Shown: positions 1 to 64,000 of the stretch, piece after piece | How the letters are laid out: the number at the start of each line of letters is the position of its first letter | Position numbering within the stretch: the first letter of the stretch is position 1 | NCBI GenBank assembly: GCA_003820375.1 | Contig: RPQH01000016.1 | Location: 11 to 64,010, forward strand | Source of the DNA: Ignavibacteriota bacterium | Lineage (GTDB): Bacteria > Bacteroidota > Ignavibacteria > Tepidaquicellales > OLB5 | Direction: 5' to 3' | Length of the DNA: 64,000 nt | Translations under genes and position numbers: made by a program | Notes under the pieces: model-generated | Databases searched by the model: none | Seen by the model: only the letters and a program-made list of their open reading frames with translations | What the model was told of the DNA's origin: nothing

Positions 1-77
1 CCGTATGGCTGGCGGGAATGACATATGAAAAATGCTTGTTAATCCGCAATTCACAATTCGAAATTCGAAATTATCAG

Positions 78-165
78 AGTTGGGTTCAAAACAGTGCTAA
101 GTTGGGTTCAAGTTGTGCCGGAGTTGGTATCAAGTTGGTATCAAGTTGGTATCAAGTTGGGTCAT
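78..165. repeat. Tandem array with 11-bp period, about 8 units (AGTTGG-N5; three perfect AGTTGGTATCA units)
   Basis: Units read in register at 78, 89 (degenerate), 100, 111, 122, 133, 144 and 155. Confidence 0.85.
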
Positions 166-414
166 CGTTTTTCAAAAACAGGGGTTAACTCATTGCAGTA
201 TAAGAAGTTAGCTCCGTCAAATTCACCGGGATGCTATGAATAAAATGGCGATTATGTGAAGGAAATGCGGTTTATTTCGAAAAATAAAACTTCACTATAT
301 CGTTAACCAATATCGTTATGGGAAAAATCCGGTAGCAAATTATTGTCGCAGATGTTTGAGAGTTAAAGTGATACTTGAAGGTATTTCCGGTATATTTTGT
401 TCACACCCCGGTTC

Positions 415-492
415 AAATAGTGAAATAGCGAAATAGTGAGATAATGGTTTATTAATCTGATAAATCTGATGAATATGATGAATCTGATGAAT
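415..492. repeat. Adjacent short tandem arrays: 8-bp AAATAGYG x3-4 (415-446) and 9-bp AATCTGATG-like x4 (454-489)
   Basis: Direct reading: aaatagtg aaatagcg aaatagtg agataatg, then aatctgata aatctgatg aatatgatg aatctgatg. Confidence 0.8.
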
Positions 493-836
493 TATTTTAT
501 GCACTCCAAACTATTTTTAGATAAAACTTGACAATGAGTTAACACTATATTAAATTATATTGATGATGTTTATATAGCAGTATAAGCAAAAATAACCGTT
601 CTTTGATAATATAGAGATGAATTATCGCATGTCGCATAATTGCTGTAAAATACTGCTAACGGATTTGGTTAGATTTTGAAAGGTTGAAGAAAATATGTAT
701 TGAAAAATGCCCTAAAGGAGAAATTACTTTATCGGAACTAATTCCCTGTTACATATGTAAATAAAAGTAACCGATTGTTTTAATCATTGACATAAAAGCC
801 AATATTCAGTAAACTGTAATAACAAAACAACCAAAT

Positions 837-1319
837 ATGCGGAAAATATCATTTATAATAGCCCTTTTAGCCATTTTAGCAAATCTCTCTTATGGGCAGT
901 TTAAGGAAATTCCACGTGATACTAAAATGAAGCTTAAGAGTAATAATCTTATTCTTGGTTTTATTAACCCGAAGAATTTCTCGATTACTCATTCTGTAAA
1001 CATGTCATACCAGACGTCGGGCAATGCAAATGTTTCTCTTGCATCATATACGGCAACATTGTCTTATAAAATTCTGGATAACCTGAAGATAAGTGCAGAT
1101 GTGACCGCTCAGTATTCTCCCTTTGCTTCAATAGGAACAAACAGTGTGCTCAATACTGAATTTCAGAATTCATTCAATGGCATCAACCTGAGCAGGGTAT
1201 CACTTGATTATAAGCCGTTCAAGAATATGTATATACATTTTGATTACGTAAATAATAAAAACAATAATTACTGGTTTAACGACTATAATTATTATAACAG
1301 ATGGAACAACGATTTTTAA
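837..1319 (+). CDS. Hypothetical secreted or outer-membrane protein (160 aa)
   Basis: N-terminal signal-peptide-like segment MRKISFIIALLAILANLSYGQ. Alternating beta-like pattern, Asn/Tyr-rich C-terminus ending in Phe. Confidence 0.5.
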   Translation: MRKISFIIALLAILANLSYGQFKEIPRDTKMKLKSNNLILGFINPKNFSITHSVNMSYQTSGNANVSLASYTATLSYKILDNLKISADVTAQYSPFASIGTNSVLNTEFQNSFNGINLSRVSLDYKPFKNMYIHFDYVNNKNNNYWFNDYNYYNRWNNDF

Positions 1320-1331
1320 TCGGCAGCTAAT

Positions 1332-1847
1332 ATGGCAGGAAGCGGTCAGGGTGATTCAATAAATAAATTTAAAAACTACTCTATAAATGTTTTAATTGTC
1401 CTGCTTGCAGTTTTAACTTTGTATTTGCTTTACAGCTTTGTAAAGCACTCAACAAGCGGCAAGCAGGATGATGTTAAAACGCAGACAGCAGATTCATCAT
1501 CCAACACAATCACAAAGCAACCGTCAAGCAAAACCCTCCAGATTGATGTTCAAAATGCGACAGGTGTTCAGGGTGTGGCAAATACATTTATGGAATATCT
1601 CCGTTCCACAGGATTTGATGTTGTTGAAATGGGAAATTTTTCAACCAATGATATTAAAACATCCATGGTAATCGATAGAACAGGGAATATGAGGAATGCA
1701 AAGAAGGTTGCCCAGTCATTGGGAATACAGGAAAAATATGTGATACAGCAAATAAATAAAAACTATTTCCTGGATGCAACGGTTGTAATAGGGAAAGATT
1801 ACCAGGAGCTAAATCCATTTAAACAAAAAGAAACCAACAATCAATAA
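1332..1847 (+). CDS. LytR_C (LytR/CpsA/Psr C-terminal) domain membrane protein
   Basis: One TM helix (INVLIVLLAVLTLYLLYSF), then IDVQNATGVQGVANTFMEYLRSTGFDVVEMGNF...AKKVAQSLGI, which matches the LytR_C pattern. Confidence 0.7.
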   Translation: MAGSGQGDSINKFKNYSINVLIVLLAVLTLYLLYSFVKHSTSGKQDDVKTQTADSSSNTITKQPSSKTLQIDVQNATGVQGVANTFMEYLRSTGFDVVEMGNFSTNDIKTSMVIDRTGNMRNAKKVAQSLGIQEKYVIQQINKNYFLDATVVIGKDYQELNPFKQKETNNQ

Positions 1848-1865
1848 TTAAAATAAAGAAGGAAT

Positions 1866-2210
1866 TTGGATTCAAAAAAATTAGCAGTTAAGCTCGCAAA
1901 TTTATCTCTCTCCAAAAAAGCCACAGATGTTAAAATCCTTGACTTAAGAGGCCTTACAACAATCACCGATTTTTTTGTAATCTGTACGGGAGCATCCGAT
2001 ACACAGGTTAAAGCGATAGCAGATGCAGTTATTGACGGTTCAAAAGGCATTGGTGAAAAGCCATGGCATAAAGAAGGCTTCACCAACCGCAGCTGGGTAT
2101 TGCTCGATTATGTAGAAGTTGTCGTCCACATTTTCCTGAAAGAGACAAGAAATTTTTACGGACTGGAAAAACTCTGGGGCGACGCGGAGATGATGGAAGT
2201 GAAGGAGTGA
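1866..2210 (+). CDS. rsfS: Ribosome silencing factor RsfS (iojap family)
   Basis: DVKILDLRGLTTITDFFVICTGASDTQVKAIADAV...WVLLDYVEVVVHIF...R.FYGLEKLWGDA is the RsfS signature. TTG start follows aaggaa. Confidence 0.85.
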   Translation: MDSKKLAVKLANLSLSKKATDVKILDLRGLTTITDFFVICTGASDTQVKAIADAVIDGSKGIGEKPWHKEGFTNRSWVLLDYVEVVVHIFLKETRNFYGLEKLWGDAEMMEVKE

Positions 2211-2229
2211 GTAATATAAAATTGAATCA

Positions 2230-3936
2230 TCACTTATCCATTACCAAAATTCCGTTTACAAAATAGTTACCTGTACTGGTTCGTATATTATAAACTTCAT
2301 TTGCCGTGTATGCATTATATTCTATTGAGGTAATAACTGCTTTATTGCTATTGCTGCCTTTATTAAATCCGCAGATTAATACATCTCCCTTGTGTAAATC
2401 TCTTACTTTAACAACTCCACTTGAAGTCATAACAGGATGGTTTGAAGTTGCATCCAGTATAAAGTCAGTGTCTGTATTAGTTCCGGATGCTGACGTTGGG
2501 ATTGAGTGATTTAAACCAATTCTGTGTATTAAATAGATCGAGCTGCTGTGATATTGTGTGTTCAAAACAATTCCATCAACATATTTTCCCGTATTCACAT
2601 CCAAGGATAGTATCTTCTCATTTTGAGTAATTTCTGAGATCTTTTTTTGTGAACCGTCAGACATAGTCACAAGCGCATCATGGGGAAAGCAGGTATAATA
2701 AGGATTACTTTTCCATACAACATCTCCTTTTTTATTAATATAAATCTCCTGCTCAGCAGCACTGTTTTCAGGATTTTCACCTGAGCCATCATTAAAACTA
2801 GTTGTTATAATACATAGTCCATTAAAGAAACCGGAACAGTATTTCAAATACATATTTTCAAATAATTTTACAAGATTACCAACGCTATCCAATAATAGAC
2901 AATTATTAGAATACTGCTTGATAAATGCAAATCCTTCAGAAAATTCTGAAGAGTAACTGAATTCAGGTTCGTAGACAACTTCACCATTTTTATTTATAAA
3001 ACCATAATCTCCTGTATATTTTCCTGTGGAAATAAATACTTTCGCTAAACCGCAATGAAAATCATCGCATCTTTTCCATTTGGCTTCAATTACAAGTTTG
3101 CCGGTTTTATCTATGTATCCCAATTTACCATCTATTTCAACTGCTGCAAGCCCTTCAGAGAAATTTCTTGTGTCTTTACCAAATTGAGGAGTAATAACCA
3201 TGGTGCCTGTTTTATCAATAAAACCAATTTTGTCGTTATATTCGACCTTTGCCAATCCTTCAGAGAATATATCAGATTTATAACCATACTGGGGAATGAT
3301 TATTTCTTTTCCTGATGTATCAATATATCCAACAAATCCATAATAATTTACCTTAGCAATACCTTCATTAAAAAAATTTGTATAGGGATGACCAAGAAAA
3401 TAAAAATGGATATCATAGTAATATCTTTTTTTAGTGATGATGTTTCCATTTTTATCAATGTAATTATAGAACTCATTTTGATTTCCATCTTTATTATCTA
3501 CAGCCAATGCCAATCCAAATTTAAATCTACTAACCTCATAGTACAATGTGTCTATTATTAACTTTCCAGAAGTATCAATAAAGCCCAGTTTATATCCCGT
3601 GCTTACACCAGCTAGTCCCTCCGAGAAACTATGAGCTTCCCTGTAAATTGCAGGGATTACTAGTTGCCCTGAAGTATTGATATACCCATATAGTCCTCCA
3701 ATTCTGACAACAGCTAAACCTTCCGAAAAATAACCGGCACCATCGAATTGATAAGGTATTAATACATTACCGTTAATATCAATATATCCCCATTTTTCCA
3801 GTGCGAAATATTCATACGATGTGTCTTCATTAATGTAATTACAAACTGGGAATAAATATTGAGGATTGGTTGATTGAGAATATGAGTGAGAACTAACTAT
3901 GAATAGGAAAACTATTGTTAAATATTTTATAACCAT
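2230..3936 (-). CDS. Secreted WG-repeat (KWG/WG_beta_rep) protein with a C-terminal Hint (Hedgehog/intein-like) domain
   Basis: Signal peptide, then about 10 repeats of the type GYID.tGk.vI...y...  FSEGLA.V. C-terminal about 150 aa: CFPHDALVTMSDGSQKKISEI (block A), TSNHPV (TxxH), VYNIRTSTGNYFVNGILV (blocks F/G). Confidence 0.8.
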   Translation of the reverse strand: MVIKYLTIVFLFIVSSHSYSQSTNPQYLFPVCNYINEDTSYEYFALEKWGYIDINGNVLIPYQFDGAGYFSEGLAVVRIGGLYGYINTSGQLVIPAIYREAHSFSEGLAGVSTGYKLGFIDTSGKLIIDTLYYEVSRFKFGLALAVDNKDGNQNEFYNYIDKNGNIITKKRYYYDIHFYFLGHPYTNFFNEGIAKVNYYGFVGYIDTSGKEIIIPQYGYKSDIFSEGLAKVEYNDKIGFIDKTGTMVITPQFGKDTRNFSEGLAAVEIDGKLGYIDKTGKLVIEAKWKRCDDFHCGLAKVFISTGKYTGDYGFINKNGEVVYEPEFSYSSEFSEGFAFIKQYSNNCLLLDSVGNLVKLFENMYLKYCSGFFNGLCIITTSFNDGSGENPENSAAEQEIYINKKGDVVWKSNPYYTCFPHDALVTMSDGSQKKISEITQNEKILSLDVNTGKYVDGIVLNTQYHSSSIYLIHRIGLNHSIPTSASGTNTDTDFILDATSNHPVMTSSGVVKVRDLHKGDVLICGFNKGSNSNKAVITSIEYNAYTANEVYNIRTSTGNYFVNGILVMDK

Positions 3937-4073
3937 TAAATTATATTTGTATTACATTAGACATTAGATACTTTCTAGATTATATTCAAAACTTACTAAA
4001 AAAACTATATTAACCGACTTATAAATATTCAAATATTGAAATCAATACTTATTATTTTATTTAAAATGCATGT

Positions 4074-4313
4074 TTATATCCCAAAACTCCTTAATTCCCT
4101 TAAAGATTGTTCAAGTTCTTGTATTTGCTTTTTTAATTCTTTTAAATAATTACTATCAATTGTGTTGTCACGGGCTTGTTCCCTTAATAGTTGTAATTGT
4201 TTTTCCATCTCCGCGATAGCATTTGAATTAGCGTTTCTAAATTGCTGTGTATTTTCTTGTTGTGAAAGAGCAGTTGCGGTGAGACTTTCTAAAAAATCTT
4301 TAAAAAATGACAT
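4074..4313 (-). CDS. Small coiled-coil protein (79 aa)
   Basis: Heptad-like Q/E/L-rich sequence. No recognisable domain. Confidence 0.4.
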   Translation of the reverse strand: MSFFKDFLESLTATALSQQENTQQFRNANSNAIAEMEKQLQLLREQARDNTIDSNYLKELKKQIQELEQSLRELRSFGI

Positions 4314-4381
4314 TTTCCCCTCCTAAAAGTTTTAAAAAATTGTTATTAATTTTTCTTTTTAACAAAATATTTAGTAAATAT

Positions 4382-4927
4382 TTATAAATTAAACAATTTG
4401 AACATAATCGGACCTATTAGGATATAGACCAAAACCGTTAAGAAAACTAAATGAACTAAAGCTAAATTCTTTCCGCAATTAGAAACCAGCCTGACTTCAG
4501 AGAAAATTGTCAAATATGCACCCATTATTAAAGCATGTTCTGGAAAATAACCCAAGACTTTTACTAACCCAAATTGCAGTTTGAAAACCAGACTTATTAT
4601 AGATATTGCCGCAACTGGTAACGTAGCAAGTACGCTAAATATAAATCCCTTTTTAAAACCTATATATTTCATAAGAAAAATTCCTGAGAACAAACTTATC
4701 ATTAATACAAAACCAAAAGAATATAAAAAAGCTATAATTCCTGATAGTATATTTAAGCCAAAACCTTCTTTATTTATATACGCATTTGTCATTTCAATAA
4801 GGATATATGACCATGCAATTGAGCTGATTATTAAAACAATAAATGTAGATTTTAAATTTGGCTCTTGCCCGCTACTTATATCATCTTTACTAATATTTAG
4901 TGCTAACGAGGAAATTATTGTTTTCAT
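4382..4927 (-). CDS. Integral membrane protein (181 aa, about 5 TM)
   Basis: Several hydrophobic segments. No recognisable family. Confidence 0.5.
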   Translation of the reverse strand: MKTIISSLALNISKDDISSGQEPNLKSTFIVLIISSIAWSYILIEMTNAYINKEGFGLNILSGIIAFLYSFGFVLMISLFSGIFLMKYIGFKKGFIFSVLATLPVAAISIISLVFKLQFGLVKVLGYFPEHALIMGAYLTIFSEVRLVSNCGKNLALVHLVFLTVLVYILIGPIMFKLFNL

Positions 4928-4944
4928 AATTAATTTAAATTACT

Positions 4945-6618
4945 TTATAATAATGCAATGAAAAGAAGTAATAAAAACAGACCTGCAATTGCAGCACCTG
5001 TGTAAAACTTTTGCTCCAGCATAGTTTTCTTAAGTATCATTTCACGAAATTTACCTTTAATAACTGCTGGGTTACTTGCTTCTATATATGTTCCACCACC
5101 TTTATTTGCAAGCGACTCCATAGTCATATTTAAACTTTGGTCTGAATAACCAAAGCTCCCAAAACCACTACCAGAACCATAAGCAATTGTTGATAACGTA
5201 ATTTTTTGTTTTCTAGAAATATCCATATATTTAATTATTATTGAATCTAATGGGGGTATATTTCCGGAAGGGCAATTTTGCTGACCATCAGCTAATAATA
5301 TAATCATTCCATTTGCATCTTCTGGGATATTAGAAGAATAATTATAAGCTTTCTCAATTCCAGCATACATAGGAGTACTTCCATCAGCTTTTAATGTAAG
5401 GATAGAGTTTTCAATACGTTGAATATCCTGAGTATAAGGTACTATTATCGGCATATTTTCAGGTTGGCAATTTATTCCGAATACTGATGAGTATACAATA
5501 ACTGAAAAAGCATTATCTGTTGTTGGTAAATCCTTTATTATCTGGGGAACTGCTTTTTTAACTTCGTTAATTTTGTTATTAGAATTCATTGATCCAGATA
5601 CGTCAATTAAGAAAATAATATAATTTTTTGCTGTAATGGGTGTTTTTTTAAAACCAAGGTAATAGATTTTCTGATTAAAAGAAGTATTATAAGGAATTGG
5701 TGTAATTTCACCTAAATTTTTTAAGACTTCATTAGCAACATTATTAAGATCCCTAATATTTAGATATTCAAATGGTATTACTGCTAATGAACCTAACAAA
5801 GATATAACAACGGTTATTGGAGTTGTACTTTTTGAAGGATTTGATGGGTCAACAGGTTCTTCCCAAGCAATAGATTCTAAAAAATGTAATACCGGTTTCG
5901 AAAAAATTTCTTTAAAACTTAAATCAAGATAACTTTTATTATTTAAAATTCTGAAATTTTCTTGCTCTGATATTGCCTCTAAATAACTGTATGTCATTGA
6001 TATTCCTCTATGCTTGCTAACCAAAAGCTCTATCTTCTTATTAATGTCGTTTAATAAACAGCTATATTTATTTCTAATAAAATTTAGAGGATGATTTGGA
6101 GAATTATTATATTTAATTCTTATTCTTCCCCTAATTATTGCCAGAGCAATGAGTTCTTTTGAATAATCTCTTTCTAGTGGAATATTTGTTATTGTATTTT
6201 GATTGGGGTCTAAACAAGTGTAACTTATACTTTGACTTATAGAATGAAGATATTTTTCGTTAATTATTCTAAAATCATTGTCTTGTTCAAGTAAATCTGC
6301 ATGATTCCATAATGATTGTTCTAATGGTTTTGCCCAATAGTTTCCTTTTTTCCTCCCCCTCGTATAAAACTCCATAAATTTCATTTCTTCATTAGTCATC
6401 GTTTTGCCCTGTGATTTCATTATTGCATTTTTCTCAAATTCCGGATTTACTATTACAAAATCATTATAGCCAAATGTAATATAATCATCTATCAAAATAT
6501 TAAATTCTACATCGTTATCTCCACTTTTAAGATTTTGATCTTTTATTATTTTATTATTAGTGGTAAAGACATTAAGGAAGCAACAAATAAATATTAATAA
6601 TAGTAAATATTTTTTCAT
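4945..6618 (-). CDS. von Willebrand factor A (vWA) domain protein with signal peptide and C-terminal TM anchor
   Basis: MIDAS-type motifs: FLIDVSGSM, ADGSTPM, ILLADGQQN. N-terminal signal sequence. C-terminal hydrophobic FYTGAAIAGLFLLLLFIALL. Confidence 0.75.
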   Translation of the reverse strand: MKKYLLLLIFICCFLNVFTTNNKIIKDQNLKSGDNDVEFNILIDDYITFGYNDFVIVNPEFEKNAIMKSQGKTMTNEEMKFMEFYTRGRKKGNYWAKPLEQSLWNHADLLEQDNDFRIINEKYLHSISQSISYTCLDPNQNTITNIPLERDYSKELIALAIIRGRIRIKYNNSPNHPLNFIRNKYSCLLNDINKKIELLVSKHRGISMTYSYLEAISEQENFRILNNKSYLDLSFKEIFSKPVLHFLESIAWEEPVDPSNPSKSTTPITVVISLLGSLAVIPFEYLNIRDLNNVANEVLKNLGEITPIPYNTSFNQKIYYLGFKKTPITAKNYIIFLIDVSGSMNSNNKINEVKKAVPQIIKDLPTTDNAFSVIVYSSVFGINCQPENMPIIVPYTQDIQRIENSILTLKADGSTPMYAGIEKAYNYSSNIPEDANGMIILLADGQQNCPSGNIPPLDSIIIKYMDISRKQKITLSTIAYGSGSGFGSFGYSDQSLNMTMESLANKGGGTYIEASNPAVIKGKFREMILKKTMLEQKFYTGAAIAGLFLLLLFIALL

Positions 6619-6643
6619 AGTGTTCTTTTTAAAAAATATTTCA

Positions 6644-6961
6644 TTAATCTTCTTTTTTAATTAACATTTTTTTAGCCTCTTCTTGAATCGTTGTGAGTTC
6701 ATTTTCTTTCTCGGAAATTTTAATTAATAGCTCATTAATCTCTTTACATTTTTCTTTTATTATCAATTCATCATAGTTATTCTCTTTGTACATATTAAAA
6801 GTTGTTTTGCCAATATCGATAAAAATTTGAGTTTTCTTAATCTGTAGTTCAGAAATTTCTTCCTTAACTTTGTTTGTTTCGATGAATTCCTTAGATTTGA
6901 CACTTATTGTATTAAGTCCTTTACTTACACGTTTTTTAATTATATCAAAAAAATCAGTCAT
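6644..6961 (-). CDS. Small coiled-coil protein (105 aa)
   Basis: K/E/I-rich heptad pattern. No domain recognised. Confidence 0.45.
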   Translation of the reverse strand: MTDFFDIIKKRVSKGLNTISVKSKEFIETNKVKEEISELQIKKTQIFIDIGKTTFNMYKENNYDELIIKEKCKEINELLIKISEKENELTTIQEEAKKMLIKKED

Positions 6962-7022
6962 TTCTATAATTTATATAAATATTTTCACTAATTTTATTTC
7001 AATTTTGTGATTTTAAAACAAA

Positions 7023-7406
7023 TTATTGTGTAAAATGTTGTAAAAAAAGTCTTAACCCAACAATTGATGTTGTGGATAATGTATAAATTAAAAACTCTGA
7101 ATAGTCATATTGATTTATAATCAATGTTGTAATAGGCCAAAATCCTGTTTTGAAAATATAAAAGTCAGGTGTCAATGCTATTATGATAATATTTATAATT
7201 ATTATTAAGCAAAAGGTAATCAGAGAGAAAGCAACCCACTCATCGTCAAAAAGTAAAAACATACAGATAAACGTCCATATTCCTATTAAAATAATCGGAA
7301 AGTACCACCATCCAATTTCTCCAAATAAATATATAATACCTATAATTGCACCTATAATACCAATAGGTAAGCAACCTGTATAGTCGTCTGTTATACTACT
7401 GCTCAT
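7023..7406 (-). CDS. Small integral membrane protein (127 aa)
   Basis: Three to four strongly hydrophobic segments. Confidence 0.45.
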   Translation of the reverse strand: MSSSITDDYTGCLPIGIIGAIIGIIYLFGEIGWWYFPIILIGIWTFICMFLLFDDEWVAFSLITFCLIIIINIIIIALTPDFYIFKTGFWPITTLIINQYDYSEFLIYTLSTTSIVGLRLFLQHFTQ

Positions 7407-7459
7407 AAAATATTAATATATTATAAATCGTTGTTTTTAGGAATTGTTTATTTAAAAGC

Positions 7460-8017
7460 CTAGTTTAATTCTGCAAATTCACTTAATTTTTTCCATTCTC
7501 CGTCTATACATTTTTTAATCAATGAATTATCATTTATTTTATAATCATCTTTATATGATAATATTTCTTCCTTTTCATAGGGCCCAAATTCTTTGTTCTT
7601 TTTTATATAATATCCATATTTTATTTTTTGCGTTTTTTTCACAATATCTTCAATTGATTGTTCTTTCTTAGTGAGTTGTACTCCATCATGTTCCATTTTC
7701 TTTATTTCACCTCTGTCTTTTGGCTCATCACCATAATCATTTGGACCGTACGTTCCATCCGTACATAAAAGTACGAGATTATAAATTGGAATTAAAAGAA
7801 ACCAACCGCTTTCATTAACGTCATGCATTCTTTTAATAGCCTGAATGGTAATAAAAATATCAATAGCTAAACCAATTATAATTGTTAGTACGAATAACTT
7901 TCTATCATTACCAGTGGATAAATAAAATAATATTCGAATAACAGAAGCTAATATAAACATTATCCAAAAAGTTGATCTTGTAATACGTCCTTTTAAAGAT
8001 AGAATATTTGTATTCAT
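7460..8017 (-). CDS. DUF805 membrane protein fused to a GYF_2-like C-terminal domain
   Basis: GRITRSTFW...IKRMHDVNESGWFLLIPIYNLVLL...GPNDYG is the DUF805 (YhaH/YhaI) signature. C-terminal YYIKKNKEFGPYEKEEIL...GEWKKLSEF resembles GYF_2. Confidence 0.7.
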   Translation of the reverse strand: MNTNILSLKGRITRSTFWIMFILASVIRILFYLSTGNDRKLFVLTIIIGLAIDIFITIQAIKRMHDVNESGWFLLIPIYNLVLLCTDGTYGPNDYGDEPKDRGEIKKMEHDGVQLTKKEQSIEDIVKKTQKIKYGYYIKKNKEFGPYEKEEILSYKDDYKINDNSLIKKCIDGEWKKLSEFAELN

Positions 8018-8170
8018 TTTCGGTTTTGATATTTGCCTGTATGAACTTGCTAATAATAATTATGAAAATATTATGTTTTAGTTCTTACCTACTTAATATG
8101 ACACACAACAAAACTGATTTATGCAATAATAAATATTTTGTGAATAAATAAAAGAAATGGATAATTTATA

Positions 8171-10333
8171 TTACCGTTGTGGGTTGTTCGCTTGCAGGTA
8201 ATATTTATTCTGAATAGGGGAGTTCACAAACTTCTCTCCATTCCACCATCTTACATTGGTTTTTAATGAATCGGAGAGTTTTTGATAGTATTCTGACGTG
8301 TTGGATTTATTTGTAAGGTTGTCATTAATGCCAATAAAATGTGAGCTAAAAACTATTTCTTTTACATTCATATCCTTATCAAACTTATAAATAATGAAAA
8401 TATCTTCATCAGTAGTATTATATGTGCCTTCGGAAACAGTTACTTCTAAACCGTTTGTATCGAGCTGCTGAATTTCAATAACATCATTGTTCAGCTTTTT
8501 TAAATAATCTGTATTAATAATTGTTTTAGGAAATAGGATATAATATTTTTCCAGTCCCGGTTTTCCGTTTCTTAATGGGTCTGTCTGAGGACTTGCACCT
8601 TCAATGAAATCAGTATCAAAAATTACCATTGCAGCACATCTAAAGTGATTATTACAATATGCAGCAATGAATTCTTCCTTACCATCTTTCTCAATATCAG
8701 CAAATCTATTGACTACCAGTTGTCCGCTGTTCCAGTATTGAGATAATATTTTCCCTGTATGGTCAAGTTTAAATATTCCGAAAGGAAACGTTTTATTTAG
8801 TAAACCTGTAAGAATAATCTTTCTTGTATCATTGTTTAAAGATGGAGTTACAAAAATGCCATCAGTCTGAAAATTATCCTCATGTAAAGTATTATAATAA
8901 ACGGTTTGTCCTGGAATTGTATCTATCCATTTTACGTTACCATTGCCTTCAATACAATAAAGTAACCGGTTTTTTAAAGGGTCCGAAACAGTCCGGGTGA
9001 TATAAAGAATTTCATTCTTCCCATCACCATCTATATCTGTTATATTAACCTTTTTAGTGAAAATTTCTTTATTTGTGTAGAAGTTTTGAAAAGCAGGATC
9101 AACATTATCTGTTTCAAAAAGCTTAATATCATGCTTATTATAAAAACCTACCTTGTAATTTTCATATTTTGCATATTCAGGATTTTTATCAAGCTTTGGT
9201 ATTAGAAATGTTAATACAAAAAAGACCATTATAATAATTGAAACAAACAATAAAACTATGTTGATAAGATTACTGTGAATTTTCTGTAAATGTTTTATTT
9301 TCTCGGTTAATTTTAAATCGTATTTTTTAATACACTGCTCATTTTCCAAAACTTGTTCAAATTTCTTCACCGGGAATATTTCTAAACATCTGCCGGGATA
9401 TTTCTTATTTAGCTCAGAAAGCAAATTTTTCGCATCAGAATAATTATCTTCAGGGATAACAAAATTTTTAAACGGTGAATAAAATACAATTTCCAATTTT
9501 GCTTTAAGAACATTGTATGGCATCGGTACCATAAATCCCTTATCATTAAGCTCACCGGTGTAAACAGTGTTACATAAAAACTTATAATAATACTTGTTTG
9601 AAGTGTTAAATAATACCGCATTAAAGGCAAGTAAAGCTGTACCAATACCCAGAGATTTACCGAGATAACAGGCATCCATCTGACCTATGCTGTATATATA
9701 ATCGTAATTAGAATATTTTATTTTATCTTTCAGGCATTTCTGCTCTGCAATTTTAACTGAGTTTTCCAACTGTTCTTTTATTCCATTATCATCTACTCCG
9801 GTATCATTGGTTAGTATAAAGCTATTGTTTTTATTGCTGGTTCTTTTAATATCAATATTCAGAGGCAGAATTTCTCCTGCTGCTTGTTCATATTTTGATT
9901 TATTATCCGGTTCAATTAATACAATATTCAATTTATCTGGAAAAGCATATACTTTAGTTTCTTCTTTTATCTTGCCCTTCGTTTCACCAAGTATTAATAG
10001 AATTTCTTCTTTCTTCTTATTTAAAATTTCAGAAGCATCTTCAAATGCCTTTATGTCTAAAGAAACATCAGGTATTTGTGTGCAATAATCTAATATTTTC
10101 AGAAGGTCATTAATTCTTCCGGGTGCAATGTAATTGAATTCCTTTTTCTTTATTAAAAGAATAATGAAATGTGAAAATTCTAAATAATAGGAGTTGTATG
10201 GTGTTAGATTTTCGTGATGGAATAGCTCAGAAAGGAAAGCCGATATCTTTATAAGTTTAAGACCTGTACTGCAGGGTTTTTTTAACTCATTCTTGAGTTC
10301 GCTTGCTTTTATTTCTGTATCTAATATTGACAC
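8171..10333 (-). CDS. Membrane protein: N-terminal Lon-like (S16) protease-fold domain, one TM helix, FG-GAP/VCBS-like repeat ectodomain
   Basis: YLGKSLGIGTALLAFNAVL...VYTGELNDKGFMVPMPYNVLKAKLEIV...FVIPEDN aligns by eye to Lon DGPSAGIAM..AMTGEITLRG.VLPIGGLKEKLLAA...VLIP.EN, with the Ser and Lys positions retained. TM: LINIVLLFVSIIIMVFFVLTFLI. Also DIDGDGKNEIL and DIEKDGKEEFI. Confidence 0.6.
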   Translation of the reverse strand: MSILDTEIKASELKNELKKPCSTGLKLIKISAFLSELFHHENLTPYNSYYLEFSHFIILLIKKKEFNYIAPGRINDLLKILDYCTQIPDVSLDIKAFEDASEILNKKKEEILLILGETKGKIKEETKVYAFPDKLNIVLIEPDNKSKYEQAAGEILPLNIDIKRTSNKNNSFILTNDTGVDDNGIKEQLENSVKIAEQKCLKDKIKYSNYDYIYSIGQMDACYLGKSLGIGTALLAFNAVLFNTSNKYYYKFLCNTVYTGELNDKGFMVPMPYNVLKAKLEIVFYSPFKNFVIPEDNYSDAKNLLSELNKKYPGRCLEIFPVKKFEQVLENEQCIKKYDLKLTEKIKHLQKIHSNLINIVLLFVSIIIMVFFVLTFLIPKLDKNPEYAKYENYKVGFYNKHDIKLFETDNVDPAFQNFYTNKEIFTKKVNITDIDGDGKNEILYITRTVSDPLKNRLLYCIEGNGNVKWIDTIPGQTVYYNTLHEDNFQTDGIFVTPSLNNDTRKIILTGLLNKTFPFGIFKLDHTGKILSQYWNSGQLVVNRFADIEKDGKEEFIAAYCNNHFRCAAMVIFDTDFIEGASPQTDPLRNGKPGLEKYYILFPKTIINTDYLKKLNNDVIEIQQLDTNGLEVTVSEGTYNTTDEDIFIIYKFDKDMNVKEIVFSSHFIGINDNLTNKSNTSEYYQKLSDSLKTNVRWWNGEKFVNSPIQNKYYLQANNPQR

Positions 10334-10339
10334 ACTTTT

Positions 10340-11092
10340 TTATTGAAAGACTACAATAGTTATGTTCTTCCGTTGTTTATTTGAAATCCTGAACCTGTTA
10401 TTTGTAATTTTGCAATATTCATATTTTGAGTAATCCTCAGAATAAATAATATAAGCGGAAAAAAACCATTGTACTTTGTTTGGTACTAATTGAAACTCAA
10501 CATCGTCACCGGAAAATTTTATATTTAAAGCTAAATCATTATTTGTTAAACTTTGCCCGCTCAGTTCTTTAATAATAAATACAGCTTCGGGTAGTTTTAT
10601 AATTACATTTTGAGAACCAATAAACTTTTCTTTAATCTTAACTCTTCCGTTTTTATCTGCAATATATGATTTATTTATTCCGGGGATGTATGCTAATGAA
10701 TTTGCTGCGGGAGAATCTTCGTTGGTAATATAAAGTACATATTCACCACTGAATTTATTTTGCAGCAGTCTCGATACTGTCAGTTTTTCTGCCGATACGT
10801 AAGTTCTGACATGCTCATAATAATTTAATTTGTTCTCTTCATGCTGTGCTGCAAGCATGTACCTGTCATTTTCTATATCATCCTGGTGTAAAGTTTCTAA
10901 CTTAATTACCTTTTTACCGCATTTTTTTTCAAGTGTATTGAAAATATTATAAAACTCTTCTAATTCTATAACTTTGTTACGAATTTCTTCATCGGAACTT
11001 ATCATATCTTCTATTTCGCGTATTTTTTCAGCGGATAAAAGTGACCTGTTGAGAATATACAGGTCAAGTTCTATGTCTTTATACTCTTTCAA
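10340..11092 (-). CDS. Hypothetical cytoplasmic protein (250 aa); N-terminus faintly anti-sigma-like
   Basis: Good ORF, 6 nt from the downstream gene. The N-terminal helical segment LDLYILNRSLLSAEKIREIEDMISSDEEI resembles anti-sigma N-termini but lacks the Cys/His ligands and a TM helix. Confidence 0.4.
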   Translation of the reverse strand: MKEYKDIELDLYILNRSLLSAEKIREIEDMISSDEEIRNKVIELEEFYNIFNTLEKKCGKKVIKLETLHQDDIENDRYMLAAQHEENKLNYYEHVRTYVSAEKLTVSRLLQNKFSGEYVLYITNEDSPAANSLAYIPGINKSYIADKNGRVKIKEKFIGSQNVIIKLPEAVFIIKELSGQSLTNNDLALNIKFSGDDVEFQLVPNKVQWFFSAYIIYSEDYSKYEYCKITNNRFRISNKQRKNITIVVFQ

Positions 11093-11128
11093 AAATCTAC
11101 TATTTATTTATGTTATATGACACTATTT

Positions 11129-11839
11129 CTAATTAAGTTCTCTTTCGGGATAATTATATTTAATATTATCAGATAAACGTCTTTCGTATGCTTTTTTTAC
11201 AATTGAAAAAAGATAATCTTCCTTAATTGCTTTACAAAATTTACATTGATTGCTCAGAATAATGAAAATATTCTCTACGACTTCGGAAACAAAAAAGTGA
11301 TTATATTTTTTCATGAAGATTTCGAAAAGCAATTCTTCCGGCGGAAATTGTTCTGAATCAAAATCATTTTCATTGTTTTCAACTAATAATATGTAATTTT
11401 CGTTATGGTGTGAAATTTTCTGATACTTATCCTGATTTCTCTGCAGATAAATTCTGACAGCTTTTCGTGTTTTCCAGTACATATCGCCAAGATTTTCCCT
11501 CAAATTGGCTGTATACTGATTTGTCCTTTTTCGTATTATTTCCTTTAAATAAGCTTTTACTTCTTCATCGTGCTTTATTTTTTTCGTTTTACAGATTTTT
11601 TCAAAATAGGTATTAAAGTGGATAAAGTATCTGTCTTTTTCTTCAAACAAATCAGCAATGCAGTCTGATGCAAGTTCTTCAAAAGTACAACCAAGATTTT
11701 GTGTCAAGTATTTACTTGAGGAAATATTTTTCTGCATGCGTAAATGGGCAATAGACATATTACAGCAGATTTCGTAAAATCTGTTTACAAATGGGGAGTC
11801 CTTGCCGGATACCAAAATAGAATGTAATATTTCTAACAT
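11129..11839 (-). CDS. Hypothetical protein (236 aa), possibly a highly divergent sigma-70/ECF-like regulator
   Basis: ELASDCIADLFEE and AYLKEIIRKRTNQYTANLRE weakly resemble sigma regions 2.1/2.2. No clear region 4. Confidence 0.3.
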   Translation of the reverse strand: MLEILHSILVSGKDSPFVNRFYEICCNMSIAHLRMQKNISSSKYLTQNLGCTFEELASDCIADLFEEKDRYFIHFNTYFEKICKTKKIKHDEEVKAYLKEIIRKRTNQYTANLRENLGDMYWKTRKAVRIYLQRNQDKYQKISHHNENYILLVENNENDFDSEQFPPEELLFEIFMKKYNHFFVSEVVENIFIILSNQCKFCKAIKEDYLFSIVKKAYERRLSDNIKYNYPERELN

Positions 11840-11917
11840 TATGAATTTATGAAATTCATAAAAATGTAAGACTTAATTATTTTTGAAATTAATAAGCGTA
11901 AATATTATATTTATATA

Positions 11918-13255
11918 TTACGCAAGCAAATGTTTATCTATTATATTGGTATCAAAGTTTCCTTCGATAAACCTTTCATGATGCATAACTTTTTTGTGGA
12001 AGGGGATAGTAGTATAGATTCCTTCAATTACAAACTCATCAAGTGCACGGTACATTTTTGCTATTGCTTCAAGGCGTGTATCTGCTGTTACAATCAGCTT
12101 GGCAATTAATGAATCATAATATGGGGGTATAACATAGTTTGCATATACATGAGTATCTACCCTCACTCCCAATCCTCCCGGCATGTGGAATGTAGTTATC
12201 TTTCCGGGTGATGATTGGAAATTTTTGTCAGGATTTTCAGCGTTTATCCTGCATTCTATTGAGTGACCTTCAGTTCTTACTTTTTTAACTTTTATCTTTC
12301 TTCCTGCGGCAATTTTTATTTGTTCACGTATCAGGTCTATTCCTGTTACCTGTTCGGTAACCGGGTGCTCAACCTGTATTCTTGTGTTCATTTCCATGAA
12401 ATAAAAATTCTTATCCTTATCGACTATGAACTCAATTGTTCCTGCACCCTCGTAGTTAACCGATTTAGCTCCTTTAACTGCGGCTTCACCCATTGCATCT
12501 CTTACAAAACTGTCAATAAAAGGTGAAGGTGTTTCTTCGATAAGTTTTTGGTGTCTTCTCTGTACTGTACAGTCACGCTCACCAAGATGTATTACGTTGC
12601 CATAGCTGTCTCCGAGCACCTGTATCTCAATATGCCTTGGCTCTTCAATATATTTTTCCATATAGATTTCACCATTGGCAAATGCACTCTCAGCTTCCTG
12701 TGTAGCCATAATAAAATGTTTTTCCATATCATCTTCATTATGGACAATACGCATACCTTTTCCGCCGCCGCCCGCCGATGCTTTTATCATTACCGGATAT
12801 CCTATTTCAACTGCAACGGATAAAGCTTCATCTACTGTCCTGATAATTCCTTCGCTTCCCGGTACAACAGGTACAAAGGCTTTCTTCATTGTTTCTTTGG
12901 CTAATGCTTTGTTGCCCATTGCATTTATCATATCAGCAGAAGGTCCGATAAATTTTATTTTTGAGTCAGTGCAGATTTCAGCGAACTCTGCATTTTCAGC
13001 AAGAAAGCCGTAACCGGGATGAATTGCATCCGCATTAGTAATTTCAGCAACAGCAATTATTCTTGGAATATTCAAATAGCTTTCTTTAGATGAAGGAGGT
13101 CCGATGCATACAGCTTCATCTGCAAACTTAACATGTAGTGAATCTTTGTCGGCTTCGGAATAAACTGCAACAGTTTTAATTCCCATTTCCCGGCAGGTGC
13201 GGATTATTCTTAATGCAATTTCGCCCCTATTTGCGATAAGTATCTTATTGAACAC
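11918..13255 (-). CDS. accC: Acetyl-CoA carboxylase biotin carboxylase subunit
   Basis: [39 protein letters not shown] and [14 protein letters not shown] are full-length AccC hallmarks. Confidence 0.95.
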
Positions 13256-13279
13256 GGTCTTTTATTTTAATTGATAAAA

Positions 13280-13762
13280 TTAGCTCTGTTCTACGAGAAA
13301 TAGTACTTGATTATATTCTACCGGCTGGCCATTCTCAACCATTATTTTGGCAATCTTTCCGCTTACTTCTGATTCTATTTCATTCATGAGTTTCATAGCT
13401 TCAATAATACACAGCACAGTGCCTACAGTAACCTGAGAGCCGACATGCACATATGAGTCAGCATTTGGTGACGGAGCAGCATAAAATGTTCCAACTATAG
13501 GAGAACGTACTTCAACTAAATTGGAGTTAAGTTTAGGTTCGGTCTTTTCTTCCGGTTTAACAGCAGGAGCTTCAGCCGCCTGTACTATTGGTGCCGGAAC
13601 CGGGGCTTGGGAAAAATGTATTGTTTGTGGAATTTCGCCGGATACAGGCTTGTTTTTTACTAATTTTATTTTTGTGCCTTCTTCTTCTATTTCAAGCTCT
13701 GAAATTCCGCATGTATCCAGCATCTTAATTAACTTTTTGATGTAGTTTAAATCTGTTTTCAT
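13280..13762 (-). CDS. accB: Biotin carboxyl carrier protein of acetyl-CoA carboxylase
   Basis: Ala/Pro-rich linker and the biotinylation motif [12 protein letters not shown]. Confidence 0.9.
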
Positions 13763-13771
13763 AATTTTTAT

Positions 13772-14335
13772 TTATTTTTTTACCCGTTCAAGGTAGTCAC
13801 CGGTTCTGGTGTCAACCTTTATAATATCGTTTTCATTTATGAACATTGGTGCATTTATAGTTGCACCTGTTTCAACTTTTACTTGTTTTGAACCGCCTGT
13901 GGCAGTATCGCCTTTAATGCCGGGAGGGGCTTCAATTACTTTGAGATTCACGTGGGGTGGAATTTCCACAGTTATTGGAGTCTCTCCATCAAAAGCTATC
14001 TGCACTGATTCGCCTTCCTTCATAAAACGGCTCTGGTCTCCTACAGATTCATCCATTATGGAAACCTGGTCATAAGTCTCTGTATTCATGAAAACAAATC
14101 CCGAACCATCATGGTATAAATACTGAAATACCTTTGTCTCAAGTCGTACAATGTCTATTTCTTCACCTGAACGGAAACGGTTCTCTATCATCTTACCGTT
14201 CTTAATGTTTTTCATTTTTACCTGGTAGAACGCACGCAGGTTTCCCGGCGTTCTATGTTCCGATTTAATAACTACATGCAGCTCGTTATTGTATTTGATT
14301 ACTAATCCGTTTCTTAAGTCAGATGTAGATCCCAT
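13772..14335 (-). CDS. efp: Translation elongation factor P
   Basis: Full-length EF-P pattern (DLRNGLVI..., ...GDTATGGSKQVKVETGATINAPMFI...). The loop reads TPGNLRAF instead of KPGKG.AF. Confidence 0.92.
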   Translation of the reverse strand: MGSTSDLRNGLVIKYNNELHVVIKSEHRTPGNLRAFYQVKMKNIKNGKMIENRFRSGEEIDIVRLETKVFQYLYHDGSGFVFMNTETYDQVSIMDESVGDQSRFMKEGESVQIAFDGETPITVEIPPHVNLKVIEAPPGIKGDTATGGSKQVKVETGATINAPMFINENDIIKVDTRTGDYLERVKK

Positions 14336-14823
14336 AAAATCCTGTTTTCTCCTTTTAAGCTTTTTTTAATAGAAATGGAAGGTTTTTGTATGAAAACCGT
14401 TAAAAAATAGATAAAAATTGTTAATTATCTTCAAATATAAGGTTCTCAAAATATAAATACAATGAAGTTTTAAAATCAGTCAATATTATTTCTCAAAGTT
14501 TGAAAATAAGACTCAAATTGCATGAGAAGACTATGTTTTTTCGGACTTTACTATTTATCTTCTATTTTATAATTCCGGGGGGAGAATAGGGATAAAAATT
14601 TTGAGACAAAGTAATTGAATTTAATTAATTAAGAACAAAATATATAAACTGTGTATAAACTCCACACTTTTTATTAAAATTACTCAAAAAAAAGTGGTAT
14701 TTCAAAATTTATCTTTATATATTTACGGATTATTTACGTGGGGATTAATACTTTCGTTTTTTGTGGAGAATGAGGACATTTTAACCGAAAAACCCCTTTT
14801 TTTAAATTAAATTGCAACATTTT

Positions 14824-14839
14824 TGGCATAAGTATTGAG
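14824..14839 (+). promoter_or_regulatory. Weak sigma-54-like -24/-12 element (TGGCAT-N5-TTGAG)
   Basis: TGGCATAAGTATTGAG lies 50 nt upstream of the ATG at 14890. The -12 GC is not conserved. Confidence 0.2.
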
Positions 14840-14889
14840 ATTATTATACTCATATTTGTGTTATTAAGTATAAAGCCATAAAATTCAAT

Positions 14890-15393
14890 ATGATAAAAAA
14901 CATTTTAATAAGTTATTTAAGTATTTCTGCTATAGTTGCAGTGATATTCTTAACTGGGTGCACAAAAGAGGTACCCAAAGAGCTGATGGATAATAAACAA
15001 CAGCCAATGAACAATCAACAAATGCCAAATGATTCTATTCATATGAATCTCCAGAAATCTGACCCGCACGGCTCCATGGGAACCACCGGCGCTGATACTT
15101 CAGATACTAAGGTTCTTGTCGATAAATTTATCAAAGAAGCAGACGATGCGGATGCTAAATATGTTAAAACAAAATCTGAAGCTGATAAAAACCTCTGCAT
15201 TGAAAAACAATTGGTAGCAGCGAACTTTCTGACATATGAAGCTGATTTACCTCCTAAACAGAAGTACAGACCTGCACTCAAGAGATATAATAGAGTGCTT
15301 GAGCTTGATCCTTCTAATAAGGATGCTTTAGCTAATAAAAAACAGATAGAAGATATTTATGAATCAATGGGCATGCCCGTACCTAAAGATTAA
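14890..15393 (+). CDS. Lipoprotein with a TPR-like C-terminal region, possibly a Ccm accessory protein
   Basis: Lipobox IFLTGC. The C-terminal helical repeat (ALKRYNRVLELDPSNKDALANKKQIEDIY) is TPR-like. It sits immediately upstream of the ccmD-like/ccmE/ccmF genes. Confidence 0.45.
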   Translation: MIKNILISYLSISAIVAVIFLTGCTKEVPKELMDNKQQPMNNQQMPNDSIHMNLQKSDPHGSMGTTGADTSDTKVLVDKFIKEADDADAKYVKTKSEADKNLCIEKQLVAANFLTYEADLPPKQKYRPALKRYNRVLELDPSNKDALANKKQIEDIYESMGMPVPKD

Positions 15394-15398
15394 CGTAT

Positions 15399-15539
15399 AT
15401 GAACAATTTTTTTGAAAACTTTTCTTCTTTTGTTGTACTGGCAGCGACGCTGGTAATATGGATGTTTCTGTTTTTCTATCTTGTTAAGATTGAAAAACGC
15501 ATTAGAAGAATTGAAAAAACCAGGCAGTTAAATAAATAA
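15399..15539 (+). CDS. CcmD-like small membrane protein (46 aa; below the ORF-track cutoff)
   Basis: ATG at 15399, 5 nt after the preceding stop. Encodes MNNFFENFSSFVVLAATLVIWMFLFFYLVKIEKRIRRIEKTRQLNK: one TM helix plus a basic tail, directly upstream of ccmE. Confidence 0.45.
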   Translation: MNNFFENFSSFVVLAATLVIWMFLFFYLVKIEKRIRRIEKTRQLNK

Positions 15540-15552
15540 ACATTATCACACT

Positions 15553-15945
15553 ATGAACAAAAGGTATATATTAGGCGGTTTAATAATTGTAGTTTTCCTT
15601 GTTGTCGGGTTCTTTGCTTTTAAAGACAGCAAAATTGAGTATGCAAATTTCCAGGGTGCAGCTCAAACCCATAAGACTTGCCAGGTCAAAGGCGTATGGG
15701 TTAAGGATAAAGAATCAAAGTTTGATGCATCAACAAACCAGTTTACCTTTGTAATGAAAGATGAGAACAACCAGGAAATGAAGGTTGTGCTCGAGGGTGC
15801 AAAACCTAATAACTTTGAAATGGCAGAGAACGTTGTTGCCAAGGGGAAAGTAACAAACGGCTACTTCCATGCTAAGGAAGTTCTGACAAAATGCCCTTCA
15901 AAGTATGAAGGTAAAGGCGAAGATGTTCAAAAATCCGGGTCATAA
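15553..15945 (+). CDS. ccmE: Cytochrome c maturation haem chaperone CcmE, Cys-type (CxxxY) variant
   Basis: N-terminal TM anchor and an OB-fold-like body. C-terminal KCPSKYEG replaces the usual HxxxY haem-binding motif. Confidence 0.85.
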   Translation: MNKRYILGGLIIVVFLVVGFFAFKDSKIEYANFQGAAQTHKTCQVKGVWVKDKESKFDASTNQFTFVMKDENNQEMKVVLEGAKPNNFEMAENVVAKGKVTNGYFHAKEVLTKCPSKYEGKGEDVQKSGS

Positions 15946-15969
15946 AATTTTATTATAACTAATTAACTA

Positions 15970-18327
15970 ATGGGATCAATATTAATCTTTATCGCATTTG
16001 CATCTGCACTGCTGGCTTCGGTGTCGTATTTCTCGGCACACTTCGGGAAGACCAATGCCGTCAGGTTCGGGAGATTTTTCTTCCACGTGGCTGCAATTGC
16101 TACAATATCATCTGCTGCGTTTTTATTATATTTAATAATTACGCATCAATTCCAGTATACTTATGTTTGGAATTACAGCTCGCGGGACCTTCCGTTTAAC
16201 CTGCTCCTGTCTACTTTTTATGCAGGACAGGAAGGAAGCTTTCACCTATGGGCATTCCTGATGGCATTGATAGGAATATTTTTAGTAACGTTTGTCTCGA
16301 AACGTGACGGGGCAAAAGACAGGTATGAACCCCAGGTAATGGCGGTGTTCACACTGCTTCAATCATTCCTCCTGTTCATTCTTATTGTTAAATCACCTTA
16401 CGAATTTGTATGGCAGTCATTCCCCGGAGATGTACAGGTAGGTTTTGTTCCGCCTGACGGAAGAGGATTAAATCCGCTGCTTCAGAATTTCTGGATGACA
16501 ATTCATCCGCCGATACTGTTCGCAGGATTTTCTGCACTTGCAGTTCCGTTCAGCTTTGCTGTTGCCGCTCTGATGAAAAACGATTACACCAGGTGGCTTA
16601 AGCTTGCAATGCCGTGGACACTGTTCGCAGGAATGGTGCTCGGGCTTGGGATTATGCTCGGCGGCTACTGGGCTTACGGTGTTTTGGGATGGGGCGGTTA
16701 CTGGGGCTGGGACCCGGTCGAAAACTCGTCTCTCGTTCCATGGATAATAATCGTCGCTGCTATTCATACTATGATTTCAGAGCAAACTACTGGCAGGTTT
16801 AAGAAAACGAACCTCCTGCTTTGCATGCTGGCATTCATTTTCGTGCTGTATTCTACCTTCTTAACAAGAAGCGGAATTCTCGGTGATGCGTCGGTACATT
16901 CCTTCGTTGACCCGGGACAGGAAGTTTATTTATTCCTCGTCGTGTTCCTTTCATTGTTCAGTATTGGCGGAATCGGATTAATAATTTTCAGAATGAAATC
17001 TCTTGCAGTGCCTAAGGAAGAAAAATCTACCGAGCTGCTGTCAAGAGAAACTGCATTATTTATAGGTACAATAACATTATGTGCGGCCGCACTGGTAATT
17101 GCAGTCGGTACAAGCTGGCCAATCATTTCAAAAGGCACTGTTGACCCTTCATTCTATAATAAAATGAACCTGCCGCTTGCTATTTTAATAGCTGCAATTA
17201 ACGGCTTCAGTATTTTACTGAAATGGAAAAACTCGGATGAGAAGCAATTCATAAAGAGCTTATATATGCCTGTCATCTTAACAGCCGCTGCAACTATAAC
17301 ACTTGTAATATTCGGGCTTGATGATGTGTTAATGGGTGTCTTTGCCGCAGCGTCATTATTTGCACTGTTCATTAATGCAGATAATATTTTCCGCATGGTC
17401 AAAACAAATTCTATGAAGGCAGGTCCGTATGTCGCTCACTTAGGCATTATGGTTTTATTCCTCGGTGTTATCGGTTCAGCACAATATTCGCAGGAAGAGA
17501 ATGTATCACTGCCGATAGGCGAACCGAAGGAAGTGTTGGGTTACAAGCTTACTTATTTAAAGGCAACCCCGTTTCCCGATGACCCGAACAAGTATCATTT
17601 TAATGTCGCAGTTGAAAAAGACGGAAAATCATACTGGCTCCAGCCGGTTATGTTCTACAGTGATTACAATCAGGGTGTAATGAAGAACCCTGACTATGCC
17701 GCCCTGCTTACAAAGGATATTTACATTTCACCAATGGGTCTTGAAGTCCCTGAAAAATACGCAAAGGATGACAAGATTAATATTAAGAAGGGTGAAACTG
17801 CCGATGTTAAAGGATTGAAGGTTAAGTTCATTGACTTTGACCGCTCCAAATTCAACAGGGACGATATGGCATCAGGCAAAGAAAATATTATTGCCGCTGA
17901 GCTTGAAGTCACAGACGGAACAATGAAGGAAACTATAATTGCCGAACAGCATATTCATGAAGGTGAATCTGAACCGGTTGAGGTTCAGTTAAGCGGTAAT
18001 ACAAGGTTCTCCTTCTTCTTCACGCAGATGAACCTGCAGGAAGAAGCACAGGTTGAGATAGCAGTGGTTGATAACCTTGCACCAAAAAAAGAGGAACCGG
18101 CAGAAACACTTGTTGCAACGGCAAGCATTAAGCCGTTCATCTCGTTTGTATGGGTGGGAACAGGCATTATGGTTCTCGGTTTCTTCTTCTCGATAGTGAA
18201 CAGGTACAGGAAACTCAGACAAGAAAATGAGACAATAAAACATATAAGTGGTAATGGGCATGAGTCTAAAGTGCACACTAACGGCGGAAACAAAAAGCCG
18301 CATAGTAAACACAAACAGCATGCTTAA
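15970..18327 (+). CDS. ccmF: Cytochrome c-type biogenesis protein CcmF (haem lyase)
   Basis: Polytopic membrane protein with the WWD motif WGGYWGWDPVENSSLVPW. C-terminal His/Lys-rich tail. Confidence 0.9.
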   Translation: MGSILIFIAFASALLASVSYFSAHFGKTNAVRFGRFFFHVAAIATISSAAFLLYLIITHQFQYTYVWNYSSRDLPFNLLLSTFYAGQEGSFHLWAFLMALIGIFLVTFVSKRDGAKDRYEPQVMAVFTLLQSFLLFILIVKSPYEFVWQSFPGDVQVGFVPPDGRGLNPLLQNFWMTIHPPILFAGFSALAVPFSFAVAALMKNDYTRWLKLAMPWTLFAGMVLGLGIMLGGYWAYGVLGWGGYWGWDPVENSSLVPWIIIVAAIHTMISEQTTGRFKKTNLLLCMLAFIFVLYSTFLTRSGILGDASVHSFVDPGQEVYLFLVVFLSLFSIGGIGLIIFRMKSLAVPKEEKSTELLSRETALFIGTITLCAAALVIAVGTSWPIISKGTVDPSFYNKMNLPLAILIAAINGFSILLKWKNSDEKQFIKSLYMPVILTAAATITLVIFGLDDVLMGVFAAASLFALFINADNIFRMVKTNSMKAGPYVAHLGIMVLFLGVIGSAQYSQEENVSLPIGEPKEVLGYKLTYLKATPFPDDPNKYHFNVAVEKDGKSYWLQPVMFYSDYNQGVMKNPDYAALLTKDIYISPMGLEVPEKYAKDDKINIKKGETADVKGLKVKFIDFDRSKFNRDDMASGKENIIAAELEVTDGTMKETIIAEQHIHEGESEPVEVQLSGNTRFSFFFTQMNLQEEAQVEIAVVDNLAPKKEEPAETLVATASIKPFISFVWVGTGIMVLGFFFSIVNRYRKLRQENETIKHISGNGHESKVHTNGGNKKPHSKHKQHA

Positions 18328-18356
18328 TTAAATTAAGGGTTAATTGAAATATGCTG

Positions 18357-18390
18357 AATCCGGGTTTGGAAACGAGCCCGGATTTTTTAT
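18357..18390 (+). terminator. Rho-independent terminator after ccmF
   Basis: Stem ATCCGGG (18358-18364) / CCCGGAT (18377-18383), followed by a T-run. Confidence 0.8.
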
Positions 18391-18400
18391 TGCTCATAGA

Positions 18401-18470
18401 GTTCTTTAAGTTCTTTAAGTTCTTTAAGTTCTTTAAGTTCTTTAAGTTCTTTAAGTTCTTTAAGTTCTTT
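18401..18470. repeat. Perfect 9-bp tandem repeat GTTCTTTAA x7, plus a partial unit
   Basis: Direct reading; head-to-tail with no spacers. Confidence 0.95.
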
Positions 18471-18598
18471 TCAGAGGCAGTGTCTGGTCTTAGTTTGAGA
18501 ATTTGGATTAACTTAGATTAACTGATATGTATGCCAGAGAAAGAAAGAACTTAAATTTACAAATATTGACCTGACACAAGCGTCAGCTTAAGATGACC

Positions 18599-18815
18599 GG
18601 ATGATTTACAATCAATGCTGGACAAGGGGTTATTATCAATTAAGAATGAAGAATGAAAAATGAAGAATTGGATGATTTACAATTGTAGTTAGACAAGGGG
18701 TTACTGATATAAATAATTATAAACTGCAATTACATTATTATCTTTATTAACAACTCCAGACTGCGATTAACGAATTACCCCTTGCAAACTATCCGGCTTG
18801 AATGATTTACAATCT
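18599..18815. repeat. Repeat cluster: 71-bp-spaced direct repeats (GATGATTTACAAT-N8-GACAAGGGGTTA x2), a 7-bp array AAGAATG x4 (18642-18669), and an inverted partial third copy
   Basis: GATGATTTACAAT at 18600 and 18671. GACAAGGGGTTA at 18621 and 18692. ATTACCCCTTGC at 18774 and GAATGATTTACAAT at 18801. Confidence 0.75.
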
Positions 18816-19064
18816 GTGTATAAAGCCGCATTTTGCTCATTTTTTACGTAGGAAAACTCCTACAAATGAAAATTTTTCAATTTTTATTTTTTTTGTTTCA
18901 TATCTAACCCTAAAGCCAATCTCAGAATAAATTATTTTCACGACCTGATAAGAACAATTTCGATATTAACAAAGAACGACAGTGAGTGATAACCGGCAGT
19001 ATTTCTCACTACTATATAAAAATAATATAGAGATTGCCGCTTGTCAAGTTTTAACTAAAAATAG

Positions 19065-19109
19065 TTTAGAGTGTGTAGAGTGCTTAGAGTGAGTGGAGTG
19101 TTTAGAGTG
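19065..19109. repeat. 9-bp tandem array (TTTAGAGTG-like x5)
   Basis: tttagagtg tgtagagtg cttagagtg agtggagtg tttagagtg. Confidence 0.85.
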
Positions 19110-19464
19110 GCATTTTGGGCTATTTTGCAGGTAATTATATTAACGCTGCGATAAGCAAGTAAGGATTCCCCTCTTGAGAGGGGTGGACTCCGATGGAGCG
19201 TTAGCGGAAATCGGATGACGGGGTGTGTCCTGAAATAAACCGTGAATACCCTAAAGCATTACTTTAACTCTTCAATTATAGCGACGACAAACCGGTTATT
19301 TTGTTTTATTTTTCCCAAAAACCAGCGGGCAGGAGTGGTTTTTCAAAAACCTCGATTCCTGCATTAAATCGCTATATTTTGGGTGATTTTTGGCACTTTG
19401 GTCAGGAGTTATCTGCTTATACTGCAATGAGTTACAGCCATTTTTCGAAAACTCCTGCCCGGAA

Positions 19465-19530
19465 AGTGCCCGTAAAGTGCCCGTAAAGTGCCCGCTGAGT
19501 GCCCACTGAGTGCCCGCTGAGTGCCCGCTG
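19465..19530. repeat. 11-bp tandem array (AGTGCCCGTAA/AGTGCCCGCTG x6)
   Basis: Units read in register at 19465, 19476, 19487, 19498, 19509 and 19520. Confidence 0.9.
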
Positions 19531-19587
19531 GATGACCGCGGGGTTTTTTACACTCCCATTATAATCTCATTATAAAACTTTATATAC

Positions 19588-20058
19588 TTACGGTATTATT
19601 TTCTTCCTCACTTTAAGATTTGATAATTTAATGTACTCGTAATACCAGCAATGGTTTAGATGGATTCTGATTTTTACCTTAAAGCCCGAAGTATGCGGTA
19701 CCGGAAAATTATGATGCCCGCTTATTGAATTGTAATCTTCTGCATTAAAAGAATTGCTGAGATTATTTTCTTCATCAAAAACCTCTACTGTTAGTGTGTG
19801 TAATGCCGTAGATAATGCTGTATCAAAACGTGATGCATATCCGTCAAAGTCCACTTCATAATCATACTTATCCTGATTTTGGGGAAAATATGTATGCATA
19901 AAAACAGTATCGCCTGCACCATACATTGAAAGCGAATCCAATTTGTAAACAACATATGGGTCTGCATTTTGATTGTTATTAACAATATTATTTTCTCTGC
20001 ATTGAAGAAAGAGAAAAGACAGGGAGAGAATTAATATTTGAATTATATATTTTTTCAT
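19588..20058 (-). CDS. Hypothetical lipoprotein (156 aa from the internal start)
   Basis: MKKYIIQILILSLSFLFLQC is a lipoprotein signal. The longer ORF to 20211 adds an implausible N-terminal extension. Confidence 0.5.
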   Translation of the reverse strand: MKKYIIQILILSLSFLFLQCRENNIVNNNQNADPYVVYKLDSLSMYGAGDTVFMHTYFPQNQDKYDYEVDFDGYASRFDTALSTALHTLTVEVFDEENNLSNSFNAEDYNSISGHHNFPVPHTSGFKVKIRIHLNHCWYYEYIKLSNLKVRKKIIP

Positions 20059-20489
20059 TGGGAAGTGAAGAAAATTATTTTCTTTATTTGAAAAGGCTGT
20101 GAGGATGCCCGGCAATATAATATTATTTGATGCAATTATATTCATGGCATATAAATATGCGAAAAAACTTTGTGAAGATATACTGAAAAAACAAAAGTCG
20201 CCATTTTTCAACTATATTACGGGATTTTCTTTGACAAATTACACCTCAAAAAGTTCAATACTATGCATTAATCGCAGTATTTCAGGAAAATTTGCCTGAA
20301 AATTTTGTGATTTCTGAGAAAATCTTCTTTGACTTAAAATGTGCTAAATCAGTAATTTATTAACATTAAAAACCACATTTTCAAAATGTGATACAGTGAA
20401 AAGCTTTTTTAGAGTTTATTACTGACAATTCTCTTGCTGATGTGGAATATATTTAAACAATAATTATAAATTAAAAAGGAGTTGGGAAT

Positions 20490-20648
20490 ATGAAAGTTTC
20501 TCCATGGCATTCAAAAAAATCCATTGTTTATCATAACAACACAAAATGTACTTTAGGAAATAATATAGAAAGAATAAATAAACAATCGGGAACAGGTGGT
20601 AAACCTATATGTAGTTTATGTTCGAAATTAAATAAAGTTAAGAAATAA
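20490..20648 (+). CDS. Small Cys-containing protein (52 aa; below the ORF-track cutoff)
   Basis: RBS aaaggag lies 8 nt upstream of the ATG. Encodes MKVSPWHSKKSIVYHNNTKCTLGNNIERINKQSGTGGKPICSLCSKLNKVKK, with a C..(20)..CxxC spacing suggesting a metal-binding knuckle. Confidence 0.4.
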   Translation: MKVSPWHSKKSIVYHNNTKCTLGNNIERINKQSGTGGKPICSLCSKLNKVKK

Positions 20649-20727
20649 ACCACTTACTAAAATTTCTTTTGTAGATGAAGATAGGATAATTTTTAATAAC
20701 ATATAAATTTAATAAAGGAGAAATATT

Positions 20728-21006
20728 ATGGCACTTTTAAGCAGCAGAGATCTTAAATATACATATTCTTGGACAGCTTATGAAGGTGACAATCCTAAAA
20801 TAAGCGGTGAACCTGATAATACTTTGTTGAATAGGAATGAGGGATATGAAATGCTTTATTTTATAAATAAGTTCGCTGAGATACACAATTTTATAAATAA
20901 AGAATCCGGACATAAAGTAGAAGAATTGATTAAAACTAAGGTACCTAGCCACATACATTCACAAATAAAAATAAAGGATTGGTTAGTGCAAAATTGGAAT
21001 AATTGA
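20728..21006 (+). CDS. Hypothetical small protein (92 aa)
   Basis: RBS aaaggag upstream. No recognisable domain. Confidence 0.45.
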   Translation: MALLSSRDLKYTYSWTAYEGDNPKISGEPDNTLLNRNEGYEMLYFINKFAEIHNFINKESGHKVEELIKTKVPSHIHSQIKIKDWLVQNWNN

Positions 21007-21071
21007 GTAAAAATATATTGTAAATTAACATGAATAAAAATATTTTATCTTAAATAATATAATAAAATAAT

Positions 21072-21344
21072 ATGCAAACTTTAATTACGTATGATGTAAA
21101 CAAAGATCATACAAAAGTAAAAAAAGCTTTAAAGGAAAAAGGGTATAGAGATATTATTGCTGGGTCTAATAATGTACCCTGTAATTTACCAAATACAAGT
21201 TTATGGAAATCAGGAGTGAGTTTTACAACAGCTCTTTCAGATCTACAGGAAGTTACCCAAAAATTAAATGTTATACTTGAAAGGGCATTCACTGCGGAAT
21301 TTGACAAATGGACAGGAATTGAAGGATTAGAGCATAAAGAATAG
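21072..21344 (+). CDS. Hypothetical small protein (90 aa)
   Basis: The beta-alpha start MQTLITYDVNKDHTKVKKALKEKGY is reminiscent of small ferredoxin-fold (Cas2/VapD-like) proteins, but this is not diagnostic. A terminator follows. Confidence 0.45.
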   Translation: MQTLITYDVNKDHTKVKKALKEKGYRDIIAGSNNVPCNLPNTSLWKSGVSFTTALSDLQEVTQKLNVILERAFTAEFDKWTGIEGLEHKE

Positions 21345-21372
21345 GGCAAAGGCGGTAATACCGCCTTTTAAT
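21345..21372. terminator. Bidirectional rho-independent terminator between convergent genes
   Basis: AAAGGCGG (21348-21355), loop TAATA, CCGCCTTT (21361-21368), flanked by A/T runs. Confidence 0.75.
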
Positions 21373-21405
21373 AAATAATATTAATTATGGTTGTAAATAT
21401 TTCTG

Positions 21406-22584
21406 TTATAATATTTTTTTTCTGAAGTCACGTAAAGCCTGTCTCCAAGCTCTTAGCCAGTTGCCATTGTTTTTTTTCTCTTCAAATAAAATATCTTCTT
21501 CTTCAAGTTCAGTCCAATTGTTTTCAGCTTCTTTTAGCCAAATATTTACATTTGAAAGTGGGTCGTTAGAATCTAAACATTTTTCAACGTTCATGAACCA
21601 ACATAAATAATGTCTCCAACTGTAACCTAACCATGCTTTTTTTGGTTTTTCCTTAAACGATTCTATAATAACATTTCCCCAAAAATTATTTGAAAAATTC
21701 GTATTAAAAAAATGCTCAAAATTATTTTCGTTCAAACGACCAATGTCAGCCTCCCTTAAAAATGTAAGTAAAGAATGTTCAAACCAATATTCTAATTGAC
21801 CGCCACCTTTTTTCGAAGGTTCTTCAAAACGTGATAAAGTAAACCTTCTTAAGTTAAAAAATTTGCCTGTTGCACAATGAGTTGCGCCAGCAACTTTATA
21901 TAAGATCATCTCCGATGAACAAAATGAAATTAATACTTCTTTTCCTGTTGAATTCAATAAATGAATTAATTGCATTGCACCTAAAAGCTCATCTGCTTCA
22001 TCAAGTTCTCTGCGTGGTTCGGTATCAGATATAAAAACAATGTAATATCCACAACATTCCACTTCTGTTAAAATAGAAGCGTAAGTGAATATATTATCTT
22101 GTTTTATTAAGGCTTTCATACTTACCATAACTGTACATAAGATTTCAATTTCAGTATCTCTACTATTTTTATGTAAACTTTTACAGGTTTCAGCACATAC
22201 TTCATAATAGTTCTCGTCAAATAGTTTAGGAAGTATCACAGGTGAAGCAACTTTATTTACATTTAACTTGCTACTAAATTTTATAAGTTTTTTATTTATC
22301 TCATTCCACCAGGGTTTTGAAGCATAATCAGTTGCAGAATCAATATCCTTAGGAAAGTAAGGTTGTTTTATCAAATGTTCTCTTTTTGAGCGCGGAAAAT
22401 AAAGTTGTGGGTCTAATATAATATCTAATTTTTTGTCAGTCTTGTCCGTAATTTTTAACAACTGTTTTTGTAATTCCGCTGGATTTCTATTGACTGGACT
22501 TAAAATTATTCCTTTAAATTCTCTAATGTGTTTTTCACCTACAAGGTTTTCTGTATCATGTCCCATTTGCATATATGAAGCCAT
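21406..22584 (-). CDS. Hypothetical protein (392 aa), third gene of the nuclease-like/kinase operon
   Basis: RBS aaggag 10 nt after the kinase stop. No motif I can assign. Trp-rich helical C-terminus. Confidence 0.6.
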   Translation of the reverse strand: MASYMQMGHDTENLVGEKHIREFKGIILSPVNRNPAELQKQLLKITDKTDKKLDIILDPQLYFPRSKREHLIKQPYFPKDIDSATDYASKPWWNEINKKLIKFSSKLNVNKVASPVILPKLFDENYYEVCAETCKSLHKNSRDTEIEILCTVMVSMKALIKQDNIFTYASILTEVECCGYYIVFISDTEPRRELDEADELLGAMQLIHLLNSTGKEVLISFCSSEMILYKVAGATHCATGKFFNLRRFTLSRFEEPSKKGGGQLEYWFEHSLLTFLREADIGRLNENNFEHFFNTNFSNNFWGNVIIESFKEKPKKAWLGYSWRHYLCWFMNVEKCLDSNDPLSNVNIWLKEAENNWTELEEEDILFEEKKNNGNWLRAWRQALRDFRKKIL

Positions 22585-22594
22585 GTAATACTCC

Positions 22595-23446
22595 TTAATT
22601 AAAAATATTTAAAATATCTTGTGTGTTTATATACCTTTGTACTGGCCATGCAGAAAGCATCTTTAATATATCCTTAAAACCCATTTTTGTTATTTCTATA
22701 ATAAATTCATTTGAACATGGTAATCTGTTTGCAATGTGATTTACTACATTTGAAATATTCATACCGGTTGATTGAAAAGGGTGTTTACCTGTCAAGCAAA
22801 TACCTAATACTATCCCAATTGAGAACTGATCACTTCTCCATTTTATTAAATGTTTTTCGTTATTTAATTGCTCAGGTGAGCTATAATAAGGTGTGCACGG
22901 ACCTTGGGGCATCCAAGACATTGTTAAAGAAGGTAAGGACAAATCTCTAACAAGACCAAAATCAACTAAACTTGGATATTCAGATTTCGTGCTAAACATA
23001 ATATTATCTGGTTTGATATCTCTATGGACTAAATCTAGGGTTTTCAAATGTTCTAATGCTTTTATTAATGCGAACGCATACTTTTTAACATCACTTATAG
23101 GTACTTTCCCATATTTTAATCTATCTGTTAAACAGCCATCGTCATAAAATTCTTCAATTATGTAAATAAAAAGAGTTCCATTATATGCATATTGCCCATA
23201 CTCATGAATTTTTGAAATATATGGACAATCACATTTTTTTATAGCATTTATCTCTCTTGTAGTCCTATCTATACTGATTTTTTGCAGATCAACAATTTTA
23301 AGGGCTATTTCTAGACTGTTGCAAGTGGTAGCCTTGAAAGTTTCTTTAAATGCTCCATTACCGACAAATTTATTATATATTAAATTTAATTTTTTGCAAA
23401 TATCTTTTGCAACATCCTCATATTGTGGATTAAAAGGTTTGGCCAT
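22595..23446 (-). CDS. Ser/Thr protein kinase (Hanks type), catalytic domain only
   Basis: GAFKETF (P-loop-like), IALKIV (VAIK Lys), HRDIKPDNIMF (catalytic loop), VDFGLV (DFG), YYSSPEQ (APE). Confidence 0.85.
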   Translation of the reverse strand: MAKPFNPQYEDVAKDICKKLNLIYNKFVGNGAFKETFKATTCNSLEIALKIVDLQKISIDRTTREINAIKKCDCPYISKIHEYGQYAYNGTLFIYIIEEFYDDGCLTDRLKYGKVPISDVKKYAFALIKALEHLKTLDLVHRDIKPDNIMFSTKSEYPSLVDFGLVRDLSLPSLTMSWMPQGPCTPYYSSPEQLNNEKHLIKWRSDQFSIGIVLGICLTGKHPFQSTGMNISNVVNHIANRLPCSNEFIIEITKMGFKDILKMLSAWPVQRYINTQDILNIFN

Positions 23447-23865
23447 TAGGCATTTTCGATATAGTTATTGGCATGTTCTGTAAGCCAGACCGAATATGGA
23501 CAATTTTTGATTGCTTCGATATGAACAATAATAGAAGATTGATTTATAGTACATAACCCTATTCCTCTTTTTTCAAATTCATCGATAAATTTTAATGCTA
23601 TCGTTGCTGTTTTATCAGGTAGGACCACATAAGAATAATGAGCATAAATTGTGTTTTTATAAGCCTGGTGTAAAGCATCTTTCCATTTATAAAGTTTTGC
23701 TTCAAATGCTATTAAAAAACCATCTTTTGTTATACCTATAATATCAGTTTTTCCGCTTCTATAATTGAACTCAGTAGCGAAATTTAAACATTTGACATTT
23801 TTTTTTCGTGTTGTCTTTAGCTTTTTTTGAAAATCTTTAACTAATTGTGATTCCTTTGTATACAT
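23446..23865 (-). CDS. PD-(D/E)xK nuclease-fold-like protein (139 aa)
   Basis: ATEF...GKTDIIGITKDGFLIAFEAKLYKW fits the E...D...(D/E)xK spacing. Its stop overlaps the kinase start (TAATG). Confidence 0.5.
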   Translation of the reverse strand: MYTKESQLVKDFQKKLKTTRKKNVKCLNFATEFNYRSGKTDIIGITKDGFLIAFEAKLYKWKDALHQAYKNTIYAHYSYVVLPDKTATIALKFIDEFEKRGIGLCTINQSSIIVHIEAIKNCPYSVWLTEHANNYIENA

Positions 23866-24403
23866 TAATATAAAATAACAAATATTAAAAATAAAAGATA
23901 CAACTCTAATGGTATTATTAATTTATTTTTTACTTTTTTTCGTTACTGTTACTCATTATAATAACAATTGTGTCATATTTTTCCATTCCATTGCACATTC
24001 GTAGTTTTTCGTCTCCCTGATAAGGGGGAATAAAAAAGAAACTAAAAACAGTGTTAGGTCTTTCTTGAAAATACAGATAAATTTTAATCATTACCGGTTT
24101 TCCTCTCCGTGCTCTCAGTGTGCTCTGTGGCTATTATCTTTTCATAGGCAAGGGGTGATTATCCATCAATCAAGTTCTGTTATATCTATAAAGATTATTA
24201 GTTATTGTAGATTGTATGTATAATCACGGAATCACCGTCTTGTCCCTAAATCCTCTTTGTGGCAGGGGAGGGGAGTGAGTTCTTCAGTTTCATTCATGGG
24301 ATTGCCACGCTTTCCTTGCTTTATAACAATAAATACTTGTCATCTATTTTTCAGTTCTAATTTATATTCCATTACTTGTTCGAGCTCGCAATTCATTTAT
24401 TGA

Positions 24404-24442
24404 TGTAAAAAAAAGCCGCAATCTTATCGATGGCGGCTTTTG
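24404..24442 (-). terminator. Rho-independent terminator closing the cytochrome cluster
   Basis: AAGCCGC (24413-24419) / GCGGCTT (24433-24439), with an A-run on the plus strand (a T-run on the minus strand) after the stem. Confidence 0.75.
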
Positions 24443-24461
24443 TAATTTTATATCTTATCTA

Positions 24462-25151
24462 TTACGGGTTCTGACCGAAGTTTACTACACCATTCACATG
24501 CAGGTCAGTACGTTTAAATGTACCCGATGAATCCATCACTACACGGTGACAGTCTACACATGTAGTAATTGTGTTATTCGGGTCATGTGTGTACAACGGA
24601 AATGGTTTCGGATTCGGATTTCCTGTAACAGGATTACCATGGCATGAACCGCAAATTACATTTTCCGGCTCCATCCATTTTACAGTCATCTGATTTCCGC
24701 CGGCAAAACCACCATGGCAATATACATCTGCACATGACCGGTCATTTGCATCATACTGCGGATTGGGTATATAACCTCCATATATCCGCTGTTTTGCAAG
24801 CGGTCCGAATGTTATTTCAGCCCTGTTATCAGGATTTGTTCTGTCTATGTGTGTTGAATCCCAATAATTATTTACCGGAATATGGCACTCGCCGCACTCT
24901 ACCTTTGCAGAGAACCTTGTTGCCATTAAATGCTGAACATGAGCACCTACACCCGGGTTGCTCCTGGATGTATCGCCGTTCAATGCTTTAGGCGGGTTCG
25001 GATTGTCGCCTCTTCCGTGGCATAATGTACACTCTCCCGATGACCTTGATGGTGCAAGTATATCATCTTCAAGCTCACTGCATCCCTGGTAAATAAATAC
25101 CAATGCAGTAATTAAAAATAAAACTGAGTATAATTTCATATGTTTTTTCAT
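24462..25151 (-). CDS. Multihaem c-type cytochrome lipoprotein (4 CXXCH + 1 CX4CH)
   Basis: Lipobox VFIYQGC. Motifs CTLCH, CGECH, CADVYCH, CGSCH, CVDCH. The paired CX4CH...CXXCH arrangement resembles the Geobacter-type repeat domain. Start taken at MKKHMKLY, 1 nt after the upstream stop. Confidence 0.8.
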   Translation of the reverse strand: MKKHMKLYSVLFLITALVFIYQGCSELEDDILAPSRSSGECTLCHGRGDNPNPPKALNGDTSRSNPGVGAHVQHLMATRFSAKVECGECHIPVNNYWDSTHIDRTNPDNRAEITFGPLAKQRIYGGYIPNPQYDANDRSCADVYCHGGFAGGNQMTVKWMEPENVICGSCHGNPVTGNPNPKPFPLYTHDPNNTITTCVDCHRVVMDSSGTFKRTDLHVNGVVNFGQNP

Positions 25152-25152
25152 A

Positions 25153-26454
25153 TTACTTGAACCTCCTGTCGCCATCGGTGCTGTTATGGCAGTAACCGCA
25201 GAAACCTACACCGCTGATTCCGTTTGGTCTTGCATTAGCATCACTGTGGCATGTATAACAAATTGCACCCTGTGTTTCGTGCCATATTCCCTTATTATCA
25301 TTTTCAAAACCTGATTCATGTGTTCTCGGGTTAGTACCTTTCACACCGTCGTTATCTATATGGCAAGTAATACAGATGGGGTCACCGCCCTGTGTATCGT
25401 GGCAGCTCTGGCATGATTCAATATCTTTTCTTGCTATTGTAGCATGGAGCCCGCCGCCTGTACCGACACCAAAGGTTGTAAACATCGGCTGTTTATGGCT
25501 GTCAGGTGCAATACTGCTGAGTGTCTGCCCGTTATCGCTATGGCATGTATTACAGAATGTTACAGGGTCATGACAGGTCTTGCACTCAAACCGCTTGTGG
25601 TTTGCGTCAAGCCCGTGTGTGAACCTGTAATTCAGGTCGTGAGCTGTCGTAAGCTTTTGCAGGTCGTGCCTGTCAATTCTTGTAGCCCCTTCCTTGCTGT
25701 AATAAGGAGCGTAGAAGTTTTCGCTTGTATTATTTCCCGTAACGTTTACAGGACTGTGGCATACCTGGCAGAAGTTATCGCTGTGGCACATCATACAATT
25801 ATTCTTGTTTGAGCTTGGGTCAAATACAACCTTATGCTCATTTAAGAAATTAGACTGCCTGTGGCTTTTCGGGAACAGGTTAGTCAGGTTTGTATGGCAT
25901 GATTCACAGTTATTGCCTGCCTGCTGGCTCAAGTTAACTGCCGGCTGGTTCTGCTCTGTATGGCAGGTACTGCAAACTTCCATCGGCGGAAAAGCCGTCG
26001 GTGATTCTTTTGCAAATTTAACATTATCAACGCCAACGTGGCATGCTGTGCATTCCTGCTTTTGTGTAACAACATGGAATTTATGTGAAAAAGCAAGTTC
26101 CTTTTTGGTCGGCGGGAATTTCTTAGCCGCACCTTCAACATGGCAGAAATTACAGTTCTTCTGGTCGGTAACATCGTGGCATGCACTGCATTCGTTATGT
26201 CCGGGGTTCAGGTCATCTTTTGCAGAGACTGAAGTGTTTGCTTTAACGTGGCAGTCTTTACATGCAACGGCAGCTTCTTTTACGTGAAACTTATGGTCGA
26301 ACTTTATTACTTTGCTGTGGTCTTCCTGTGCTGCAGACGGATATACGCTGACTTTCTTCATGTCCGTCTTTGTATCCTTCATCAAATAAGCAGTTGAAGA
26401 TAGAAATACAAGGACACCAGCAAGAAGTAAAAAGTATAGTTTATTAATTTTCAT
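25153..26454 (-). CDS. Periplasmic 14-haem c-type cytochrome (c7/c3-like repeats)
   Basis: 14 CXXCH motifs. Recurrent F.HK.H....C..CH units resemble polymerised c7-type domains. Signal peptide present. Confidence 0.9.
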   Translation of the reverse strand: MKINKLYFLLLAGVLVFLSSTAYLMKDTKTDMKKVSVYPSAAQEDHSKVIKFDHKFHVKEAAVACKDCHVKANTSVSAKDDLNPGHNECSACHDVTDQKNCNFCHVEGAAKKFPPTKKELAFSHKFHVVTQKQECTACHVGVDNVKFAKESPTAFPPMEVCSTCHTEQNQPAVNLSQQAGNNCESCHTNLTNLFPKSHRQSNFLNEHKVVFDPSSNKNNCMMCHSDNFCQVCHSPVNVTGNNTSENFYAPYYSKEGATRIDRHDLQKLTTAHDLNYRFTHGLDANHKRFECKTCHDPVTFCNTCHSDNGQTLSSIAPDSHKQPMFTTFGVGTGGGLHATIARKDIESCQSCHDTQGGDPICITCHIDNDGVKGTNPRTHESGFENDNKGIWHETQGAICYTCHSDANARPNGISGVGFCGYCHNSTDGDRRFK

Positions 26455-26468
26455 AATTTTTTTTATAC

Positions 26469-27776
26469 TTAAAATTTCTTAAATAACCAATAGCTGAAAC
26501 CTGCCATGAAGCGGGTGTCAGTCTTATAGATCCGGTTTTTTATAAATTGTCCCTGTAAATCAATTGTAAACTGCCTGATTGGCCTGTAAGTAATGCCAAT
26601 CATTCCGCTCAGTGAATTTACCTTATCAACAAAATAATCACCAAGCTCGTATCTTGCATAACTGATAGCAGCATTCCCTGAAAGTTTTTCGGGAACTATC
26701 TGGTTTGTGTAATAGGCGTTAATACCGTCAGACTCTCCGGAATATCCCATATATCTTGTAAAGTTAATTCCGAAGTTTGCATGACTGACACCTGCCTGCA
26801 CCCTTATTGAGTTATCATCATCATATATCACATCCGAAACTCTTACGAATGCATTCATACCGTTATTGAAAGTATAATCTGCACCACCTTCGATTTCCAT
26901 GTTCTGCTTATGTGTAAATACCCAGAAAATTGTATTATAAGCTAACTGCGGCTGCCTGTATGTGTAACCGGCAGAGAGGTTCAGATTTTTCATAACGTTT
27001 GTTCTTACATTGAACTCACCGTAATAAAATTTCTTCAGGTTAATATCATAATATGCATTGCCGTAGAAGTTATGTTTTCCGAGGTAAGTATAATTGAAAT
27101 CTAATCCTGCGAGCTGTTCGGCAGGAGTATCATAATCAATTAAAACTTCCTGCAGATTGAATAAGCTGTCAGGACGCAGTGTATAATATGAAGCAAGCTT
27201 ACGGTGCTTGTTGGTGTAGCTCAATGATGCCATAAGGTCTTTCACTCCATAGTAAGCAAACTGTGCACCCACCATGTAGTTTTCCTTGGCTTTAAAATGG
27301 CTAGTGAAGGTATAATCGTAAGGAGTAAGCGCTCCTCCAAAGCCTGTTAACTGAAATTCTTTGTTCTTTCCTGCTTTTATCTTAAGTAATAAACCGTCTA
27401 TTGGTCCTTTGCCAACACCGGCATAAACATACTGCCTGCCTGCTTTTACATCAAGAACGTTGAACAGGTTCGTTCCTTTAATGTACAGGTTATATGCCCT
27501 GTATTTAAATGCATCTTCCGATGTTTTGTTCATCACATCTTCTTCAGCCTGCAGAGATGTATTAAAGCTCCATTGCTTCTGCTGAACTTCAAAAAGAAGG
27601 TTCTGGTAAGCTTTCATGTGGAATGTTTTAGGACCGGCATTTCCTGCTGAGTCAGCAAGAGAGTCAGCTCTTTCCCATCCGTACACATTTGTGCTGAACC
27701 TAAGATTCAAGTTTTGAGAATACAATACAGGTAGTGATACAAAGAAAAGAAAAACAAAAAGTAGTATTTTTTTCAT
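26469..27776 (-). CDS. Predicted outer-membrane beta-barrel (porin-like) protein embedded among the cytochromes
   Basis: Signal peptide, alternating aromatic/polar beta-strand pattern throughout, C-terminal ...FSYWLFKKF. Confidence 0.65.
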   Translation of the reverse strand: MKKILLFVFLFFVSLPVLYSQNLNLRFSTNVYGWERADSLADSAGNAGPKTFHMKAYQNLLFEVQQKQWSFNTSLQAEEDVMNKTSEDAFKYRAYNLYIKGTNLFNVLDVKAGRQYVYAGVGKGPIDGLLLKIKAGKNKEFQLTGFGGALTPYDYTFTSHFKAKENYMVGAQFAYYGVKDLMASLSYTNKHRKLASYYTLRPDSLFNLQEVLIDYDTPAEQLAGLDFNYTYLGKHNFYGNAYYDINLKKFYYGEFNVRTNVMKNLNLSAGYTYRQPQLAYNTIFWVFTHKQNMEIEGGADYTFNNGMNAFVRVSDVIYDDDNSIRVQAGVSHANFGINFTRYMGYSGESDGINAYYTNQIVPEKLSGNAAISYARYELGDYFVDKVNSLSGMIGITYRPIRQFTIDLQGQFIKNRIYKTDTRFMAGFSYWLFKKF

Positions 27777-27800
27777 ATCATTTTATTTTTTAAAATAGGA

Positions 27801-27824
27801 TACGCCCGCAGCTCAGCGGGCGTA
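27801..27824 (-). terminator. GC-rich hairpin (possible intra-operon attenuator or terminator)
   Basis: TACGCCCGC (27801-27809) / GCGGGCGTA (27816-27824). The T-run is better on the plus strand than on the coding (minus) strand. Confidence 0.4.
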
Positions 27825-27839
27825 ATTTTTAATTAACAC

Positions 27840-28403
27840 TTACTTCTTCGGATGCTGAATCTTTGCCCATGCTTCATCAAAGTTGAATGCTTTGAATGTC
27901 GGACTATCAGCATTATGGCATGTTGTACAGAAAGCTGCTTTATCTGAATGCTCAAGTAAACCGTTTGCAACTGCCTGTGCATGGTCTTTCATAATAGACA
28001 TAGATTTATAAGCTGAACCGGGACCGTGGCATGTTTCGCACTGTACACCTTTTGTTTTGTCAAATGTTGCATCAAGCTCAGCTTCTACCAGTTCTTTTCC
28101 AAGTGTATGGCATTTTACGCACTGCGGAGTTTCTGCTGCTGCAGTGGTGAATCCTTTATCTTTAGCTATCTTATCTGCCTCAGGTGTGGTAAGAACTGTA
28201 TATGCCTGTGAGTGTTTTGATTCCTGCCATATTTCGAGCTGTTTTCCTTTTGCATCGCCTTTATGGCACATACCGGCGCATTTATCTACACCGATATATT
28301 TGAAATCACCGGCAGCTTTACCTGTATCACCGGTAAAGGCAGAAAAAGAAATGAAGGCAACTAAAAAGATTATAGTTGCCGGTAAATAAATTTTCTTATT
28401 CAT
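27840..28403 (-). CDS. Tetrahaem c-type cytochrome, cytochrome c554-family-like
   Basis: CAGMCH (CX3CH), CVKCH, CETCHGPGS, CTTCH. Signal peptide present. Confidence 0.85.
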   Translation of the reverse strand: MNKKIYLPATIIFLVAFISFSAFTGDTGKAAGDFKYIGVDKCAGMCHKGDAKGKQLEIWQESKHSQAYTVLTTPEADKIAKDKGFTTAAAETPQCVKCHTLGKELVEAELDATFDKTKGVQCETCHGPGSAYKSMSIMKDHAQAVANGLLEHSDKAAFCTTCHNADSPTFKAFNFDEAWAKIQHPKK

Positions 28404-28552
28404 GGTTGATTAATTTAGTTTGAATAATTCAAGTTAATTAAGTTGGTTAAATAATAAAAGATAAAAAGTTACTTATCTTTATTCACTTGTTATACTTTGG
28501 AGTAGTATTTATTGTTCTTCACTCCAAAATTAAAAAATTGTTGATTACTGCT

Positions 28553-28788
28553 ACCTCACCCCCCAACCCCCTCTCCATCCACGCAGTGCGGGACTTCGCA
28601 AGCTCAGCATAGAGAGGGGGAGATTCTGAGGATTTATACTCTTCTACTCCCTCCTCCACTTGGAGAGGGGAGATTCTGAGCTTTTAAGCTCTTCTACTAC
28701 CTCTCTCCATTTGGAGGAAAGCAAGAAGAATTTTTAATCACCTGCATCTCCCCCTCTCCAAGTGGAGAGGGGGTTGGGGGGGTGAGGT
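28553..28788. repeat. Nested palindromic repeat element inside the cytochrome cluster
   Basis: Outer arms ACCTCACCCCCCAACCCCCTCTCCA (28553-28577) / TGGAGAGGGGGTTGGGGGGGTGAGGT (28763-28788). Two internal units of about 50 bp contain GGAGAGGGGAGATTCTGAG...CTCTTCTACT.CCTC. Confidence 0.85.
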
Positions 28789-28817
28789 TTTAAAAATTTG
28801 CTTAAGACCGCAATATT

Positions 28818-29987
28818 TTAGTTCTTTTTTAATAACCCGTGTTTTTCGAAAAACGGGAAAATTTTATCGAACTGCCTTAAAAGAATAAAAGGTATTGCAA
28901 TAATTAAAACCGATACAATCAATCCTTCTTTATCAAATAAGCCCGGGAAATATTCAGTAAATCCACGCATACTTTTTGAAACGAGCTGACCGCCGATAAC
29001 CACATTCCAGCGCATAAGCAGAACCTGTATCAAAAGCATACCTGAAGATAACCATATCATAAAATTTTTTATTCTTGTGTCGAACTTAAAAAGCGAAGTT
29101 ACGCAAAGCAATAAAAACGGTATAACCGAAAAAACTCCAATTTGCAGGTAGACATATGAAACCAAAAGCTTTCCGTCTATGAGCTCTCTTAAGATTGTCC
29201 ACCTTTCTGTGTTCTCATAAGCAATTGAAAGAACTTCCATAAGCTCAAGCACAACAGCAATAATCATAAATCCCCACAGCCATTTTCCCATAAGATTTAG
29301 GCATTCCTGGTCAACCGGTTTTTTTCTCAGCCAGTGTACAAACTGGTATAAAAATATAAGAACAGAAAGACCCGATACTATTGCCGAGAAAATGAATATG
29401 ATGAACATAAGCGGTGTTGACCACCAGAGATTAGCTTTAATTGAACCAAAAAGAAAACCGACGTAACCGTGAAGTATGCATGCAACCGGGATACCGAAAC
29501 CTGCAAGGAAAATAATAAGCTTTTTATCAAACTCTTTTGCTTTATCAGATTTAACGGTAACACCCATTGTAAGAATATAATAAAGCTTCTTCATAATACC
29601 GCGTGAGCTGTTATACTTGTCTATGATTTCTTCACGGTAGCAAAACCAGACTTCAAGAACAACAATCAGCAGGTAAAAAGTATAAACAAAGCCAAAGCCG
29701 CTCATAGCAGATGAAAAATTCGGTGTTAGCATTATATTCATTGCACGCATCGGGCTTCCAAGATGGTTTAAAAGCGGCACCGTTGCAAACAATAAAAATG
29801 CAAGTGATGATACAAGCGCAAACTTGGCAATCGATTTCAGCTTTTCCATACCAAATACATGATAGAATGAGGATACTATAAAAGCTCCCGCCACCATACC
29901 TGTTATATAAGGATACAGCACTATCATGACTGTCCATGTTATATGCAGTTCATTCGGGAATACAAAACCTTCAGCAATATGTTCCAT
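28818..29987 (-). CDS. NrfD/PsrC-family polytopic membrane quinol-interacting subunit
   Basis: About 10 TM helices. The N-terminus W.VMIVLYPYITGMVAGAF is typical of the NrfD family. Its start overlaps the FeS-subunit stop by 1 nt. Confidence 0.85.
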   Translation of the reverse strand: MEHIAEGFVFPNELHITWTVMIVLYPYITGMVAGAFIVSSFYHVFGMEKLKSIAKFALVSSLAFLLFATVPLLNHLGSPMRAMNIMLTPNFSSAMSGFGFVYTFYLLIVVLEVWFCYREEIIDKYNSSRGIMKKLYYILTMGVTVKSDKAKEFDKKLIIFLAGFGIPVACILHGYVGFLFGSIKANLWWSTPLMFIIFIFSAIVSGLSVLIFLYQFVHWLRKKPVDQECLNLMGKWLWGFMIIAVVLELMEVLSIAYENTERWTILRELIDGKLLVSYVYLQIGVFSVIPFLLLCVTSLFKFDTRIKNFMIWLSSGMLLIQVLLMRWNVVIGGQLVSKSMRGFTEYFPGLFDKEGLIVSVLIIAIPFILLRQFDKIFPFFEKHGLLKKN

Positions 29988-30778
29988 TATTTAACTTCCT
30001 TATCTAATCCAATATAATAACATTTAGGATTTGTACCGAGCTCAGCTTTAAGTAAACCATATCTTCTCTGGTTAAGGATTTTCCTGATTTTACTGTTCGG
30101 GTCTTTAAGATTACCGAAAATTCTTGCATTACGCGGACATGCATTAACACATGCGGGCGCTTCACCTTTATGAATACGGTGATAGCACAGTGTACATTTA
30201 TCGGCAATTCCTTTTTCTTCATCAATGTACCTGCATCCATACGGGCATGCCTGGACACAGTAGCCGCATCCAACGCAGCGTTCCTTATCGATTAGCACAA
30301 CACCATCGGGTGATTCATATGACGCTCCCACGGGACATACCTGTGTGCATGCAGAATCATAACAATGGTTGCACAGCTTTGGTACAAAAAATGCTTTTAC
30401 AATATCATTGCTGTCGAAGTTATCCGATTGGAAACTTTCAATTGCACCTTTGGGAGAATCAACTCGTATCTCGCCTTTGCTGTCAATCTCATATCTTTCA
30501 ACCCATGTTCTGAAATAAGATTCGGGGACATTGTTCTCAACCTTGCATGCTCTTACGCATGCTCCGCATCCGATACATCTTGTTGTATCAACAATAAAAC
30601 CCCAGTCATATTTAAGCAAGTCTTCATAGTTATCTACAACAATATCCTTATCTCCCTTGCCAAAAGCGAAGAACGAACCGCAAAGTACGCCGGCAGCAGA
30701 ATACAGACCAAGCCTTAGAAACTGGCGGCGTTCCATTTTCGCAGACTCTGAATCGTTTAGTTTTTCTTCTTTTTCCAT
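29987..30778 (-). CDS. Tat-exported 4x[4Fe-4S] ferredoxin-type subunit (NrfC/PsrB-like)
   Basis: Twin-arginine motif RRQFLRLG. Four Cys clusters: CIGCGACVRAC, CNHCYDSACTQVCP, CVGCGYCVQACP, CTLCYHR...ACVNACP. Start taken at MEKEEKL rather than the extended ORF to 30841. Confidence 0.88.
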   Translation of the reverse strand: MEKEEKLNDSESAKMERRQFLRLGLYSAAGVLCGSFFAFGKGDKDIVVDNYEDLLKYDWGFIVDTTRCIGCGACVRACKVENNVPESYFRTWVERYEIDSKGEIRVDSPKGAIESFQSDNFDSNDIVKAFFVPKLCNHCYDSACTQVCPVGASYESPDGVVLIDKERCVGCGYCVQACPYGCRYIDEEKGIADKCTLCYHRIHKGEAPACVNACPRNARIFGNLKDPNSKIRKILNQRRYGLLKAELGTNPKCYYIGLDKEVK

Positions 30779-30791
30779 GATGTGTTTGAGA

Positions 30792-32060
30792 TTAATGACA
30801 TTGTTTACAAAAATCTTCCTTATGACATTTAGCACATACATCTTTTCCCTTTTGGGAAACTACATCCTTATGGGTTTCTTCAAATCCTTTAGGATGTGGT
30901 ATTTCAACTTTATGGCAGTTTGCACATGAGTTCTGCTTGTGACAGAATTCACATGAAGACTTATTTTGAGCTGCTGACTCCGGGTGCAGCTTAGACCAGC
31001 TTGGTACATGCGATACCGGCTTTGTTTTCAAATGGCATGATGAACACTGGTTAGTTGTATGGCACTTCTGGCAAAGCTGCGAATTATCCTTTGTAAAACT
31101 TTTATGCTCACGTGTCCAATTTTTAGGATGAGGGTCTTCTTTAGTATTCTGATTCATGTCGTGAATCTGGTCAGCATGGCATTTCAGGCAAATTTTCTCA
31201 TCTGATTTTTCAATAATATTCAGGTTGCCGATATGCGACGGCCAGTCTATCTTCGGCGGATACTTTTCATCCTTGAATGATTTTTTCTCATGGCATAAGA
31301 GACAGAACTTTACATTTCCGTTTTTATATATCCTGCCTGTAGTCTCATTTTCTTTATGATATAAATGGCACGTTCTGCAGTCAATATATTTATGATGCGG
31401 ACGCACCTCAAAGCTTTTTACAACACTTGAATGACAGTCTTTACATTCAAATATTGCAGGATGGTCTGCAACTTCTTTAAAGCTTTTTTCGGGTTTCTTG
31501 TTATGGCATTCAGTGCATTTATACACTATTGGGTGAATGCGTGACTGCTTTACTTCCGTTAAAAGAAAAACCGGCTCATGAGGACTGTGGCACTCTATAC
31601 ATTTGGTTCCCTTATTGGTTACATTAAGGAATTTATAGTGCTCGTCCTGGTCAATCTGCGGAAAATCACTCGGCCTGGCTTTAAGCTTTCTGTGACAGAA
31701 GAGGCACCCTTCCAGCTTGAATTCTCTTGGCATTACAGCCTGTTCTTTTGTAATTGTGCCAAGGCTGTCTTTATGATAAGTTACGTGCAGGTTACCTGCT
31801 CCATGGCAATCAACACATGGTACATTATAATGAGCATCTTTACCGTGAAGCTGGTAAATCCCCTCATGACAACTTTTGCATGTGTTGCTGTTTTGGTTTA
31901 TTATCGGTAGTGCACGGTTCTGGTTATTTGCTTCCCACCTGTAATGACCATGCAGCCCGAAGTTTTCAGGCAATGCAATCTGCCGGGCAATAAAACCAAT
32001 TACTCCCAAAACCACGATGATTGAGAAAATCCTCACAATATGTGATTTATCTTTAAACAC
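30792..32060 (-). CDS. Membrane-anchored 15-haem c-type cytochrome
   Basis: N-terminal TM helix and 15 CXXCH motifs. The protein ends in ...CKQCH. Confidence 0.9.
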   Translation of the reverse strand: MFKDKSHIVRIFSIIVVLGVIGFIARQIALPENFGLHGHYRWEANNQNRALPIINQNSNTCKSCHEGIYQLHGKDAHYNVPCVDCHGAGNLHVTYHKDSLGTITKEQAVMPREFKLEGCLFCHRKLKARPSDFPQIDQDEHYKFLNVTNKGTKCIECHSPHEPVFLLTEVKQSRIHPIVYKCTECHNKKPEKSFKEVADHPAIFECKDCHSSVVKSFEVRPHHKYIDCRTCHLYHKENETTGRIYKNGNVKFCLLCHEKKSFKDEKYPPKIDWPSHIGNLNIIEKSDEKICLKCHADQIHDMNQNTKEDPHPKNWTREHKSFTKDNSQLCQKCHTTNQCSSCHLKTKPVSHVPSWSKLHPESAAQNKSSCEFCHKQNSCANCHKVEIPHPKGFEETHKDVVSQKGKDVCAKCHKEDFCKQCH

Positions 32061-32107
32061 AATATTTAGAATAAGTTTATAAGAATATTTTTAAGAAAAA
32101 ATTAATA

Positions 32108-34168
32108 TCATTTTATAGATTTAAGTTGTTTAATTTTTTCGGATAATAGGGAGCTCAACAAATCATAATTATGAACATAAATACTCTGGTGCGATGAAAT
32201 ATCGTTAATTATTTTTCTTGTTTCTGTTACTATTGCCTGCTGTTCGCTGTCTAAAGGCATGCCTTTAACTTTTGCAATTTCAGATTCAGCTTCTTTTACT
32301 GCATCTTTAATTTCTTTTTTCCAATCGTTCGCCATTCCTTCATATGAGTTATCATGACATTTTATGCAAATATCATTTTTCGGCTTTATTACATTATCGC
32401 CCTGAGAATGGCAATCTATACAATGTACGCCGCCCTGCTTCATGAAATCCGGCTGGTTCTTCTTGAAATAATTACCGTCATAAACGGATACCTGGAACTC
32501 ATGACACTTTGCACAGGATTCATTGGTCTTCCCTGATGAGTGGTGGCAGCTATTGCAGTTTTCCTTGCTTACAATTAATTTTCCATGGTCCTGTTCATTT
32601 GAATGGCATTTTGCACAGGCTATTCTCTCTTTTACTATATGAAGATTATGAGAGAAATTCATATCATACTTTTTAACGTTGATTTCCTGTATTCCTGAAT
32701 GACAGTTGTAACATTCATTTGGTATCAGCTCAGAGCTAGATTCAAATGCAGGAAGATTGACCGGTGCACCGATAATCGACATAGATTTTTTCATAAGATT
32801 GTAACCGGCTATTAACAGCTTATCGGCAAACTGCACGTTGTGAACGCTTTTTCCTACTTCTACTATTCTTATATTATGGTTTGCTTCATCCAGTGCCTTT
32901 ATTGCTTCCTGTTTGTTGCTGCTTTTCGAATTATAAACCTGGAAGCTTACTGTATTATAAATTGATTTTATTAATGCTACTCTTTTTCCTGAAGCTATTT
33001 CCCACTGTTGTACAAGCCTGTCATATCCTTTTCCGTGGCATTTATCGCACGAGCTTCCGCCGGATTTTGATGTCGTAATATCTTTCTTATCTGTTTCATG
33101 AAATACATGGCATCCTTTGCAGTTTATTCCGTTCATATACATTACGCTGGGTGATTTATCGACGTTGAACCCGTTTTCTCCTGTATATAAACTTACCTGT
33201 GATGTGTGAGCATTTGTATGACAGCTCTGGCAATCAGGCGGGCTGTTTGGGTCAATTTTTTGAATTTTATGCTGTATCTGGCTGTGGCATGTGAAACATT
33301 TCATGCTGTGCTTGGTAATATGAGTTGTATGCATGAACTCGGTATCATCATACCTGTCGAGACGCACTGTTTCAAAATGGCACTGGAAGCATCTTTCTTT
33401 TCCTACTTCACCATTGCCTGCTACTACATTAGAATGGCAATTATTACACTGTATGTTGTTACTTACAACTGATGTATGGTCATACCTGAAATTTGCCATC
33501 TGAATTTTTGATTTGTCACTCCAGTTATGGCAGGTTTTACAATCGGTCAGCTTATCCCATTTATGTTCGGGATCATCTGATTTTTTGAAATGACAATTAA
33601 AGCACGTTGCTTCGGTTACTTCAATATGAGAGCCCTGAACAATCTGTGAATGGCAGCTTGTACATTTAAGCGTTTTGCCCCTCCTCAGGTCTGCCAGGTG
33701 ATTCTTATGGTTAAACTTTATTCCTTTAAAATCATAAGTAGTATCCTGTAAAGCCTGCTTTTCATGGCATCCGCTTCTTGCACATGTGTTATCCGGTATT
33801 TCAGCCCATGGTTTGCGTTTCTTGTAAGACATGGATACGTAATTCACAATCTGAACCAAACCGTTTAGCTTTCCTCTTACAGTTCCGGAAATTCCGGGTT
33901 CAAAATGGCACTCTACGCAATCTATTTTATTATGGGCTGAAGTTCTCCAGCTCTGGTAAAAGGTTTCCATGTAATGACACGTAGGGCAGAAGCTGGGTCT
34001 TGATGTATATTCAGCCGCTGCTGCTGTTATAATAAGCAGGAGCAAAAGAGTTGTTACAGTATATTTTGAAATTCTTATAAACTTAGACCCGCGCTTATAA
34101 AAATCACGAACAGATTTATAAGCCCCCGATAATTTTTTCCCGGTATTTTTAAGTATATTATTTCCCAT
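32108..34168 (-). CDS. NapC/NirT-like membrane-anchored multihaem cytochrome (17 CXXCH + 1 CX4CH)
   Basis: TM helix followed at once by CPTCH...CVECH (NapC/NirT-like entry). CARSGCH. Two helical inserts containing VHNVQFADKLL and VHNYDLLSSLL. Confidence 0.85.
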   Translation of the reverse strand: MGNNILKNTGKKLSGAYKSVRDFYKRGSKFIRISKYTVTTLLLLLIITAAAAEYTSRPSFCPTCHYMETFYQSWRTSAHNKIDCVECHFEPGISGTVRGKLNGLVQIVNYVSMSYKKRKPWAEIPDNTCARSGCHEKQALQDTTYDFKGIKFNHKNHLADLRRGKTLKCTSCHSQIVQGSHIEVTEATCFNCHFKKSDDPEHKWDKLTDCKTCHNWSDKSKIQMANFRYDHTSVVSNNIQCNNCHSNVVAGNGEVGKERCFQCHFETVRLDRYDDTEFMHTTHITKHSMKCFTCHSQIQHKIQKIDPNSPPDCQSCHTNAHTSQVSLYTGENGFNVDKSPSVMYMNGINCKGCHVFHETDKKDITTSKSGGSSCDKCHGKGYDRLVQQWEIASGKRVALIKSIYNTVSFQVYNSKSSNKQEAIKALDEANHNIRIVEVGKSVHNVQFADKLLIAGYNLMKKSMSIIGAPVNLPAFESSSELIPNECYNCHSGIQEINVKKYDMNFSHNLHIVKERIACAKCHSNEQDHGKLIVSKENCNSCHHSSGKTNESCAKCHEFQVSVYDGNYFKKNQPDFMKQGGVHCIDCHSQGDNVIKPKNDICIKCHDNSYEGMANDWKKEIKDAVKEAESEIAKVKGMPLDSEQQAIVTETRKIINDISSHQSIYVHNYDLLSSLLSEKIKQLKSIK

Positions 34169-36308
34169 TTTGCGTTATCTTATTAATTTCTTTTATTGAC
34201 TTATCCAGCAGATCACTTATGACCATATAATTATGAATACCACCGCTTCCATCTGTTTTGATTGCGGCTATTAATTTTTTAGCTGTCTGAACTTTACCTT
34301 TATCTTCTTCACTTAAATTAGAATTCTGTACATTTGCAATTAGACCTGATAAATTTTTTATTTTTGAACTAATATCACTTGTCCACTCTGCTTTCATGCC
34401 TTTGTAAGAAGCATCATGACAATCGGCACATACAGTTTCTTTCGGCTTTGATATTACATTTTTATCAGGTGCGTGGCAGTCTTCACAGGAAACTCCAGCG
34501 GTTTTCATAATATCACTTTCACCTTTTGTACTTGCAATATTGCCGCTGTACGTACCGTTCTGTACCGGGTGACATTTACTGCAATCTTTCCGCAGTTCTT
34601 TATCCTTATGATGACAGCTTGTACAAATATTTGCTTTAATTTGTACTTTGGTAAAGTCTGTATTTGTATGACAGACTTTGCACTCTATATTACTCTTTTT
34701 GCTGTGTAAGCCATGCGGAAAATTTATTGAACCGTATTTTATATTTTCCGGTACTTTATCAAAATTCTTATGACATGACTCACAGTCATTTTTTGTTACA
34801 ATAAGCTTTCTGTGTTCCTGGTCCGAGTGACATTTGGTACACTGTAAAAATTGTTTATGTGTCTGATGAGGAAATTTCTCATCGTTGAATTTTTCTATAC
34901 TCTTCGGCGTTATAGCAAAATGACAGAGGTTGCAGTATTCACTTCCATCGGATAATAATTTACTTCTGCCTGCTTTGAAATTACTGTTTCCGAGACGCTG
35001 TGCAATACCTTCAAGATTACTTGCAGTATTTTTTAACAGGCGGTAAGCATAGTCAACATTGTGAACTGCTTTACCGTTAATCACAAGATTCAAATTATTT
35101 TCCGCATCATCAAGATAATTTTTTTCCGCATCCACATTTTTGCCCTGATTTCTGGCATTATCAACCATCTGCCTCACACTTGTTATACTCGGTGATATTG
35201 TTTTAATTGCTTCATCAAATGAACTTATCCATTTATCAAGCATGCTGCCATAGTTATCGGAGTGGCATTTTACACATGATTGTCTTTTCTCGCTTAATTC
35301 ACTCTTTCCGTCATTATTTAAGTCCAGGTGGCATCCTTCACAGGAAACCTGTGCCGCAAACATTCTGCTCAAAACACTGGTTACACCTCTGCCTTCACTG
35401 CCTATATACATTTCTCTTTGCGGAGAATGCTTGAGTGTATGGCAGTTCTCGCAGTTTGCTTCCAGTGAGCTTATCATCTTTACCTTGCCGTGGCCAATTG
35501 AATTATGGCACTCTTCACAGTCAACTCCATTTTTGGTAATATGAACATTGTGTATCTTTTCATGGTTATCAAACTCCGATGTTCTTTCAACATGGCATTT
35601 GAAACATACTTTCTTATTTACTTCAGCATTACCGGTAGTTACATCTACATGGCACTGAGAACAATCTACCCCGATTTTCAAATAACTTTCATGGCTGAAC
35701 TGAAATCCTTTATGCTCAACAACTTTACGGGGAATTCCATGGCATACATTACAGCTTGTAGCTGAGTGACCTCTTTCAGAACCTTTGAAGTGGCATGTAA
35801 AACATACGTTTTTATTTATTTCAAAATGCTCTTGTTCTTCACCTCTTGCATGACAGCTGGTACAGCGGAGTTTTTTACCTCTTTTTAAATCACCTAAATG
35901 GTCTGAATGATTAAAAGAAATATTCATCTCAAATGCTGTGTTCTTTTTCAGGTCCTGCGATTCATGGCAATCCAAACAAACTTTATCATCTACTTCAGCA
36001 CGCGGACGGGGATTATATGACCCTGCAATATATCTCAGTAAATATGGAGCAGTTAATATTCTCCTGCTCGGATGGCATGTAACACATGACACATCTTTAT
36101 GCTTTGAGTGCGTTGACTGCTCGTAATACGGCTTCATGTAATGACAAACCACACAACCCGGTGAGTAAGCTGAAACAAAATAGTATGCCGCATTTATTAT
36201 AATTAAAAACAAAAACGCTCCGGCAAACAGCTTTATTATCGGATGCTTATAGTTTTTTACCCCGGTATAAATCTTATTCAGAAGATCCTTTATGTTATAC
36301 CTTTTCAT
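34158..36308 (-). CDS. NapC/NirT-like membrane-anchored multihaem cytochrome (20 CXXCH), paralogue of 32108-34168
   Basis: Same architecture: TM, then CVVCH...CVTCH. Helical inserts VHNVDYAYRLL and IHNYMVISDLL. Confidence 0.85.
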   Translation of the reverse strand: MKRYNIKDLLNKIYTGVKNYKHPIIKLFAGAFLFLIIINAAYYFVSAYSPGCVVCHYMKPYYEQSTHSKHKDVSCVTCHPSRRILTAPYLLRYIAGSYNPRPRAEVDDKVCLDCHESQDLKKNTAFEMNISFNHSDHLGDLKRGKKLRCTSCHARGEEQEHFEINKNVCFTCHFKGSERGHSATSCNVCHGIPRKVVEHKGFQFSHESYLKIGVDCSQCHVDVTTGNAEVNKKVCFKCHVERTSEFDNHEKIHNVHITKNGVDCEECHNSIGHGKVKMISSLEANCENCHTLKHSPQREMYIGSEGRGVTSVLSRMFAAQVSCEGCHLDLNNDGKSELSEKRQSCVKCHSDNYGSMLDKWISSFDEAIKTISPSITSVRQMVDNARNQGKNVDAEKNYLDDAENNLNLVINGKAVHNVDYAYRLLKNTASNLEGIAQRLGNSNFKAGRSKLLSDGSEYCNLCHFAITPKSIEKFNDEKFPHQTHKQFLQCTKCHSDQEHRKLIVTKNDCESCHKNFDKVPENIKYGSINFPHGLHSKKSNIECKVCHTNTDFTKVQIKANICTSCHHKDKELRKDCSKCHPVQNGTYSGNIASTKGESDIMKTAGVSCEDCHAPDKNVISKPKETVCADCHDASYKGMKAEWTSDISSKIKNLSGLIANVQNSNLSEEDKGKVQTAKKLIAAIKTDGSGGIHNYMVISDLLDKSIKEINKITQNGK

Positions 36309-37239
36309 TTTCTTCGTCTTTCTCCGCAGCTCTTTGCTTCATAATTTCTTCATATTCAAGCGGATGCTCATCAAGCATCTCTTTTTTTGTTACTTTACCG
36401 TTCAGCCAAACTTTGCTCATAGGAAACTTATGAGGATTCAGATGGACATTATAAAAATGCCATCCTATAATTACAAGCGTAGCGAGCAAAGCTTCATCGC
36501 TGTGCATTTCGCGTGCTATTGCATGAACATAATTTGTTACCATGTCCGGTCCGAATGAAAGATTTATTTCACCTATCCAAACAGGCTCAAACTTCCCCTG
36601 GAAAAGCCACATAATTGTTCCCGTTCCAATCATCATAATCAATCCCCAGTAAACAGCCCAATAATCGAATTTCTCTACATAGCTGAACCTGCCGTATTTA
36701 ACTTTTTCCTTCCTTATTCCCAGGTAATATTTTAGCTGGTTTATTACATCACTGAAATCCCTTAAGCTTGGTAAAAGCTCATAAAAATCTTTTCTTCCGG
36801 CCCGTGACCAGAATGAATATATTAGATGATAAACACCCACAAATATCATGACCAGTGCAAACAAGTGATGAACTGCACGTGCTCCCGGGGGACCTCCAAA
36901 CCAGTTAATAATGAACTGGAAAAAATCACTTTTCGGAAATTTCAAAGGAATGCCTGTCAGTATAAGCATTACTGTTGATGACAAAAGCAAAATATGCTGG
37001 AATCTGAAATTCCATCCAAACCTTGTAAATACTTCTGCCTTATCTTCATTCTTTGGGTCATCCTTTTTTTCAACAGGAGTTTCTATTATATCAGATTCAT
37101 TCTTTTCCTTTTCAAGAAGCTCTTCATATTCATGGCTCACTTCTTCGCGTATTTGCAGCTCAAGCTCACTAAGCTTTTTCTGCAAACGCTTGTTGACTTC
37201 CTCATTAATTTTATCTTTTATTTTCGTTTCTTCTTCCAT
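36295..37239 (-). CDS. b-type cytochrome membrane subunit (FdnI/HydC, Ni_hydr_CYTB-like) with an acidic/basic N-terminal extension
   Basis: RFGWNFRFQHILLL, four TM helices with conserved His (VHHLF, YHLIY, EMHSDE, WHFYNVH). E/K-rich first 70 aa. C-terminal PMSKVWLNGKVTKKEMLDEHPLEYEEI. Confidence 0.7.
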   Translation of the reverse strand: MEEETKIKDKINEEVNKRLQKKLSELELQIREEVSHEYEELLEKEKNESDIIETPVEKKDDPKNEDKAEVFTRFGWNFRFQHILLLSSTVMLILTGIPLKFPKSDFFQFIINWFGGPPGARAVHHLFALVMIFVGVYHLIYSFWSRAGRKDFYELLPSLRDFSDVINQLKYYLGIRKEKVKYGRFSYVEKFDYWAVYWGLIMMIGTGTIMWLFQGKFEPVWIGEINLSFGPDMVTNYVHAIAREMHSDEALLATLVIIGWHFYNVHLNPHKFPMSKVWLNGKVTKKEMLDEHPLEYEEIMKQRAAEKDEENEKV

Positions 37240-37247
37240 GATACCCG

Positions 37248-38318
37248 TTAATGTATTGTTTTATGCTTTAGCCGTTTTATCAGGTCCAGTATTACATGGA
37301 TGGCAAGCATTGTCAGTGTAATTATTGTTAGCCATTTAAATATTGAGCTGATATAATAAATCGGACCGGATTCCTCTGAGTGAGGATTAATATGTATTAG
37401 TCCTTTTGTATAATTTACATTTGCATCCTGGTGGCAATTGCCGCAGGTCTTTACAATGTTATTTGCATGAATTGTAGAGCGCGGGTCACTTTGCGGCCTG
37501 ATATCATGAATACCATGGCAGCTTGCACAATTTGCAACTGTCTTTTCACCGAACTGAACCGCTATACCATGATAACTCTCTTCATATGTTTCAATCTTAT
37601 CTGAGCTTATTCCGTATCTCTCTGTTATTACTTCCGAAGCATGGCAGTCTCCGCATGTGTTATATAGAGCAGTTTTATAAACCGATGATTTGGGGTCGTC
37701 TTTTTTCCTTATAGTATGCTCACCATGGCAATTGGTACAAACAGGGGCATCACTGTTGTTCTGCTCAAACAATGCTGTGCCATGAATGCTATGGCTGTAA
37801 GCACTGTAAATATCAAGATGGCACTGCCCGCACATTTGTGTTATTTTCTTCTTCATTTCTAATTCGGAAAGTGAAGACCTTTTTTTAATATCATGTGAGC
37901 CGTGGCAAGTCTGGCAAATAGGAGTATTAAGATTTCCTTTTAACCTTTCCTGCTGGTGAACGCTTTCCTGGAACTCAGTGTATTTTTCCGTCTCGGGTGC
38001 ACCTACTGGATTATTTTCAAAATGACAGCGTGTGCACTGAACTTTTTTTACATCTTTTTTATGTCCAAGTGCGGTTATTTCTACTATGTCACTGTGGCAA
38101 TCATAACAATTTACGGTGCTATGCGGTGATGTATTTAATGTGCTGTCACTTACATATAAAAATTTTAAATGTCCGTCTTCGGTTTTAGTGCTGAACCCGG
38201 GCTTTCCATGGCATATCAGGCATTTTTGATTCTGTATCTGCGAATAAAGAACAGGTGATATTCCAAATACAATGACAAATACCATAAGTATTGCAATATT
38301 TATAAAACTTTTTCTCAT
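37248..38318 (-). CDS. 9-haem c-type cytochrome with a C-terminal TM anchor
   Basis: Signal peptide, 9 CXXCH motifs (many as C..CHG.H.I), C-terminal hydrophobic WLTIITLTMLAIHVILDLI. Confidence 0.9.
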   Translation of the reverse strand: MRKSFINIAILMVFVIVFGISPVLYSQIQNQKCLICHGKPGFSTKTEDGHLKFLYVSDSTLNTSPHSTVNCYDCHSDIVEITALGHKKDVKKVQCTRCHFENNPVGAPETEKYTEFQESVHQQERLKGNLNTPICQTCHGSHDIKKRSSLSELEMKKKITQMCGQCHLDIYSAYSHSIHGTALFEQNNSDAPVCTNCHGEHTIRKKDDPKSSVYKTALYNTCGDCHASEVITERYGISSDKIETYEESYHGIAVQFGEKTVANCASCHGIHDIRPQSDPRSTIHANNIVKTCGNCHQDANVNYTKGLIHINPHSEESGPIYYISSIFKWLTIITLTMLAIHVILDLIKRLKHKTIH

Positions 38319-39016
38319 TGTTTATCAGATACAAATTCTTTTCCGTAAATTTCTTCATATTCTTCCGGATGCTCGCTCTGCAGTTCCTGCTTGCTAATTT
38401 TTCCTGTGAGCCAAACTTTATTCATTGGAAAAATTTTCGGTGAAAGGTGAACGTCATATATGTGCCATAGAAACAAAACAATAAATATCAGTATACCTTC
38501 GTTACTGTGAACAACCCCGGTAATATCCCATAACCATTTTGGAACTATCATGGCAATACCCCATACTTTGAGCAAAAGAATCAAGCCTGTAACTATCATT
38601 ACAGCACAGCCGAGCACAACTCCCCAATACTGGAATTTCTGAGATATGTTGTATCTTCCTGAACTCGGCTTATTTGTGTTAAGCCCCATGCTGAACTTTA
38701 AGCCGGGTATTAATTTTTTAAAATCTTTTTTCCGGAATTTAAGATGTGAGATCTCTTTGTGTCCTTTATCCGAAAATGTAATATAGAAGGCATGATATAC
38801 ACACAAAGCTATGAGTATAAATGCAAAAAGATTATGAAGTCTTCCTCTTCCCTGAAGACCGCCTTCTATTTCTATCATCATTCTGCCTAACCATGAATCG
38901 TAATATGTCAGCGATAAACCGGTTATCAGCAGCATTATTAATGATACAAATAAAATAACGTGTTGAATACGTTCTGACAGGTTAAACCTGATTACGTATT
39001 CTTCCTGAGTTTTCAT
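38315..39016 (-). CDS. b-type cytochrome membrane subunit (FdnI/HydC-like)
   Basis: RFNLSERIQHVILF, His-bearing TM helices, C-terminal PMNKVWLTGKISKQELQSEHPEEYEEI. ATGA overlap with the downstream 9-haem gene. Confidence 0.75.
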   Translation of the reverse strand: MKTQEEYVIRFNLSERIQHVILFVSLIMLLITGLSLTYYDSWLGRMMIEIEGGLQGRGRLHNLFAFILIALCVYHAFYITFSDKGHKEISHLKFRKKDFKKLIPGLKFSMGLNTNKPSSGRYNISQKFQYWGVVLGCAVMIVTGLILLLKVWGIAMIVPKWLWDITGVVHSNEGILIFIVLFLWHIYDVHLSPKIFPMNKVWLTGKISKQELQSEHPEEYEEIYGKEFVSDKQ

Positions 39017-39057
39017 TTTGTAATGATTATTTTATGGCTGTTTGTTGTTCTTTTTAA

Positions 39058-39942
39058 TTATTTTCCGGCATCCTTTTTAGGATTTATTTCTTCAGCCGGT
39101 ATATTATTATTTCCTTTATCTTCTTTTTTATCTTTTTCAATTTTTATTTCTTCAGGTGCAGGCTTTTTTTCTTCTTTTTTGATATCTTTCTTTTTGATAT
39201 CCTTCTTACCGGTATCTTCTTTTCTGATATTTTCTTTTTTTGTTTCTTTAGCCTGTTCTTTTTCAATTTCTTCAAGCTCTAAAGGATGTTCATGTTCCAT
39301 TTCTTCGCGTGTCAGGTATCCTTTAAACCATGCTTTATTCATCGGGTAAACATCAGGGTTATAAATCACGAAATAGAAATGCCATACAAATATAGCAAGT
39401 GAAGCAAGGATTGCTTCGTAATAATGAATCGCAGTAGCAATATCCATTCCTGAATTTGAAATTACCGGGAGAAATGTGTTTTCAAACCACAACACGCCGC
39501 CTGTAGCACCCATAACAATTGTACCCCATGCAACTGCCCAGTATTCCGCTTTTTCTATATAGCTGAATCTTCCGAACTTGGGTCTGACCTTTGTTTTGCC
39601 TATATAATATCTGAATGCATTATTAAGATCTGTTAAGTCCTGTTTCCTGAACCACATATCTATAATAAATTTTCTGCCTCTTTGGCTGAGTATCACATAG
39701 AATATGTGGTAAAAAGATACTGCGACCATTATTACTGCAGCTATCCTGTGAACATCTCCTCTTAATTCAAAAGCATTTTCGCCAAATAAATTAAATAAAC
39801 CTCTGACCCAAAGGGCTTCCGGAAATTTTAGTGCAAAACCCGTTATTACTAATGTGATGAAACTGGTTAATAGAAAGAAATGCTGTATCCTTTCATTTAA
39901 CGTCATCCTTAAATATTTTTCTTGTTGTTTCTTACTGCTCAT
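39058..39942 (-). CDS. b-type cytochrome membrane subunit (FdnI/HydC-like) with a K/E-rich C-terminal tail
   Basis: LNERIQHFFLL, His-bearing TM helices, PMNKAWFKGYLTREEMEHEHPLELEEI, then a Lys/Glu low-complexity tail of about 65 aa. Confidence 0.75.
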   Translation of the reverse strand: MSSKKQQEKYLRMTLNERIQHFFLLTSFITLVITGFALKFPEALWVRGLFNLFGENAFELRGDVHRIAAVIMVAVSFYHIFYVILSQRGRKFIIDMWFRKQDLTDLNNAFRYYIGKTKVRPKFGRFSYIEKAEYWAVAWGTIVMGATGGVLWFENTFLPVISNSGMDIATAIHYYEAILASLAIFVWHFYFVIYNPDVYPMNKAWFKGYLTREEMEHEHPLELEEIEKEQAKETKKENIRKEDTGKKDIKKKDIKKEEKKPAPEEIKIEKDKKEDKGNNNIPAEEINPKKDAGK

Positions 39943-39956
39943 CTTATCAAATGAAA

Positions 39957-41864
39957 TTATTTTTTCTTTTTAAATTTCTTTGAGAAATCAACTACGTTGT
40001 GTAAAACCATACCGCCAATTACAGCTATAATCATAAATATGTAAAAGTTGGTTACCCAATACATCCACGGATTTTCTTCTTCAGGTTTGACAATATGTAT
40101 CGGTGTATTGAAGAAAGCCGTTACTGCACCGGGATGACACTTTCCGCATGTTTCAGGTAAATTCTTTTTGCTGATTGTTGATAATGAATCCGTTGACGGC
40201 CTGATATTATGGTTACCATGACAGCTTTCACAATTAGCTGCGACTTTTGAACCGCCTCTTACAGCAAGTCCATGGAAACTTTCCAGATAAGACTCGGTTC
40301 TTCCGGTTGGAAGGTCATATTTCTCTGTCATCTCAACCGAGTTATGGCAATCTGAACATAACTGCACCAATCCTTTAGAGCTTGCAATCCTGCTTTCGCT
40401 TTCATCTTTCTTCAGTATCTGGTGGTTACCATGGCAGGTATTGCAGGTAGGTGCATCCGGATTATTTTTATCTAATAAAGACTGTTCATGTATGCTTCCA
40501 TTATAATCACCCAGTTGTTTTGTATGGCAATCTGATTGTCCGCATGTTTTTGCAATATTTTTCTTGTATATCTGAGCTTCAGGGTCATCAAACTTTTTCA
40601 TTTCATGTGCACCATGGCAATCAGAGCATGTTGCGGCATTCAGCTTTCCTTCCTGCAGTGCCCTGTAATGATAGCTGTCTTTATAATTGCTGATAAGAAC
40701 TTCTTCGCCTTTATAATTTTTATGAGGCAGCTTCTGGTCAACATGACAGCTAAGGCAAAGCTCAACCTGGTTTAATTTTGTAAACTCTTTTGATGATACA
40801 ACGGATTTAATATTATGCTCACCGTGGCAGCTTGCACATGTGGGTGCTTTGAAGTTACCCTTCATCAGCTCTGTACCGTGCTGCGATTTTTTAAAATGTT
40901 CAACTTCCTGCTGGTGGCATTTCCCGCATGTTTCAAGCATTTTGGCACGGATTGTGGATGCCTGTGGATTGTTCGGGTCCTGTATCATATGGTCACCATG
41001 ACAATCGGAGCAGCCGGCTGCTTCTTTTCCGCCTTTTTCAATTGAGGCGTGCACACTGGTTTTATAATCCGCAACAAACTTAGCAGACCCTCTGCCTTCA
41101 CCCGGGAACAGCTTTTCATCCAAATGGCATTTTAAACAGCTCTGTGATTCAATTGTCATCTTGCTTGTTAAAATCTGGTGTGAGCCGTGGCAATCTGTAC
41201 ATGTTGGAGCATTTTGGTTTCCCGATTGCAGAACAGTCTGGTGAACGCTGTTGTTAAAATTCTTTTCATGAGAGCCGTGGCATTTACCGCAAGTTGCGGC
41301 AACTTCATTCTTTGAAATTTTCTTTGAGCTGTGTCCGCCTAAGTGACAGCCTTCACAACCTACATTCTTTTTTGCATGAATGCTTGTTTTATATTGCTGT
41401 ATGCCTTTTGTATTGTGGCATTTCTGGCAGTTTTGCGTTTGATTTACTCTTATCTCTTTGCCGGGTGCTACATCATGTTTTGTATGGCAGTCGTAACAGT
41501 TAACCTGCTTATGAACACCGGCTTCAATTCCTTTTAAGCTTTCCTGGTGGCAGCTTTTGCAATCAACTTTTACAGGAGTTTTTGAATGAGGCAGTTCATC
41601 AGGGTTGTAACCTGTATGGCAATCAACGCATTCTGCCATGGAATGCACGGACTTTTTATAAGCTGCCGGATTGACATACATAGATACTTTTTTCCCGTTC
41701 CTGTCAGCAGTCAGGTCAGGGTCTTCATGGCATGCAAAACAAGCTTCTGTGTTTTGGGCTGAGAGTTTCACATAACCGGCGGCGAATAATGAAATAAAAA
41801 CAACTGTGCCGGTAACAAGTAAGCCGAATAAGATATTCCTTAAAAATTTATATCCTGGTTTCAT
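39957..41864 (-). CDS. 19-haem c-type cytochrome (18 CXXCH + 1 CX4CH) with a C-terminal TM anchor
   Basis: Signal/anchor at the N-terminus, motifs counted by eye including CGQSDCH, C-terminal hydrophobic FYIFMIIAVIGGMVL. Confidence 0.9.
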   Translation of the reverse strand: MKPGYKFLRNILFGLLVTGTVVFISLFAAGYVKLSAQNTEACFACHEDPDLTADRNGKKVSMYVNPAAYKKSVHSMAECVDCHTGYNPDELPHSKTPVKVDCKSCHQESLKGIEAGVHKQVNCYDCHTKHDVAPGKEIRVNQTQNCQKCHNTKGIQQYKTSIHAKKNVGCEGCHLGGHSSKKISKNEVAATCGKCHGSHEKNFNNSVHQTVLQSGNQNAPTCTDCHGSHQILTSKMTIESQSCLKCHLDEKLFPGEGRGSAKFVADYKTSVHASIEKGGKEAAGCSDCHGDHMIQDPNNPQASTIRAKMLETCGKCHQQEVEHFKKSQHGTELMKGNFKAPTCASCHGEHNIKSVVSSKEFTKLNQVELCLSCHVDQKLPHKNYKGEEVLISNYKDSYHYRALQEGKLNAATCSDCHGAHEMKKFDDPEAQIYKKNIAKTCGQSDCHTKQLGDYNGSIHEQSLLDKNNPDAPTCNTCHGNHQILKKDESESRIASSKGLVQLCSDCHNSVEMTEKYDLPTGRTESYLESFHGLAVRGGSKVAANCESCHGNHNIRPSTDSLSTISKKNLPETCGKCHPGAVTAFFNTPIHIVKPEEENPWMYWVTNFYIFMIIAVIGGMVLHNVVDFSKKFKKKK

Positions 41865-42211
41865 TTTTCTACAAATATTTCATCAAGCGTTTTTACTAGT
41901 TCGCTTAATCTTAACGGTTCAGATATATATTTTACACCTTTATCTTCGTTCTTTTCAGAGTCAAGAGAGGGCAGGCAGATCATGGGAATCCCAATAAACC
42001 TGTTTTTTATCATATCCTTAGTATCTTTACTGATATCCACATCCATGATAATGCAGTCATAATCATAACCAAGTTCATCGAAAATTTGTTCATCAACCTT
42101 ATATGCATGACAGCATGAAACCAAATAATTTGACAATGTAAAAGTTTTCTTTATTAAATTGCAAATTGGCGGTTTAAGGCAAAATATTAGTACTTTGAAT
42201 TGTTTTCCCAT
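41861..42211 (-). CDS. Degenerate CheY-like receiver (pseudo-receiver) protein, first gene of the cytochrome operon
   Basis: FKVLIF..., DCIIMDVDI (Asp at the phospho-acceptor position), IPMICLPS, ISEPL. It lacks the N-terminal acidic pair and the conserved Lys. ATGA overlap with the next gene. Confidence 0.4.
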   Translation of the reverse strand: MGKQFKVLIFCLKPPICNLIKKTFTLSNYLVSCCHAYKVDEQIFDELGYDYDCIIMDVDISKDTKDMIKNRFIGIPMICLPSLDSEKNEDKGVKYISEPLRLSELVKTLDEIFVEK

Positions 42212-42254
42212 AACGGTATTATTATATATATATCAAAATCATATAATAGAGTTT

Positions 42255-42270
42255 GACAATTATAGTGCCA
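42255..42270 (-). promoter_or_regulatory. Sigma-54-like promoter (TGGCAC-N5-TTGTC) upstream of the cytochrome operon
   Basis: The reverse complement of 42255-42270 reads TGGCACTATAATTGTC, about 45 nt upstream of the ATG at 42211. The -24 element is perfect; the -12 element is TTGT rather than TTGC. Confidence 0.4.
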
Positions 42271-42446
42271 TTATTTTTTGGTTTTTTTCGCCAAAATTAA
42301 AGGTTTTTGAGGAATAATTTAAAATTAAGAAGATTTTGGGGATTTTTTCCTCAAATAAGTGGTGAGAATTTTACTGTAATTAGGATGTATTTGGGAGTTT
42401 TTTAGATTTTAATGATTTTATTTTTGTTATATTTTAAAAATTATAT

Positions 42447-42695
42447 ATGGAAAATAAATCAGGAAACGGATTAGAACCTCAGGATTTCACCCAGTTACTT
42501 AAAGATTATAGTAATAAATGGGTAGTTTTGTCATTTGATGAAAAAGAGGTTATAAAATCGGGAGATGCCTATGATGATATCATGGATTTTACTGATAAAG
42601 GAATTGTTATGCTTGTACCTGATAACTCTCAAACATTTTTTAACCATAAGATTAAGTGTTTAAAATATCATACTCAAAATCAGTTCTACTCTTAA
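42447..42695 (+). CDS. Hypothetical small protein (82 aa)
   Basis: Clean ORF. No confident domain. Confidence 0.4.
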   Translation: MENKSGNGLEPQDFTQLLKDYSNKWVVLSFDEKEVIKSGDAYDDIMDFTDKGIVMLVPDNSQTFFNHKIKCLKYHTQNQFYS

Positions 42696-42777
42696 GTTAT
42701 TTGCCGAAATCGAATAATTCTTTACAATTTATATCATCCTATCCAGATTCTAAAATAAAGGTTTGGGTAAAGCTTGA

Positions 42778-44001
42778 TTAAAATGTGTAGCCTATATAAG
42801 CGTTTACCAATATTCTCCATTTCTTTTTAATTGGGAAAAAAGGTGATACATCAAAACCTAATGATACTTTATTGATTTTTGCAGGCACGTAAATACTAAT
42901 CTGTTCTAAAATGTCGATAACATCCAGAAATAATGAAATTGCAAAACCACCCCTGCCTTTATTCAGGTTGAATGGAGAGTTTACCCCAAATGTACCGATG
43001 CCTAAATTAACAGGTAATCTGTGCCCTGTAACCGAATTTACATAATAAAACCGGAGCATTGCACTTGTGTTTCCATACTCGGTAGTATCATAAGCTCTCG
43101 AATCATATAAAACTTTGGGAAATCCTAAAAAAAATCCTAATTCGATTGTCGGTCCTTTTAATTGAAAAAAACGGGTAACCGCATTGGGCTGGTTACGAAT
43201 TCCAATCTTTATTAAATAGTCGGGTTCAACGGATACTTTTATTACTGCCCAATCCGGAAGTGAATCAAGATACAATTGCACCTGGTTTATTTCATTGTAG
43301 CTTGTAGCCGAATAGGGACCGTAAGCGGCACGGTATTGATTGAACTTTATCCGGTCAATAAATACATCGCCGTGACTCTTGAATGTCATTACACGTCGCT
43401 CAATTGTTTGCAAAGTATTGCCTTCTCTTGAAATAACAGTAGTCTTAATTATTACGAATTGCGGTCCCATTTGCTCGGATATCTTATCACGCAAAAAAAC
43501 TATTTTAAGATTTTGCACCTGTTTTTTATCTAGAGTTACCGGTTTTTTTAAATCTACACTACCATCAATGGGTTCAAATGAAATATAATTTCCAATATTC
43601 TCAAATGTCTTATTCTCTTCAATCTCTATAATACAATCAGTATCGTAAACGTAACGGCGTTTTTCTTTATCCTGAACATTTAAGCGGATATTAAATAAAC
43701 CGGGTATAACATTTAGAGGGATTACAGCCGTGTAAGTATTGTTATTCTCAGCAGTAAAAGAAATTCCATTATTGGGCAGTACCGGTGTTAGACTTATCGA
43801 TGAAGTATCGTTTTCACGATGGAGCTTCAAATGAATTGTGTCACCGGAAATATACACAGGTTTATCGGTTGATAAACTGATATATTCGTCATCATTTGTC
43901 GTTTTAATTAATACATCTGTATGATACTGCGCTTGCAGTCGGTTGTTTGTTATGAAGCAAATCAGTATTAGTATAAAAAATAATGATTTATAAATGTTCA
44001 T
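42778..44001 (-). CDS. Hypothetical secreted or outer-membrane protein (407 aa)
   Basis: Signal peptide, Ig-like N-terminal half, beta-rich C-terminal half ending ...AYIGYTF. Confidence 0.5.
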   Translation of the reverse strand: MNIYKSLFFILILICFITNNRLQAQYHTDVLIKTTNDDEYISLSTDKPVYISGDTIHLKLHRENDTSSISLTPVLPNNGISFTAENNNTYTAVIPLNVIPGLFNIRLNVQDKEKRRYVYDTDCIIEIEENKTFENIGNYISFEPIDGSVDLKKPVTLDKKQVQNLKIVFLRDKISEQMGPQFVIIKTTVISREGNTLQTIERRVMTFKSHGDVFIDRIKFNQYRAAYGPYSATSYNEINQVQLYLDSLPDWAVIKVSVEPDYLIKIGIRNQPNAVTRFFQLKGPTIELGFFLGFPKVLYDSRAYDTTEYGNTSAMLRFYYVNSVTGHRLPVNLGIGTFGVNSPFNLNKGRGGFAISLFLDVIDILEQISIYVPAKINKVSLGFDVSPFFPIKKKWRILVNAYIGYTF

Positions 44002-44371
44002 AATATTCCAGTTTTAGAAGATTAATAATTTTTAATTTAACCCCAATGATAGTGAAACCTCAATGTAAAAATAACTAAATTAATCAAGAAAAGTTAAATT
44101 GAAATTCATGTTATTAATGCAGTGCCAGGTTGGTCTATTTGGGGATAGTGTCAGATTGCCTTTATGGTTGGTCTTTCAGAGAGGGATAGATTTTGACACA
44201 AGTACTTTTATTCAGTACAGTGTCAGATGTTATCCTGAAAATATGTGTAAATTTTGATTATAAAATTTTATCAAATAGAAATAGTTAATCTTTACTTTCC
44301 CGAATTCATCTGACACCATGAACGTCCTTAAATGGATTATGGATTTGTATGCCTTGCTATATGGAATCCAT

Positions 44372-44458
44372 CCACGGGTTAAAACCCGTGGTTACTGTTA
44401 ATTGCAGCTTCTCCATGTTTCCACGGGTTAAAATCCGTGGTTACTGTTAATTGCAGCT
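44372..44458. repeat. Tandem duplication (49-bp period) of a 38-bp hairpin-containing unit
   Basis: CCACGGGTTAAAACCCGTGGTTACTGTTAATTGCAGCT at 44372-44409 and a near-identical copy at 44421-44458. Confidence 0.85.
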
Positions 44459-44487
44459 GCTTCTATTATTGTTCATCCGAAAATTAA

Positions 44488-44976
44488 TTAATAAATCTGT
44501 TCGGTGGCGGAAATATATGTCTGTTCGCGGTTCAGGAAGCAAACCAGGCGGCTGTAAGAATATGTAATATTTGCGGGTTTGTATAAACGGGAATTCTTTT
44601 CCAGTTGCTCAAGATCAATATATGAATCAATATAAATCGTATCGGAGGAAACGCACACGGTAAAATCTTTGCTGTCGGAGTATTGATATATGTATTTATC
44701 AAAAACTATATCTTTACCCGGCGGCTTTGCAATTATAATTATTGCTGCAGAAATAACGACAATTATAACCAGAAAACCTATTATCCCGGTTTTAGATACA
44801 AGCTTGTGTGAGTGTATCAGCTTTCTTTGCTTGTAAATAATATAAGCCATATAAATAAAAACCAACGGACCAACTACGCAGAAGATAATAATATTGATAG
44901 TGTAATAATCAGTGCCAAAAATACCTGCAAGAAAATTGAGTATATCAACACACCATTGAAAAATTGTTCTTATCAT
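44488..44976 (-). CDS. Membrane protein (162 aa, 3 TM)
   Basis: Hydrophobic segments. No domain recognised. Confidence 0.5.
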   Translation of the reverse strand: MIRTIFQWCVDILNFLAGIFGTDYYTINIIIFCVVGPLVFIYMAYIIYKQRKLIHSHKLVSKTGIIGFLVIIVVISAAIIIIAKPPGKDIVFDKYIYQYSDSKDFTVCVSSDTIYIDSYIDLEQLEKNSRLYKPANITYSYSRLVCFLNREQTYISATEQIY

Positions 44977-45053
44977 TTTTATTGTGAATAAAATAAATAA
45001 AGTATCAATATTACAACGAGAGCAATAATATATGTTTATAAGTAAGAAAAAAA

Positions 45054-45202
45054 AATAGAAAAGAGCGGTGATATCAGCAGGCTATGTACAGGACAATTTT
45101 CCGTACTGCCAGTGTCTCACTCATTGAAGAATTATAAAAAATTAATTATTTCAATGAGTTGACACTGGCAGTACAGAAAAATTAATAGAAAAGTGCGGTG
45201 AT
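45054..45202. repeat. 31-bp-arm inverted repeat flanked by 19-bp direct repeats
   Basis: Arms 45097-45128 / 45150-45180 (TTTTCCGTACTGCCAGTGTC.CACTCATTGAA). Direct repeats AATAGAAAAG(A/T)GCGGTGAT at 45054 and 45184. Confidence 0.75.
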
Positions 45203-45561
45203 GATAAATAACTCACATTCTACTCTAATATATAAACAAAATTAGTAATAAAAATTATTCAAAGACTCATTTATGAACCTAGAAAATAATATTTTTAATA
45301 TAAACCAGAAAAAATTAAATAATAAAAACAAAATACACTTTTCCGTTTTTATGATTTGATAAGTTTTAAGCTTTACTATCCAGCTAGATATGAGATTTTT
45401 AATCTCTTGTAGCTCTGTTAACTCTGGATTGATTTGTGTTTTATTCATTTTGCTTTGATTAAGTTATTGATGATAACCAAAGCTAACAATTAGAAAATGT
45501 TTTGTAAATTGATATCCCTTGAAATCAAGGGTATTAAAGGGTATTAAAGAATAAACAATGT

Positions 45562-46326
45562 TTAAAGTGATTTGAGGACTTCAATAAAATTTTCTTTGTG
45601 TTCTTGATTTATAAATGAGTGCTTTGTTAAATTACATACAAGTTTTTCCAAATTTATTTCTTTGTTCATAAGAGAGCTATTCAAAACCTCATCAATCAAA
45701 TAAGATTTTTCAGATTTATTATTGTTTGTAATAATCACATTATTTATTGCTTGAGTTAATTTTTTATTTTTAAATGGTTTTTCATATTTATCAATGAAAT
45801 AGTCTTTTACCAATTTCTTTAAATTATCTTTTTGAATTTGTGTTAAGGGTATATTATGAATTAAGTAATACAAATCGGAATCATTGCTTTTCCATTTTAT
45901 TTCATTAAATTTTGTCAGTTTCTCAATATTAGGTATTATTGGTTTTTTAATTATTGATTTTAAACTCAAAATTTTATTATAGTTATTTTCTATCTCTATA
46001 ATCCAATTAATAAATTCATTATTTGCATTTTCCCAGGGTTCTACTTTATTTTCATAGGGTTCTTCAAATTCAAATTTAGCTTTAACCTTTTCAATATATA
46101 ATTTTTTGTCTTGAATTGTATCGAATGTATTTAAATCATTTGTTATGTCGTTTCTTAATTTACCTATCGGTATTAAACTTATATCCTTACTCAATATTTC
46201 AAAATCTTTTTTTGTTAAATTAATTACTTCCCCAGCTTTATAAAGTTTACCTTCATAATACCAGCCATTAAATTCAGTTACAACAAATTGGTGATAATAA
46301 GTAATTATAATATTGTCTTTTAGCAT
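45562..46326 (-). CDS. Hypothetical protein (254 aa) in a very AT-rich segment
   Basis: Long clean ORF, K/N/I-rich. No domain recognised. Confidence 0.5.
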   Translation of the reverse strand: MLKDNIIITYYHQFVVTEFNGWYYEGKLYKAGEVINLTKKDFEILSKDISLIPIGKLRNDITNDLNTFDTIQDKKLYIEKVKAKFEFEEPYENKVEPWENANNEFINWIIEIENNYNKILSLKSIIKKPIIPNIEKLTKFNEIKWKSNDSDLYYLIHNIPLTQIQKDNLKKLVKDYFIDKYEKPFKNKKLTQAINNVIITNNNKSEKSYLIDEVLNSSLMNKEINLEKLVCNLTKHSFINQEHKENFIEVLKSL

Positions 46327-46482
46327 ATTATTTAATGTTTATTTCTGGAAATGAATTAACAGCTTCTCTTTTAGCCATATCTACAATTTTAGCATAGAAA
46401 GCAACCATAAGATTTATTAAAATAAAGCAGTTACTACTTAAATAACTATTTAAATTTGTAAATAAAGTGTAAACCATTTCAA

Positions 46483-47745
46483 TTATTTTATCAAAACCAT
46501 TCTTTTAGTTTGAATAAAATCTTTTGTTTCCAACTTATAAAAATATATTCCGCTGCTTAAATTATTACCATCAAAATTAATTCTGTAGCTGCCAGCGCTC
46601 AATTCCTCACTGACTAATATCTCTGATTCTCTGCCTTGTAAATCATAAACAGTAAGTTTAGTATATCCTGCTACAGGTATATCAAACTCAATTGTAGTTG
46701 AAGGATTAAACGGATTTGGATAATTTTGAGATAATAAAAATATATCGGGTATGTTTTCACTGATTGGTTTAATCCCTATTAGATTTCCACCGGTTGTGGA
46801 TTTTAATATAACTCCTCCGCTTCCTACTGCCCAACCTGTATTATTATCAATAAAGAAAATTGATTTTAAACTTGTAGTTTTACCTGTTTGCTGAATATTC
46901 CAACTCAAACCATAATTACTTGTATATAATATTTTACCACTGTCACCTACAACCCAACCGGTATTTTCGTTTATAAAATATATATCCCATAGATTGGCAG
47001 TTCCAATATTGTATTGCGGTATCCAGTTATATCCACCATTTGTTGTCTTTCTTAAAAAATGATTAGCAGTGTAATTTGTAGTTCCCCAACCTGTTAATGC
47101 ATTTATGAAAAATAAAGAATTATATACGTCTGTATAGGTGTTTACCTGAACCCACCAATTTCCACCATTTGAAGTTGATAAAATAACACCTCCCATTGAA
47201 TATTCACCTGTACAATAGCCTGTTTCTGCATTTGGAAAAAATAAATCTCCATTTAACATTAATGTTCCGAAATTATTTGTTTTAGGCAACCAAGTATTAC
47301 CGCCATCTGTGGTTTTATACAAACATGGGTCTGTTTTGCTAAGTACCCATCCGGTATTATCGGAAATAAAAAAAATATTCCATATTGAATCTGAACTATA
47401 GTTTAATATACTCCAATTGTTTCCTGCGTTCGTTGTTTTAAGTATTTCAAATTGAATATTTGTTTTTGCTGAAACATAACCGGTGTTTGAAGATGTAAAA
47501 AATATGTGACCGACATTATAACCCGTAGGCATTTCTAAAAAAAACCAAGTATTTCCTCCATTGGTTGTTTTAAGCAAACCATCATTTGGAACTGCAACAT
47601 AACAAACCGATTGAGATGTTGCGTACACACAGCTTAAATTAGATATTGTTCCACAAGGTTGTTGAACCCATCCTGTTTGCGCAGAAATATTAGAAATGAA
47701 TAAAAATAATAATAGGTATAAAAACAGAATTGAAAGTTTTTTCAT
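46483..47745 (-). CDS. BNR/Asp-box (Ycf48-like) beta-propeller protein with a T9SS C-terminal sorting domain
   Basis: Repeated TTNGGNTW, TTNAGNNW, TTDGGNTW, TSNGGNWW, TTNGGYNW, SNYGLSW motifs. C-terminal NYPNPFNPSTTIEFDIP...GIYFYKL...KRMVLIK. Confidence 0.75.
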   Translation of the reverse strand: MKKLSILFLYLLLFLFISNISAQTGWVQQPCGTISNLSCVYATSQSVCYVAVPNDGLLKTTNGGNTWFFLEMPTGYNVGHIFFTSSNTGYVSAKTNIQFEILKTTNAGNNWSILNYSSDSIWNIFFISDNTGWVLSKTDPCLYKTTDGGNTWLPKTNNFGTLMLNGDLFFPNAETGYCTGEYSMGGVILSTSNGGNWWVQVNTYTDVYNSLFFINALTGWGTTNYTANHFLRKTTNGGYNWIPQYNIGTANLWDIYFINENTGWVVGDSGKILYTSNYGLSWNIQQTGKTTSLKSIFFIDNNTGWAVGSGGVILKSTTGGNLIGIKPISENIPDIFLLSQNYPNPFNPSTTIEFDIPVAGYTKLTVYDLQGRESEILVSEELSAGSYRINFDGNNLSSGIYFYKLETKDFIQTKRMVLIK

Positions 47746-47842
47746 TTGTTTTCCCTTTTTTGATGTTGATTACCCCTAATATACTATGTTTTTTTAATAA
47801 TTTACAGTAATGGCGGATGGTTGTTGTTACAGCAGAAATGTT

Positions 47843-49186
47843 TTATTCAAAACCATACTCCTTAATCTTCTTATACAATGTCTTCCTGTCAATGCCAAGT
47901 ATCTGGGCTACTTTAAGCTTGTTCCAGTTGTTTTCTTCGAGTATCTTTTTTATATATAATCTTTCTATTTCTTTTAAACCGACATTATCAAGCGAGCTGA
48001 ACGGGTTCTCTTCTGCATTCTCGCTAATCTGAAGGAATTTAAATTCATTTACGTTTAGCTTATCATTCTCCGATGTTATAACAGCTCTTTCAAGAATATT
48101 TTCAAGCTCACGCACATTTCCCTTCCAGTCATATTTCATTAAAATATTTATTGCCTCCGGTGTAATTGAAAGTGTCCTGTTCAGCTTATCACCAAGCTTC
48201 TTTAAGTAATAATCAACCAGCAGGGGAATATCATCTTTCCTTTCATTAAGCGAGGGAAGAGTGAGTGTAACGGTTGTAATCCTGTAATACAAATCTTCCC
48301 TGAATTTCTTCTGCTTTATCATTTCCTTCAGGTTCTGGTTTGTTGCAGATATGAGTCTTATATCAACGCGTTTAACTTTATCGCTTCCCAGAGCTTTAAT
48401 TTCCCATGTTTCCAGTACCCGCAGGAGCTTTGCCTGCAGTGAAAAAGGCATTTCGGCAATTTCATCAAGCAGCAGGGTACCGCCGTTTGCCTGTTCGAAA
48501 ACGCCTTTTTGCGTTTCCACAGCTCCAGTAAACGCACCGCGTATATGACCGAACATTTCGCTTTCAAGCAAATTCTCGGGAATTGCACTGCAATTAATAG
48601 CGACAAATGGTCCGTTCTTTCTTGGACTGTTGTAATGTATTGCCCTTGATACAAGTTCTTTGCCTGTTCCGCTGGGTCCTTCAACCAGTACATTAACATT
48701 TGTTTTTGAAACATTTTTTATGAATTCAAAAACTACCTGCATTTTTTTGCTTTTGCCTACTATACTGCTGAATGAATAATTCTCTTCAACCATAGTACGC
48801 AGGTTCCTGAGCTGGTTAGTCAGGTTTATTTTTTCTGCTGCTTTATCAACTTTAATTATAAACTCTTCAAGATTGAACGGCTTATTTATATAGTCATATG
48901 CACCAAGCTTCATCGATTCGACGGCAGAATTAACCGACCCGTAACCGGTTATCATAATAAAAATACAATCTGCTGGTTTTGTTTTTAGCAGGTCAAGACC
49001 TGAAAGTTTCGGCATCTGCAAATCGGATATTACTATATTATATGTGTTTTCCTTTATCATTAGCTGTGCTTCAGAGCTGTCATTAGATTCATCCACTGCA
49101 TAGCCTTTGCGTGCAAGCACTTTTTTAAGAAGCTTTGTAGAGTTTACTTCATCATCAACGACCAGGATTTTAATGTTTTCATTCAT
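47843..49186 (-). CDS. Sigma-54-dependent response regulator (NtrC family: REC + AAA+ + Fis-type HTH)
   Basis: ILVVDDE...ISDLQMP (REC), GPSGTGKE (Walker A), GAFTGA, LLLDEI (Walker B), C-terminal HTH VAQILGIDRKTLYKKIK. Start taken at MNENIKIL. Confidence 0.9.
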   Translation of the reverse strand: MNENIKILVVDDEVNSTKLLKKVLARKGYAVDESNDSSEAQLMIKENTYNIVISDLQMPKLSGLDLLKTKPADCIFIMITGYGSVNSAVESMKLGAYDYINKPFNLEEFIIKVDKAAEKINLTNQLRNLRTMVEENYSFSSIVGKSKKMQVVFEFIKNVSKTNVNVLVEGPSGTGKELVSRAIHYNSPRKNGPFVAINCSAIPENLLESEMFGHIRGAFTGAVETQKGVFEQANGGTLLLDEIAEMPFSLQAKLLRVLETWEIKALGSDKVKRVDIRLISATNQNLKEMIKQKKFREDLYYRITTVTLTLPSLNERKDDIPLLVDYYLKKLGDKLNRTLSITPEAINILMKYDWKGNVRELENILERAVITSENDKLNVNEFKFLQISENAEENPFSSLDNVGLKEIERLYIKKILEENNWNKLKVAQILGIDRKTLYKKIKEYGFE

Positions 49187-49398
49187 AGATTGCAAAAGTA
49201 TAAAAAAAAACAATAAACTTGTAGTCTTTACCTAATACATGTTAGGAGGTTGACTGTATAAATATTAAACACTTAAGCAACGCTTAATAACCCACTCTTT
49301 TTAGTCCTATATTTCCACACAAAAACAGCAGTTGGTGAAATATTTCCTCAAAGCTGTTTTAATAATCTTTAATTATAAACTAAAAATAAACTCATGAT

Positions 49399-49414
49399 TG
49401 GCACGGAAAATGAC
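49399..49414 (+). promoter_or_regulatory. Weak sigma-54-like element (TGGCACGGAAAATGAC)
   Basis: Perfect -24 TGGCAC but a poor -12 (ATGA). About 90 nt upstream of the 49507 cytochrome gene and divergent from the sigma-54 activator gene. Confidence 0.25.
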
Positions 49415-49506
49415 TTATAACAAGGGTATTACATAGCCATAAGTAACTAAAATGAAGTATATTTTTAAAAGTTACGAGTTAAAAAACCCAAATCTTCAAT
49501 AAAATC

Positions 49507-51603
49507 ATGAAAGAAATAAAAAAAATTCTACTAATTTTTGTTTTGTTGGTCATTTGCTCAAGTACAATTCTTAGCCAGAGGGCTTTAATTGTACCGCAGG
49601 CAGTTACACCACATGACCTAAAGACCTCAACATTTGTTCCTGACTCAACAGTATATCCGGGTTTGACAAATGTAGCGAACAAAACCATGGTTTACATGCT
49701 TGTAAAGAACATCAGCGGCACAGCTGAAATTACCAGTGCTTCATGGACTTTACAATCAAAACCAAGCGGTTCAAATGCCACCATCACTCCTGTTACTGCA
49801 CTCGGCTGGTGGGCAAAATTCAGACCTGACGTAACAGGTACCTATGAAGTTAAAGTAACTATGGTAACCTCGGCAGGTTCAAAAGATACAACAGAAAAGT
49901 TTTATGCAGCAACATATGTTGGCGTAGGCAATTTTCAGGGAATAGCTCCTACATATCCACAATGTATGACATGCCATCAGGGTATGCCGGAATTCGCTGC
50001 TATTTTCAATAAATGGAAAGTAAGCCCCCATGCTGTTAAATTCAAATTTGATATTGACAGCGGTTCAGCTACTTATGCAACCAGATGTTTCCCTTGTCAC
50101 ACAACCGGAACTGACCATAATACTGTTCAGGATAACGGCGGATTTGACGACAGGGCAAGAACACTCGGTTGGGCATGGAGTCAATGGGCACCACCGAAAC
50201 CCGGAAACTGGGATTCATTAAAGACAAAATTCCCGGCATTAACACAGTTTGCAACTATAGGCTGCGAAACCTGTCATGGACCGGGAAGTGAACATGCAGC
50301 TACAAGCGATACATTGAAAATTGATGTATCATATGATTCTAAGATGTGCGGACAGTGCCATGACGAACCATGGAGACATAATAAAATGGCTCAGTGGGAA
50401 CATTCAGGTCACTCTGAAGCTGTTTGGAGCAATTCATTTGCCCAGAACAATAACGGTACAAACAATTTAGGAAACTGTATCAGATGCCACGATGGAAGAG
50501 GTTATGCAAACTTTACAAAGGGTGTTGGAACCTACACCAACGGTATGATAGCATCAAGCCAGGAAAAGATTGGTTGTGCAGCTTGTCATGATCCACATGG
50601 AAGCGGTAATCCTTATTCATTAAGAAGCAGACCAAACAATTCCGATACTCTTGCAACCGGATATCAATATAATGAGCTTGGTGCAGGAAAAGTTTGTGCA
50701 GATTGCCATAAAAACAGAACTAATGTTACAGTAACTACTGCAACAAAGGTAAATAGTTCACATTGGGGAATGCATCATTCAGTACAGGCAGATGTTCTTT
50801 TAGGAAAAAATGCTGCATCATTTGGCGGAGCTCCTTATTTAAGCGGTTCGCATAAAAATGTTGTTCAGGATGGTTGTATCGGATGTCATATGGCACCTAC
50901 AACAGATACCGGAACAGTTAACAGAGATAAAGTAGGCGGACATTCATTCAGTATGGTTAATAGTGAAACAGGTTTTGAAAACATTGTTAATGCATGCGGT
51001 GATTGCCATCCCGGAAAAACTAACCTGGATCAATTCCTGGCTCCTGACGATTATGACGGAGACGGAATCGTTGAAGCATGGCATAAAGAAGTTGATGGAT
51101 TACTTACAAAAGTCAGAACATTTGCATTACCGCCTTTTGGTGTTGATTCAGTATCATGGGAATTAATTGCAGCTGACTCTTTCAATGTTGATCTCAGGAA
51201 AAAATACTGGAACTACCAGTTAATAGAATATGATGGAAGCCATGGAATGCATAACCCGCGTTTTGCAGTTCAGGTTTTACAGAATGATTTAATTGGTGTT
51301 CAATCAATTAGCAACGAAGTTCCTATTTCATATGCGTTATCACAGAACTTCCCGAACCCGTTCAACCCATCAACAAAGATCAATTTCTCGATACCGAGAA
51401 CTGATAATGTTATGTTGAAAATATATGATATAAACGGACAGGAAGTTTATACACTCGTAAACGAAAAGCTTAATGCAGGTAAATACTCAGCAACATGGAA
51501 TTCTGTCAATGATAGAGGCAATAGTGTTGCAAGCGGTGTTTATTTCTATAAAATTATATCAGGTGATTATGTTGAAGCGAAGAAGATGATACTCGTAAGA
51601 TAA
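49507..51603 (+). CDS. 9-haem c-type cytochrome with a T9SS C-terminal sorting domain
   Basis: Signal peptide. Motifs CMTCH, CFPCH, CETCHGPGSEH, CGQCH, CIRCH, CAACH, CADCH, CIGCH, CGDCH. C-terminal NFPNPFNPSTKINFSIP...GVYFYKI...KKMILVR. Confidence 0.85.
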   Translation: MKEIKKILLIFVLLVICSSTILSQRALIVPQAVTPHDLKTSTFVPDSTVYPGLTNVANKTMVYMLVKNISGTAEITSASWTLQSKPSGSNATITPVTALGWWAKFRPDVTGTYEVKVTMVTSAGSKDTTEKFYAATYVGVGNFQGIAPTYPQCMTCHQGMPEFAAIFNKWKVSPHAVKFKFDIDSGSATYATRCFPCHTTGTDHNTVQDNGGFDDRARTLGWAWSQWAPPKPGNWDSLKTKFPALTQFATIGCETCHGPGSEHAATSDTLKIDVSYDSKMCGQCHDEPWRHNKMAQWEHSGHSEAVWSNSFAQNNNGTNNLGNCIRCHDGRGYANFTKGVGTYTNGMIASSQEKIGCAACHDPHGSGNPYSLRSRPNNSDTLATGYQYNELGAGKVCADCHKNRTNVTVTTATKVNSSHWGMHHSVQADVLLGKNAASFGGAPYLSGSHKNVVQDGCIGCHMAPTTDTGTVNRDKVGGHSFSMVNSETGFENIVNACGDCHPGKTNLDQFLAPDDYDGDGIVEAWHKEVDGLLTKVRTFALPPFGVDSVSWELIAADSFNVDLRKKYWNYQLIEYDGSHGMHNPRFAVQVLQNDLIGVQSISNEVPISYALSQNFPNPFNPSTKINFSIPRTDNVMLKIYDINGQEVYTLVNEKLNAGKYSATWNSVNDRGNSVASGVYFYKIISGDYVEAKKMILVR

Positions 51604-51627
51604 AGTAAATACTCATTCCTTTAGTTA

Positions 51628-51659
51628 GACCCGTCTTCCCCAGAGACGGGTTTTTTTTA
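51628..51659 (+). terminator. Rho-independent terminator
   Basis: GACCCGTCT / AGACGGGT stem followed by T8. Confidence 0.85.
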
Positions 51660-51741
51660 TGCCCCTTACAGAACTTTTAAGAACCTGCTTTGTTTTGTAT
51701 TTACTGTTTTTCTTTTAATAATTGCAGACAAGGAGCAAGTT

Positions 51742-52551
51742 ATGAAACAAATGTTTACAAGGAACACCAAAGTTGTTGTTTTTTCATTTCTATTTGTATT
51801 TGTAACGTCTTTATACGTATTTTCATCAAGCGGTGGATTTACCGGCAGGACGTTAAAAACCAGTACAAGCGGCTGCGGAGGCTGTCATGGCTCCACTTCA
51901 AGCAGTGATGTAAATGTGTTTATAGGAGGTCCTGATACCATTACTGTAGGCCAAACAGGGGCATTTTCCGTTACACTTACCAGGGCGGGCAGTACAGGCT
52001 CAGGAATAGATATTGCTGCCAAGAACGGTTCTTTAGCTGCGGTTTCACCTTTTATTCATGTTTCCAACGGTGAATTAACACACAATGCAAATATTCCGTT
52101 AGTATTAGGTAATATAACATTCCTTTTTAATTATACAGCGCCGCCAAATGCAGGTACGGATACAATATTTGCTACCGGGCTAGCGACAAACAGTGATGGT
52201 ACCACAGGTGGTGATTTCTGGAACTGGGCTCCTAACCGTGTCGTTACTGTTATAAATCCAATCGGGTTAAATAATAATTCTGAACCGGTTGAGTTCCGTT
52301 TGGAACAGAATTATCCGAACCCGTTTAACCCGGCTACTACAATCTCTTTCTCAGTGCCAAAAACTGCCGAAGTAACAATAAAAGTTTATGATATTGCGGG
52401 TAATGAAGTTGCTGATATCTTTAGCGGCAAAGTAAACAGCGGAACACATGAAGTAAAATGGACTCCGCAGGGAGTTGCAAGCGGCGTTTATTTCTACAAG
52501 CTGGTATCGGAAGATTTTTCTGCTGTAAGAAAAATGATGCTTGTAAAATAA
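51742..52551 (+). CDS. Secreted protein with a single CGGCH haem-binding-type motif and a T9SS C-terminal sorting domain
   Basis: Signal peptide, SGCGGCHG near the mature N-terminus, beta-rich body, C-terminal NYPNPFNPATTISFSVP...GVYFYKL...RKMMLVK. Confidence 0.7.
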   Translation: MKQMFTRNTKVVVFSFLFVFVTSLYVFSSSGGFTGRTLKTSTSGCGGCHGSTSSSDVNVFIGGPDTITVGQTGAFSVTLTRAGSTGSGIDIAAKNGSLAAVSPFIHVSNGELTHNANIPLVLGNITFLFNYTAPPNAGTDTIFATGLATNSDGTTGGDFWNWAPNRVVTVINPIGLNNNSEPVEFRLEQNYPNPFNPATTISFSVPKTAEVTIKVYDIAGNEVADIFSGKVNSGTHEVKWTPQGVASGVYFYKLVSEDFSAVRKMMLVK

Positions 52552-52570
52552 TATAAATTATTACTTTAAA

Positions 52571-52607
52571 CCCCCGTTTCAGAATGAAATGAAACGGGGT
52601 TTTTTTA
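52571..52607 (+). terminator. Rho-independent terminator
   Basis: CCCCCGTTTC / GAAACGGGG stem followed by a T-run. Confidence 0.85.
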
Positions 52608-53097
52608 TTCATCAGATTCATCATTCCGAGAACTCGCATAGGCGTCAAGTTAATGAAAAGAGGATTCGAAATAGATAAAAGACAAGGGATAATAGTATTA
52701 ATAGGCATATATTCAAATTCAGGAATAATCTTGATAAGCAATCCGGATTTAAACTACTCCATTACCCCTTGCATACTTCAATTATCCGAATATCCCTCTA
52801 TAGCAGTTATAAGCAGATAAATTTACGGAATATCAGGAATTTATGAGATGCATAATAATTATATTAATTCTCTTAGATAAATCTGCGGTTAATTAAGGTT
52901 GGCAAGGGGTAATAAGAACATTAAAGATTAGAGTTATTTATATGATTCTTAATATTATTCGTGGAACATTTATATCAATACAGTTACCCCTTGTCTTTTT
53001 TATATTTCCAATCTCCTTACCGTTAACTTGACGCCTATGCGGGTTCTCGGGATGATGAATCTGATAAATCTGATGAATTTGACAAATCTGATAAATC
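52607..53097. repeat. MITE-like non-coding element bounded by 47-bp terminal inverted repeats
   Basis: Left arm 52607-52653 (ATTCATCAGATTCATCATTCCGAGAACTCGCATAGGCGTCAAGTTAA). It is a near-perfect reverse complement of 53023-53069. The right arm continues into a 9-bp array (TCTGATAAA-like) to about 53097. The interior has three CAAGGGGT motifs. Confidence 0.6.
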
Positions 53098-53371
53098 TTA
53101 AAAGTAGGGTTCAAATATTACACAAAACCGCACCCAAACAGTCCACTTTTTCCACATAAATCCTTTTAAATTGGCCATAAATCGCAAAATCGGGCATAAA
53201 ATCAGGCACTAAAAATGTATATAATTATACAAGAGGCTTAAAATAATGTTTGATATAAATCATGAAAAATCCTGATTCAAATCATATTTTATCATAGCAC
53301 TTTTTTATTATTTTAGTATGTTCTAAGAACTAATTTATCAGATAAATTACAAGAAAGCGAGAATTTAATAA

Positions 53372-53701
53372 ATGTCTTATAAGATAACTGAAGAATGCAT
53401 AAGCTGTAACGCATGTGTGGAAGAATGTCCAAATGATGCTATTTATGAAGGCGGTTCAAACTGGACATTAGGCGACCAGACTTTTGGTGAAGGCGAAGCA
53501 CCCGAAGGATTCCAGGCAGCATTTTCATCAGATTACTATTATGTTGTTCCCGGTAAATGCACTGAATGCAAAGGGTTCTACGATGAGCCTCAGTGCGTTG
53601 GTGTATGCCCTGTTGATTGCTGTGTACCCGATGAAAACTATACTGAAGACGAAGCTGCATTATTAAGCAAAAAAGATTATTTAGACCAGGTTGGAAGATA
53701 A
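53372..53701 (+). CDS. 2x[4Fe-4S] ferredoxin (YfhL-like)
   Basis: CISCNACVEECP and CTECKGFYDEPQCVGVCPVDCC. Confidence 0.85.
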   Translation: MSYKITEECISCNACVEECPNDAIYEGGSNWTLGDQTFGEGEAPEGFQAAFSSDYYYVVPGKCTECKGFYDEPQCVGVCPVDCCVPDENYTEDEAALLSKKDYLDQVGR

Positions 53702-53724
53702 GATAATTTGATTGTTATGTTATA

Positions 53725-53752
53725 AAAGGGTTACTTGTTAACCCTTTTTTTA
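53725..53752. terminator. Bidirectional rho-independent terminator between convergent genes
   Basis: AAAGGGTTA / TAACCCTTT stem with a T-run. Confidence 0.8.
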
Positions 53753-53754
53753 TT

Positions 53755-54972
53755 TTACCGCGGAAGCTTTATGCTGAATGTTGTTCCTTTGCCAATGTGT
53801 GACTTCACACTGATATTACCTTCATGCTCTTTGATAACTTTTTTAGCAATCGAAAGTCCCAGCCCTGTACCTTTGCCGTATTCTTTTGATGAGAAGAACG
53901 GCATAAAAATTCTGTCAAGGTTTTCTTTAGGTATGCCGCTTCCCGTATCGGAAATTTCAATATAAATATTTCTTTCATCACCTGAAGTTTTTACTTTTAT
54001 TTCTCCTTCCTTTTGGATTGCCTGCATGCCGTTAGTAATTATATTTGTGAGAACCTCCTGTACCTGTGCTTTGTCAAATCTTGTGGCACCCAGGTCCTTT
54101 TCAAGCTGTTTCTTAAAGTGAATAGTCTTGCCGTCTGTAAGGTATTTGCAATTCTTAATTATCTCGTTTATAACATCATTCATTTTATTTTCCTGCTTAC
54201 TTATTGTAAGCGGCCTGGAGAAATTCAGCAAATGCCTGATTGAACGTGTAATTCTTGTTGCTTCTTCAACAATAGTTTTTAATTCCTCGTATTCCTTTTC
54301 ATTTTCTCTTTTATCGAGCAAAAGATAATCTGCGTTACCGGAAATTATATTAAGCGGATTTGAAAGACTGTGAGCAATACTGGATACAACTTCACCTATC
54401 AATGCAAGATTTTCTTTTTCCCTTAATTCCTTTTCAAGTTTTTTTACTTTGGTAATATCTCTTACTATTCCGACGGAGCCGATCATTTCATGCTGTTCAT
54501 TGTAAACAGCGAAGCGTGTTATACTGACATTTAACTTGCTCCCGTTCTTTGCAATCCGTTCGGTTTCAAAATTGGCAAGGAAACCATGCTCTATAACTTC
54601 GTTTATCAGGAAATCCTTTTCACCCTGCTTTAGCTTATGTTCGGGAAGCAGTACCTCGAAGTCACGGCCTGCCATTTCCTGGCGGGTATAACCGAATATG
54701 TTCTCTGCACCTTTGTTCCACAGGAATATTTTTGAGTCATTATCAAAACCGATTATTGCATCAATTGAATTGAGAATGATATCGGAGAAGAATTTTTCAT
54801 GTGCGGATTTGCCTTCTCTCATAAGCTGTATCATATCTTTGAGAGAAGTTCCGAGTGTTTCTAATATAAAATTATATTCTTCATCGCTTAGCTTTGACTC
54901 AAACCTGTTCCTCAAAGCTTCCAGAATAGCAGTCTTATACTTATCATATTCAGCAATTATTAATTGTTCCAT
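53755..54972 (-). CDS. Cytoplasmic PAS-domain sensor histidine kinase
   Basis: PAS region (IIGFDNDSKIFLWNKGAENIFGYTRQEMAGR). H-box SSIAHSLSNPLN, N-box LTNIITNGMQA, G-boxes ISDTGSGIP and GTGLGLSIAKK. No TM helix. Confidence 0.88.
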   Translation of the reverse strand: MEQLIIAEYDKYKTAILEALRNRFESKLSDEEYNFILETLGTSLKDMIQLMREGKSAHEKFFSDIILNSIDAIIGFDNDSKIFLWNKGAENIFGYTRQEMAGRDFEVLLPEHKLKQGEKDFLINEVIEHGFLANFETERIAKNGSKLNVSITRFAVYNEQHEMIGSVGIVRDITKVKKLEKELREKENLALIGEVVSSIAHSLSNPLNIISGNADYLLLDKRENEKEYEELKTIVEEATRITRSIRHLLNFSRPLTISKQENKMNDVINEIIKNCKYLTDGKTIHFKKQLEKDLGATRFDKAQVQEVLTNIITNGMQAIQKEGEIKVKTSGDERNIYIEISDTGSGIPKENLDRIFMPFFSSKEYGKGTGLGLSIAKKVIKEHEGNISVKSHIGKGTTFSIKLPR

Positions 54973-55264
54973 AAATAACTGCAGTTACACCTTTGCCATA
55001 AGTATGTTTAAATTAAGCATTTAATGCTGTTCAAATTTTTGGGATTCAACAAATATAACAATCGTAATGCAAGATAATCAAGATATTGAAAAAACCTGAG
55101 CTTTTCAACGTTATTGCAATAATAAATGCAGATAAATTATTTCATATCAATAAAAAAAATTAAAGGATATATTTGTTATGAGTATTTGAAAAAATGTTTT
55201 GCTTATTAATGAAATATCTACAATTAATATTAACCCCAAACCCACATCTTATACCTAATCAGTT

Positions 55265-57955
55265 ATGAATAATTCCAGTAAGCTTGATAAAATATTTAAT
55301 CCTCACAGAATAGCATTGATTGGTGTTACAATTAACCCCAATAGTGTCGGAGGAAAAGTATTATCCAATTTAGTAGGCAGCGGATTTAAAGGAGTTATAT
55401 ATCCTGTAAATCCTGATAGTGAAGCAGTAATGGGAATACCATGTTTTCCCGGTTTGCAATCCTTACCAAAAATTCCTGAGCTGGCTGTTATTTGCTCACC
55501 TGCAAAGCAGGTTCCTGAATGGGTGCGTAAATGCGGCGAAGCAGGCATATTCGGCATTATTATTATGTCTGCAGGTTTCCGTGAAATTGGTGATGAAGGA
55601 AAAGAACTTGAACAGCAGATAATAAATGAAATGAAAAAGTTTGACGGAATGAGAATAATCGGTCCTAACTGTCTTGGTATAATTGTTCCATCATTAAATT
55701 TAAATGTAAGCTTTGGTCCAGGAATGCCTAAAGCAGGTAATATTGCTTTTATATCACAATCAGGTGCATTGTGTACATCCGTACTTGACTGGGCAATGGA
55801 AGAAAAGATTGGATTCTCTAATTTCGTTTCTATCGGTAATGCTCTGGATGTTGATTTTGGTGACCTGATAGATTACTTCGGCGAAGATGAAAAGACAAAA
55901 TCAATATTAATGTATATTGAATCGATAAAGAATGCGCGTAATTTCATGACAGCAGCACGTTCATTTGCAAGGACCAAACCGATAGTTGCATACAAAGCGG
56001 GAAGATTTCCCGAATCTGCGGAAGTGGCGGCTTCTCATACAGGTGCTATAGCGGCGGAAGATAATATTTATGATGCGGCATTCAAGAGAATGGGTGTTGC
56101 ACGTGTATTTGAAATAGGTGATATATTTGATTGTGCTGAACTTATAGGTCATAACAAAATACCACAGGGCTCACGGCTTGCAATAGTCACAAATGCGGGA
56201 GGTCCGGGTGTGATGGCTACTGATGCCCTGATAGCTCTTGACGGTGAGCTTGCTAAGTTTTCGGATGATACATACAAAAGCTTAAATGAAAATCTTCCTG
56301 CTTATTGGTCACATGCTAACCCTGTTGATGTATTGGGAGATGCACCTTCAAAAAGAATCGGTAAAGCAGTCGAAATAGTATTGGCAGATAAAAATGTAGA
56401 TGCAGTGCTTGTAATACTGACGCCGCAGGCAATGACAAATCCGACTGCAGCGGCAAAATCTATTTCACTTCTTTCAGAAAGCTCACGGAAACCGGTAATT
56501 GCCGCATGGCTTGGCGGCGGGAAAATGAAAGAAGGAATTAAGATATTAAATGATGCAGGAATTGCGACATACGGCACTCCCGAACAGGGTGTAAATGCAT
56601 TCATGACATTGGTTGCTTATGCACGCAATCTTGAAAGCTTGTATGAAACTCCGCGTGATATTCCTGTTGAGTTTACAGATGAATGGATAAAGATGAGGAA
56701 GGAATTTAATACAATTATTTCAAATAACGGCTCAACCTTAACTGAAGATATTTCTAAAAAATTACTATCAGCATACGGCATACCTGTTACAACACCAAGA
56801 CCGGCATATACGCAGGATGAAGCCGCAAAAATAGCAGAAGAAATTGGCTATCCTGTTGTTGTGAAAATATTATCAAAAGCGATTTCGCATAAGTCGGATG
56901 TTGGAGGAGTTATATTAAATGTGCAGAATGAAGCCATGGTTCGCAATGCATTTGAACAGATATTCAGGAATGCAAATGAAAAAATGCCCGGTGCAAAAGT
57001 AGAAGGTGTGACAATTCAAAAGATGATAATTGCAAAAGAGACAGTTGAGATGATAATGGGAATTAAAAAAGACCCTGTGTTTGGCAGTATTGTAATGACG
57101 GGAATGGGAGGAATTACAGCGGAACTGTTCAAAGATTCTGCAATTGGTTTCCCGCCTTTAAATGAACGCCTCGCATATAAAATGCTTGAATCATTAAAAA
57201 TATGGCCATTATTAAGAGGGTATAGGGGAAGAAAACCTGTTAATGTTGATAAGCTTATTGAGATATTAATACGCCTATCATATTTATGTGCTGATTTTCC
57301 GGAGATAAAAGAGCTTGATATTAATCCGCTCCTTGTAACCGATAAAGAAGTTATTGCACTTGATGCAAGAGTGGTTCTTGATAAAGAAAGCAATTATAAA
57401 AAATCACTTCCATATTCACATCTTGCAATTAAGCCATACCCTGAAGAATATGTAAGAGAGATACAGCTTCTTGACGGCACAAATATTACACTGCGTCCTA
57501 TTAAGCCGGAAGATGAACCTTTATGGCTTGAATTGCTAGCTAGCTGTTCGAAGGAATCTATTTATTCACGGTTCAGGTATTTCTTTCACTGGGACTCACA
57601 CGAAGTTGCAACGCATTACTGCTATATAGATTATGACAGGGAAATTGCAATTGTTGCAGAAATAATCGAAGACGGCAAAAAAAAATTACTTGGTGTAGGC
57701 AGGTTAATTGCTGACCCTGAGCATGAAACAGTTGAATATGCAATTCTAGTCAGTGATGCATGGCAGAATAAAGACCTCGGAAGCATACTAACTGATTTCT
57801 GCTTCGAAGTGGCCAACCGCTGGGGATTGAAAAAAATTGTTGCTCAAACAACGACGGATAATAACAGGATGATTTCAGTATTTAAGAAAAGAGGATTTGA
57901 AATTAAAACAGATGTGCATTCGGAACTGGTTGAAGTTGAGAAAGAGCTTGAATGA
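55265..57955 (+). CDS. Pat/YfiQ-type protein lysine acetyltransferase (ADP-forming acyl-CoA synthetase-like domains fused to GNAT)
   Basis: N-terminal CoA-binding (IALIGVT...VYPVNP), a succinyl-CoA-synthetase-like domain, an ATP-grasp region, and a C-terminal GNAT (WQNKDLGSILTDF...). Confidence 0.85.
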   Translation: MNNSSKLDKIFNPHRIALIGVTINPNSVGGKVLSNLVGSGFKGVIYPVNPDSEAVMGIPCFPGLQSLPKIPELAVICSPAKQVPEWVRKCGEAGIFGIIIMSAGFREIGDEGKELEQQIINEMKKFDGMRIIGPNCLGIIVPSLNLNVSFGPGMPKAGNIAFISQSGALCTSVLDWAMEEKIGFSNFVSIGNALDVDFGDLIDYFGEDEKTKSILMYIESIKNARNFMTAARSFARTKPIVAYKAGRFPESAEVAASHTGAIAAEDNIYDAAFKRMGVARVFEIGDIFDCAELIGHNKIPQGSRLAIVTNAGGPGVMATDALIALDGELAKFSDDTYKSLNENLPAYWSHANPVDVLGDAPSKRIGKAVEIVLADKNVDAVLVILTPQAMTNPTAAAKSISLLSESSRKPVIAAWLGGGKMKEGIKILNDAGIATYGTPEQGVNAFMTLVAYARNLESLYETPRDIPVEFTDEWIKMRKEFNTIISNNGSTLTEDISKKLLSAYGIPVTTPRPAYTQDEAAKIAEEIGYPVVVKILSKAISHKSDVGGVILNVQNEAMVRNAFEQIFRNANEKMPGAKVEGVTIQKMIIAKETVEMIMGIKKDPVFGSIVMTGMGGITAELFKDSAIGFPPLNERLAYKMLESLKIWPLLRGYRGRKPVNVDKLIEILIRLSYLCADFPEIKELDINPLLVTDKEVIALDARVVLDKESNYKKSLPYSHLAIKPYPEEYVREIQLLDGTNITLRPIKPEDEPLWLELLASCSKESIYSRFRYFFHWDSHEVATHYCYIDYDREIAIVAEIIEDGKKKLLGVGRLIADPEHETVEYAILVSDAWQNKDLGSILTDFCFEVANRWGLKKIVAQTTTDNNRMISVFKKRGFEIKTDVHSELVEVEKELE

Positions 57956-58006
57956 TTTTGAATTTACTGCTGTTTACTTTCACGTGAGCACAGTTTATAA
58001 GTGAAC

Positions 58007-58035
58007 AAGGGGAGAAATGATGTTCCCCTTTTTAT
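58007..58035 (+). terminator. Rho-independent terminator between convergent genes
   Basis: AAGGGGA / TCCCCTT stem followed by a T-run. Confidence 0.7.
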
Positions 58036-58074
58036 TAAATTTTCAAAAAATTTAATTATAAAAATCCTTTTACT

Positions 58075-59517
58075 TTAAAAACTTGTTTTAAAAAAGAAAT
58101 ATCTCCATTGCTTTAATGCATCTGAAGCATTAGTAAGTTCCATTCCAGTATATTGCTTGTAAACCTCCTGAGCTTGCAGTTTTTCATCATCTCTGCCAAA
58201 CATAAATATTCCTATGCAGTTAAGTTGTATTACCATAGGCATTTCCTGGTCAAGATATTGATTCCATTGTTCCATTGATATGGTTTCATTCATCATATGT
58301 GCAAAGCCTAAATTTAGAAAGATGCTCATAGAATCACGGTTAGCTTTGTTTTTAATGAAATAGCCAGTAAGTCTTTGTCTAAAGTTTTGAGAGCATAAAT
58401 AGTTTAAATAATTTGTAGTATCATTAGCTATATAGTTTTCCCATTCTTCTGAGCTTTCAAAATTTTTCCCCGTTATAGTCTTAAGACTTTTTAAAGCATA
58501 ATTATAATAACCTGATAAGACTACATTAGTTTTTGAATATTTATTAAATAATTTAATTTTCCTTAAGTCACCTATAAATGTATTCTTACTAAAAATGAAG
58601 CATGCATCATGCCCACCCAAACGTCCTTCACTCTTTAGAATAAATCCATCATAATCATTAGTGTTAATATACGGAAAATTGAAGTCTTTACTTTGCAGGA
58701 ATATATTTTCTGTTTTCACCTGGTAAAACTCAGGGCTATTTAACATTTCATATGGCATATCCACCTGTTCTATACTTAATACATTTTCTTCACCAAATTT
58801 ATCTTTCAGGAAATATGCTAAATAATATCCCATAGCTTCATCATCATTTAATGAAGGAACAAATCTTTTTTTTGATGTTTTGTTTTTAATGAGATGAGCA
58901 TCCCCTGTAAATATAAGCAGCTTTGTATCTGGATTTTCAATTGCGTATTTAATAATTCTCAAAGCAGCTAGACTATCTCTGGTATTAACGAAATATAATG
59001 ATAGATCATGTTCAGGCATATTCCACAATGAAGTATCCGATATATCCGTGGCTTCGGTTGCTTGTATGTCAAAAAATAATTTCTTTTCTTCAAGACTTTG
59101 CTTATTTAAAATCCTGACTTCATCAGAAAATGTTTTCAGGTCCATAAAAAACTCTACCATCTCAATTGAAATAAATGGATAAAAATAATTAATAAGAGAA
59201 TCAAGCTTCCCATTATTAATATACAAATTTAGTAATTCAACTATGCTTGGTGAAGACTCAAGAAAAAGAGTAAGATGGGTTATTTTTGATTTATCCTTAG
59301 TAACTTCATCTGACCAATTCTTAAGAAATGATATTATACCCTGATAAGGTCCAGGAGCACTGTGAAAATAGTCACCAAGCATCAATATCTTAGAATCCTC
59401 TAGTTTATGTAGAAGATAATGGTTTGGATTTGGTTCATATTTTTTGGTTTGTCCACAGGAAGAAACGGAAGAAAAAGTTATTAAAATAATCAGGATTGAT
59501 TTGAAATATTTATTCAT
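58075..59517 (-). CDS. Hypothetical lipoprotein (480 aa)
   Basis: Lipobox-like SSVSSCGQ. No confident domain. Confidence 0.5.
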   Translation of the reverse strand: MNKYFKSILIILITFSSVSSCGQTKKYEPNPNHYLLHKLEDSKILMLGDYFHSAPGPYQGIISFLKNWSDEVTKDKSKITHLTLFLESSPSIVELLNLYINNGKLDSLINYFYPFISIEMVEFFMDLKTFSDEVRILNKQSLEEKKLFFDIQATEATDISDTSLWNMPEHDLSLYFVNTRDSLAALRIIKYAIENPDTKLLIFTGDAHLIKNKTSKKRFVPSLNDDEAMGYYLAYFLKDKFGEENVLSIEQVDMPYEMLNSPEFYQVKTENIFLQSKDFNFPYINTNDYDGFILKSEGRLGGHDACFIFSKNTFIGDLRKIKLFNKYSKTNVVLSGYYNYALKSLKTITGKNFESSEEWENYIANDTTNYLNYLCSQNFRQRLTGYFIKNKANRDSMSIFLNLGFAHMMNETISMEQWNQYLDQEMPMVIQLNCIGIFMFGRDDEKLQAQEVYKQYTGMELTNASDALKQWRYFFFKTSF

Positions 59518-59555
59518 TTTTTTTCAGAATTGTTTATCAACTCTTGAGGATTAAT

Positions 59556-60302
59556 TTAAATAAATTTCAACGATTTAATCAATAAAAAAGGTGGTCTTTT
59601 TCTTTCTTCTAATAATTCAGGTCTGTTAACTTCATCTAATTCATTAGCATGTGGTTCTAATATTTTTAAGATTTTAAAGTTATTCTCTATTAATTGATTC
59701 ATTATTGTTGAAATTGTTCTATGATACTTAATTACATCTTTTACAAACCATTTATTATTTCTTATCCCTTCATCAGAATAAGAATCAACTTTCCAAAACA
59801 TTTTTATGCCATTTTCATCTCTTACCCATTTTGAATTATAATTAAGTATACAGGTTACTAAAGGGTGCTCAATAGAAAAAATGAAATAGCCGGATTCTTT
59901 TAGGGATCTATTTACTTTATTAAATATGTCATTAATATCTTTGATATAATGCAAAGCTAACGAACTAACAACAATATCATATTCATTTTCTTTATATAAA
60001 AAATCTTCCATAGGAATTGTTTCTATAAATATGTTTTCAAATATTTGGGATTTTTCTTTTGCAATACTTGTCATTTTCTCTGATATATCAATTCCGGTTA
60101 TTATATTTGCACCAAGTTCCTTAAACTTTAAACATAAATCTCCCATACCACACCCTAAATCTAAAATTGATTTGTCCCTAACATCAGGTAAAAGTGATAG
60201 CATAGCAGGGATTTCGATAGAATCATTTAACCCTTCACCAGTTTCTCTCATTAATTTGTAATTATCAAAGAAAATATCATTATCATATATGTTTTGTTTC
60301 AT
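59556..60302 (-). CDS. Class I SAM-dependent methyltransferase
   Basis: Motif I ILDLGCGMGDL and motif post-I GIDISEKM. Confidence 0.85.
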   Translation of the reverse strand: MKQNIYDNDIFFDNYKLMRETGEGLNDSIEIPAMLSLLPDVRDKSILDLGCGMGDLCLKFKELGANIITGIDISEKMTSIAKEKSQIFENIFIETIPMEDFLYKENEYDIVVSSLALHYIKDINDIFNKVNRSLKESGYFIFSIEHPLVTCILNYNSKWVRDENGIKMFWKVDSYSDEGIRNNKWFVKDVIKYHRTISTIMNQLIENNFKILKILEPHANELDEVNRPELLEERKRPPFLLIKSLKFI

Positions 60303-60571
60303 ATTTTATAAGTTTTATTACTATGAAGTATATTCTAAAAAAATTTCAAGAATTAATAATATAATCATTAAGATAAATAAATATTAATACTTAAGATATG
60401 AAATTTACTTTATTGCTTTTTGACTATCCCTTTTAAACAGAGTTTTTTATCTATTCAAATATTAATAGAAAGGAAAGATAATATGTACTACGAATTAAAA
60501 AACACACAAAATTGTTAAAAAAGAGAACATAGTAAATCTCAGCTTATCAAACTTTCTTCCCTCATTGCTAA

Positions 60572-61642
<1,071 letters not shown>

Positions 61643-61657
61643 AAAAGTAAATTTATA

Positions 61658-61683
61658 TCACCCGTCCCTAAAAAGACGGGTGA
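61658..61683 (+). terminator. Hairpin after gap (weak terminator)
   Basis: TCACCCGTC / GACGGGTGA stem with a poor T-run. Confidence 0.4.
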
Positions 61684-61735
61684 ACTATTTATAAGGAGCT
61701 TACCCGGATAAGCTGATTGATAAGGAGTATATTTA

Positions 61736-62941
61736 ATGAACAAACTGACTATTGATGATCTTGCGGGAGCCGGTGAACTGAAATCGAAGCGTGTACTTGT
61801 AAGGGTTGATTTTAATGTGCCAATGTCTAAAGAAGAGGAAGGGAAAATTACTGATGATAAAAGAATTGTTGAATCACTTCCTACTATAAACAAAATAATA
61901 TCCGAAGGCGGAAGATGCATCTTAATGAGCCACCTCGGACGCCCCAAAGGTGAAGCTAATCTGAAATATTCTCTGAAACCTGCTGCAGAACACCTTTCAA
62001 AATTAATTAACCGTCCTGTTCAATTTGCGAAAGACTGTATTGGTGATGAAACCAAAAATATGGTTAATAGCATGAAAGACGGCGATGTGCTTTTACTTGA
62101 AAATCTTCGCTTCCACAAAGAAGAAGAAAAAAATGATGAAGCATTTGCAAAAGAGCTTGCATCACTTGGTGATGTATATGTGAATGATGCATTTGGTTCT
62201 GCTCACCGTGCGCATGCATCAACAGAGGGTGTTACAAGGTTTATTTCAAAAAGTGCCGCGGGATATTTAATGCAGAAAGAGCTGGAATATTTATCCAAGG
62301 TAATAACCAATCCCGAAAGACCATTTATTGCAATTCTTGGCGGAAGTAAAATATCAGGCAAGATCGATGTAATCCATAACTTACTGCCAAAAGCAGATAA
62401 AGTACTCGTTGGCGGCGGAATGGTTTTTACATTCTATAAAGCTATGGGATATGAGATTGGCAAATCACTTCTCGAAGAAGATAAGATAGAGCTTGCAAAA
62501 CAATTACTCAGCGAAGCGAAAGATAAACTGCTTCTTCCTATTGATATTGTTGTGGCAGATAAATTTGAAAATGAAGCGGCATCAAAAGTTGTAAATGCAA
62601 ACCAAATACCTGCTGATATGATTGGTCTGGATATAGGACCTGAGACAATAATAAAATTCAGGGATGAAATACTTGGAGCAAAGACAATAGTATGGAACGG
62701 ACCAATGGGTGTATTTGAAATGGAGAATTTTGCCAAAGGCACGTTTGAGATAGCAGAAGCACTTGCAGATTCAACAAAGAACGGAGCAGTAACGGTAATC
62801 GGCGGTGGTGATTCAGCTGCAGCAATTGCAAAAGCAGGTCTTGAAAAAGAAGTAAGCCATGTTTCAACCGGCGGCGGTGCAAGCCTGGAGTTTCTTGAAG
62901 GGAAAACCTTGCCCGGCGTTGAAGCTTTGAGTGATAAATAA
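61736..62941 (+). CDS. pgk: Phosphoglycerate kinase
   Basis: [35 protein letters not shown] and STGGGA are PGK hallmarks. Confidence 0.95.
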
Positions 62942-62970
62942 TTAACTCTTAATAAGAAATAATTTAATCA

Positions 62971-64000
62971 ATGAAAAACGACAAAAAGAAATTTAAGAAG
63001 GTTAAAAAAGAAGTTAAGTTCAAATATCCAAAAACTCCTCAGTTTCTTGACAGGAATGAATCGCAGACAGGTCCTTGTCCTGAAGTATATCAATTTCTGA
63101 AGAAACTTGACCTTGACCATCTTTCATGGTATTCAAGAGATTTCATGAAGGGAATCAAATCACGGCTTTCAAAAAAGATTGCTGATGATTTCGGGTTTGA
63201 CGAGAAACATGTTCTTCTCAGCTATGGAAGTGAAGACCTGTTAAAACAGATAATTCACTGCTATGTTAATCCCGGTGATAAAATTATGATACCGCATGAA
63301 GCATGGTGGTATTATAAAAAAGTAGCATCCGAACGCGGCGGGTTAAATGCTGAATACCCGATGAGAAGAGGGACACTTGACGGCTGTGCTTATTTCCATT
63401 ATGATGTGGATGACATGATTGAAATTTACAACAGGGAAAAGCCAAAGGTTGTTGTGGTCGCATCTCCTAATAATCCTACAGGCAACAGGATCGATTACAA
63501 AGATTTAAAGAAATTCCTTGATGCAAGTAAAGATACTGTTGTAATGATTGATGAAGCATACTGGGGATTCGGCTCAACCGATAACAGCTATGTAAAACCA
63601 TACATTGAGGAATATCCGAAACTTGTTATCTGCAGAACATTCTCGAAATTCTTTGCTCTTGCAGGAGTGAGAATCGGCTTTGCATTTGCTGGCAGAGGTC
63701 TTGATGTACTTATCAACTTCACAACCCGTTACCTTGGATATAACAGGATATCCGAGCGTCTCGGCGAGATAGCACTTGATAATATTAAGTGGTATCTGAA
63801 GGTCGGCAAGCAGTATGAAAAAGATAAAGAAATGTTCATTAAGGAATTCAACAAGTTGAAAGGATTTGTACCTTATAAATCATATGCAAACTTTATGCTT
63901 GTGGATATTCCGCTTGAGATAAGAAGCGGCTTGAAGAAATATCTTGTTGAGAGAAATTTATTGGTAAAATTCCTTGATGAAGAAGCATTCAGAAGTGAAG
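62971..64000 (+). CDS. Class I/II pyridoxal-phosphate aminotransferase (histidinol-phosphate aminotransferase-like), 3' end truncated by the window
   Basis: ATG at 62971, open to the window end. VVASPNNPTGN and CRTFSKFFALAGVRIGFA (PLP-Lys motif SK). Not in the ORF track because no stop is present. Confidence 0.8.
   Translation, partial: MKNDKKKFKKVKKEVKFKYPKTPQFLDRNESQTGPCPEVYQFLKKLDLDHLSWYSRDFMKGIKSRLSKKIADDFGFDEKHVLLSYGSEDLLKQIIHCYVNPGDKIMIPHEAWWYYKKVASERGGLNAEYPMRRGTLDGCAYFHYDVDDMIEIYNREKPKVVVVASPNNPTGNRIDYKDLKKFLDASKDTVVMIDEAYWGFGSTDNSYVKPYIEEYPKLVICRTFSKFFALAGVRIGFAFAGRGLDVLINFTTRYLGYNRISERLGEIALDNIKWYLKVGKQYEKDKEMFIKEFNKLKGFVPYKSYANFMLVDIPLEIRSGLKKYLVERNLLVKFLDEEAFRSE

Follow-up and report, generated by a model that had tools for sequence, protein, structure and literature searches.

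What kind of element is the composite repeat that lies at both ends of the first 20 kb of this locus? An earlier note on the window (the whole 64,000-nt stretch of DNA analyzed here) had described it as a set of ordered blocks, present twice, in which tandem arrays keep their position and period while their units are replaced, and had likened the arrays to plasmid iterons and parC-type centromeres. We asked whether the resemblance between the two segments is real, how far the element extends and recurs, and which explanation best accounts for it.

Two inverted copies of a composite element

The composite repeat was borne out. MAFFT alignment recovered the same blocks in the same order at 18866-19549 (plus strand) and 74-714 (minus strand). 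Local alignment of the two copies scored 61 versus 23.4 ± 2.6 for 200 dinucleotide shuffles (z = 14.6), so the block similarity is significant when formally aligned; a same-strand control alignment of the two segments scored 26. Repeat search of the window returned two inverted pairs, 502-552/19023-19073 (51 nt, 82%) and 169-215/19405-19451 (47 nt, 81%), and a 27-mer block and a 19-mer block were each found exactly twice, where shuffles of the window lead one to expect 0.00 and 0.03 occurrences. The 9-bp and 11-bp arrays are likewise real in both copies by tandem repeat search, at 454-492 (9 bp × 4.3) and 99-161 (11 bp × 5.7) in copy 1 and at 19067-19109 (9 bp × 4.8) and 19456-19539 (11 bp × 6 to 7) in copy 2, with a TRF period of 11 for the 3' array. 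Their units had been called unrelated, which holds in part: the 11-bp unit of copy 2 (GAGTGCCCGCT) includes the GAGTG core of that copy's own 9-bp array. Homology also runs some 175 nt past the previously reported limits on the side of block A, which places copy 2 at ~18866-19549 and copy 1 at ~714-74 on the minus strand. The features of the two copies are as follows.

Copy 2, a divergent member
18866..19549, plus strand: whole element (nhmmer family profiles and alignments)
18866..19040, plus strand: left arm (alignments across copies and species)
18981..19010, plus strand: hairpin or inverted repeat between CAAAGAACG and the -10-like box (-9.0 kcal/mol, z -2.5)
19019..19047, minus strand: promoter-like site TTGACA-N17-TATTTT, reading into the left arm (28/28 copies)
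19041..19067, plus strand: block A, TTGTCAAGTTTTAACTAAAAATAGTTT (exact-block scan)
19066..19109, plus strand: GAGTG-type 9-bp array, the commonest filling of the cassette site (15/31 copies)
19163..19230, plus strand: nested small double-hairpin repeat (GGATTCCCCTCTTGAGAGGGG..CTCCGATGGAGCGTTAGCGGAAATCGGAG..GGGGTGTG)
19221..19434, plus strand: core (alignments)
19416-19434, plus strand: anchor CTTATACTGCAATGAGTTA, part of the core
19456..19539, plus strand: 11-bp array GTGCCCG(TAAA/CTGA), C 29%, G 33%
19524..19549, plus strand: terminator-like hairpin CCCGC-U-GG AUGA CC GCGGG, then a T run, closing the copy (MFE folds)

Copy 1, a canonical member
74..714, minus strand: whole element (nhmmer and mapped ends)
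528..556, plus strand: promoter-like site TTGACA-N17-TAAATT, facing 714 and gene 837
508..534, minus strand: block A (exact-block scan)
454..492, minus strand: 9-bp ATTCATCAG array, a separate dispersed satellite in the cassette site
415..443, minus strand: 8-bp CACTATTT array module
186..409, minus strand: core with type Y central cassette, anchor at 204-186
74..161, minus strand: 11-nt array of the canonical kind (seven CCCAACTTGAT-type units), rich in C and poor in G when read on the element strand

Profile searches with nhmmer matched copy 2 at 18867-19075 (left arm, E 1e-32) and 19159-19550 (core, E 1e-58), and the family profiles matched copy 1 at 723-501 (E 3e-61) and 415-47 (E 1e-108). 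The left arm is recognized by blocks kept across copies and species (TTTTTCAAT..TATTTTTTT, TCTAAC, ACGAC, and GATATTAACAAAGAACG), and the TCAAGTT of block A is the reverse complement of the AACTTGA core in the canonical 3' array. Within copy 2, the hairpin has a sequence private to that copy with its pairing kept, and the core reads, in order, GGGGTGTG, ACTTTAACTCT (19262-19272), GCGAC, a replaced central segment, a CGATTCC..AAATCG hairpin, and the anchor. The nested double-hairpin repeat of copy 2 is 89% identical over 66 nt to L043:4152-4217, a locus of a related species that carries this repeat alone, with no other part of the element. The CACTATTT module of copy 1 recurs in L020, L036, and L038, and L011 and L024 have it in their flanks.

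Copy number, modular variation, and relatives

The two copies in the window belong to a much larger set. An exact scan of the metagenome with the 19-mer found 38 loci, all of them family members except one chance hit; these collapse to 31 distinct loci, to which a copy with one mismatch (L012:126-459) is added. "Present twice" was therefore wrong, and the family comprises at least 32 copies. All are in one Ignavibacteriae genome, since the two assemblies are 100% identical across shared loci; the copy search covered ~0.42 Mb of this genome. The same 19-mer gave just two unrelated chance matches in a scan of GTDB genomes, so the exact block is private to this genome.

Individual copies are 603 to 697 nt long, and homology between them starts and stops sharply at about -570 and +145 from the anchor. 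Every copy has the same order of parts: a left arm of ~175 nt, the hairpin, block A, the cassette site, a core of ~240 nt, and the 11-nt-phased array. Conservation sits mostly in short blocks, found in the interior as well as at the ends. In the 26 copies with both ends, the termini (TAGTGCATTTTTC... and ...CCCAACTCTGA) are not complementary, so that terminal inverted repeats are absent, and no direct repeat common to both flanks was found that would mark a target-site duplication. The left flank mostly ends in TT; a weak 5-bp hairpin lies 3 to 20 nt inside the left end, with no such hairpin at the right.

The variation among copies is modular, and it changes how the arrays are to be read. Five different fillings occupy the cassette site that follows block A, in classes of 15, 7, 4, 3, and 1: the GAGTG 9-bp array in 15 copies, three non-array cassettes in 7, 4, and 3, and the ATTCATCAG array in copy 1 only. 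The ATTCATCAG satellite also occurs elsewhere, at 52607-52620, at 53041-53100, and beside L028, and the cassette site has further small repeats nested in it. At the 3' end, the 11-nt array is of the CCAACT type in about 29/31 copies, and the GTGCCCG array of copy 2 is the lone divergent member among the copies compared. Motifs in 29 tails are spaced by 11 nt 91 times and by 22 nt 36 times, and canonical tails (C 32%, G 13%) have 4 to 7 units, most often 6. Two alternative core halves exist, together with a chimera (L038), and the modules (hairpin type, cassette, and core half) assort independently among copies. The rule of constant position and period with a replaced unit thus fails family-wide, given the cassette classes and the near-uniform 3' array. 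The idea of a specificity swap is mostly unsupported, the 5' unit of copy 1 being an independent satellite and the 3' array of copy 2 a lone variant. On the best reading, the window copies came to differ as subfamilies diverged, cassettes were exchanged, and satellites became nested, rather than by any programmed change in what the arrays bind.

All copies are intergenic, on contigs with housekeeping genes and a gene order common to related chromosomes, and adjoin genes of any kind in any orientation, including those for a 160-amino-acid (aa) protein, ccmF, a 207-aa open reading frame (ORF) with no Pfam match, type IX secretion cargo, and ALDH, as well as glmS-like genes. Type IX cargo genes occupy 10/50 element flanks versus 11% of ORFs in the same loci, a weak enrichment. 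A role as antisense regulator of the coding sequence for the cargo C-terminal sorting domain was rejected, as no consistent complementarity was seen. Also rejected, on gene order, was a composite transposon or invertible 18.5-kb segment bounded by the inverted copies: rsfS, accC, accB, efp, ccmE, and ccmF, which lie between them, have the same order and orientation in relatives without copies.

Relatives were reached through neighboring proteins and are represented by left-arm fragments only. A left-arm-only profile from this genome matched L050 (E 1e-11) and L051 (E 2e-5), both directly downstream of the ALDH gene, the place occupied by L018 in this genome. In L047 a left arm precedes the 160-aa gene, the arrangement also seen in copy 1, and L046, L044, and the P0123 contig are without the element at that junction. 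In all, three related species have diverged left arms, in two cases at the same gene junctions. At orthologous junctions the flanking intergenic DNA is unalignable, whereas the element blocks can be aligned. Contigs of this genome and of three relatives end inside the element.

The promoter-like site and the explanations of the family

The best-conserved signal of the family is the promoter-like site. The earlier note had pointed to an outward-facing TTGACA-N17-TAAATT/TATTTT sequence, and this was upheld in the form TTGACA-N17-TAnnTT in 28/28 left arms, always pointing away from the arrays, with a spacer that is invariant in length (17 nt) and free in sequence. The adjoining hairpin has z < -2 in 19/28 copies (mean z -2.6), retains its pairing with at least five unrelated stem sequences across the family, and is the only structure in the element with fold support. 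Four related species conserve a promoter of the same form ahead of gene 837, so the lineage appears to use such promoters; the pattern points to TTGACA-N17-TAnnnT as a promoter form of the lineage, in contrast to the -33/-7 type of Bacteroidetes. Family alignments contain no conserved Bacteroidetes-type TTTG/TAnnTTTG pair in the element. A conserved promoter at 787-815 belongs to gene 837 itself, which thus has no need of the element's. A weak inward-facing candidate promoter, ACGACA-N16-GATATT, is present in 17/28 copies. A crude enrichment test of -35/-10 sites upstream of genes counted 13 sense versus 19 antisense and was negative or underpowered. The notion of a regulon-type promoter cassette was discarded: the genes downstream of the promoter-like site are functionally unrelated, and the neighboring gene is opposite in orientation in 13/24 cases.

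We consider it probable that the family consists of clade-specific, dispersed, non-coding modular repeats that carry a promoter-like site and have been reshuffled between copies. Their distribution suggests mobility, presumably by a means that leaves neither inverted ends nor target duplications. Recombination or gene conversion probably keeps the copies alike within the genome, which would account for copies that are 77 to 91% alike (differing by 10 to 23%) and for relatives at the same junctions that are homologous but clearly more diverged. The invariant TTGACA-N17-TAnnTT site is predicted to be a working promoter, from which transcription would start at the hairpin, cross the conserved left arm, and run out of the element. 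The arrays would grow and shrink by slippage in whole units, within the range of 4 to 7. In geometry, the C-rich and G-poor 11-nt array of canonical copies matches a Rho-loading site, and it may stop transcription on the element strand. That idea does not fit the G-rich array of copy 2, in which an intrinsic terminator may do the same job. Block conservation along the whole 0.65 kb exceeds what a passive repeat needs, which favors a function, for instance as an RNA or a protein-binding platform.

A bolder version, which we regard as unlikely, would make the family a new self-contained non-coding unit of Ignavibacteria, selected at the same junctions across species, with a promoter-fired, hairpin-capped RNA from one arm and, on the other, exchangeable cassettes and a six-unit, 11-nt-phased array for a partner, such as Rho, that is hexameric or helically phased. 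If it were true, the replacement of the array unit together with the matching internal segment in copy 2 would change binding, and "same period, new unit" would be right for a minority of copies.

Could the copies instead be paralogues of a non-coding RNA gene that serves the host? Each would then be a small transcription unit or antisense pair, one RNA running from the conserved promoter through the left arm and another, possibly, on the opposite strand through the cassette, core, and array; the variable cassette or array would serve to bind targets or titrate proteins. The invariance of the promoter-like site, a 5' hairpin kept by differing sequences, and blocks that are conserved across species where flanking intergenic DNA is not all agree with this. 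So does the way copies end: copy 2 in its terminator-like hairpin and T run (missed by a simple terminator scan) and some 60% of the canonical copies in GATTTTTT. Two further details are in keeping with pairing, namely, a G-to-A change in block A of L005 that has its complement in a C-to-T change within one array unit of that copy, and an A/G alternation that preserves U-A/U-G pairs in one small helix. The tests of structure argue the other way. The fold energy of the canonical copy is no different from that of shuffles on either strand (z -0.8 and -1.3), and RNAalifold gave -6.7 and -0.05 kcal/mol with negligible covariation and almost no compensatory pairs, results that do not support a covarying structured RNA; the 7-bp TTAACTC/GAGTTAA pairing showed compensated changes in 0/3 cases. 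Rfam returned 0 matches at gathering score over the window, with chance-level matches only in the two copies at E up to 10, and neither known RNA families nor tRNA-derived repeats were found. Neighboring genes share no common function, and we know of no precedent for a 0.6-kb RNA gene with about 30 paralogues. On balance this explanation seems improbable to us.

A protein-coding role fared no better. The family contains no ORF conserved in position or length, and the conserved small ORF expected of a type I toxin-antitoxin or small-protein locus was not found. The left-end frame (MKKICIEKC...) was rejected, as it spans 1 to 84 codons with no conserved start and unrelated tails and in some copies enters 9-bp arrays in the flank. 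Core ORFs differ between the two cassette types.

Doubtful as well is a miniature derivative, made of the left and right ends of a larger mobile element and moved in trans by a single-strand (HUH) transposase, an IS110-type enzyme, or a tyrosine recombinase, in which the cassette site would be the place of the lost enzyme gene and the enzyme would bind at the conserved blocks and phased repeats. Enzymes of these kinds work without inverted ends and leave the target unduplicated, and the sharp ends of the element, with neither of these features, would suit them. The variable region at a constant internal position, the imperfect inverted pair formed by block A (TCAAGTT plus TTATC) and the array start (GATAA-CCC-AACTTGA), the presence or absence of the element at one junction among related species, and the contigs that break inside it are also in line with this proposal. 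Against it, ~0.42 Mb of this genome contained neither an autonomous insertion sequence (IS) with the same ends nor solo ends, and no transposase, recombinase, or other partner gene was found, nor an empty/filled pair marking an insertion. Nor is the element the end of any IS found in the DNA searched. The divergence among copies argues against a recent burst, conservation extends through the interior as well as the ends, and the right end lacks a strong subterminal hairpin. Nor does the element resemble any phage or plasmid record: an origin from either was rejected, the single blastn match being a chance one of 42 nt, and three block patterns gave one chance match only against viral contigs.

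Arrays that serve as one-helix-face sites for a specific binding protein, with unit differences as specificities, would explain the strict 11-bp (and 22-bp) phasing of the 3' array, its position upstream of the conserved promoter-like site, and the GAGTG/GAGTT core that recurs in the 5' array, in the anchor, and inverted in the 3' array, but this reading is very hard to credit with at least 32 chromosomal copies amid housekeeping genes and no rep or par genes, one 3' unit common to about 29/31 copies and hence no diversity of specificity, a 5' site without an array in half of the copies, and a copy 1 5' unit that is a generic satellite found elsewhere in the genome.

Comparison with known systems

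To our knowledge, nothing is known of the repeats, promoters, or small RNAs of Ignavibacteria, which are uncultivated or poorly studied, and the element has no sequence similarity in Rfam or in phage or plasmid collections. Compared by description, dispersed modular repeats of the kind we favor find their closest counterparts, in unrelated organisms, in BOX (Streptococcus pneumoniae), BIME/REP, ERIC, and the Neisseria Correia elements, which are likewise intergenic, non-coding, and multicopy with no transposase of their own. Those elements occur in tens to hundreds of copies, and some have promoter or terminator activity. With the BOX/BIME-like mosaics the family shares ordered modules, a variable internal tandem subunit, and copies reshuffled by recombination. 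It differs in being larger (0.6 to 0.7 kb versus roughly 0.1 to 0.3 kb), in its invariant -35/-10-like site with a fixed 17-nt spacer, in tandem units of only 9 to 11 nt with strict helical or 11-nt phasing, and in lacking the terminal inverted repeats that Correia and ERIC elements have.

Miniature inverted-repeat elements (MITEs) are also small, non-coding, multicopy, and intergenic, and vary in presence among related genomes. The family is without the terminal inverted repeats and target-site duplications that define them, has no parent IS in the ~0.42 Mb searched, and is conserved beyond its ends. CCCAACTTGATA may resemble the phiX174/pC194 rolling-circle nick site, and block A the Tn7 end repeats; both matches are short and AT-rich and were given no weight. 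The direct repeats phased at about one helical turn are shared with plasmid iterons and parC. That analogy, drawn in the earlier note, fails on context: no rep or par gene is adjacent, the copies are numerous, chromosomal, and variously neighbored, and there is essentially one type of unit.

The layout predicted here, a strong promoter that faces outward from no more than ~180 nt inside one end and a transcript that begins with a stem-loop, is also that of IS10 pIN/pOUT, plasmid antisense, and type I toxin-antitoxin regions, and the weak inward candidate promoter would give overlapping antisense RNAs as in those systems. In contrast to them, the family has no transposase or toxin ORF to regulate, and its inward promoter is weak and putative.

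Natural rut sites are not regular arrays, unlike those of the family, and the array of copy 2 is G-rich. The canonical 3' tail is, as in rut sites, unstructured, C-rich, and G-poor. The primary binding site of Rho accepts (YC)N9-13 repeats, and its footprint measures 57 ± 2 nt (PMC6144790). One pyrimidine-C motif per 11 nt, repeated 4 to 7 times and mostly 6, corresponds to (YC)N9 spacing and to the ~57-nt Rho footprint. Canonical tails thus have the sequence character of a rut site by that definition (PMC6144790), and the copy 2 array, given its base composition, does not. By this analogy, the canonical array may be a Rho loading site.

Apart from any function, the family supplies some 30 naturally occurring versions of a single promoter-like signal, backed by an orthologous gene promoter, and offers an explanation for assembly breaks in these genomes. 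It is also a natural example of non-coding DNA that is conserved block by block, exchanges cassettes, and evolves in concert. Should the phased C-rich array prove to load Rho, or the left arm prove to be an RNA, the element would be a new type of portable transcription-control module; otherwise, it takes its place beside the known dispersed repeats as one more selfish family for annotators to mask.

Copy number, boundaries and modules of the repeat

The earlier note had described two segments of the window that share a series of ordered blocks. When 1-600 was reverse-complemented and aligned with 18980-19620 (+), these blocks and their order were confirmed; the local alignment score lay 14.6 SD above dinucleotide shuffles, and a same-strand control gave background. 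A repeat finder run on the window paired the two best blocks in inverted orientation (82% over 51 nt and 81% over 47 nt). Each of them occurs exactly twice where chance predicts none, and Tandem Repeats Finder recovered both the 9-bp and the 11-bp arrays. Homology extends ∼175 nt past block A, beyond the limits first proposed, and gives the following extents.

∼714-74 (-): copy 1, canonical
∼18866-19549 (+): copy 2, divergent

Public metagenome contigs were scanned for exact matches to the 19-mer CTTATACTGCAATGAGTTA, which yielded 38 loci in two JGI assemblies, including one chance match (L033). All remaining loci have the other blocks at fixed distances, and in nearly every copy ACTTTAACTCT precedes the 19-mer by exactly 165 nt. 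Merging of loci left 31 distinct sites, both window copies included, so that what had been described as present twice is a family. A further copy in locus L012, with one mismatch in the 19-mer, was missed by the exact scan, and the true copy number is therefore higher than 31. The two assemblies are identical over shared loci (at most 1 mismatch in 1.4-2.4 kb), which assigns every copy to a single genome; the NCBI name carried by its CcmF protein is that of an uncultivated Ignavibacteriae bacterium. In an all-against-all BLAST of 5-kb windows, similarity sets in sharply at about -570 and breaks off as sharply at about +145 relative to the 19-mer, and the flanks are unrelated. The total length is 603-697 nt.

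Modules of the element, left to right in element orientation
Left end: sharp, between T and TAGTGCATTTTTCAATACATATTTTTTT
Left arm, ∼175 nt: blocks CCAAAATCTAAC, CCGTGAGC, TTACGACATGC and GATATTATCAAAGAACG
Hairpin: after the left-arm blocks
TATAAT-rich stretch: terminates in ATATAG
Block A: TTGTCAAGTTTT-NNNNN-AAAATAGTTT
Cassette site: after block A
Small G+C-rich hairpin modules, one or two per copy: GGGGTGTG or GGGGGATGA at the end
Core, constant length: ACTTTAACTCT, GCGAC, GATATAGTGAAGTTTTATTTT, a 75-nt half of one of two types, and finally GTTATCTNCTTATACTGCAATGAGTTAAC
Small hairpin after the core: GTTTTnnAAAAC
11-nt-phased array: 4-7 (mostly 6) CCCAACTTGAT-type units; right end immediately after GAACCCAACTCTGA

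Nearly every combination of hairpin, cassette and core half is represented among the copies, and the core of locus L038 is chimeric, which implies exchange between copies. The G+C-rich double hairpin of copy 2 (19163-19230) occurs without the element downstream of ccmF in a related species (locus L043), and small repeats adjoin several copies on either side, among them a ∼115-nt unit (18478-18590) bounded by inverted GTGTCTGGTC...GACCTGACAC, which recurs on the right-hand side of the element in L004, L020 and L012. The nested double hairpin and the neighboring repeats mark the cassette site and the surroundings of the element as collecting points for other repeats. Additional repeats were seen in the window.

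52607-52703 and 52973-53069: 97-nt inverted arms, 85% complementary and 269 nt apart, with the 9-bp satellite of copy 1 (ATTCATCAG/TGATGAATC) at the outer ends and inverted CAAGGGGTAAT motifs inside; a candidate invertible segment or other repeat family
18599-18810 and 52760-52995, also L043 4280-4400: GGCAAGGGGTTAC and its inverted copy, paired with GATGATTTACAAT
28603-28772: intergenic 50-bp tandem repeat with CCCCTCTCC/GGAGAGGGG hairpins
44371-44461: intergenic 49-bp direct repeat, TCCACGGGTTAAAACCCGTGG...

The GGCAAGGGGTTAC/GATGATTTACAAT family also lies downstream of ccmF in a related species and is thus older than the species split.

Arrays and the promoter-like site

After block A, 15 copies carry the 9-bp GAGTG-type array of copy 2, and three different non-array cassettes occupy this site in 7, 4, and 3 copies. 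The ATTCATCAG array is found there in copy 1 only; it is a separate satellite, present also at 52607-52620 and 53041-53100 and beside L028. More than half the copies are bordered at the left end by similar arrays of other 7-9-bp units, and elsewhere such short arrays directly follow gene terminators, as at 18400-18470, where a perfect 9-bp array (AGTTCTTTA x 7.9) comes directly after the ccmF terminator hairpin (18356-18385). Short arrays are a general habit of intergenic DNA in this genome. At the 3′ end, a CCAACT-type array is common to ∼29 of 31 copies; the tail of L013 is unrelated to it, and the GTGCCCG units of copy 2 occur nowhere else in the DNA compared. A programmed swap of unit specificity, as the note had proposed, is not borne out, since most 3′ units are of one type and the 5′ site mixes arrays with non-array cassettes.

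In the canonical tails, the interval between motifs is 11 nt in 91 cases and 22 nt in 36; the strand (32% C, 13% G) is predicted to lack structure, and array length differs by whole units, as slippage would give. The primary binding surface of Rho needs pyrimidine-C dimers 9-13 nt apart, six sites giving a footprint of 57 ± 2 nt (PMC6144790), and the geometry of the canonical array matches this published requirement. For the canonical array, the most concrete guess at a function would be Rho loading. The copy 2 array is G-rich (33%), and after it, at 19524-19549, come a terminator-like hairpin and a T run; a Rho-type canonical tail and the copy 2 hairpin would fit two ways to end the same transcript. 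In 24 of 28 copies, the array core AACTTGA recurs in block A in reverse complement, as TCAAGTT. L005 is the sole copy with TCAAATT in block A, and one of its array units has the matching AATTTGA (rough chance estimate ∼0.01, for a single event); the block-A variant of L004 has no compensating array change.

On the strand opposite to element orientation, every one of the 28 available left arms contains TTGACA-N17-TAAATT/TACATT/TATTTT/TAATTT, and the first 11-12 nt of the 17-nt spacer vary freely among subfamilies. Two fixed hexamers at a fixed distance around a free spacer form the pattern that selection on a sigma-70-type promoter leaves. No second site of similar conservation emerged from a systematic scan; on the opposite strand, the strongest candidate (ACGACA-N16/18-TATATT/TATTAT) is present in 17 of 28 copies. 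The outward-facing promoter-like sequence of the earlier note thus proves to be the most conserved signal of the family, although the gene starting at 837, toward which it had been said to point, has its own promoter, TTGACA-N17-TAAACT at 787-815. That form is kept in three related species (L046, L047, L048), a fourth (L049) has TTGACA-N17-TATTCT in its place, and the DNA around the site drifts between those species. Its conservation partially answers whether this phylum uses such promoters and suggests that the Ignavibacteria lineage uses -35/-10 promoters, not the Bacteroidetes -33/-7 type.

A transcript from the site in the element would start at the conserved TAGTGAT, enter the hairpin at once, then cross the conserved left arm and exit the element. 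The hairpin sequence has been replaced at least 5 times with pairing retained (z < -2 in 19 of 28 copies, mean -2.6). In 13 of 24 copies, the gene on the promoter-output side reads toward the element instead of leading away, and genes downstream of the site have unrelated functions.

Relatives, age and neighboring genes

A search of 185,579 GTDB species genomes for the exact 19-mer gave two chance matches and nothing else, and relatives were therefore reached through neighboring proteins. Where CcmF is 71% identical, the gene block is kept with no element at either border. Two species with 84% identity in ALDH, the gene beside L018, have a diverged left arm downstream of it in the same orientation, which is the junction of L018 in this genome; a profile built solely from copies of this genome detects these arms at E values of 1e-11 and 2e-5. 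In a third relative, ∼4 tandem copies of a ∼58-nt unit (AACCCCGTAGGGGTGATATTATTGTTACAAAAACTAATATAAAAAATT; L052 4400-4652) lie downstream of ALDH instead of the element. A species whose 160-aa protein is 83% identical has a left arm upstream of the gene for it, like copy 1. The organism of L050 has no element at the 160-aa junction (L046), nor does the P0123 contig. Contigs of the three relatives with left arms all end 110-160 nt into the element, which suggests that it is repeated there too.

AGTGCAyTTTTC, ACATATTTTT, TCTAAC, ACGAC, and GACAAAGAAC survive between species; the DNA from the stop codon of the gene to the element is not alignable. Copies within this genome are 77-91% identical, visibly closer than L018 is to relatives' copies at its own junction, which indicates that concerted evolution (gene conversion or turnover) probably acts on top of constraint on the blocks.

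A type IX secretion C-terminal sorting domain is encoded by 10 of the 50 genes directly beside copies (at L002, L011, L012, L014, L016, L021, L026, L027, and L029), against a background of 11% of ORFs in the same loci, and in nearly all the 3′ end faces the element. Two stretches of the window are missing from otherwise syntenic relatives.

2230-11839: between rsfS and accC; the end of a 568-aa ORF (2230-3936) resembles, by eye, a Hint/intein-type domain (CFPHDALVTMSDGSQKKISEI...)
∼19588-24400: between ccmF and the multihaem cytochrome cluster; a Ser/Thr kinase gene (22595-23446) and several ORFs without Pfam matches

Nature of the element

With moderate confidence, we read the element as a dispersed, mosaic intergenic repeat that is clade-specific and non-coding and has a functional-looking promoter, a hairpin-capped transcript, and a phased slippage array. 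It would have reached numerous intergenic sites by a process that leaves neither inverted ends nor duplications, recombination would homogenize copies within genomes, and slippage would change the length of the array. Copy number, boundaries, the order of modules, conservation of the blocks, occurrence in relatives and the lack of coding sequence and of global structure are shown directly; activity of the promoter, the transcript, the mode of spread and Rho loading are inferred. A coding role was rejected: between copies, ORFs are conserved in neither position nor length, and the left-end frame spans 1-84 codons with no conserved start.

A set of RNA genes that serve the host would account for the cross-species conservation of blocks and for the promoter and hairpin, but we consider it unlikely, as structure and covariation are lacking and the copy number would be unprecedented. 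The canonical copy is not globally structured (z -0.8 and -1.3 against shuffles on the two strands), and the z of about -3.6 of copy 2 on both strands is due to nested palindromic modules. RNAalifold gave almost no consensus structure or covariation for the core and left arm, Rfam gave no match at gathering score and only chance-level matches at E values up to 10, and ARAGORN found nothing.

Somewhat less probable still is a miniature composed of the left and right ends of a larger element and moved by an HUH, IS110-type, or tyrosine recombinase, for which no partner gene is in hand. A classical MITE was rejected, the ends having no inverted repeat and the sites no target duplication, as was a phage or plasmid origin. 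Nor do the two window copies bound a composite transposon: the 18.5 kb separating them consists of housekeeping genes, whose order and orientation are the same in relatives without copies. The protein-binding iteron or centromere first suggested is very improbable, being contradicted by genomic context and by the uniform 3′ unit.

A 0.65-kb non-coding unit with ∼30 copies, a conserved promoter-like site, and cross-species blocks, in an unstudied phylum, merits attention. The element falls short of the defining features of MITEs, iterons, and Rfam families. As a dispersed mosaic repeat, it is closest in behavior to the modular BOX elements of pneumococci and the BIME/REP clusters of enterobacteria, from which it is set apart by a sequence similar to nothing known, its own size, its own fixed promoter-like site, and its own very short, strictly phased units.

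Follow-up and report, generated by a model that had tools for sequence, protein, structure and literature searches.

Stk2 of Staphylococcus is a single-gene defence formed by a eukaryotic-like kinase. PD-T4-6 of E. coli, whose name follows PADLOC, is likewise a single-gene kinase defence (PMC9519451), and the combination of a nuclease, a Ser/Thr kinase and a sensor is an established defence-protein architecture found in PglW and DndF (PMC12839542, PMC10853773). In PglW (BREX type 2, or Pgl) and in the NERD-REase/S/T/Y-kinase variants of DndF, a PD-(D/E)xK nuclease, an active Ser/Thr(/Tyr) kinase and a nucleic-acid-binding or sensor part are fused in a protein of ~1400-1700 aa in which a pseudokinase precedes the kinase. 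Each operates as one member of a multi-gene system, BREX or Dnd, with a proven or predicted role in defence.

A trio of genes in the DNA analysed here (a stretch of 64,000 nucleotides from an Ignavibacteriota bacterium, referred to as the window) has a similar set of parts, but in three separate small proteins: a predicted minimal nuclease (gene 1), a kinase (gene 2) and a member of an unannotated family (gene 3). There is no pseudokinase, the third module is a predicted TIM barrel, gene 1 has no match to NERD in Pfam, and genes of BREX or Dnd are not a consistent feature of the trio's neighbourhood. A Hanks-type Ser/Thr kinase is central here as it is in Stk2 and PD-T4-6, although those kinases act alone whereas a kinase of the gene 2 clade invariably comes with the nuclease and barrel genes. 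An earlier note on this DNA, which put the trio forward as a candidate defence or conflict system, did not recognise the combination as a named one; consistent with this, genes 1 and 3 match no named system, and a full-text literature search found no paper describing the trio.

Organization of the trio

The features of the locus are listed in Table 1. The earlier note had described three translationally coupled minus-strand frames, with a stop/start overlap followed by a short gap carrying a ribosome binding site, and all of these are present in the sequence. The gene 1 stop codon (TAA, 23448-23446) shares bases with the gene 2 ATG (23446-23444), and 10 nt separate the gene 2 stop (22597-22595) from the gene 3 ATG at 22584. 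Overlaps or very short gaps are also the rule across ~70 orthologous loci, in which gene 1 and the kinase gene usually overlap and the gap between the kinase gene and gene 3 ranges from -29 to +26 nt (median 1 nt). The coupling is thus conserved and does not reflect chance.

Table 1. Features of the three-gene locus and its borders; positions are those of the window.
Feature	Position	Strand	Description
Gene 1	23446..23865	(-)	139-aa minimal PD-(D/E)xK nuclease, predicted
Gene 2	22595..23446	(-)	283-aa Hanks-type Ser/Thr kinase, catalytic domain only
Gene 3	21406..22584	(-)	392-aa protein of an unannotated family, predicted TIM barrel and helical domain
TAATG stop/start overlap of genes 1 and 2	23444..23448	(-)	read from the sequence
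AAGGAG, Shine-Dalgarno-like	22591..22596	(-)	overlaps the gene 2 stop; precedes the ATG of gene 3 by 6 nt
G+C-rich 9-bp hairpin	21348..21368	both	separates gene 3 (3' side) from a convergent 90-aa ORF
A+T-rich intergenic region, 596 nt	23866..24461	(-)	upstream of gene 1; presumed promoter site

The surroundings of the trio bear out the earlier description in part. The G+C content of the trio is 30.1%, compared with ~42% for the flanking ccm and cytochrome genes and 34.9% for the contig, but 21% of the same-size windows of the contig are as low or lower. The flanking DNA had been described as laden with repeats; tandem repeats (18382-18479 and 19456-19521) are found on one side only. The hairpin downstream of gene 3, taken earlier for a strong bidirectional terminator, is supported by RNA folding on both strands (minus strand, -13.8 kcal/mol, z -3.8; plus strand, -12.7 kcal/mol, z -3.2), but only its plus-strand side has a run of T residues and it was not called in a scan for consensus terminators; it probably terminates transcription from either side. 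Upstream of gene 1, the sole ORF of the intergenic region is 53 aa long. The region has no Rfam match and no promoter element was identified in it, and sigma-70-like matches across the scanned stretch 20400-24500 are in no excess (28, against 23.7 +/- 5 in shuffled sequences).

Predicted properties of the three proteins

The AlphaFold model of gene 1 (pLDDT 96.3) shows the alpha-beta-beta-beta-alpha-beta core of the PD-(D/E)xK superfamily, with helices at 5-18 and 61-73 and strands at 28-35, 38-45, 51-56 and 77-82. The candidate catalytic residues E32, D41, E55 and K57 lie in the ATEF, TDIIG and FEAKL motifs from which a restriction-endonuclease fold with E...D...ExK spacing had been proposed; the 28 homologues and 62 orthologues compared carry all four unchanged, and the divergent clade described below retains E55 and K57. 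E5 and Q67 are further candidates. Searches with gene 1 of Pfam (including NERD), NCBIfam, PADLOC and PDB profiles returned nothing, and the best Foldseek matches are 3dnx (E 6.6e-6, TM 0.61), NucS/EndoMS, SfsA and the nuclease domains of Card1/Can2. Together the modelled fold and the catalytic signature place gene 1 in the PD-(D/E)xK nuclease superfamily, in agreement with the earlier proposal. With 3dnx (SPO1766), which we take to be a member of the MmcB-like repair family, and with the NucS/EndoMS nuclease domain it shares a minimal core and the E...D...ExK signature (rmsd 2.9 over 112 columns for 3dnx), but sequence identity is only 12-18%, and gene 1 differs from both in an additional C-terminal helix-helix-hairpin-helix region (84-138) and in its genomic partners. 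Annotation pipelines often leave this small gene uncalled.

Gene 2 matches the Pfam Pkinase model (PF00069) with 119 bits (cut-off 31.7, E 3.1e-34) and contains K50, E65, HRDIKPDN (141-148), DFG (162-164) and SPE (190-192). Apart from VAIK, which reads IALK around K50, the motifs were as noted earlier. K50 and the HRDIKPDN, DFG and SPE motifs are conserved in the 62 orthologues, and the kinases of the divergent clade also conserve the motifs, with DFG reading DLG and thus retaining the D and G. The 120 closest homologues are likewise bare, all 278-325 aa in length and free of fusions. The profile score and the catalytic residues both identify gene 2 as an intact, bare Hanks-type Ser/Thr kinase, with the invariant T175 of the activation segment as a likely phospho-acceptor.

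In PADLOC (release v2.0.0, 2023) gene 2 matches 35 families, the best being mad6 (133.6 bits); among the other 24 matches listed all but one are to profiles of PD-T4-6, the highest at 111 bits, and one of these (PDLC04053, E 1.6e-32) covers residues 27-278, nearly the whole protein. These matches raise the question of whether gene 2, beside neighbours unrelated to it, is simply a known single-gene kinase defence of the PD-T4-6/Stk2 type or a component of MADS or BREX type 2; automated annotation with PADLOC might report it as PD-T4-6. We regard this as extremely improbable. The PADLOC scores are about equal to that of the generic Pfam kinase model, with the best PD-T4-6 profile no higher than either that model or mad6, and only the kinase domain (53-259) of the 659-position mad6 profile is matched by gene 2. 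NCBIfam equivalogs score far below their cut-offs, at 69.3 bits against 460 for MAD6 (NF047741), 36.3 against 990 for PglW (NF033442) and 82.2 against 450 for the Stk1/PknB PASTA kinase (NF033483). MADS was accordingly rejected, MADS genes not being consistently adjacent (mad2, mad3 and mad8 matches occur among the neighbours in a few loci). BREX type 2 was rejected too: gene 2 has only 283 aa, and BREX core genes are absent from the window and do not recur in related loci. An assignment to the Stk1/PknB PASTA kinases of housekeeping cell-wall signalling, which would call for a transmembrane segment and PASTA domains, fails as well in that gene 2 ends right after the kinase domain, and a stand-alone PD-T4-6 gene is not what is found, since the gene 2 clade always has genes 1 and 3 on its flanks. 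Annotation pipelines probably label gene 2 'PD-T4-6' or a generic kinase.

The earlier note could place no motif in gene 3, and searches of Pfam, NCBIfam, PADLOC and PHROGs gave nothing, with no match to PDB profiles either. The family has at least 647 homologues, and at least 873 clusters at 50% identity. The gene 3 model (pLDDT 86.5, pTM 0.89) consists of a (beta-alpha)8 TIM barrel (~1-240) and a C-terminal helical domain (278-391); the barrel strands are at 4-6, 25-28, 54-57, 111-113, 147-155, 179-185, 216-219 and 236-238, with helices between them, and the loop at 245-263 that follows GKFFNLRRF (240-248) is conserved but modelled with low confidence. The conserved motifs (Q6-x-G8, S29-P-x-N32, D58-P-Q-x-Y62, P115, P190-R-x-E193, S223-S224 and G240...N244-L-R246) sit at the C-terminal ends of the barrel strands. 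Foldseek returned only generic TIM barrels (E ~1e-4, TM 0.3-0.5), and the matches listed with E <= 1e-3 are all TIM-barrel enzymes by their descriptions. We conclude from the model that gene 3 has a TIM-barrel fold of eight alternating beta-alpha units.

Among these matches tRNA-guanine transglycosylases (TGT) recur (2pot, 7a6d, 7ov9_C and 2ash; E 1e-4 to 1e-3, TM up to 0.5), and TGT/DpdA-type barrels resemble gene 3 in joining a (beta-alpha)8 barrel to a C-terminal extension. The likeness is weak and non-specific, no better than that to GH3 hydrolases, enolase-superfamily enzymes, aldolases and pyruvate kinase barrels (TM 0.4-0.5). Assignment to the TGT/DpdA family was rejected, with no TGT Pfam match in 43 members (E <= 1) and no PDB profile match; the family also lacks a conserved cysteine cluster of the kind that forms a zinc site, and D58 is its single nearly invariant acidic residue, against the catalytic Asp pair of TGT.

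The transglycosylase-like barrel and the likeness of gene 1 to 3dnx and the repair nucleases NucS/EndoMS would suit a module for DNA damage, repair or nucleic acid modification, in which both enzymes act on damaged or modified DNA bases under regulation by the kinase, as a stress response rather than immunity. The high conservation of the trio is as expected for an enzyme with a constant substrate, and UvrD-type helicases adjoin it in two loci (L003 and L166). This reading is nevertheless unlikely, given the non-specific TGT likeness, the rare, patchy and horizontally transferred occurrence of the trio, with some copies borne on plasmids, and neighbours that are mostly defence and mobility genes rather than repair genes. 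It overlaps with the defence reading favoured below, because base-targeting enzymes serve in defence too.

Conservation, mobility and genomic context

The trio is conserved as a unit. Searches with tblastn found it in nuclease-kinase-barrel order on one strand at 76 loci in more than 15 bacterial phyla, in a set that takes in 80 species-representative genomes, and all three further loci seeded from the kinase also contain the trio. In a divergent clade, whose gene 3 homologues are ~22% identical, the gene directly upstream of gene 3 encodes the kinase in all 62 loci. Directly downstream is a gene 1 homologue, which shares the strand in 25 loci and has the opposite orientation in 21. All three genes are thus present in permuted order, and the gene set is kept while the order changes; kinase-then-barrel adjacency, with its median gap of 1 nt, is the invariant core of the cassette.

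The pairwise-identity matrices of the three proteins are correlated (r 0.76-0.84, Mantel p <= 0.001), which indicates that the proteins co-evolve. All three look active, as judged from nuclease, kinase and barrel motifs that are invariant or nearly so. Mean pairwise identity across phyla is 41-44%, an unusually high conservation for immune genes, and a constant enzymatic reaction fits this better than does direct recognition of fast-evolving phage proteins.

The distribution is patchy, with at least 88 pattern-confirmed matches among 185,579 species genomes. Identity of the trio is similar (~45-50%) across different phyla, and its phylogeny is incongruent with taxonomy. Most copies are chromosomal, but others are on plasmid pPNAP03 of Polaromonas naphthalenivorans and on one haloarchaeal plasmid, and integrases adjoin the trio in two loci (L170 and L173). 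Intact trios are also present in Burkholderia arboris LMG 24066 and Undibacterium terreum. Patchy spread, cross-phylum identity, plasmid copies, integrases and low G+C together mark the trio as a mobile cassette. No copy was found in phage collections, either among 50,697 phage records or among 2.9 million contigs of viral origin.

A compact and translationally coupled operon with plasmid copies and neighbouring integrases could also be a three-part addiction or toxin-antitoxin module serving to stabilise mobile elements, with the kinase or the nuclease as toxin and the barrel neutralising or regulating it. Kinase toxins exist, an example being the HipA-like DS-6 (PMC13092281), and toxin-antitoxin genes such as HigB, along with HTH regulators, are present near the trio. 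We consider such a module improbable: no component resembles a known antitoxin or a DNA-binding autorepressor, all three proteins look enzymatic, and most copies are chromosomal. Apparently decayed copies, some of which may be assembly errors, have lost the kinase with gene 3 intact in two loci (L049 and L052) or have a truncated gene 3 with the kinase intact in three (L055, L075 and L082); decay in both directions shows no toxin-antitoxin asymmetry. A toxin-antitoxin function and defence by abortive infection are not mutually exclusive.

An association of the trio with known defence genes is seen in 10 or 11 of the 14 annotated contexts, in which genes for defence or mobility lie no more than 8 kb away. 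Among them are SoFic/HNH/HigB, Bil/TIR/SLFN/KAP, a restriction-modification-like N6_N4 methyltransferase/ResIII pair, Mrr/SLFN, NERD/SNase, Patatin, ThsB-TIR/NACHT and DpnII/HsdR. PADLOC families (E <= 1e-10) number 99 per 137 and 197 per 134 neighbouring ORFs, compared with 4 per 44 in a control formed by the other ORFs of this window; these counts are crude, as they are of families and not proteins, the neighbouring ORFs were called simply as the longest ORFs and one genome alone served as control. The neighbours are variable, and no recurrent fourth gene was found among them.

In three contexts, namely this window and loci L088 and L174, the neighbours are purely housekeeping genes, and TIM barrels are typically metabolic enzymes. 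The trio could then be an ordinary housekeeping signalling or metabolic operon in which the kinase regulates a metabolic barrel enzyme and the third gene is incidental. We think this very unlikely, since very few species have the trio and its phylogeny does not follow their taxonomy, the nuclease is retained despite the permuted gene order, no metabolic genes consistently co-occur, and gene 3 matches no known enzyme family. The earlier proposal would have been refuted had gene 3 proved to be a housekeeping enzyme; its rare and patchy occurrence and its constant tie to the kinase argue otherwise.

Proposed function

We interpret the trio as one horizontally mobile module. Its most likely identity, which we favour with modest confidence, is a defence (conflict) system without a name so far, directed against phages or mobile elements, the candidate anti-phage function being suggested by genomic context. 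The scheme that we infer, from complex formation, signalling direction and trigger to the targets and the defence function itself, has the kinase and the barrel protein as a putative core signalling pair. Because gene 2 has no regulatory domain, gene 3 is proposed to be its regulatory subunit or a phosphorylation-gated enzyme, and a nucleotide-like or metabolite ligand may bind in the conserved pocket that the barrel has on its catalytic face. A cue from infection would activate the kinase, probably through T175, and the activated kinase would phosphorylate cellular or phage proteins, license the small nuclease to cut DNA, or both, such that the invader is stopped or the infected cell aborted.

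A more specific version, which we offer only tentatively, is that the kinase and the new-family barrel constitute a new type of prokaryotic immune signalling enzyme. The barrel would sense or convert an infection-derived nucleotide or metabolite, the dedicated Hanks kinase would be controlled by the barrel enzyme or control it through phosphorylation, and the output would be licensing of the minimal nuclease. If so, the trio would represent a new defence family in more than 15 bacterial phyla and archaea, with a new TIM-barrel enzyme activity.

If the defence interpretation is correct, a widespread and compact 2.5 kb module of three enzymes would be added to the immune repertoire. What the giant proteins PglW and DndF join in one chain, the nuclease-kinase-sensor logic, would here be split into individual proteins and would become much more accessible to genetic and structural dissection. 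The trio would also give a first functional handle on two families for which Pfam, NCBIfam, PADLOC and PHROG offer no model, and would allow Ser/Thr phosphorylation to be studied as an immune signal of bacteria and archaea in a tractable case.

Organization and setting of the cassette

The cassette comprises three leftwards-transcribed genes (see the table of coordinates), whose open reading frames are present exactly as the earlier note had claimed. Public entries 100% identical to each of the products are labelled 'MAG: Ignavibacteriae bacterium'. The tight coupling described there is likewise confirmed in the sequence, with one base of a TAATG common to the gene 1 stop and gene 2 start codons, and 10 nt separating the gene 2 stop from the gene 3 ATG, with an AAGGAG motif at 22596-22591. 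The cassette is located between ccmE/ccmF and a multihaem cytochrome operon, and together with its low-G+C surroundings it splits an apparent single functional neighbourhood, with CcmE and CcmF (cytochrome c maturation) on one side and at least three multihaem cytochromes on the other. A 435-aa protein encoded on the cytochrome side has no Pfam match.

The proposal that the genes occupy an AT-rich island with repeat-laden flanks stands only in part. The G+C content of the cassette is 30.1% compared to ~42% in the flanking ccm and cytochrome genes, but 21% of equal-sized windows have a G+C content as low or lower (that of the contig is 34.9%), and the repeats, two tandem arrays, lie to a single side of the low-G+C gap. 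Similarly, of the strong bidirectional terminator claimed at the end of the operon the hairpin is real (dG -13.8 kcal/mol, z -3.8 by RNA folding), but it fails the T-run criterion of a terminator scan. There is no tRNA in the window that could provide an attachment site, and no Rfam family matches within 18300-24500.

Three small rightwards-transcribed open reading frames converge on the hairpin. The 52-aa product contains cysteine, the 92-aa product matches the phage family phrog_33929 (E 3.4e-10), and the first 26 residues of the 90-aa product are weakly Cas2-like (PADLOC E about 5e-3). The 174 related loci contain no homologue of any of the window's small open reading frames (52, 92, 90, 53 and 207 aa), and the 52-, 92- and 90-aa frames are thus not part of the system. 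Two other low-G+C stretches code for proteins of 181, 127, 720, 250, 407, 162 and 254 aa without Pfam matches. Exceptions are a DUF805/GYF protein and one of 557 aa with a von Willebrand factor A domain, and neither stretch shows any domain linked to defence.

Coordinates of the cassette, its surroundings and features in related loci
Feature	Sequence	Position	Strand	Description
Gene 1	window	23446-23865	minus	139 aa
Gene 2	window	22595-23446	minus	283 aa
Gene 3	window	21406-22584	minus	392 aa
TAATG	window	23448-23444	minus	gene 1 stop, gene 2 start
AAGGAG	window	22596-22591	minus	
Gene 3 loop, residues 245-263	window	about 21796-21852	minus	
Hairpin	window	21348-21368		
Small open reading frames	window	20490-21344	plus	52, 92 and 90 aa
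ccmE/ccmF	window	15553-18327		
Cassette and low-G+C surroundings	window	18328-24461		31% G+C
Multihaem cytochrome operon	window	24462-28403		
435-aa protein	window	26469-27776		
Tandem array 1	window	18382-18479		non-coding, after ccmF; 9-nt unit AGTTCTTTA, ~10 copies, mostly perfect
Tandem array 2	window	19456-19521		non-coding, after ccmF; 11-nt unit, TGCCCGTAAAG-like, ~6 copies, degenerating
Other low-G+C stretches	window	4382-11092; 42778-46326		24-30% G+C
Gene 1 position	L003	6690-7199		71-aa opposite-strand frame annotated instead
Gene 1 position	L166 (pPNAP03)	7736-8143		nothing listed
Second Ser/Thr kinase	L174 (soil metagenome)	10130-11395		421 aa, convergent

Predicted products of the three genes

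The gene 1 product has no match in Pfam, NCBIfam or PADLOC and only weak matches in PHROG, including one to an endonuclease family. Alignment of 28 homologues reveals invariant residues including E5, E32, G38, D41, E55, K57, W61 and Q67, AlphaFold models the protein with very high confidence (pLDDT 96.3), and Foldseek places it with 3dnx (E 6.6e-6, TM 0.61), NucS/EndoMS, SfsA and the Card1/Can2 nuclease domains. Because of these three observations the initial motif reading of a restriction-endonuclease fold is correct, and gene 1 has a PD-(D/E)xK fold with its catalytic residues intact. Gene 1 is often missed by gene callers where tblastn finds an intact open reading frame, as in L003 and in the PLSDB gene table (incomplete by design) for plasmid pPNAP03, and surveys of annotated proteins would therefore undercount the trio.

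Gene 2 matches the Pfam Pkinase profile at 119 bits (cut-off 31.7), and its K50, HRDIKPDN, DFG and SPE motifs are kept in 62 orthologues. Each of the 120 nearest homologues is a bare domain, 278-325 aa long, and there are no Rosetta-stone fusions among them. As had been proposed, gene 2 encodes an intact Hanks-type protein kinase without regulatory domains. Its PADLOC scores (mad6, 133.6 bits; PD-T4-6, up to 111 bits) are no stronger than generic kinase-domain similarity, and all NCBIfam equivalogs score far below their cut-offs.

Gene 3, for which no motif could be placed previously, matches nothing in Pfam, NCBIfam, PADLOC or PHROG. The model (pLDDT 86.5, pTM 0.89) shows an eight-stranded beta/alpha barrel, a loop and then a helical domain. 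Foldseek searches of PDB and BFVD return only generic TIM barrels (E about 1e-4, TM 0.3-0.5), with tRNA-guanine transglycosylase (TGT) recurring, and equally GH3 hydrolases, enolase-superfamily enzymes, aldolases and pyruvate kinase; a superfamily profile gives nothing meaningful against PDB sequences and Pfam. Membership of the TGT/DpdA group was rejected, since the fold matches are non-specific and there is neither a profile match nor a zinc motif, leaving a weak lead only. A match of the C-terminus to the CutA nucleotidyltransferase (PAP-associated domain; E 0.014) is lost with the broader superfamily profile and is thus taken as noise. Longer matches such as P0155 (503 aa) have low-complexity tails resembling read-through.

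The conserved gene 3 residues (Q6, G8, S29, P30, D58, P59, Q60, Y62, P115, Y181, G233, A234, G240, N244, L245, R246, F248 and R252) all appear to lie where the modelled strands end C-terminally, or just beyond, which in TIM barrels is usually the face for catalysis or ligand binding. The barrel protein has a conserved pocket. The sole low-confidence segment (pLDDT below 50) is the loop at residues 245-263; it directly follows GKFFNLRRF, a nearly invariant stretch and the family's most conserved motif. Despite the low confidence this loop is highly conserved, holding a conserved GG pair (260-261) and R252, and as a basic, apparently flexible element beside the barrel mouth it could bind nucleic acid or a partner. 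It finds no support as a phosphorylation site for the kinase, though it may still be one, T249 and S251 being just 70-90% conserved in the window's own clade and the equivalent position variable in the divergent clade. Given that the structural neighbours of gene 1 include repair nucleases and that gene 3 weakly resembles TGT, the trio may instead be a DNA-repair or nucleic-acid-modification module.

Distribution, conservation and genomic neighbours

At least 647 homologues of gene 3 occur across many phyla, with identities of ~50%. A one-genome-per-species scan identified 88 confirmed relatives, and the 80 loci kept represent Acidobacteriota, Verrucomicrobiota, several proteobacterial classes, Desulfobacterota, Bacteroidota/Ignavibacteria, Actinomycetota, Clostridia, Planctomycetota, Chloroflexota, Nitrospirota, Thermotogae, Leptospira, Armatimonadota, Gemmatimonadota and others. 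Cultured carriers include Burkholderia arboris, Undibacterium terreum, Rubrobacter marinus and Leptospira ainazelensis. The trio is present on Polaromonas naphthalenivorans plasmid pPNAP03, where gene 3 is a 'hypothetical protein' in RefSeq, and on a plasmid of the haloarchaeon Natribaculum breve, and one gene 3 homologue is from a Helarchaeota MAG. A phage origin was rejected, as neither 50,697 phage records nor 2.9 million viral contigs (IMG/VR) gave a match.

When the three window proteins were used as tblastn queries, 76 loci were found to have genes 1-2-3 in this order on a single strand, and three loci seeded independently with the kinase have the full trio too; the trio is a unit in other genomes as well. 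Between the kinase and barrel genes the median gap is 1 nt (range -29 to +26), and gene 1 usually overlaps the kinase gene. The pairwise-identity matrices of the three proteins correlate strongly (r 0.76-0.84, Mantel p <= 0.001) and their mean identities are nearly equal (0.41-0.44), the pattern that joint inheritance and transfer should leave.

Departures from this layout include a rotated order (gene 3, gene 1, gene 2) in the near-identical pair L027/L028, an inverted gene 1 in L039, and loci interrupted by contig ends. The kinase is truncated or frameshifted with gene 3 intact in L049 and L052, gene 3 is truncated with the kinase intact in L055, L075 and L082, and L076 has a lone gene 3 fragment, each reflecting a pseudogene or an assembly error. 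Alternatively, the trio may be a tripartite toxin-antitoxin or addiction module; the apparently decayed copies show loss in both directions, and no toxin-antitoxin asymmetry is read from them. Both this and the repair or modification reading overlap mechanistically with defence. In L174 a second, longer Ser/Thr kinase lies directly downstream of the trio.

A profile search of 1.84 billion representatives yielded 873 gene 3 clusters (E <= 1e-3), with a second tier of full-length relatives only ~22% identical to the window protein. From one divergent subgroup (A6) of this tier 77 metagenomic loci were retrieved, and a same-strand kinase, ~30% identical to gene 2, is immediately upstream of gene 3 in all 62 with an extractable frame; directly downstream follows a gene 1 homologue, which shares the strand in 25 loci and is inverted in 21. 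The catalytic residues of the kinase and the nuclease ExK motif are also kept. Because the kinase and gene 1 homologue accompany gene 3 in these loci, the gene set outlasts deep divergence and rearrangement, and its retention, with the kinase-then-barrel adjacency unbroken, provides the strongest argument that the three products act together, with kinase and barrel as the core pair.

Defence or mobility genes are located within 8 kb of the trio in 10 or 11 of 14 annotated contexts, and three contexts, the window included, have housekeeping neighbours only. In a crude count of PADLOC families (E <= 1e-10) matched by open reading frames within 7 kb of the cassette, 16 loci gave 99 families from 137 neighbours and 17 further loci gave 197 from 134, compared to 4 from 44 other window frames in a one-genome control. 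A crude enrichment near known defence genes, which the earlier note proposed checking, is seen. No neighbour family recurs often enough among the loci examined to suggest a fourth component or small partner. A housekeeping operon fits poorly with the distribution and the profile scores, as does an instance of a known kinase system.

Defence and mobility genes neighbouring the trio in related loci
Locus	Neighbours
L001	SoFic, HNH, HigB
L002	KAP NTPase, Bil-like ubiquitin system, two TIR proteins, Schlafen
L003	Y1 transposase, UvrD-PD-(D/E)xK helicase-nuclease
L085	large helicase, Bro-N, methyltransferase, ResIII
L168	NERD, SNase
L169	Schlafen, Mrr
L170	integrase
L171	patatin, DUF87
L172	BilA/B, ThsB-TIR, NACHT
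L173	integrase, DpnII, HsdR

Relation to known systems and possible function

That this combination was not recognised as a named system agrees with the full-text literature, in which no description of the trio was found, although subscription journals are thinly covered and absence does not prove novelty. Among kinase defences, the single-gene Stk2 is one relative. PD-T4-6, also a single-gene kinase defence (PMC9519451), is another, and the closest described logic is that of PglW (BREX type 2) and some DndF proteins, which have the same kinds of parts as a fused NERD-nuclease, pseudokinase, kinase and DNA-binding or sensor module (PMC12839542, PMC10853773). In contrast, the parts of the trio are three small separate proteins, which stand alone without BREX or Dnd genes, include no pseudokinase, and have as the third module a new TIM-barrel family. 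CapK/CapS, KKP, HipA-like DS-6, DndFGH and BREX were rejected as having kinases or architectures unlike those of the trio. Because the parts are of the PglW/DndF type with these four differences, we rate the trio as neither an already-named system nor a categorically new principle; its parts are of known kinds, differently arranged.

The genes of the trio co-occur obligately and are translationally coupled, they co-evolve and are horizontally mobile, and their neighbourhoods are rich in defence genes. The interpretation of the trio as a candidate for a novel defence or conflict system finds support in every computational test made, and we lean towards it. In one scheme, whose specific order of events is doubtful, the kinase and barrel would form a complex in which the barrel provides a sensing or regulated activity missing from the bare kinase, the invariant activation-segment T175 of the kinase would be the switch, and the output would be phosphorylation of cellular or phage proteins, licensing of the nuclease, or both. 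That all three proteins are highly conserved suggests a barrel acting on a small ligand or substrate that stays constant, and fits less well with direct recognition of variable phage proteins.

Follow-up and report, generated by a model that had tools for sequence, protein, structure and literature searches.

Known porin-cytochrome clusters

The pcc cluster IALB_1837-1840 of Ignavibacterium album JCM 16511, named by Shi, Fredrickson and Zachara in 2014, comprises a porin, a 14-haem cytochrome of ~400 amino acids, an outer-membrane cytochrome whose haem motif is atypical, and one further periplasmic cytochrome; these authors describe it as distantly related, its identity to the OmbB group being 19-20% (PMC4245776). 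Later surveys classify the barrels of Ignavibacteria as OmbB-like or as homologues of OmbB-OmaB-OmcB, and OmbB-like porin-cytochrome complexes have been found in Ignavibacteria from anode enrichments and from Fe(III)-reducing environments (PMC7399161, PMC6344600, PMC6137239). The gene set described here is thus already known, having been reported in 2014 in this related bacterium.

Organization of the locus

The window, a stretch of 64,000 nucleotides from an Ignavibacteriota bacterium (contig RPQH01000016.1), encodes on its minus strand, from 28403 to 24462, a c554-type tetrahaem cytochrome (g187), a beta-barrel (g435), a 14-haem cytochrome (g433) and a lipoprotein cytochrome (g237). All four open reading frames are present where the first-pass annotation had placed a barrel bracketed by three cytochromes. 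The four genes probably encode a Pcc-type porin-cytochrome conduit for respiratory electrons, orthologous to IALB_1837-1840. The same annotation had also read the locus as a trans-outer-membrane conduit, which is well supported by the gene order in ~60 genomes, the cytochromes of distant relatives and the barrel model.

Gene content, haem motifs and order are observed directly. The four genes stand in this same order in ~60 species-level Ignavibacteria genomes. The 14-haem gene follows the barrel gene after 10-21 nt in 60 of 61 related barrel loci, an arrangement far beyond chance. The c554 gene lies immediately 5′ of the barrel gene in 53 of the 56 related loci with room for it, the lipoprotein cytochrome gene follows the 14-haem gene in 58 of 61, and in some genomes (e.g. 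L006) the whole module is tandemly duplicated. In the window it is the outer-membrane end of a larger cluster, reading from 42211 to 24462, of 15 co-directional genes with 104 haem motifs, a Tat-exported Fe-S protein, an NrfD-like protein and three cytochromes b.

The outer-membrane barrel

The barrel protein g435 (26469..27776, minus strand; 435 amino acids, no cysteine) carries an N-terminal signal peptide and ends in the conserved sequence YWLFKKF, of which W430 and F432 are invariant among 34 homologues. Its AF2 model is all-beta (mean pLDDT 78.8) with 24 DSSP strands, no plug and loops of at most 17 residues, which bears out the earlier prediction of a beta-barrel with signal peptide and C-terminal Phe and supplies the strand count then proposed as a check. 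Barrel size and the lack of plug-forming loops are taken from this model; 24 strands and standard barrel geometry would give a Cα radius of ~22 Å, compared to ~23.5 Å for a 26-strand barrel such as MtrB.

Foldseek ranks substrate channels highest, namely OccAB, the OprD family and AlgE, and the first-pass annotation had itself named an ordinary OprD- or FadL-like porin as the outcome that would speak against a conduit. An assignment as OprD- or FadL-type nutrient porin was rejected in view of the ~24 strands, the short loops and the poor fit to 16-18-strand porins (TM 0.3-0.45, rmsd 9.6-16.5 Å). In a broader form of this idea, the barrel would be a diffusion or uptake channel empty of cytochrome, and a soluble substrate (selenite/tellurite, polysulfide, chelated metals or humic analogues) would be reduced in the periplasm by the neighbouring cytochromes. 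Besides the Foldseek ranking, such a role could draw on the weak resemblance of g187 to ExtS from an operon for selenite/tellurite reduction (E 1.9e-4, falling well short of the cutoff) and on the fact that the barrel family has no structure with a cytochrome inside. We nevertheless consider it very improbable, as the model exceeds 16-18 strands and has no long constriction loops, a 24-strand barrel left empty would be a very large open hole, the 14-haem gene is tightly coupled to it in the related loci and also in other phyla, and a purely periplasmic scheme leaves the lipoprotein cytochrome with its surface-export-like motif without a role.

The g435 sequence has no family match in Pfam, NCBIfam or the PDB, and none of 59 barrel-family members searched matched the MtrB_PioB Pfam family. 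The barrel has 199 close homologues, and its family, grouped at 50% identity, forms 409 clusters. With an hhalign probability of 100% (E 5e-58), the family reaches Zixibacteria and Fidelibacterota; distant relatives in Zixibacteria and one other lineage likewise neighbour multihaem cytochromes, and both of those examined are flanked by c7-type and CX4CH-domain cytochromes. The lack of family matches leaves some room for a genuine conduit whose barrel is non-homologous to OmbB or other known sheaths, i.e. an independent invention specific to the FCB superphylum with convergent gene order. This would agree with IALB_1839 falling outside all five Pcc porin groups (PMC4245776) and with the few named members among the best 150 of the 409 representatives, which all belong to Ignavibacteria, Zixibacteria or Fidelibacterota and none to Geobacter; OmbB-like proteins may, however, sit beyond these best 150. 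Moreover, the published global identity is clearly higher to the OmbB group than to other Pcc porins (11-12%), and an OmbB-seeded HMM retrieved Ignavibacteria porins (PMC7399161). From the published identity and these HMM hits of others, homology to the Geobacter Pcc porins appears the better explanation and independent origin a rather doubtful one. Within the conduit, g435 is proposed to be the sheath of the 14-haem cytochrome and the counterpart of IALB_1839 and OmbB.

The three cytochromes

The 14-haem cytochrome g433 (25153..26454, minus strand) begins with a signal peptide or anchor. All 14 CXXCH motifs are invariant in alignments of 36 and of 45 homologues, as are at least 12 additional histidines. 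It matches Pfam C7 (E 1.2e-16), and residues 47-189 form a c7-type region related to the dodecahaem c7-type "nanowire" GSU1996 (PDB code 3OV0, E 3.5e-22), while the C-terminal two-thirds have no solved relative. The protein carries two F.H..H...C..CH units; of its earlier description as a 14-haem protein built from c7-like units, the haem number stands and the c7-likeness is demonstrable in the N-terminal third only. The AF2 model is poor (pLDDT 49.7). We propose that g433 is a haem wire threaded into the barrel, corresponding to IALB_1838 and OmaB.

The lipoprotein cytochrome g237 (24462..25175, minus strand) has a signal peptide ending in the lipobox YQG/C and five haem motifs, four CXXCH and one C148-X4-CH, compared to seven motifs in most relatives. 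It scores above the cutoffs of PF09698 (27.1 bits, cutoff 21.7) and TIGR01904 (43.7 bits, cutoff 27), in agreement with the lipoprotein bearing a paired CX4CH...CXXCH arrangement that had been annotated. The true start is probably M9 (~25151); homologues start with MKK, and a 229-residue version is present in one collection. The lipobox is followed by acidic residues in a conserved pattern, YQG/C-S-[EK]-L-[DE]-[DN], which resembles the surface lipoprotein export signal of Bacteroidetes and appears to be a new observation for these proteins. g237 is proposed to form the cell-surface end of the conduit, as counterpart of IALB_1837 and in the role of OmcB.

The tetrahaem cytochrome g187 (27840..28403, minus strand) has a signal peptide, three CXXCH motifs and one CX3CH. 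Its matches to Pfam Cytochrome_C554 (PF13435, E 1e-14) and to Nitrosomonas c554 (PDB code 1BVB, E 7.6e-5), together with the four haem motifs, confirm the proposed c554-family likeness. Since the first motif is CX3CHK in 48 relatives and CXXCHK in 11, it is a real fourth haem site. g187 is probably a soluble periplasmic electron shuttle equivalent to IALB_1840.

The 63-nt spacer between g187 and the barrel gene contains a G+C-rich stem-loop exactly where annotated (27801..27824, minus strand), with a 9-bp stem including seven G-C pairs, a 6-nt loop and a weak U-tract after it. Folded as a stretch of 69 nt, the spacer has a minimum free energy of -19.9 kcal/mol, with z = -3.7 relative to shuffled sequences; its centroid structure, which consists of the hairpin only, has -18.7 kcal/mol. 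Among 52 related spacers, about a third to 40% have a stem-loop after the c554 gene, analogous but non-homologous to that of the window; many relatives have none, and their spacers measure 0-12 nt. The hairpin may be a partial terminator or a 3′-end stabiliser. That it sets the stoichiometry, as had been suggested, is plausible, but support is weak, since it recurs in only a subset of relatives.

Upstream modules and a probable promoter

Three groups of genes precede the module on the minus strand. At 28818..32060, a candidate quinol:cytochrome oxidoreductase module consists of g422 (membrane-anchored, 15 haems), the Tat-exported NrfC/DsrO/TtrB-like 4Fe-4S protein g284 and the NrfD-like integral membrane protein g389; of 60 related loci, only 8 have it beside the pcc genes. 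At 32108..36308, g686 (17 CXXCH, one CX4CH) and g716 (20 CXXCH) have NapC/NrfH-like membrane-anchored N-termini and may be quinol dehydrogenases or wires that span the periplasm; 37 of 61 related loci have a g686 homologue upstream in the same orientation. At 36295..42211 follow three cytochromes b561 (Ni_hydr_CYTB/FdnI-like), a 116-residue protein and two multihaem cytochromes with C-terminal transmembrane helices (356 residues with nine haems, 635 residues with 19 haem motifs). This group resembles CbcL-like inner-membrane modules in split form and appears to be where the operon begins. In the I. album-labelled MAG L040 a small protein, a multihaem cytochrome and a cytochrome b immediately precede the c554 gene, and L063 has the same set with one extra NNT-type cytochrome in between.

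The sigma-54 -24/-12-like element TGGCACTATAATTGT (42256..42270, minus strand), ~45 nt 5′ of the first gene of the cluster, is the sole match in the window with at most one mismatch. L040 has a perfect site at the equivalent position, and an NtrC-type activator gene is found at 47843-49213. Control by sigma-54 is likely, and these promoter sites appear to be a new observation. The same appears true of a neighbouring 698-residue multihaem protein (49507..51603, plus strand) with nine haem motifs and, at its C-terminus, a sorting domain for type IX secretion (Por_Secre_tail, CHU_C), possibly an extracellular partner of the conduit; in 15 of 60 loci, multihaem frames with such tails are found no more than 10 kb from the barrel, and L063 has one as well. 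Ccm haem-lyase genes occur downstream in L063 and a CcmF gene within the window.

Proposed electron path

Quinol oxidation at the inner membrane would fall to one or several of the modules encoded upstream, i.e. the cytochromes b561 with membrane-anchored multihaems, the NrfH-like 18- and 20-haem proteins or the NrfCD-like pair with the 15-haem protein. The c554-type protein would ferry electrons across the periplasm to the 14-haem cytochrome, acting as an insulated haem wire inside the ~24-strand barrel, and the lipoprotein cytochrome would take them up at the cell surface. The final acceptors would be insoluble or located outside the cell, for example Fe(III)/Mn(IV) oxides, humics or electrodes, and might be reached through the multihaem cytochrome exported by type IX secretion.

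Both the feeding module and the outward direction are what we infer. The conduit architecture is direction-neutral, and MtrAB-type and Pcc-type clusters occur in reducers and oxidisers alike (PMC4245776), so that the same complex could run inward, as MtoAB/PioAB do, with extracellular Fe(II), a cathode or a syntrophic partner as electron donor and the quinone pool or periplasmic reductases as recipient. The cytochrome b561 and NrfD modules could work as quinone reductases, and Cyc2 homologues are known from Ignavibacteriaceae MAGs (He et al., PMC6344600). Inward flow nevertheless seems unlikely, given that cultured relatives and enrichments indicate Fe(III) and anode reduction (PMC7399161, PMC8258643) and that the cluster contains no evident module for a high-potential acceptor, for instance a cbb3 oxidase or a nitrate reductase.

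Comparison with known systems

Shewanella MtrCAB (and MtoAB/PioAB) follows the same principle, an insulated haem wire in a large barrel with a surface lipoprotein cap and ~20 haems in total, but its barrel has 26 strands and ~700 residues and its gene order is unlike that of the window. A sequence relationship was not detected: the barrel matches neither MtrB_PioB nor PDB entry 6R2Q, and membership of the OmcA/MtrC or DmsE/MtrA families was not found for the window cytochromes, so that the locus is indeed unlike MtrAB, as first annotated. The N-terminal ~140 residues of g433 resemble GSU1996 and also ActA of alternative complex III (E ~1e-10 to 1e-11); unlike the proposed g433, both are periplasmic or inner-membrane-complex proteins and not barrel-associated.

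The accompanying claim of parts that differ from Geobacter Pcc is not supported. OmbB-OmaB-OmcB of G. sulfurreducens (Liu et al. 2014, PMC4282303) has its genes in the same order, with the barrel first, then the periplasmic and finally the lipoprotein multihaem cytochrome. It also shares the haem-free barrel of ~45 kDa and the CX4CH/CXXCH domain of outer-membrane cytochromes of Geobacter, the genus after which PF09698/TIGR01904 are named. Tandem duplication is common to Geobacter Pcc and some relatives of the window module, and the 20 haems of the Geobacter complex (PMC4282303) compare to 14 + 5 = 19 outer-membrane motifs. The differences lie in the haem split (8 + 12 in OmaB/OmcB), the upstream gene (c554-type versus a TetR-type regulator), the strand number (~24 modelled versus 20 predicted for OmbB, at the low identity given in the literature), the likely sigma-54 control and the cytochromes, which are not orthologous at family level.

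The architecture of the I. album cluster (PMC4245776), itself classed as pcc, corresponds to the window gene for gene. L040 has the same arrangement and proteins 49-58% identical to those of the window, and orthology to IALB_1837-1840 is suggested by this MAG and the matching architecture. Compared to I. album, the window lipoprotein cytochrome lacks the N-terminal dihaem module (five instead of seven haem motifs), and its cytochrome b and c554 genes are separated by ~14 kb that encode additional cytochrome modules of the inner membrane and periplasm.

Composition of the four-gene module

The module occupies the minus strand from 28403 to 24462, where all four open reading frames proposed by the first-pass annotation are present, and its assignment of a tetrahaem c554-like cytochrome, a β-barrel and a lipoprotein cytochrome agrees with family, motif and model data. 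The first gene, g187 (27840-28403), encodes a member of the cytochrome c554 family (Pfam E 1e-14; PDB 1BVB, E 7.6e-5) with three CXXCH motifs and one CX3CH motif. The fourth haem is credible because the first haem site alternates among the relatives between CX3CHK (48 sequences) and CXXCHK (11 sequences). The barrel protein g435 (26469-27776) carries a signal peptide, contains no cysteine and ends in the conserved sequence YWLFKKF with its C-terminal Phe.

In the 14-haem cytochrome g433 (25153-26454) all 14 CXXCH motifs are invariant in sets of 36 and 45 homologues, as are at least 12 further histidines. Its proposed construction from c7-like units is borne out only for residues ~47-189, which match c7-type 3OV0/GSU1996 (E 3.5e-22) and ActA of ACIII. 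The AF2 model of g433, calculated from a 45-sequence alignment, has a mean pLDDT of 49.7 and is confident for residues ~45-165 only; two Foldseek matches to ActA, with TM scores of ~0.2, were discounted. The last gene, g237 (24462-25175), encodes a cytochrome with a lipoprotein-type signal peptide, four CXXCH motifs and one CX4CH motif, which scores above the thresholds of both PF09698 and TIGR01904 and whose true start is probably M9. It is devoid of an N-terminal dihaem unit that most relatives possess, with five haem motifs versus seven; the homologue of locus L047 has an extra unit and nine.

In the database the g435 protein is identical (100%) to entry EHM58_05330, annotated as a hypothetical protein, and the neighbouring entries RPI18476-RPI18479 are annotated merely as 'cytochrome C', 'CxxxxCH/CxxCH domain-containing protein' or 'cytochrome C554'.

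Conservation of gene order

A degenerate-pattern scan with one genome per species yielded 60 related loci, nearly all of them labelled Ignavibacteria, Ignavibacteriae or Ignavibacteriales and a few Bacteroidetes or Chlorobi OLB5. The gene of the 14-haem cytochrome follows after 10-21 nt for 60 of 61 barrel genes, and the lipoprotein cytochrome gene comes next for 58 of the 61; the corresponding gaps in the window are 14 nt and about 0 nt. A c554 gene precedes the barrel gene in 53 of the 56 loci with enough sequence. Farther upstream, an NrfH-like 17-haem gene is found in 37 of 61 cases, and an NrfCD module lies nearby in only eight.

Two kinds of duplication are observed. Locus L006 (4621-13500) contains the whole four-gene module twice in tandem, and in seven loci (L007, L008, L009, L021, L027, L044 and L049) two tandem c554-type genes lie ahead of the barrel gene.

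Structure of the barrel

The AF2 model of g435 (34 sequences) is all-β with a mean pLDDT of 78.8 and a pTM of 0.67, and 24 strands are counted by DSSP. The turns on the putative periplasmic side comprise 2-5 residues and the loops on the putative external side 2-17 residues; the segments of low confidence are loops. Assuming standard barrel geometry with n = 24 and S = n + 2, the Cα radius would be ~22 Å, compared with ~23.5 Å for 26 strands.

An OprD- or FadL-like nutrient porin, the reading against which the first-pass annotation had set its conduit, is rejected as hard to reconcile with this model. Conventional channels for substrates (OprD/Occ, FadL, AlgE and the general porins) have 14-18 strands and a plug or constriction loops folded inward. 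A Foldseek search of the PDB does return generic porins and AlgE, and nothing else, with TM scores of 0.29-0.45 and rmsd values of 9.6-16.5 Å, poor superpositions as expected for an 18-strand barrel laid over part of a larger one. The modelled size and the absence of a plug or long loops make a nutrient porin difficult to defend and fit a sheath around a haem wire. Based on locus comparison and the structural model, the prediction that the four-gene module forms a trans-outer-membrane conduit is well supported.

An unannotated barrel family

No sequence match to the barrel is found in Pfam, NCBIfam or the PDB, and a profile of the family run against PDB sequences gives nothing but spurious matches (E > 1). 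Among 59 family members searched against Pfam, four show weak, sporadic matches to the LptD barrel and none matches MtrB_PioB. An exhaustive HMMER search expands the family to 409 representatives at 50% identity. A divergent branch takes in proteins from Zixibacteria and Fidelibacterota and is homologous to the family of the window barrel (hhalign probability 100%, E 5e-58, 384 columns). The profile search from this distant branch reaches Zixibacteria and Fidelibacterota and no Geobacter protein, and a cluster look-up of its members returns Zixibacteria and metagenome proteins only.

In a Zixibacteria genome the barrel gene is followed by two cytochrome genes, one of c7 type and one with the CX4CH domain, and in another lineage it is surrounded by cytochrome genes, one NNT-type, one c554-containing and two more. 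The link between barrel and cytochromes therefore spans phyla in the members checked. Being large and unannotated, and with its examined members adjoining multihaem cytochromes, the family would be a useful marker of extracellular electron transfer (EET) in metagenomes of the FCB group.

Intergenic spacers

The hairpin between the c554 and barrel genes is found where it had been placed before (27801-27824), with a stem of 9 bp including seven G-C pairs; the spacer folds with -19.9 kcal/mol (z -3.7). Among 52 c554-barrel spacers, ~13 comprise 12 nt or less, which makes a hairpin impossible, and ~20 are long and strongly folding. In several of them (e.g. L036, L037, L043, L046, L050, L052, L058) a G+C-rich stem-loop of non-homologous sequence directly follows the stop codon. 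Across these 52 spacers the hairpin is no fixed component of the system. Spacer stem-loops and the tandem c554 copies of other genomes would both fit a system in which the small shuttle is needed in larger amounts than the outer-membrane parts.

The structured c554-barrel spacers (~200 nt) of L002, L003, L004, L029 and L047 share the sequence TTCCCGGTTTTTCTT(T/G)(C)GGAGGAGAA, which may represent a conserved regulatory RNA or a protein-binding site. In the window, 414 nt separate the NrfD-like gene from the c554 gene (28404-28817). They harbor four copies of a G/C-rich palindrome, CCCCTCTCCA-NN-TGGAGAGGGG, with a period of 51 nt, and a perfect inverted repeat of 19 nt (28559-28577 / 28763-28781) encloses the copies. 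The palindrome pattern is absent elsewhere in the window; the array resembles a REP- or MITE-like element, or else a series of RNA stem-loops. Rfam gives no match over positions 24000-43000, and a scan for sigma-70 promoters and terminators is overall not above shuffled sequences.

The surrounding cluster and a proposed electron path

The four genes come last in a run of 15 genes that point the same way and mostly overlap or lie close together (42211 to 24462, minus strand), with 104 haem-c motifs. The first gene encodes a 116-aa protein and the next a cytochrome of 635 aa that carries 19 haem motifs and has a transmembrane helix at its C-terminus. Then come three cytochrome b561/FdnI-like proteins and a 356-aa cytochrome with nine haems, followed by two anchored cytochromes of NapC/NrfH-like type with 20 and 18 motifs and a further cytochrome with 15 haems. 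A Tat-dependent FeS protein resembling NrfC/DsrO/TtrB and an NrfD-like membrane protein complete the series ahead of the four-gene module. Judged by family membership, the upstream genes plausibly encode quinol-oxidising or quinone-reducing modules of split CbcL-like, CymA/NrfH-like and Qrc/ACIII-like type. Electrons would then pass from these inner-membrane quinol modules via a periplasmic shuttle to the 14-haem wire within the barrel and on to the lipoprotein cytochrome at the surface.

In L040, a metagenome-assembled genome labelled I. album, the c554 gene comes immediately after genes for the same small protein, large multihaem cytochrome and cytochrome b. These three also precede it in the complete 3.6-Mb genome L063, with one NNT-type multihaem gene between. 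L063 also contains ccmC, ccmE and ccmF within ~2 kb after the lipoprotein cytochrome gene (13913-17511), and the window has a gene for a CcmF-type haem lyase close to the cluster (15970-18327, plus strand), so that genes for cytochrome maturation seem to belong to the ancestral gene neighbourhood. Between the pcc genes and ccmF the window has a stretch of low G+C content (~18400-24400; 0.28-0.29 versus 0.39-0.43 in the cytochrome cluster). It codes for a protein whose HRDIKPDN motif is kinase-like (22595-23446), for one of 392 aa without Pfam match (21406-22584) and for one of 139 aa. Relative to L063 this stretch looks like an insertion.

Anode biofilms, iron-rich springs, aquifers and wastewater reactors are frequent habitats of Ignavibacteria, and to our knowledge their route of EET has never been examined by experiment. 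The candidate pathway in the window is unusually complete and lies on one strand; a multihaem cytochrome with a type IX secretion (T9SS) tail and a sigma-54 regulator adjoin it.

A putative surface-export motif, T9SS domains and sigma-54-like elements

The lipoprotein cytochromes of the window and of the related loci (L001-L060) share the sequence ...YQG|C-S-[EK]-[LIV]-[DE]-[DN] from the lipobox cysteine onwards. In Bacteroidetes the export signals SDDDD, SDDFE and K-(D/E)2 send lipoproteins to the surface (PMC5080379), and the S-[EK]-[LIV]-[DE]-[DN] motif resembles this acidic signal.

The T9SS-tailed cytochrome (49507-51603, plus strand) comprises 698 residues with nine CXXCH motifs and a Por_Secre_tail/CHU_C sorting domain. 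Similar multihaem reading frames (6-9 CXXCH) occur no more than 10 kb away from the barrel in 15 of 60 loci. In the Ignavibacterium loci such a frame directly follows the lipoprotein gene, and frames of this kind lie at 13677-15134 in L040 and at 1-2070 in L063. On either side of the regulator and the T9SS cytochrome there is a further protein with a T9SS sorting domain (46483-47745, minus strand; 51742-52551, plus strand), one of the two with BNR/Ycf48-like repeats. The organism clearly uses the T9SS route. No paper linking T9SS to multihaem cytochromes or EET was found in the searchable literature.

Sigma-54 -24/-12-like elements are located upstream of the 15-gene cluster (42256-42270, minus strand; TGGCAC-N5-TTGT) and of the T9SS cytochrome (49399-49413, plus strand; TGGCAC-N5-ATGA), and L040 has better matches at the same places (6331-6345 and 13678-13692). 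With up to two mismatches the pattern is not enriched across the window (32 found versus 44 expected), and only these two well-placed sites with conserved L040 counterparts were retained. Adjacent genes encode an NtrC-type activator of sigma-54 (47843-49213) and, at 53755-54972, a PAS histidine kinase.

A tentative and rather doubtful reading is that the Ignavibacteria/Zixibacteria/Fidelibacterota barrel may constitute a separate, unnamed family of cytochrome sheaths with ~24 strands, around which the FCB superphylum would have evolved an EET form of its own. In this scheme a Bacteroidetes-type lipoprotein export signal would bring the surface cytochrome to the outside, T9SS would deliver the terminal multihaem cytochrome that faces the mineral, and a sigma-54 two-component switch would govern both. 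The T9SS, export-signal and sigma-54 observations are, together with the unannotated barrel family, the parts most deserving pursuit.

Comparison with known porin-cytochrome systems

The first-pass annotation described the module as built from parts unlike MtrAB or Geobacter Pcc. The former half stands. The window barrel does not match the MtrCAB/MtoAB/PioAB barrel family (PF11854) at E ≤ 0.01, nor do 34 + 25 members of its own family at a limit of E ≤ 1, and the PDB sequence search gives no match to MtrB. The 14-haem g433 does not match the DmsE/MtrA decahaem family (TIGR03508), and g433 and g237 reach 26 and 21 bits against the OmcA/MtrC decahaem lipoprotein family (TIGR03507), the cutoff of which is 209 bits. 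A Cyc2-type fused porin-cytochrome is ruled out by the lack of cysteine in the barrel.

The latter half is overstated. The Geobacter complex, encoded by ombB-omaB-omcB, has 20 haems and a barrel of 45 kDa that contains none (PMC4282303). The Pcc arrangement of adjacent genes for barrel, periplasmic multihaem and, usually, lipoprotein multihaem cytochrome is reproduced in that order by g435, g433 and g237. Pcc barrels are haem-free, of ~45 kDa and ~18-22 predicted strands, and smaller than MtrB; with 435 residues and no cysteine g435 corresponds to them, except that its 24 modelled strands slightly exceed the HMM-predicted range quoted in PMC4245776.

The I. album counterpart is already filed as a pcc cluster by Shi et al. 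2014 (PMC4245776), with the porin IALB_1839, the 14-haem IALB_1838 of ~400 aa as the largest Pcc periplasmic cytochrome, the outer-membrane cytochrome IALB_1837 with an atypical motif and the periplasmic IALB_1840. This cluster is only distantly related to other pcc clusters (PMC4245776), IALB_1839 being 19-20% identical (35-39% similar) to the OmbB group versus 11-12% to other groups (Table S1 therein). Matched by architecture, the window module has the same 14 CXXCH motifs beside a barrel, an atypical CXnCH cytochrome and an extra periplasmic cytochrome upstream, and this gene set is also present in L040 and in Ignavibacterium sp. L052. OmbB-like PCCs were retrieved from Ignavibacteria by an OmbB-seeded HMM (Arbour et al. 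2020, PMC7399161) and likewise reported by Fortney et al. 2018 (PMC6137239) and He et al. 2019 (PMC6344600). A 2021 study termed a seven-gene cluster of one barrel and six cytochromes, with best matches in Bacteroidetes or Ignavibacteriae, 'previously uncharacterized' (PMC8258643), and the multi-omics paper on Melioribacter roseus (PMC5492636) makes no mention of multihaem or outer-membrane proteins. By analogy, the module would function like Geobacter Pcc, and by sequence it is not MtrAB-like. Its core is not new; the cluster adds one more member to the Ignavibacterial Pcc group already known.
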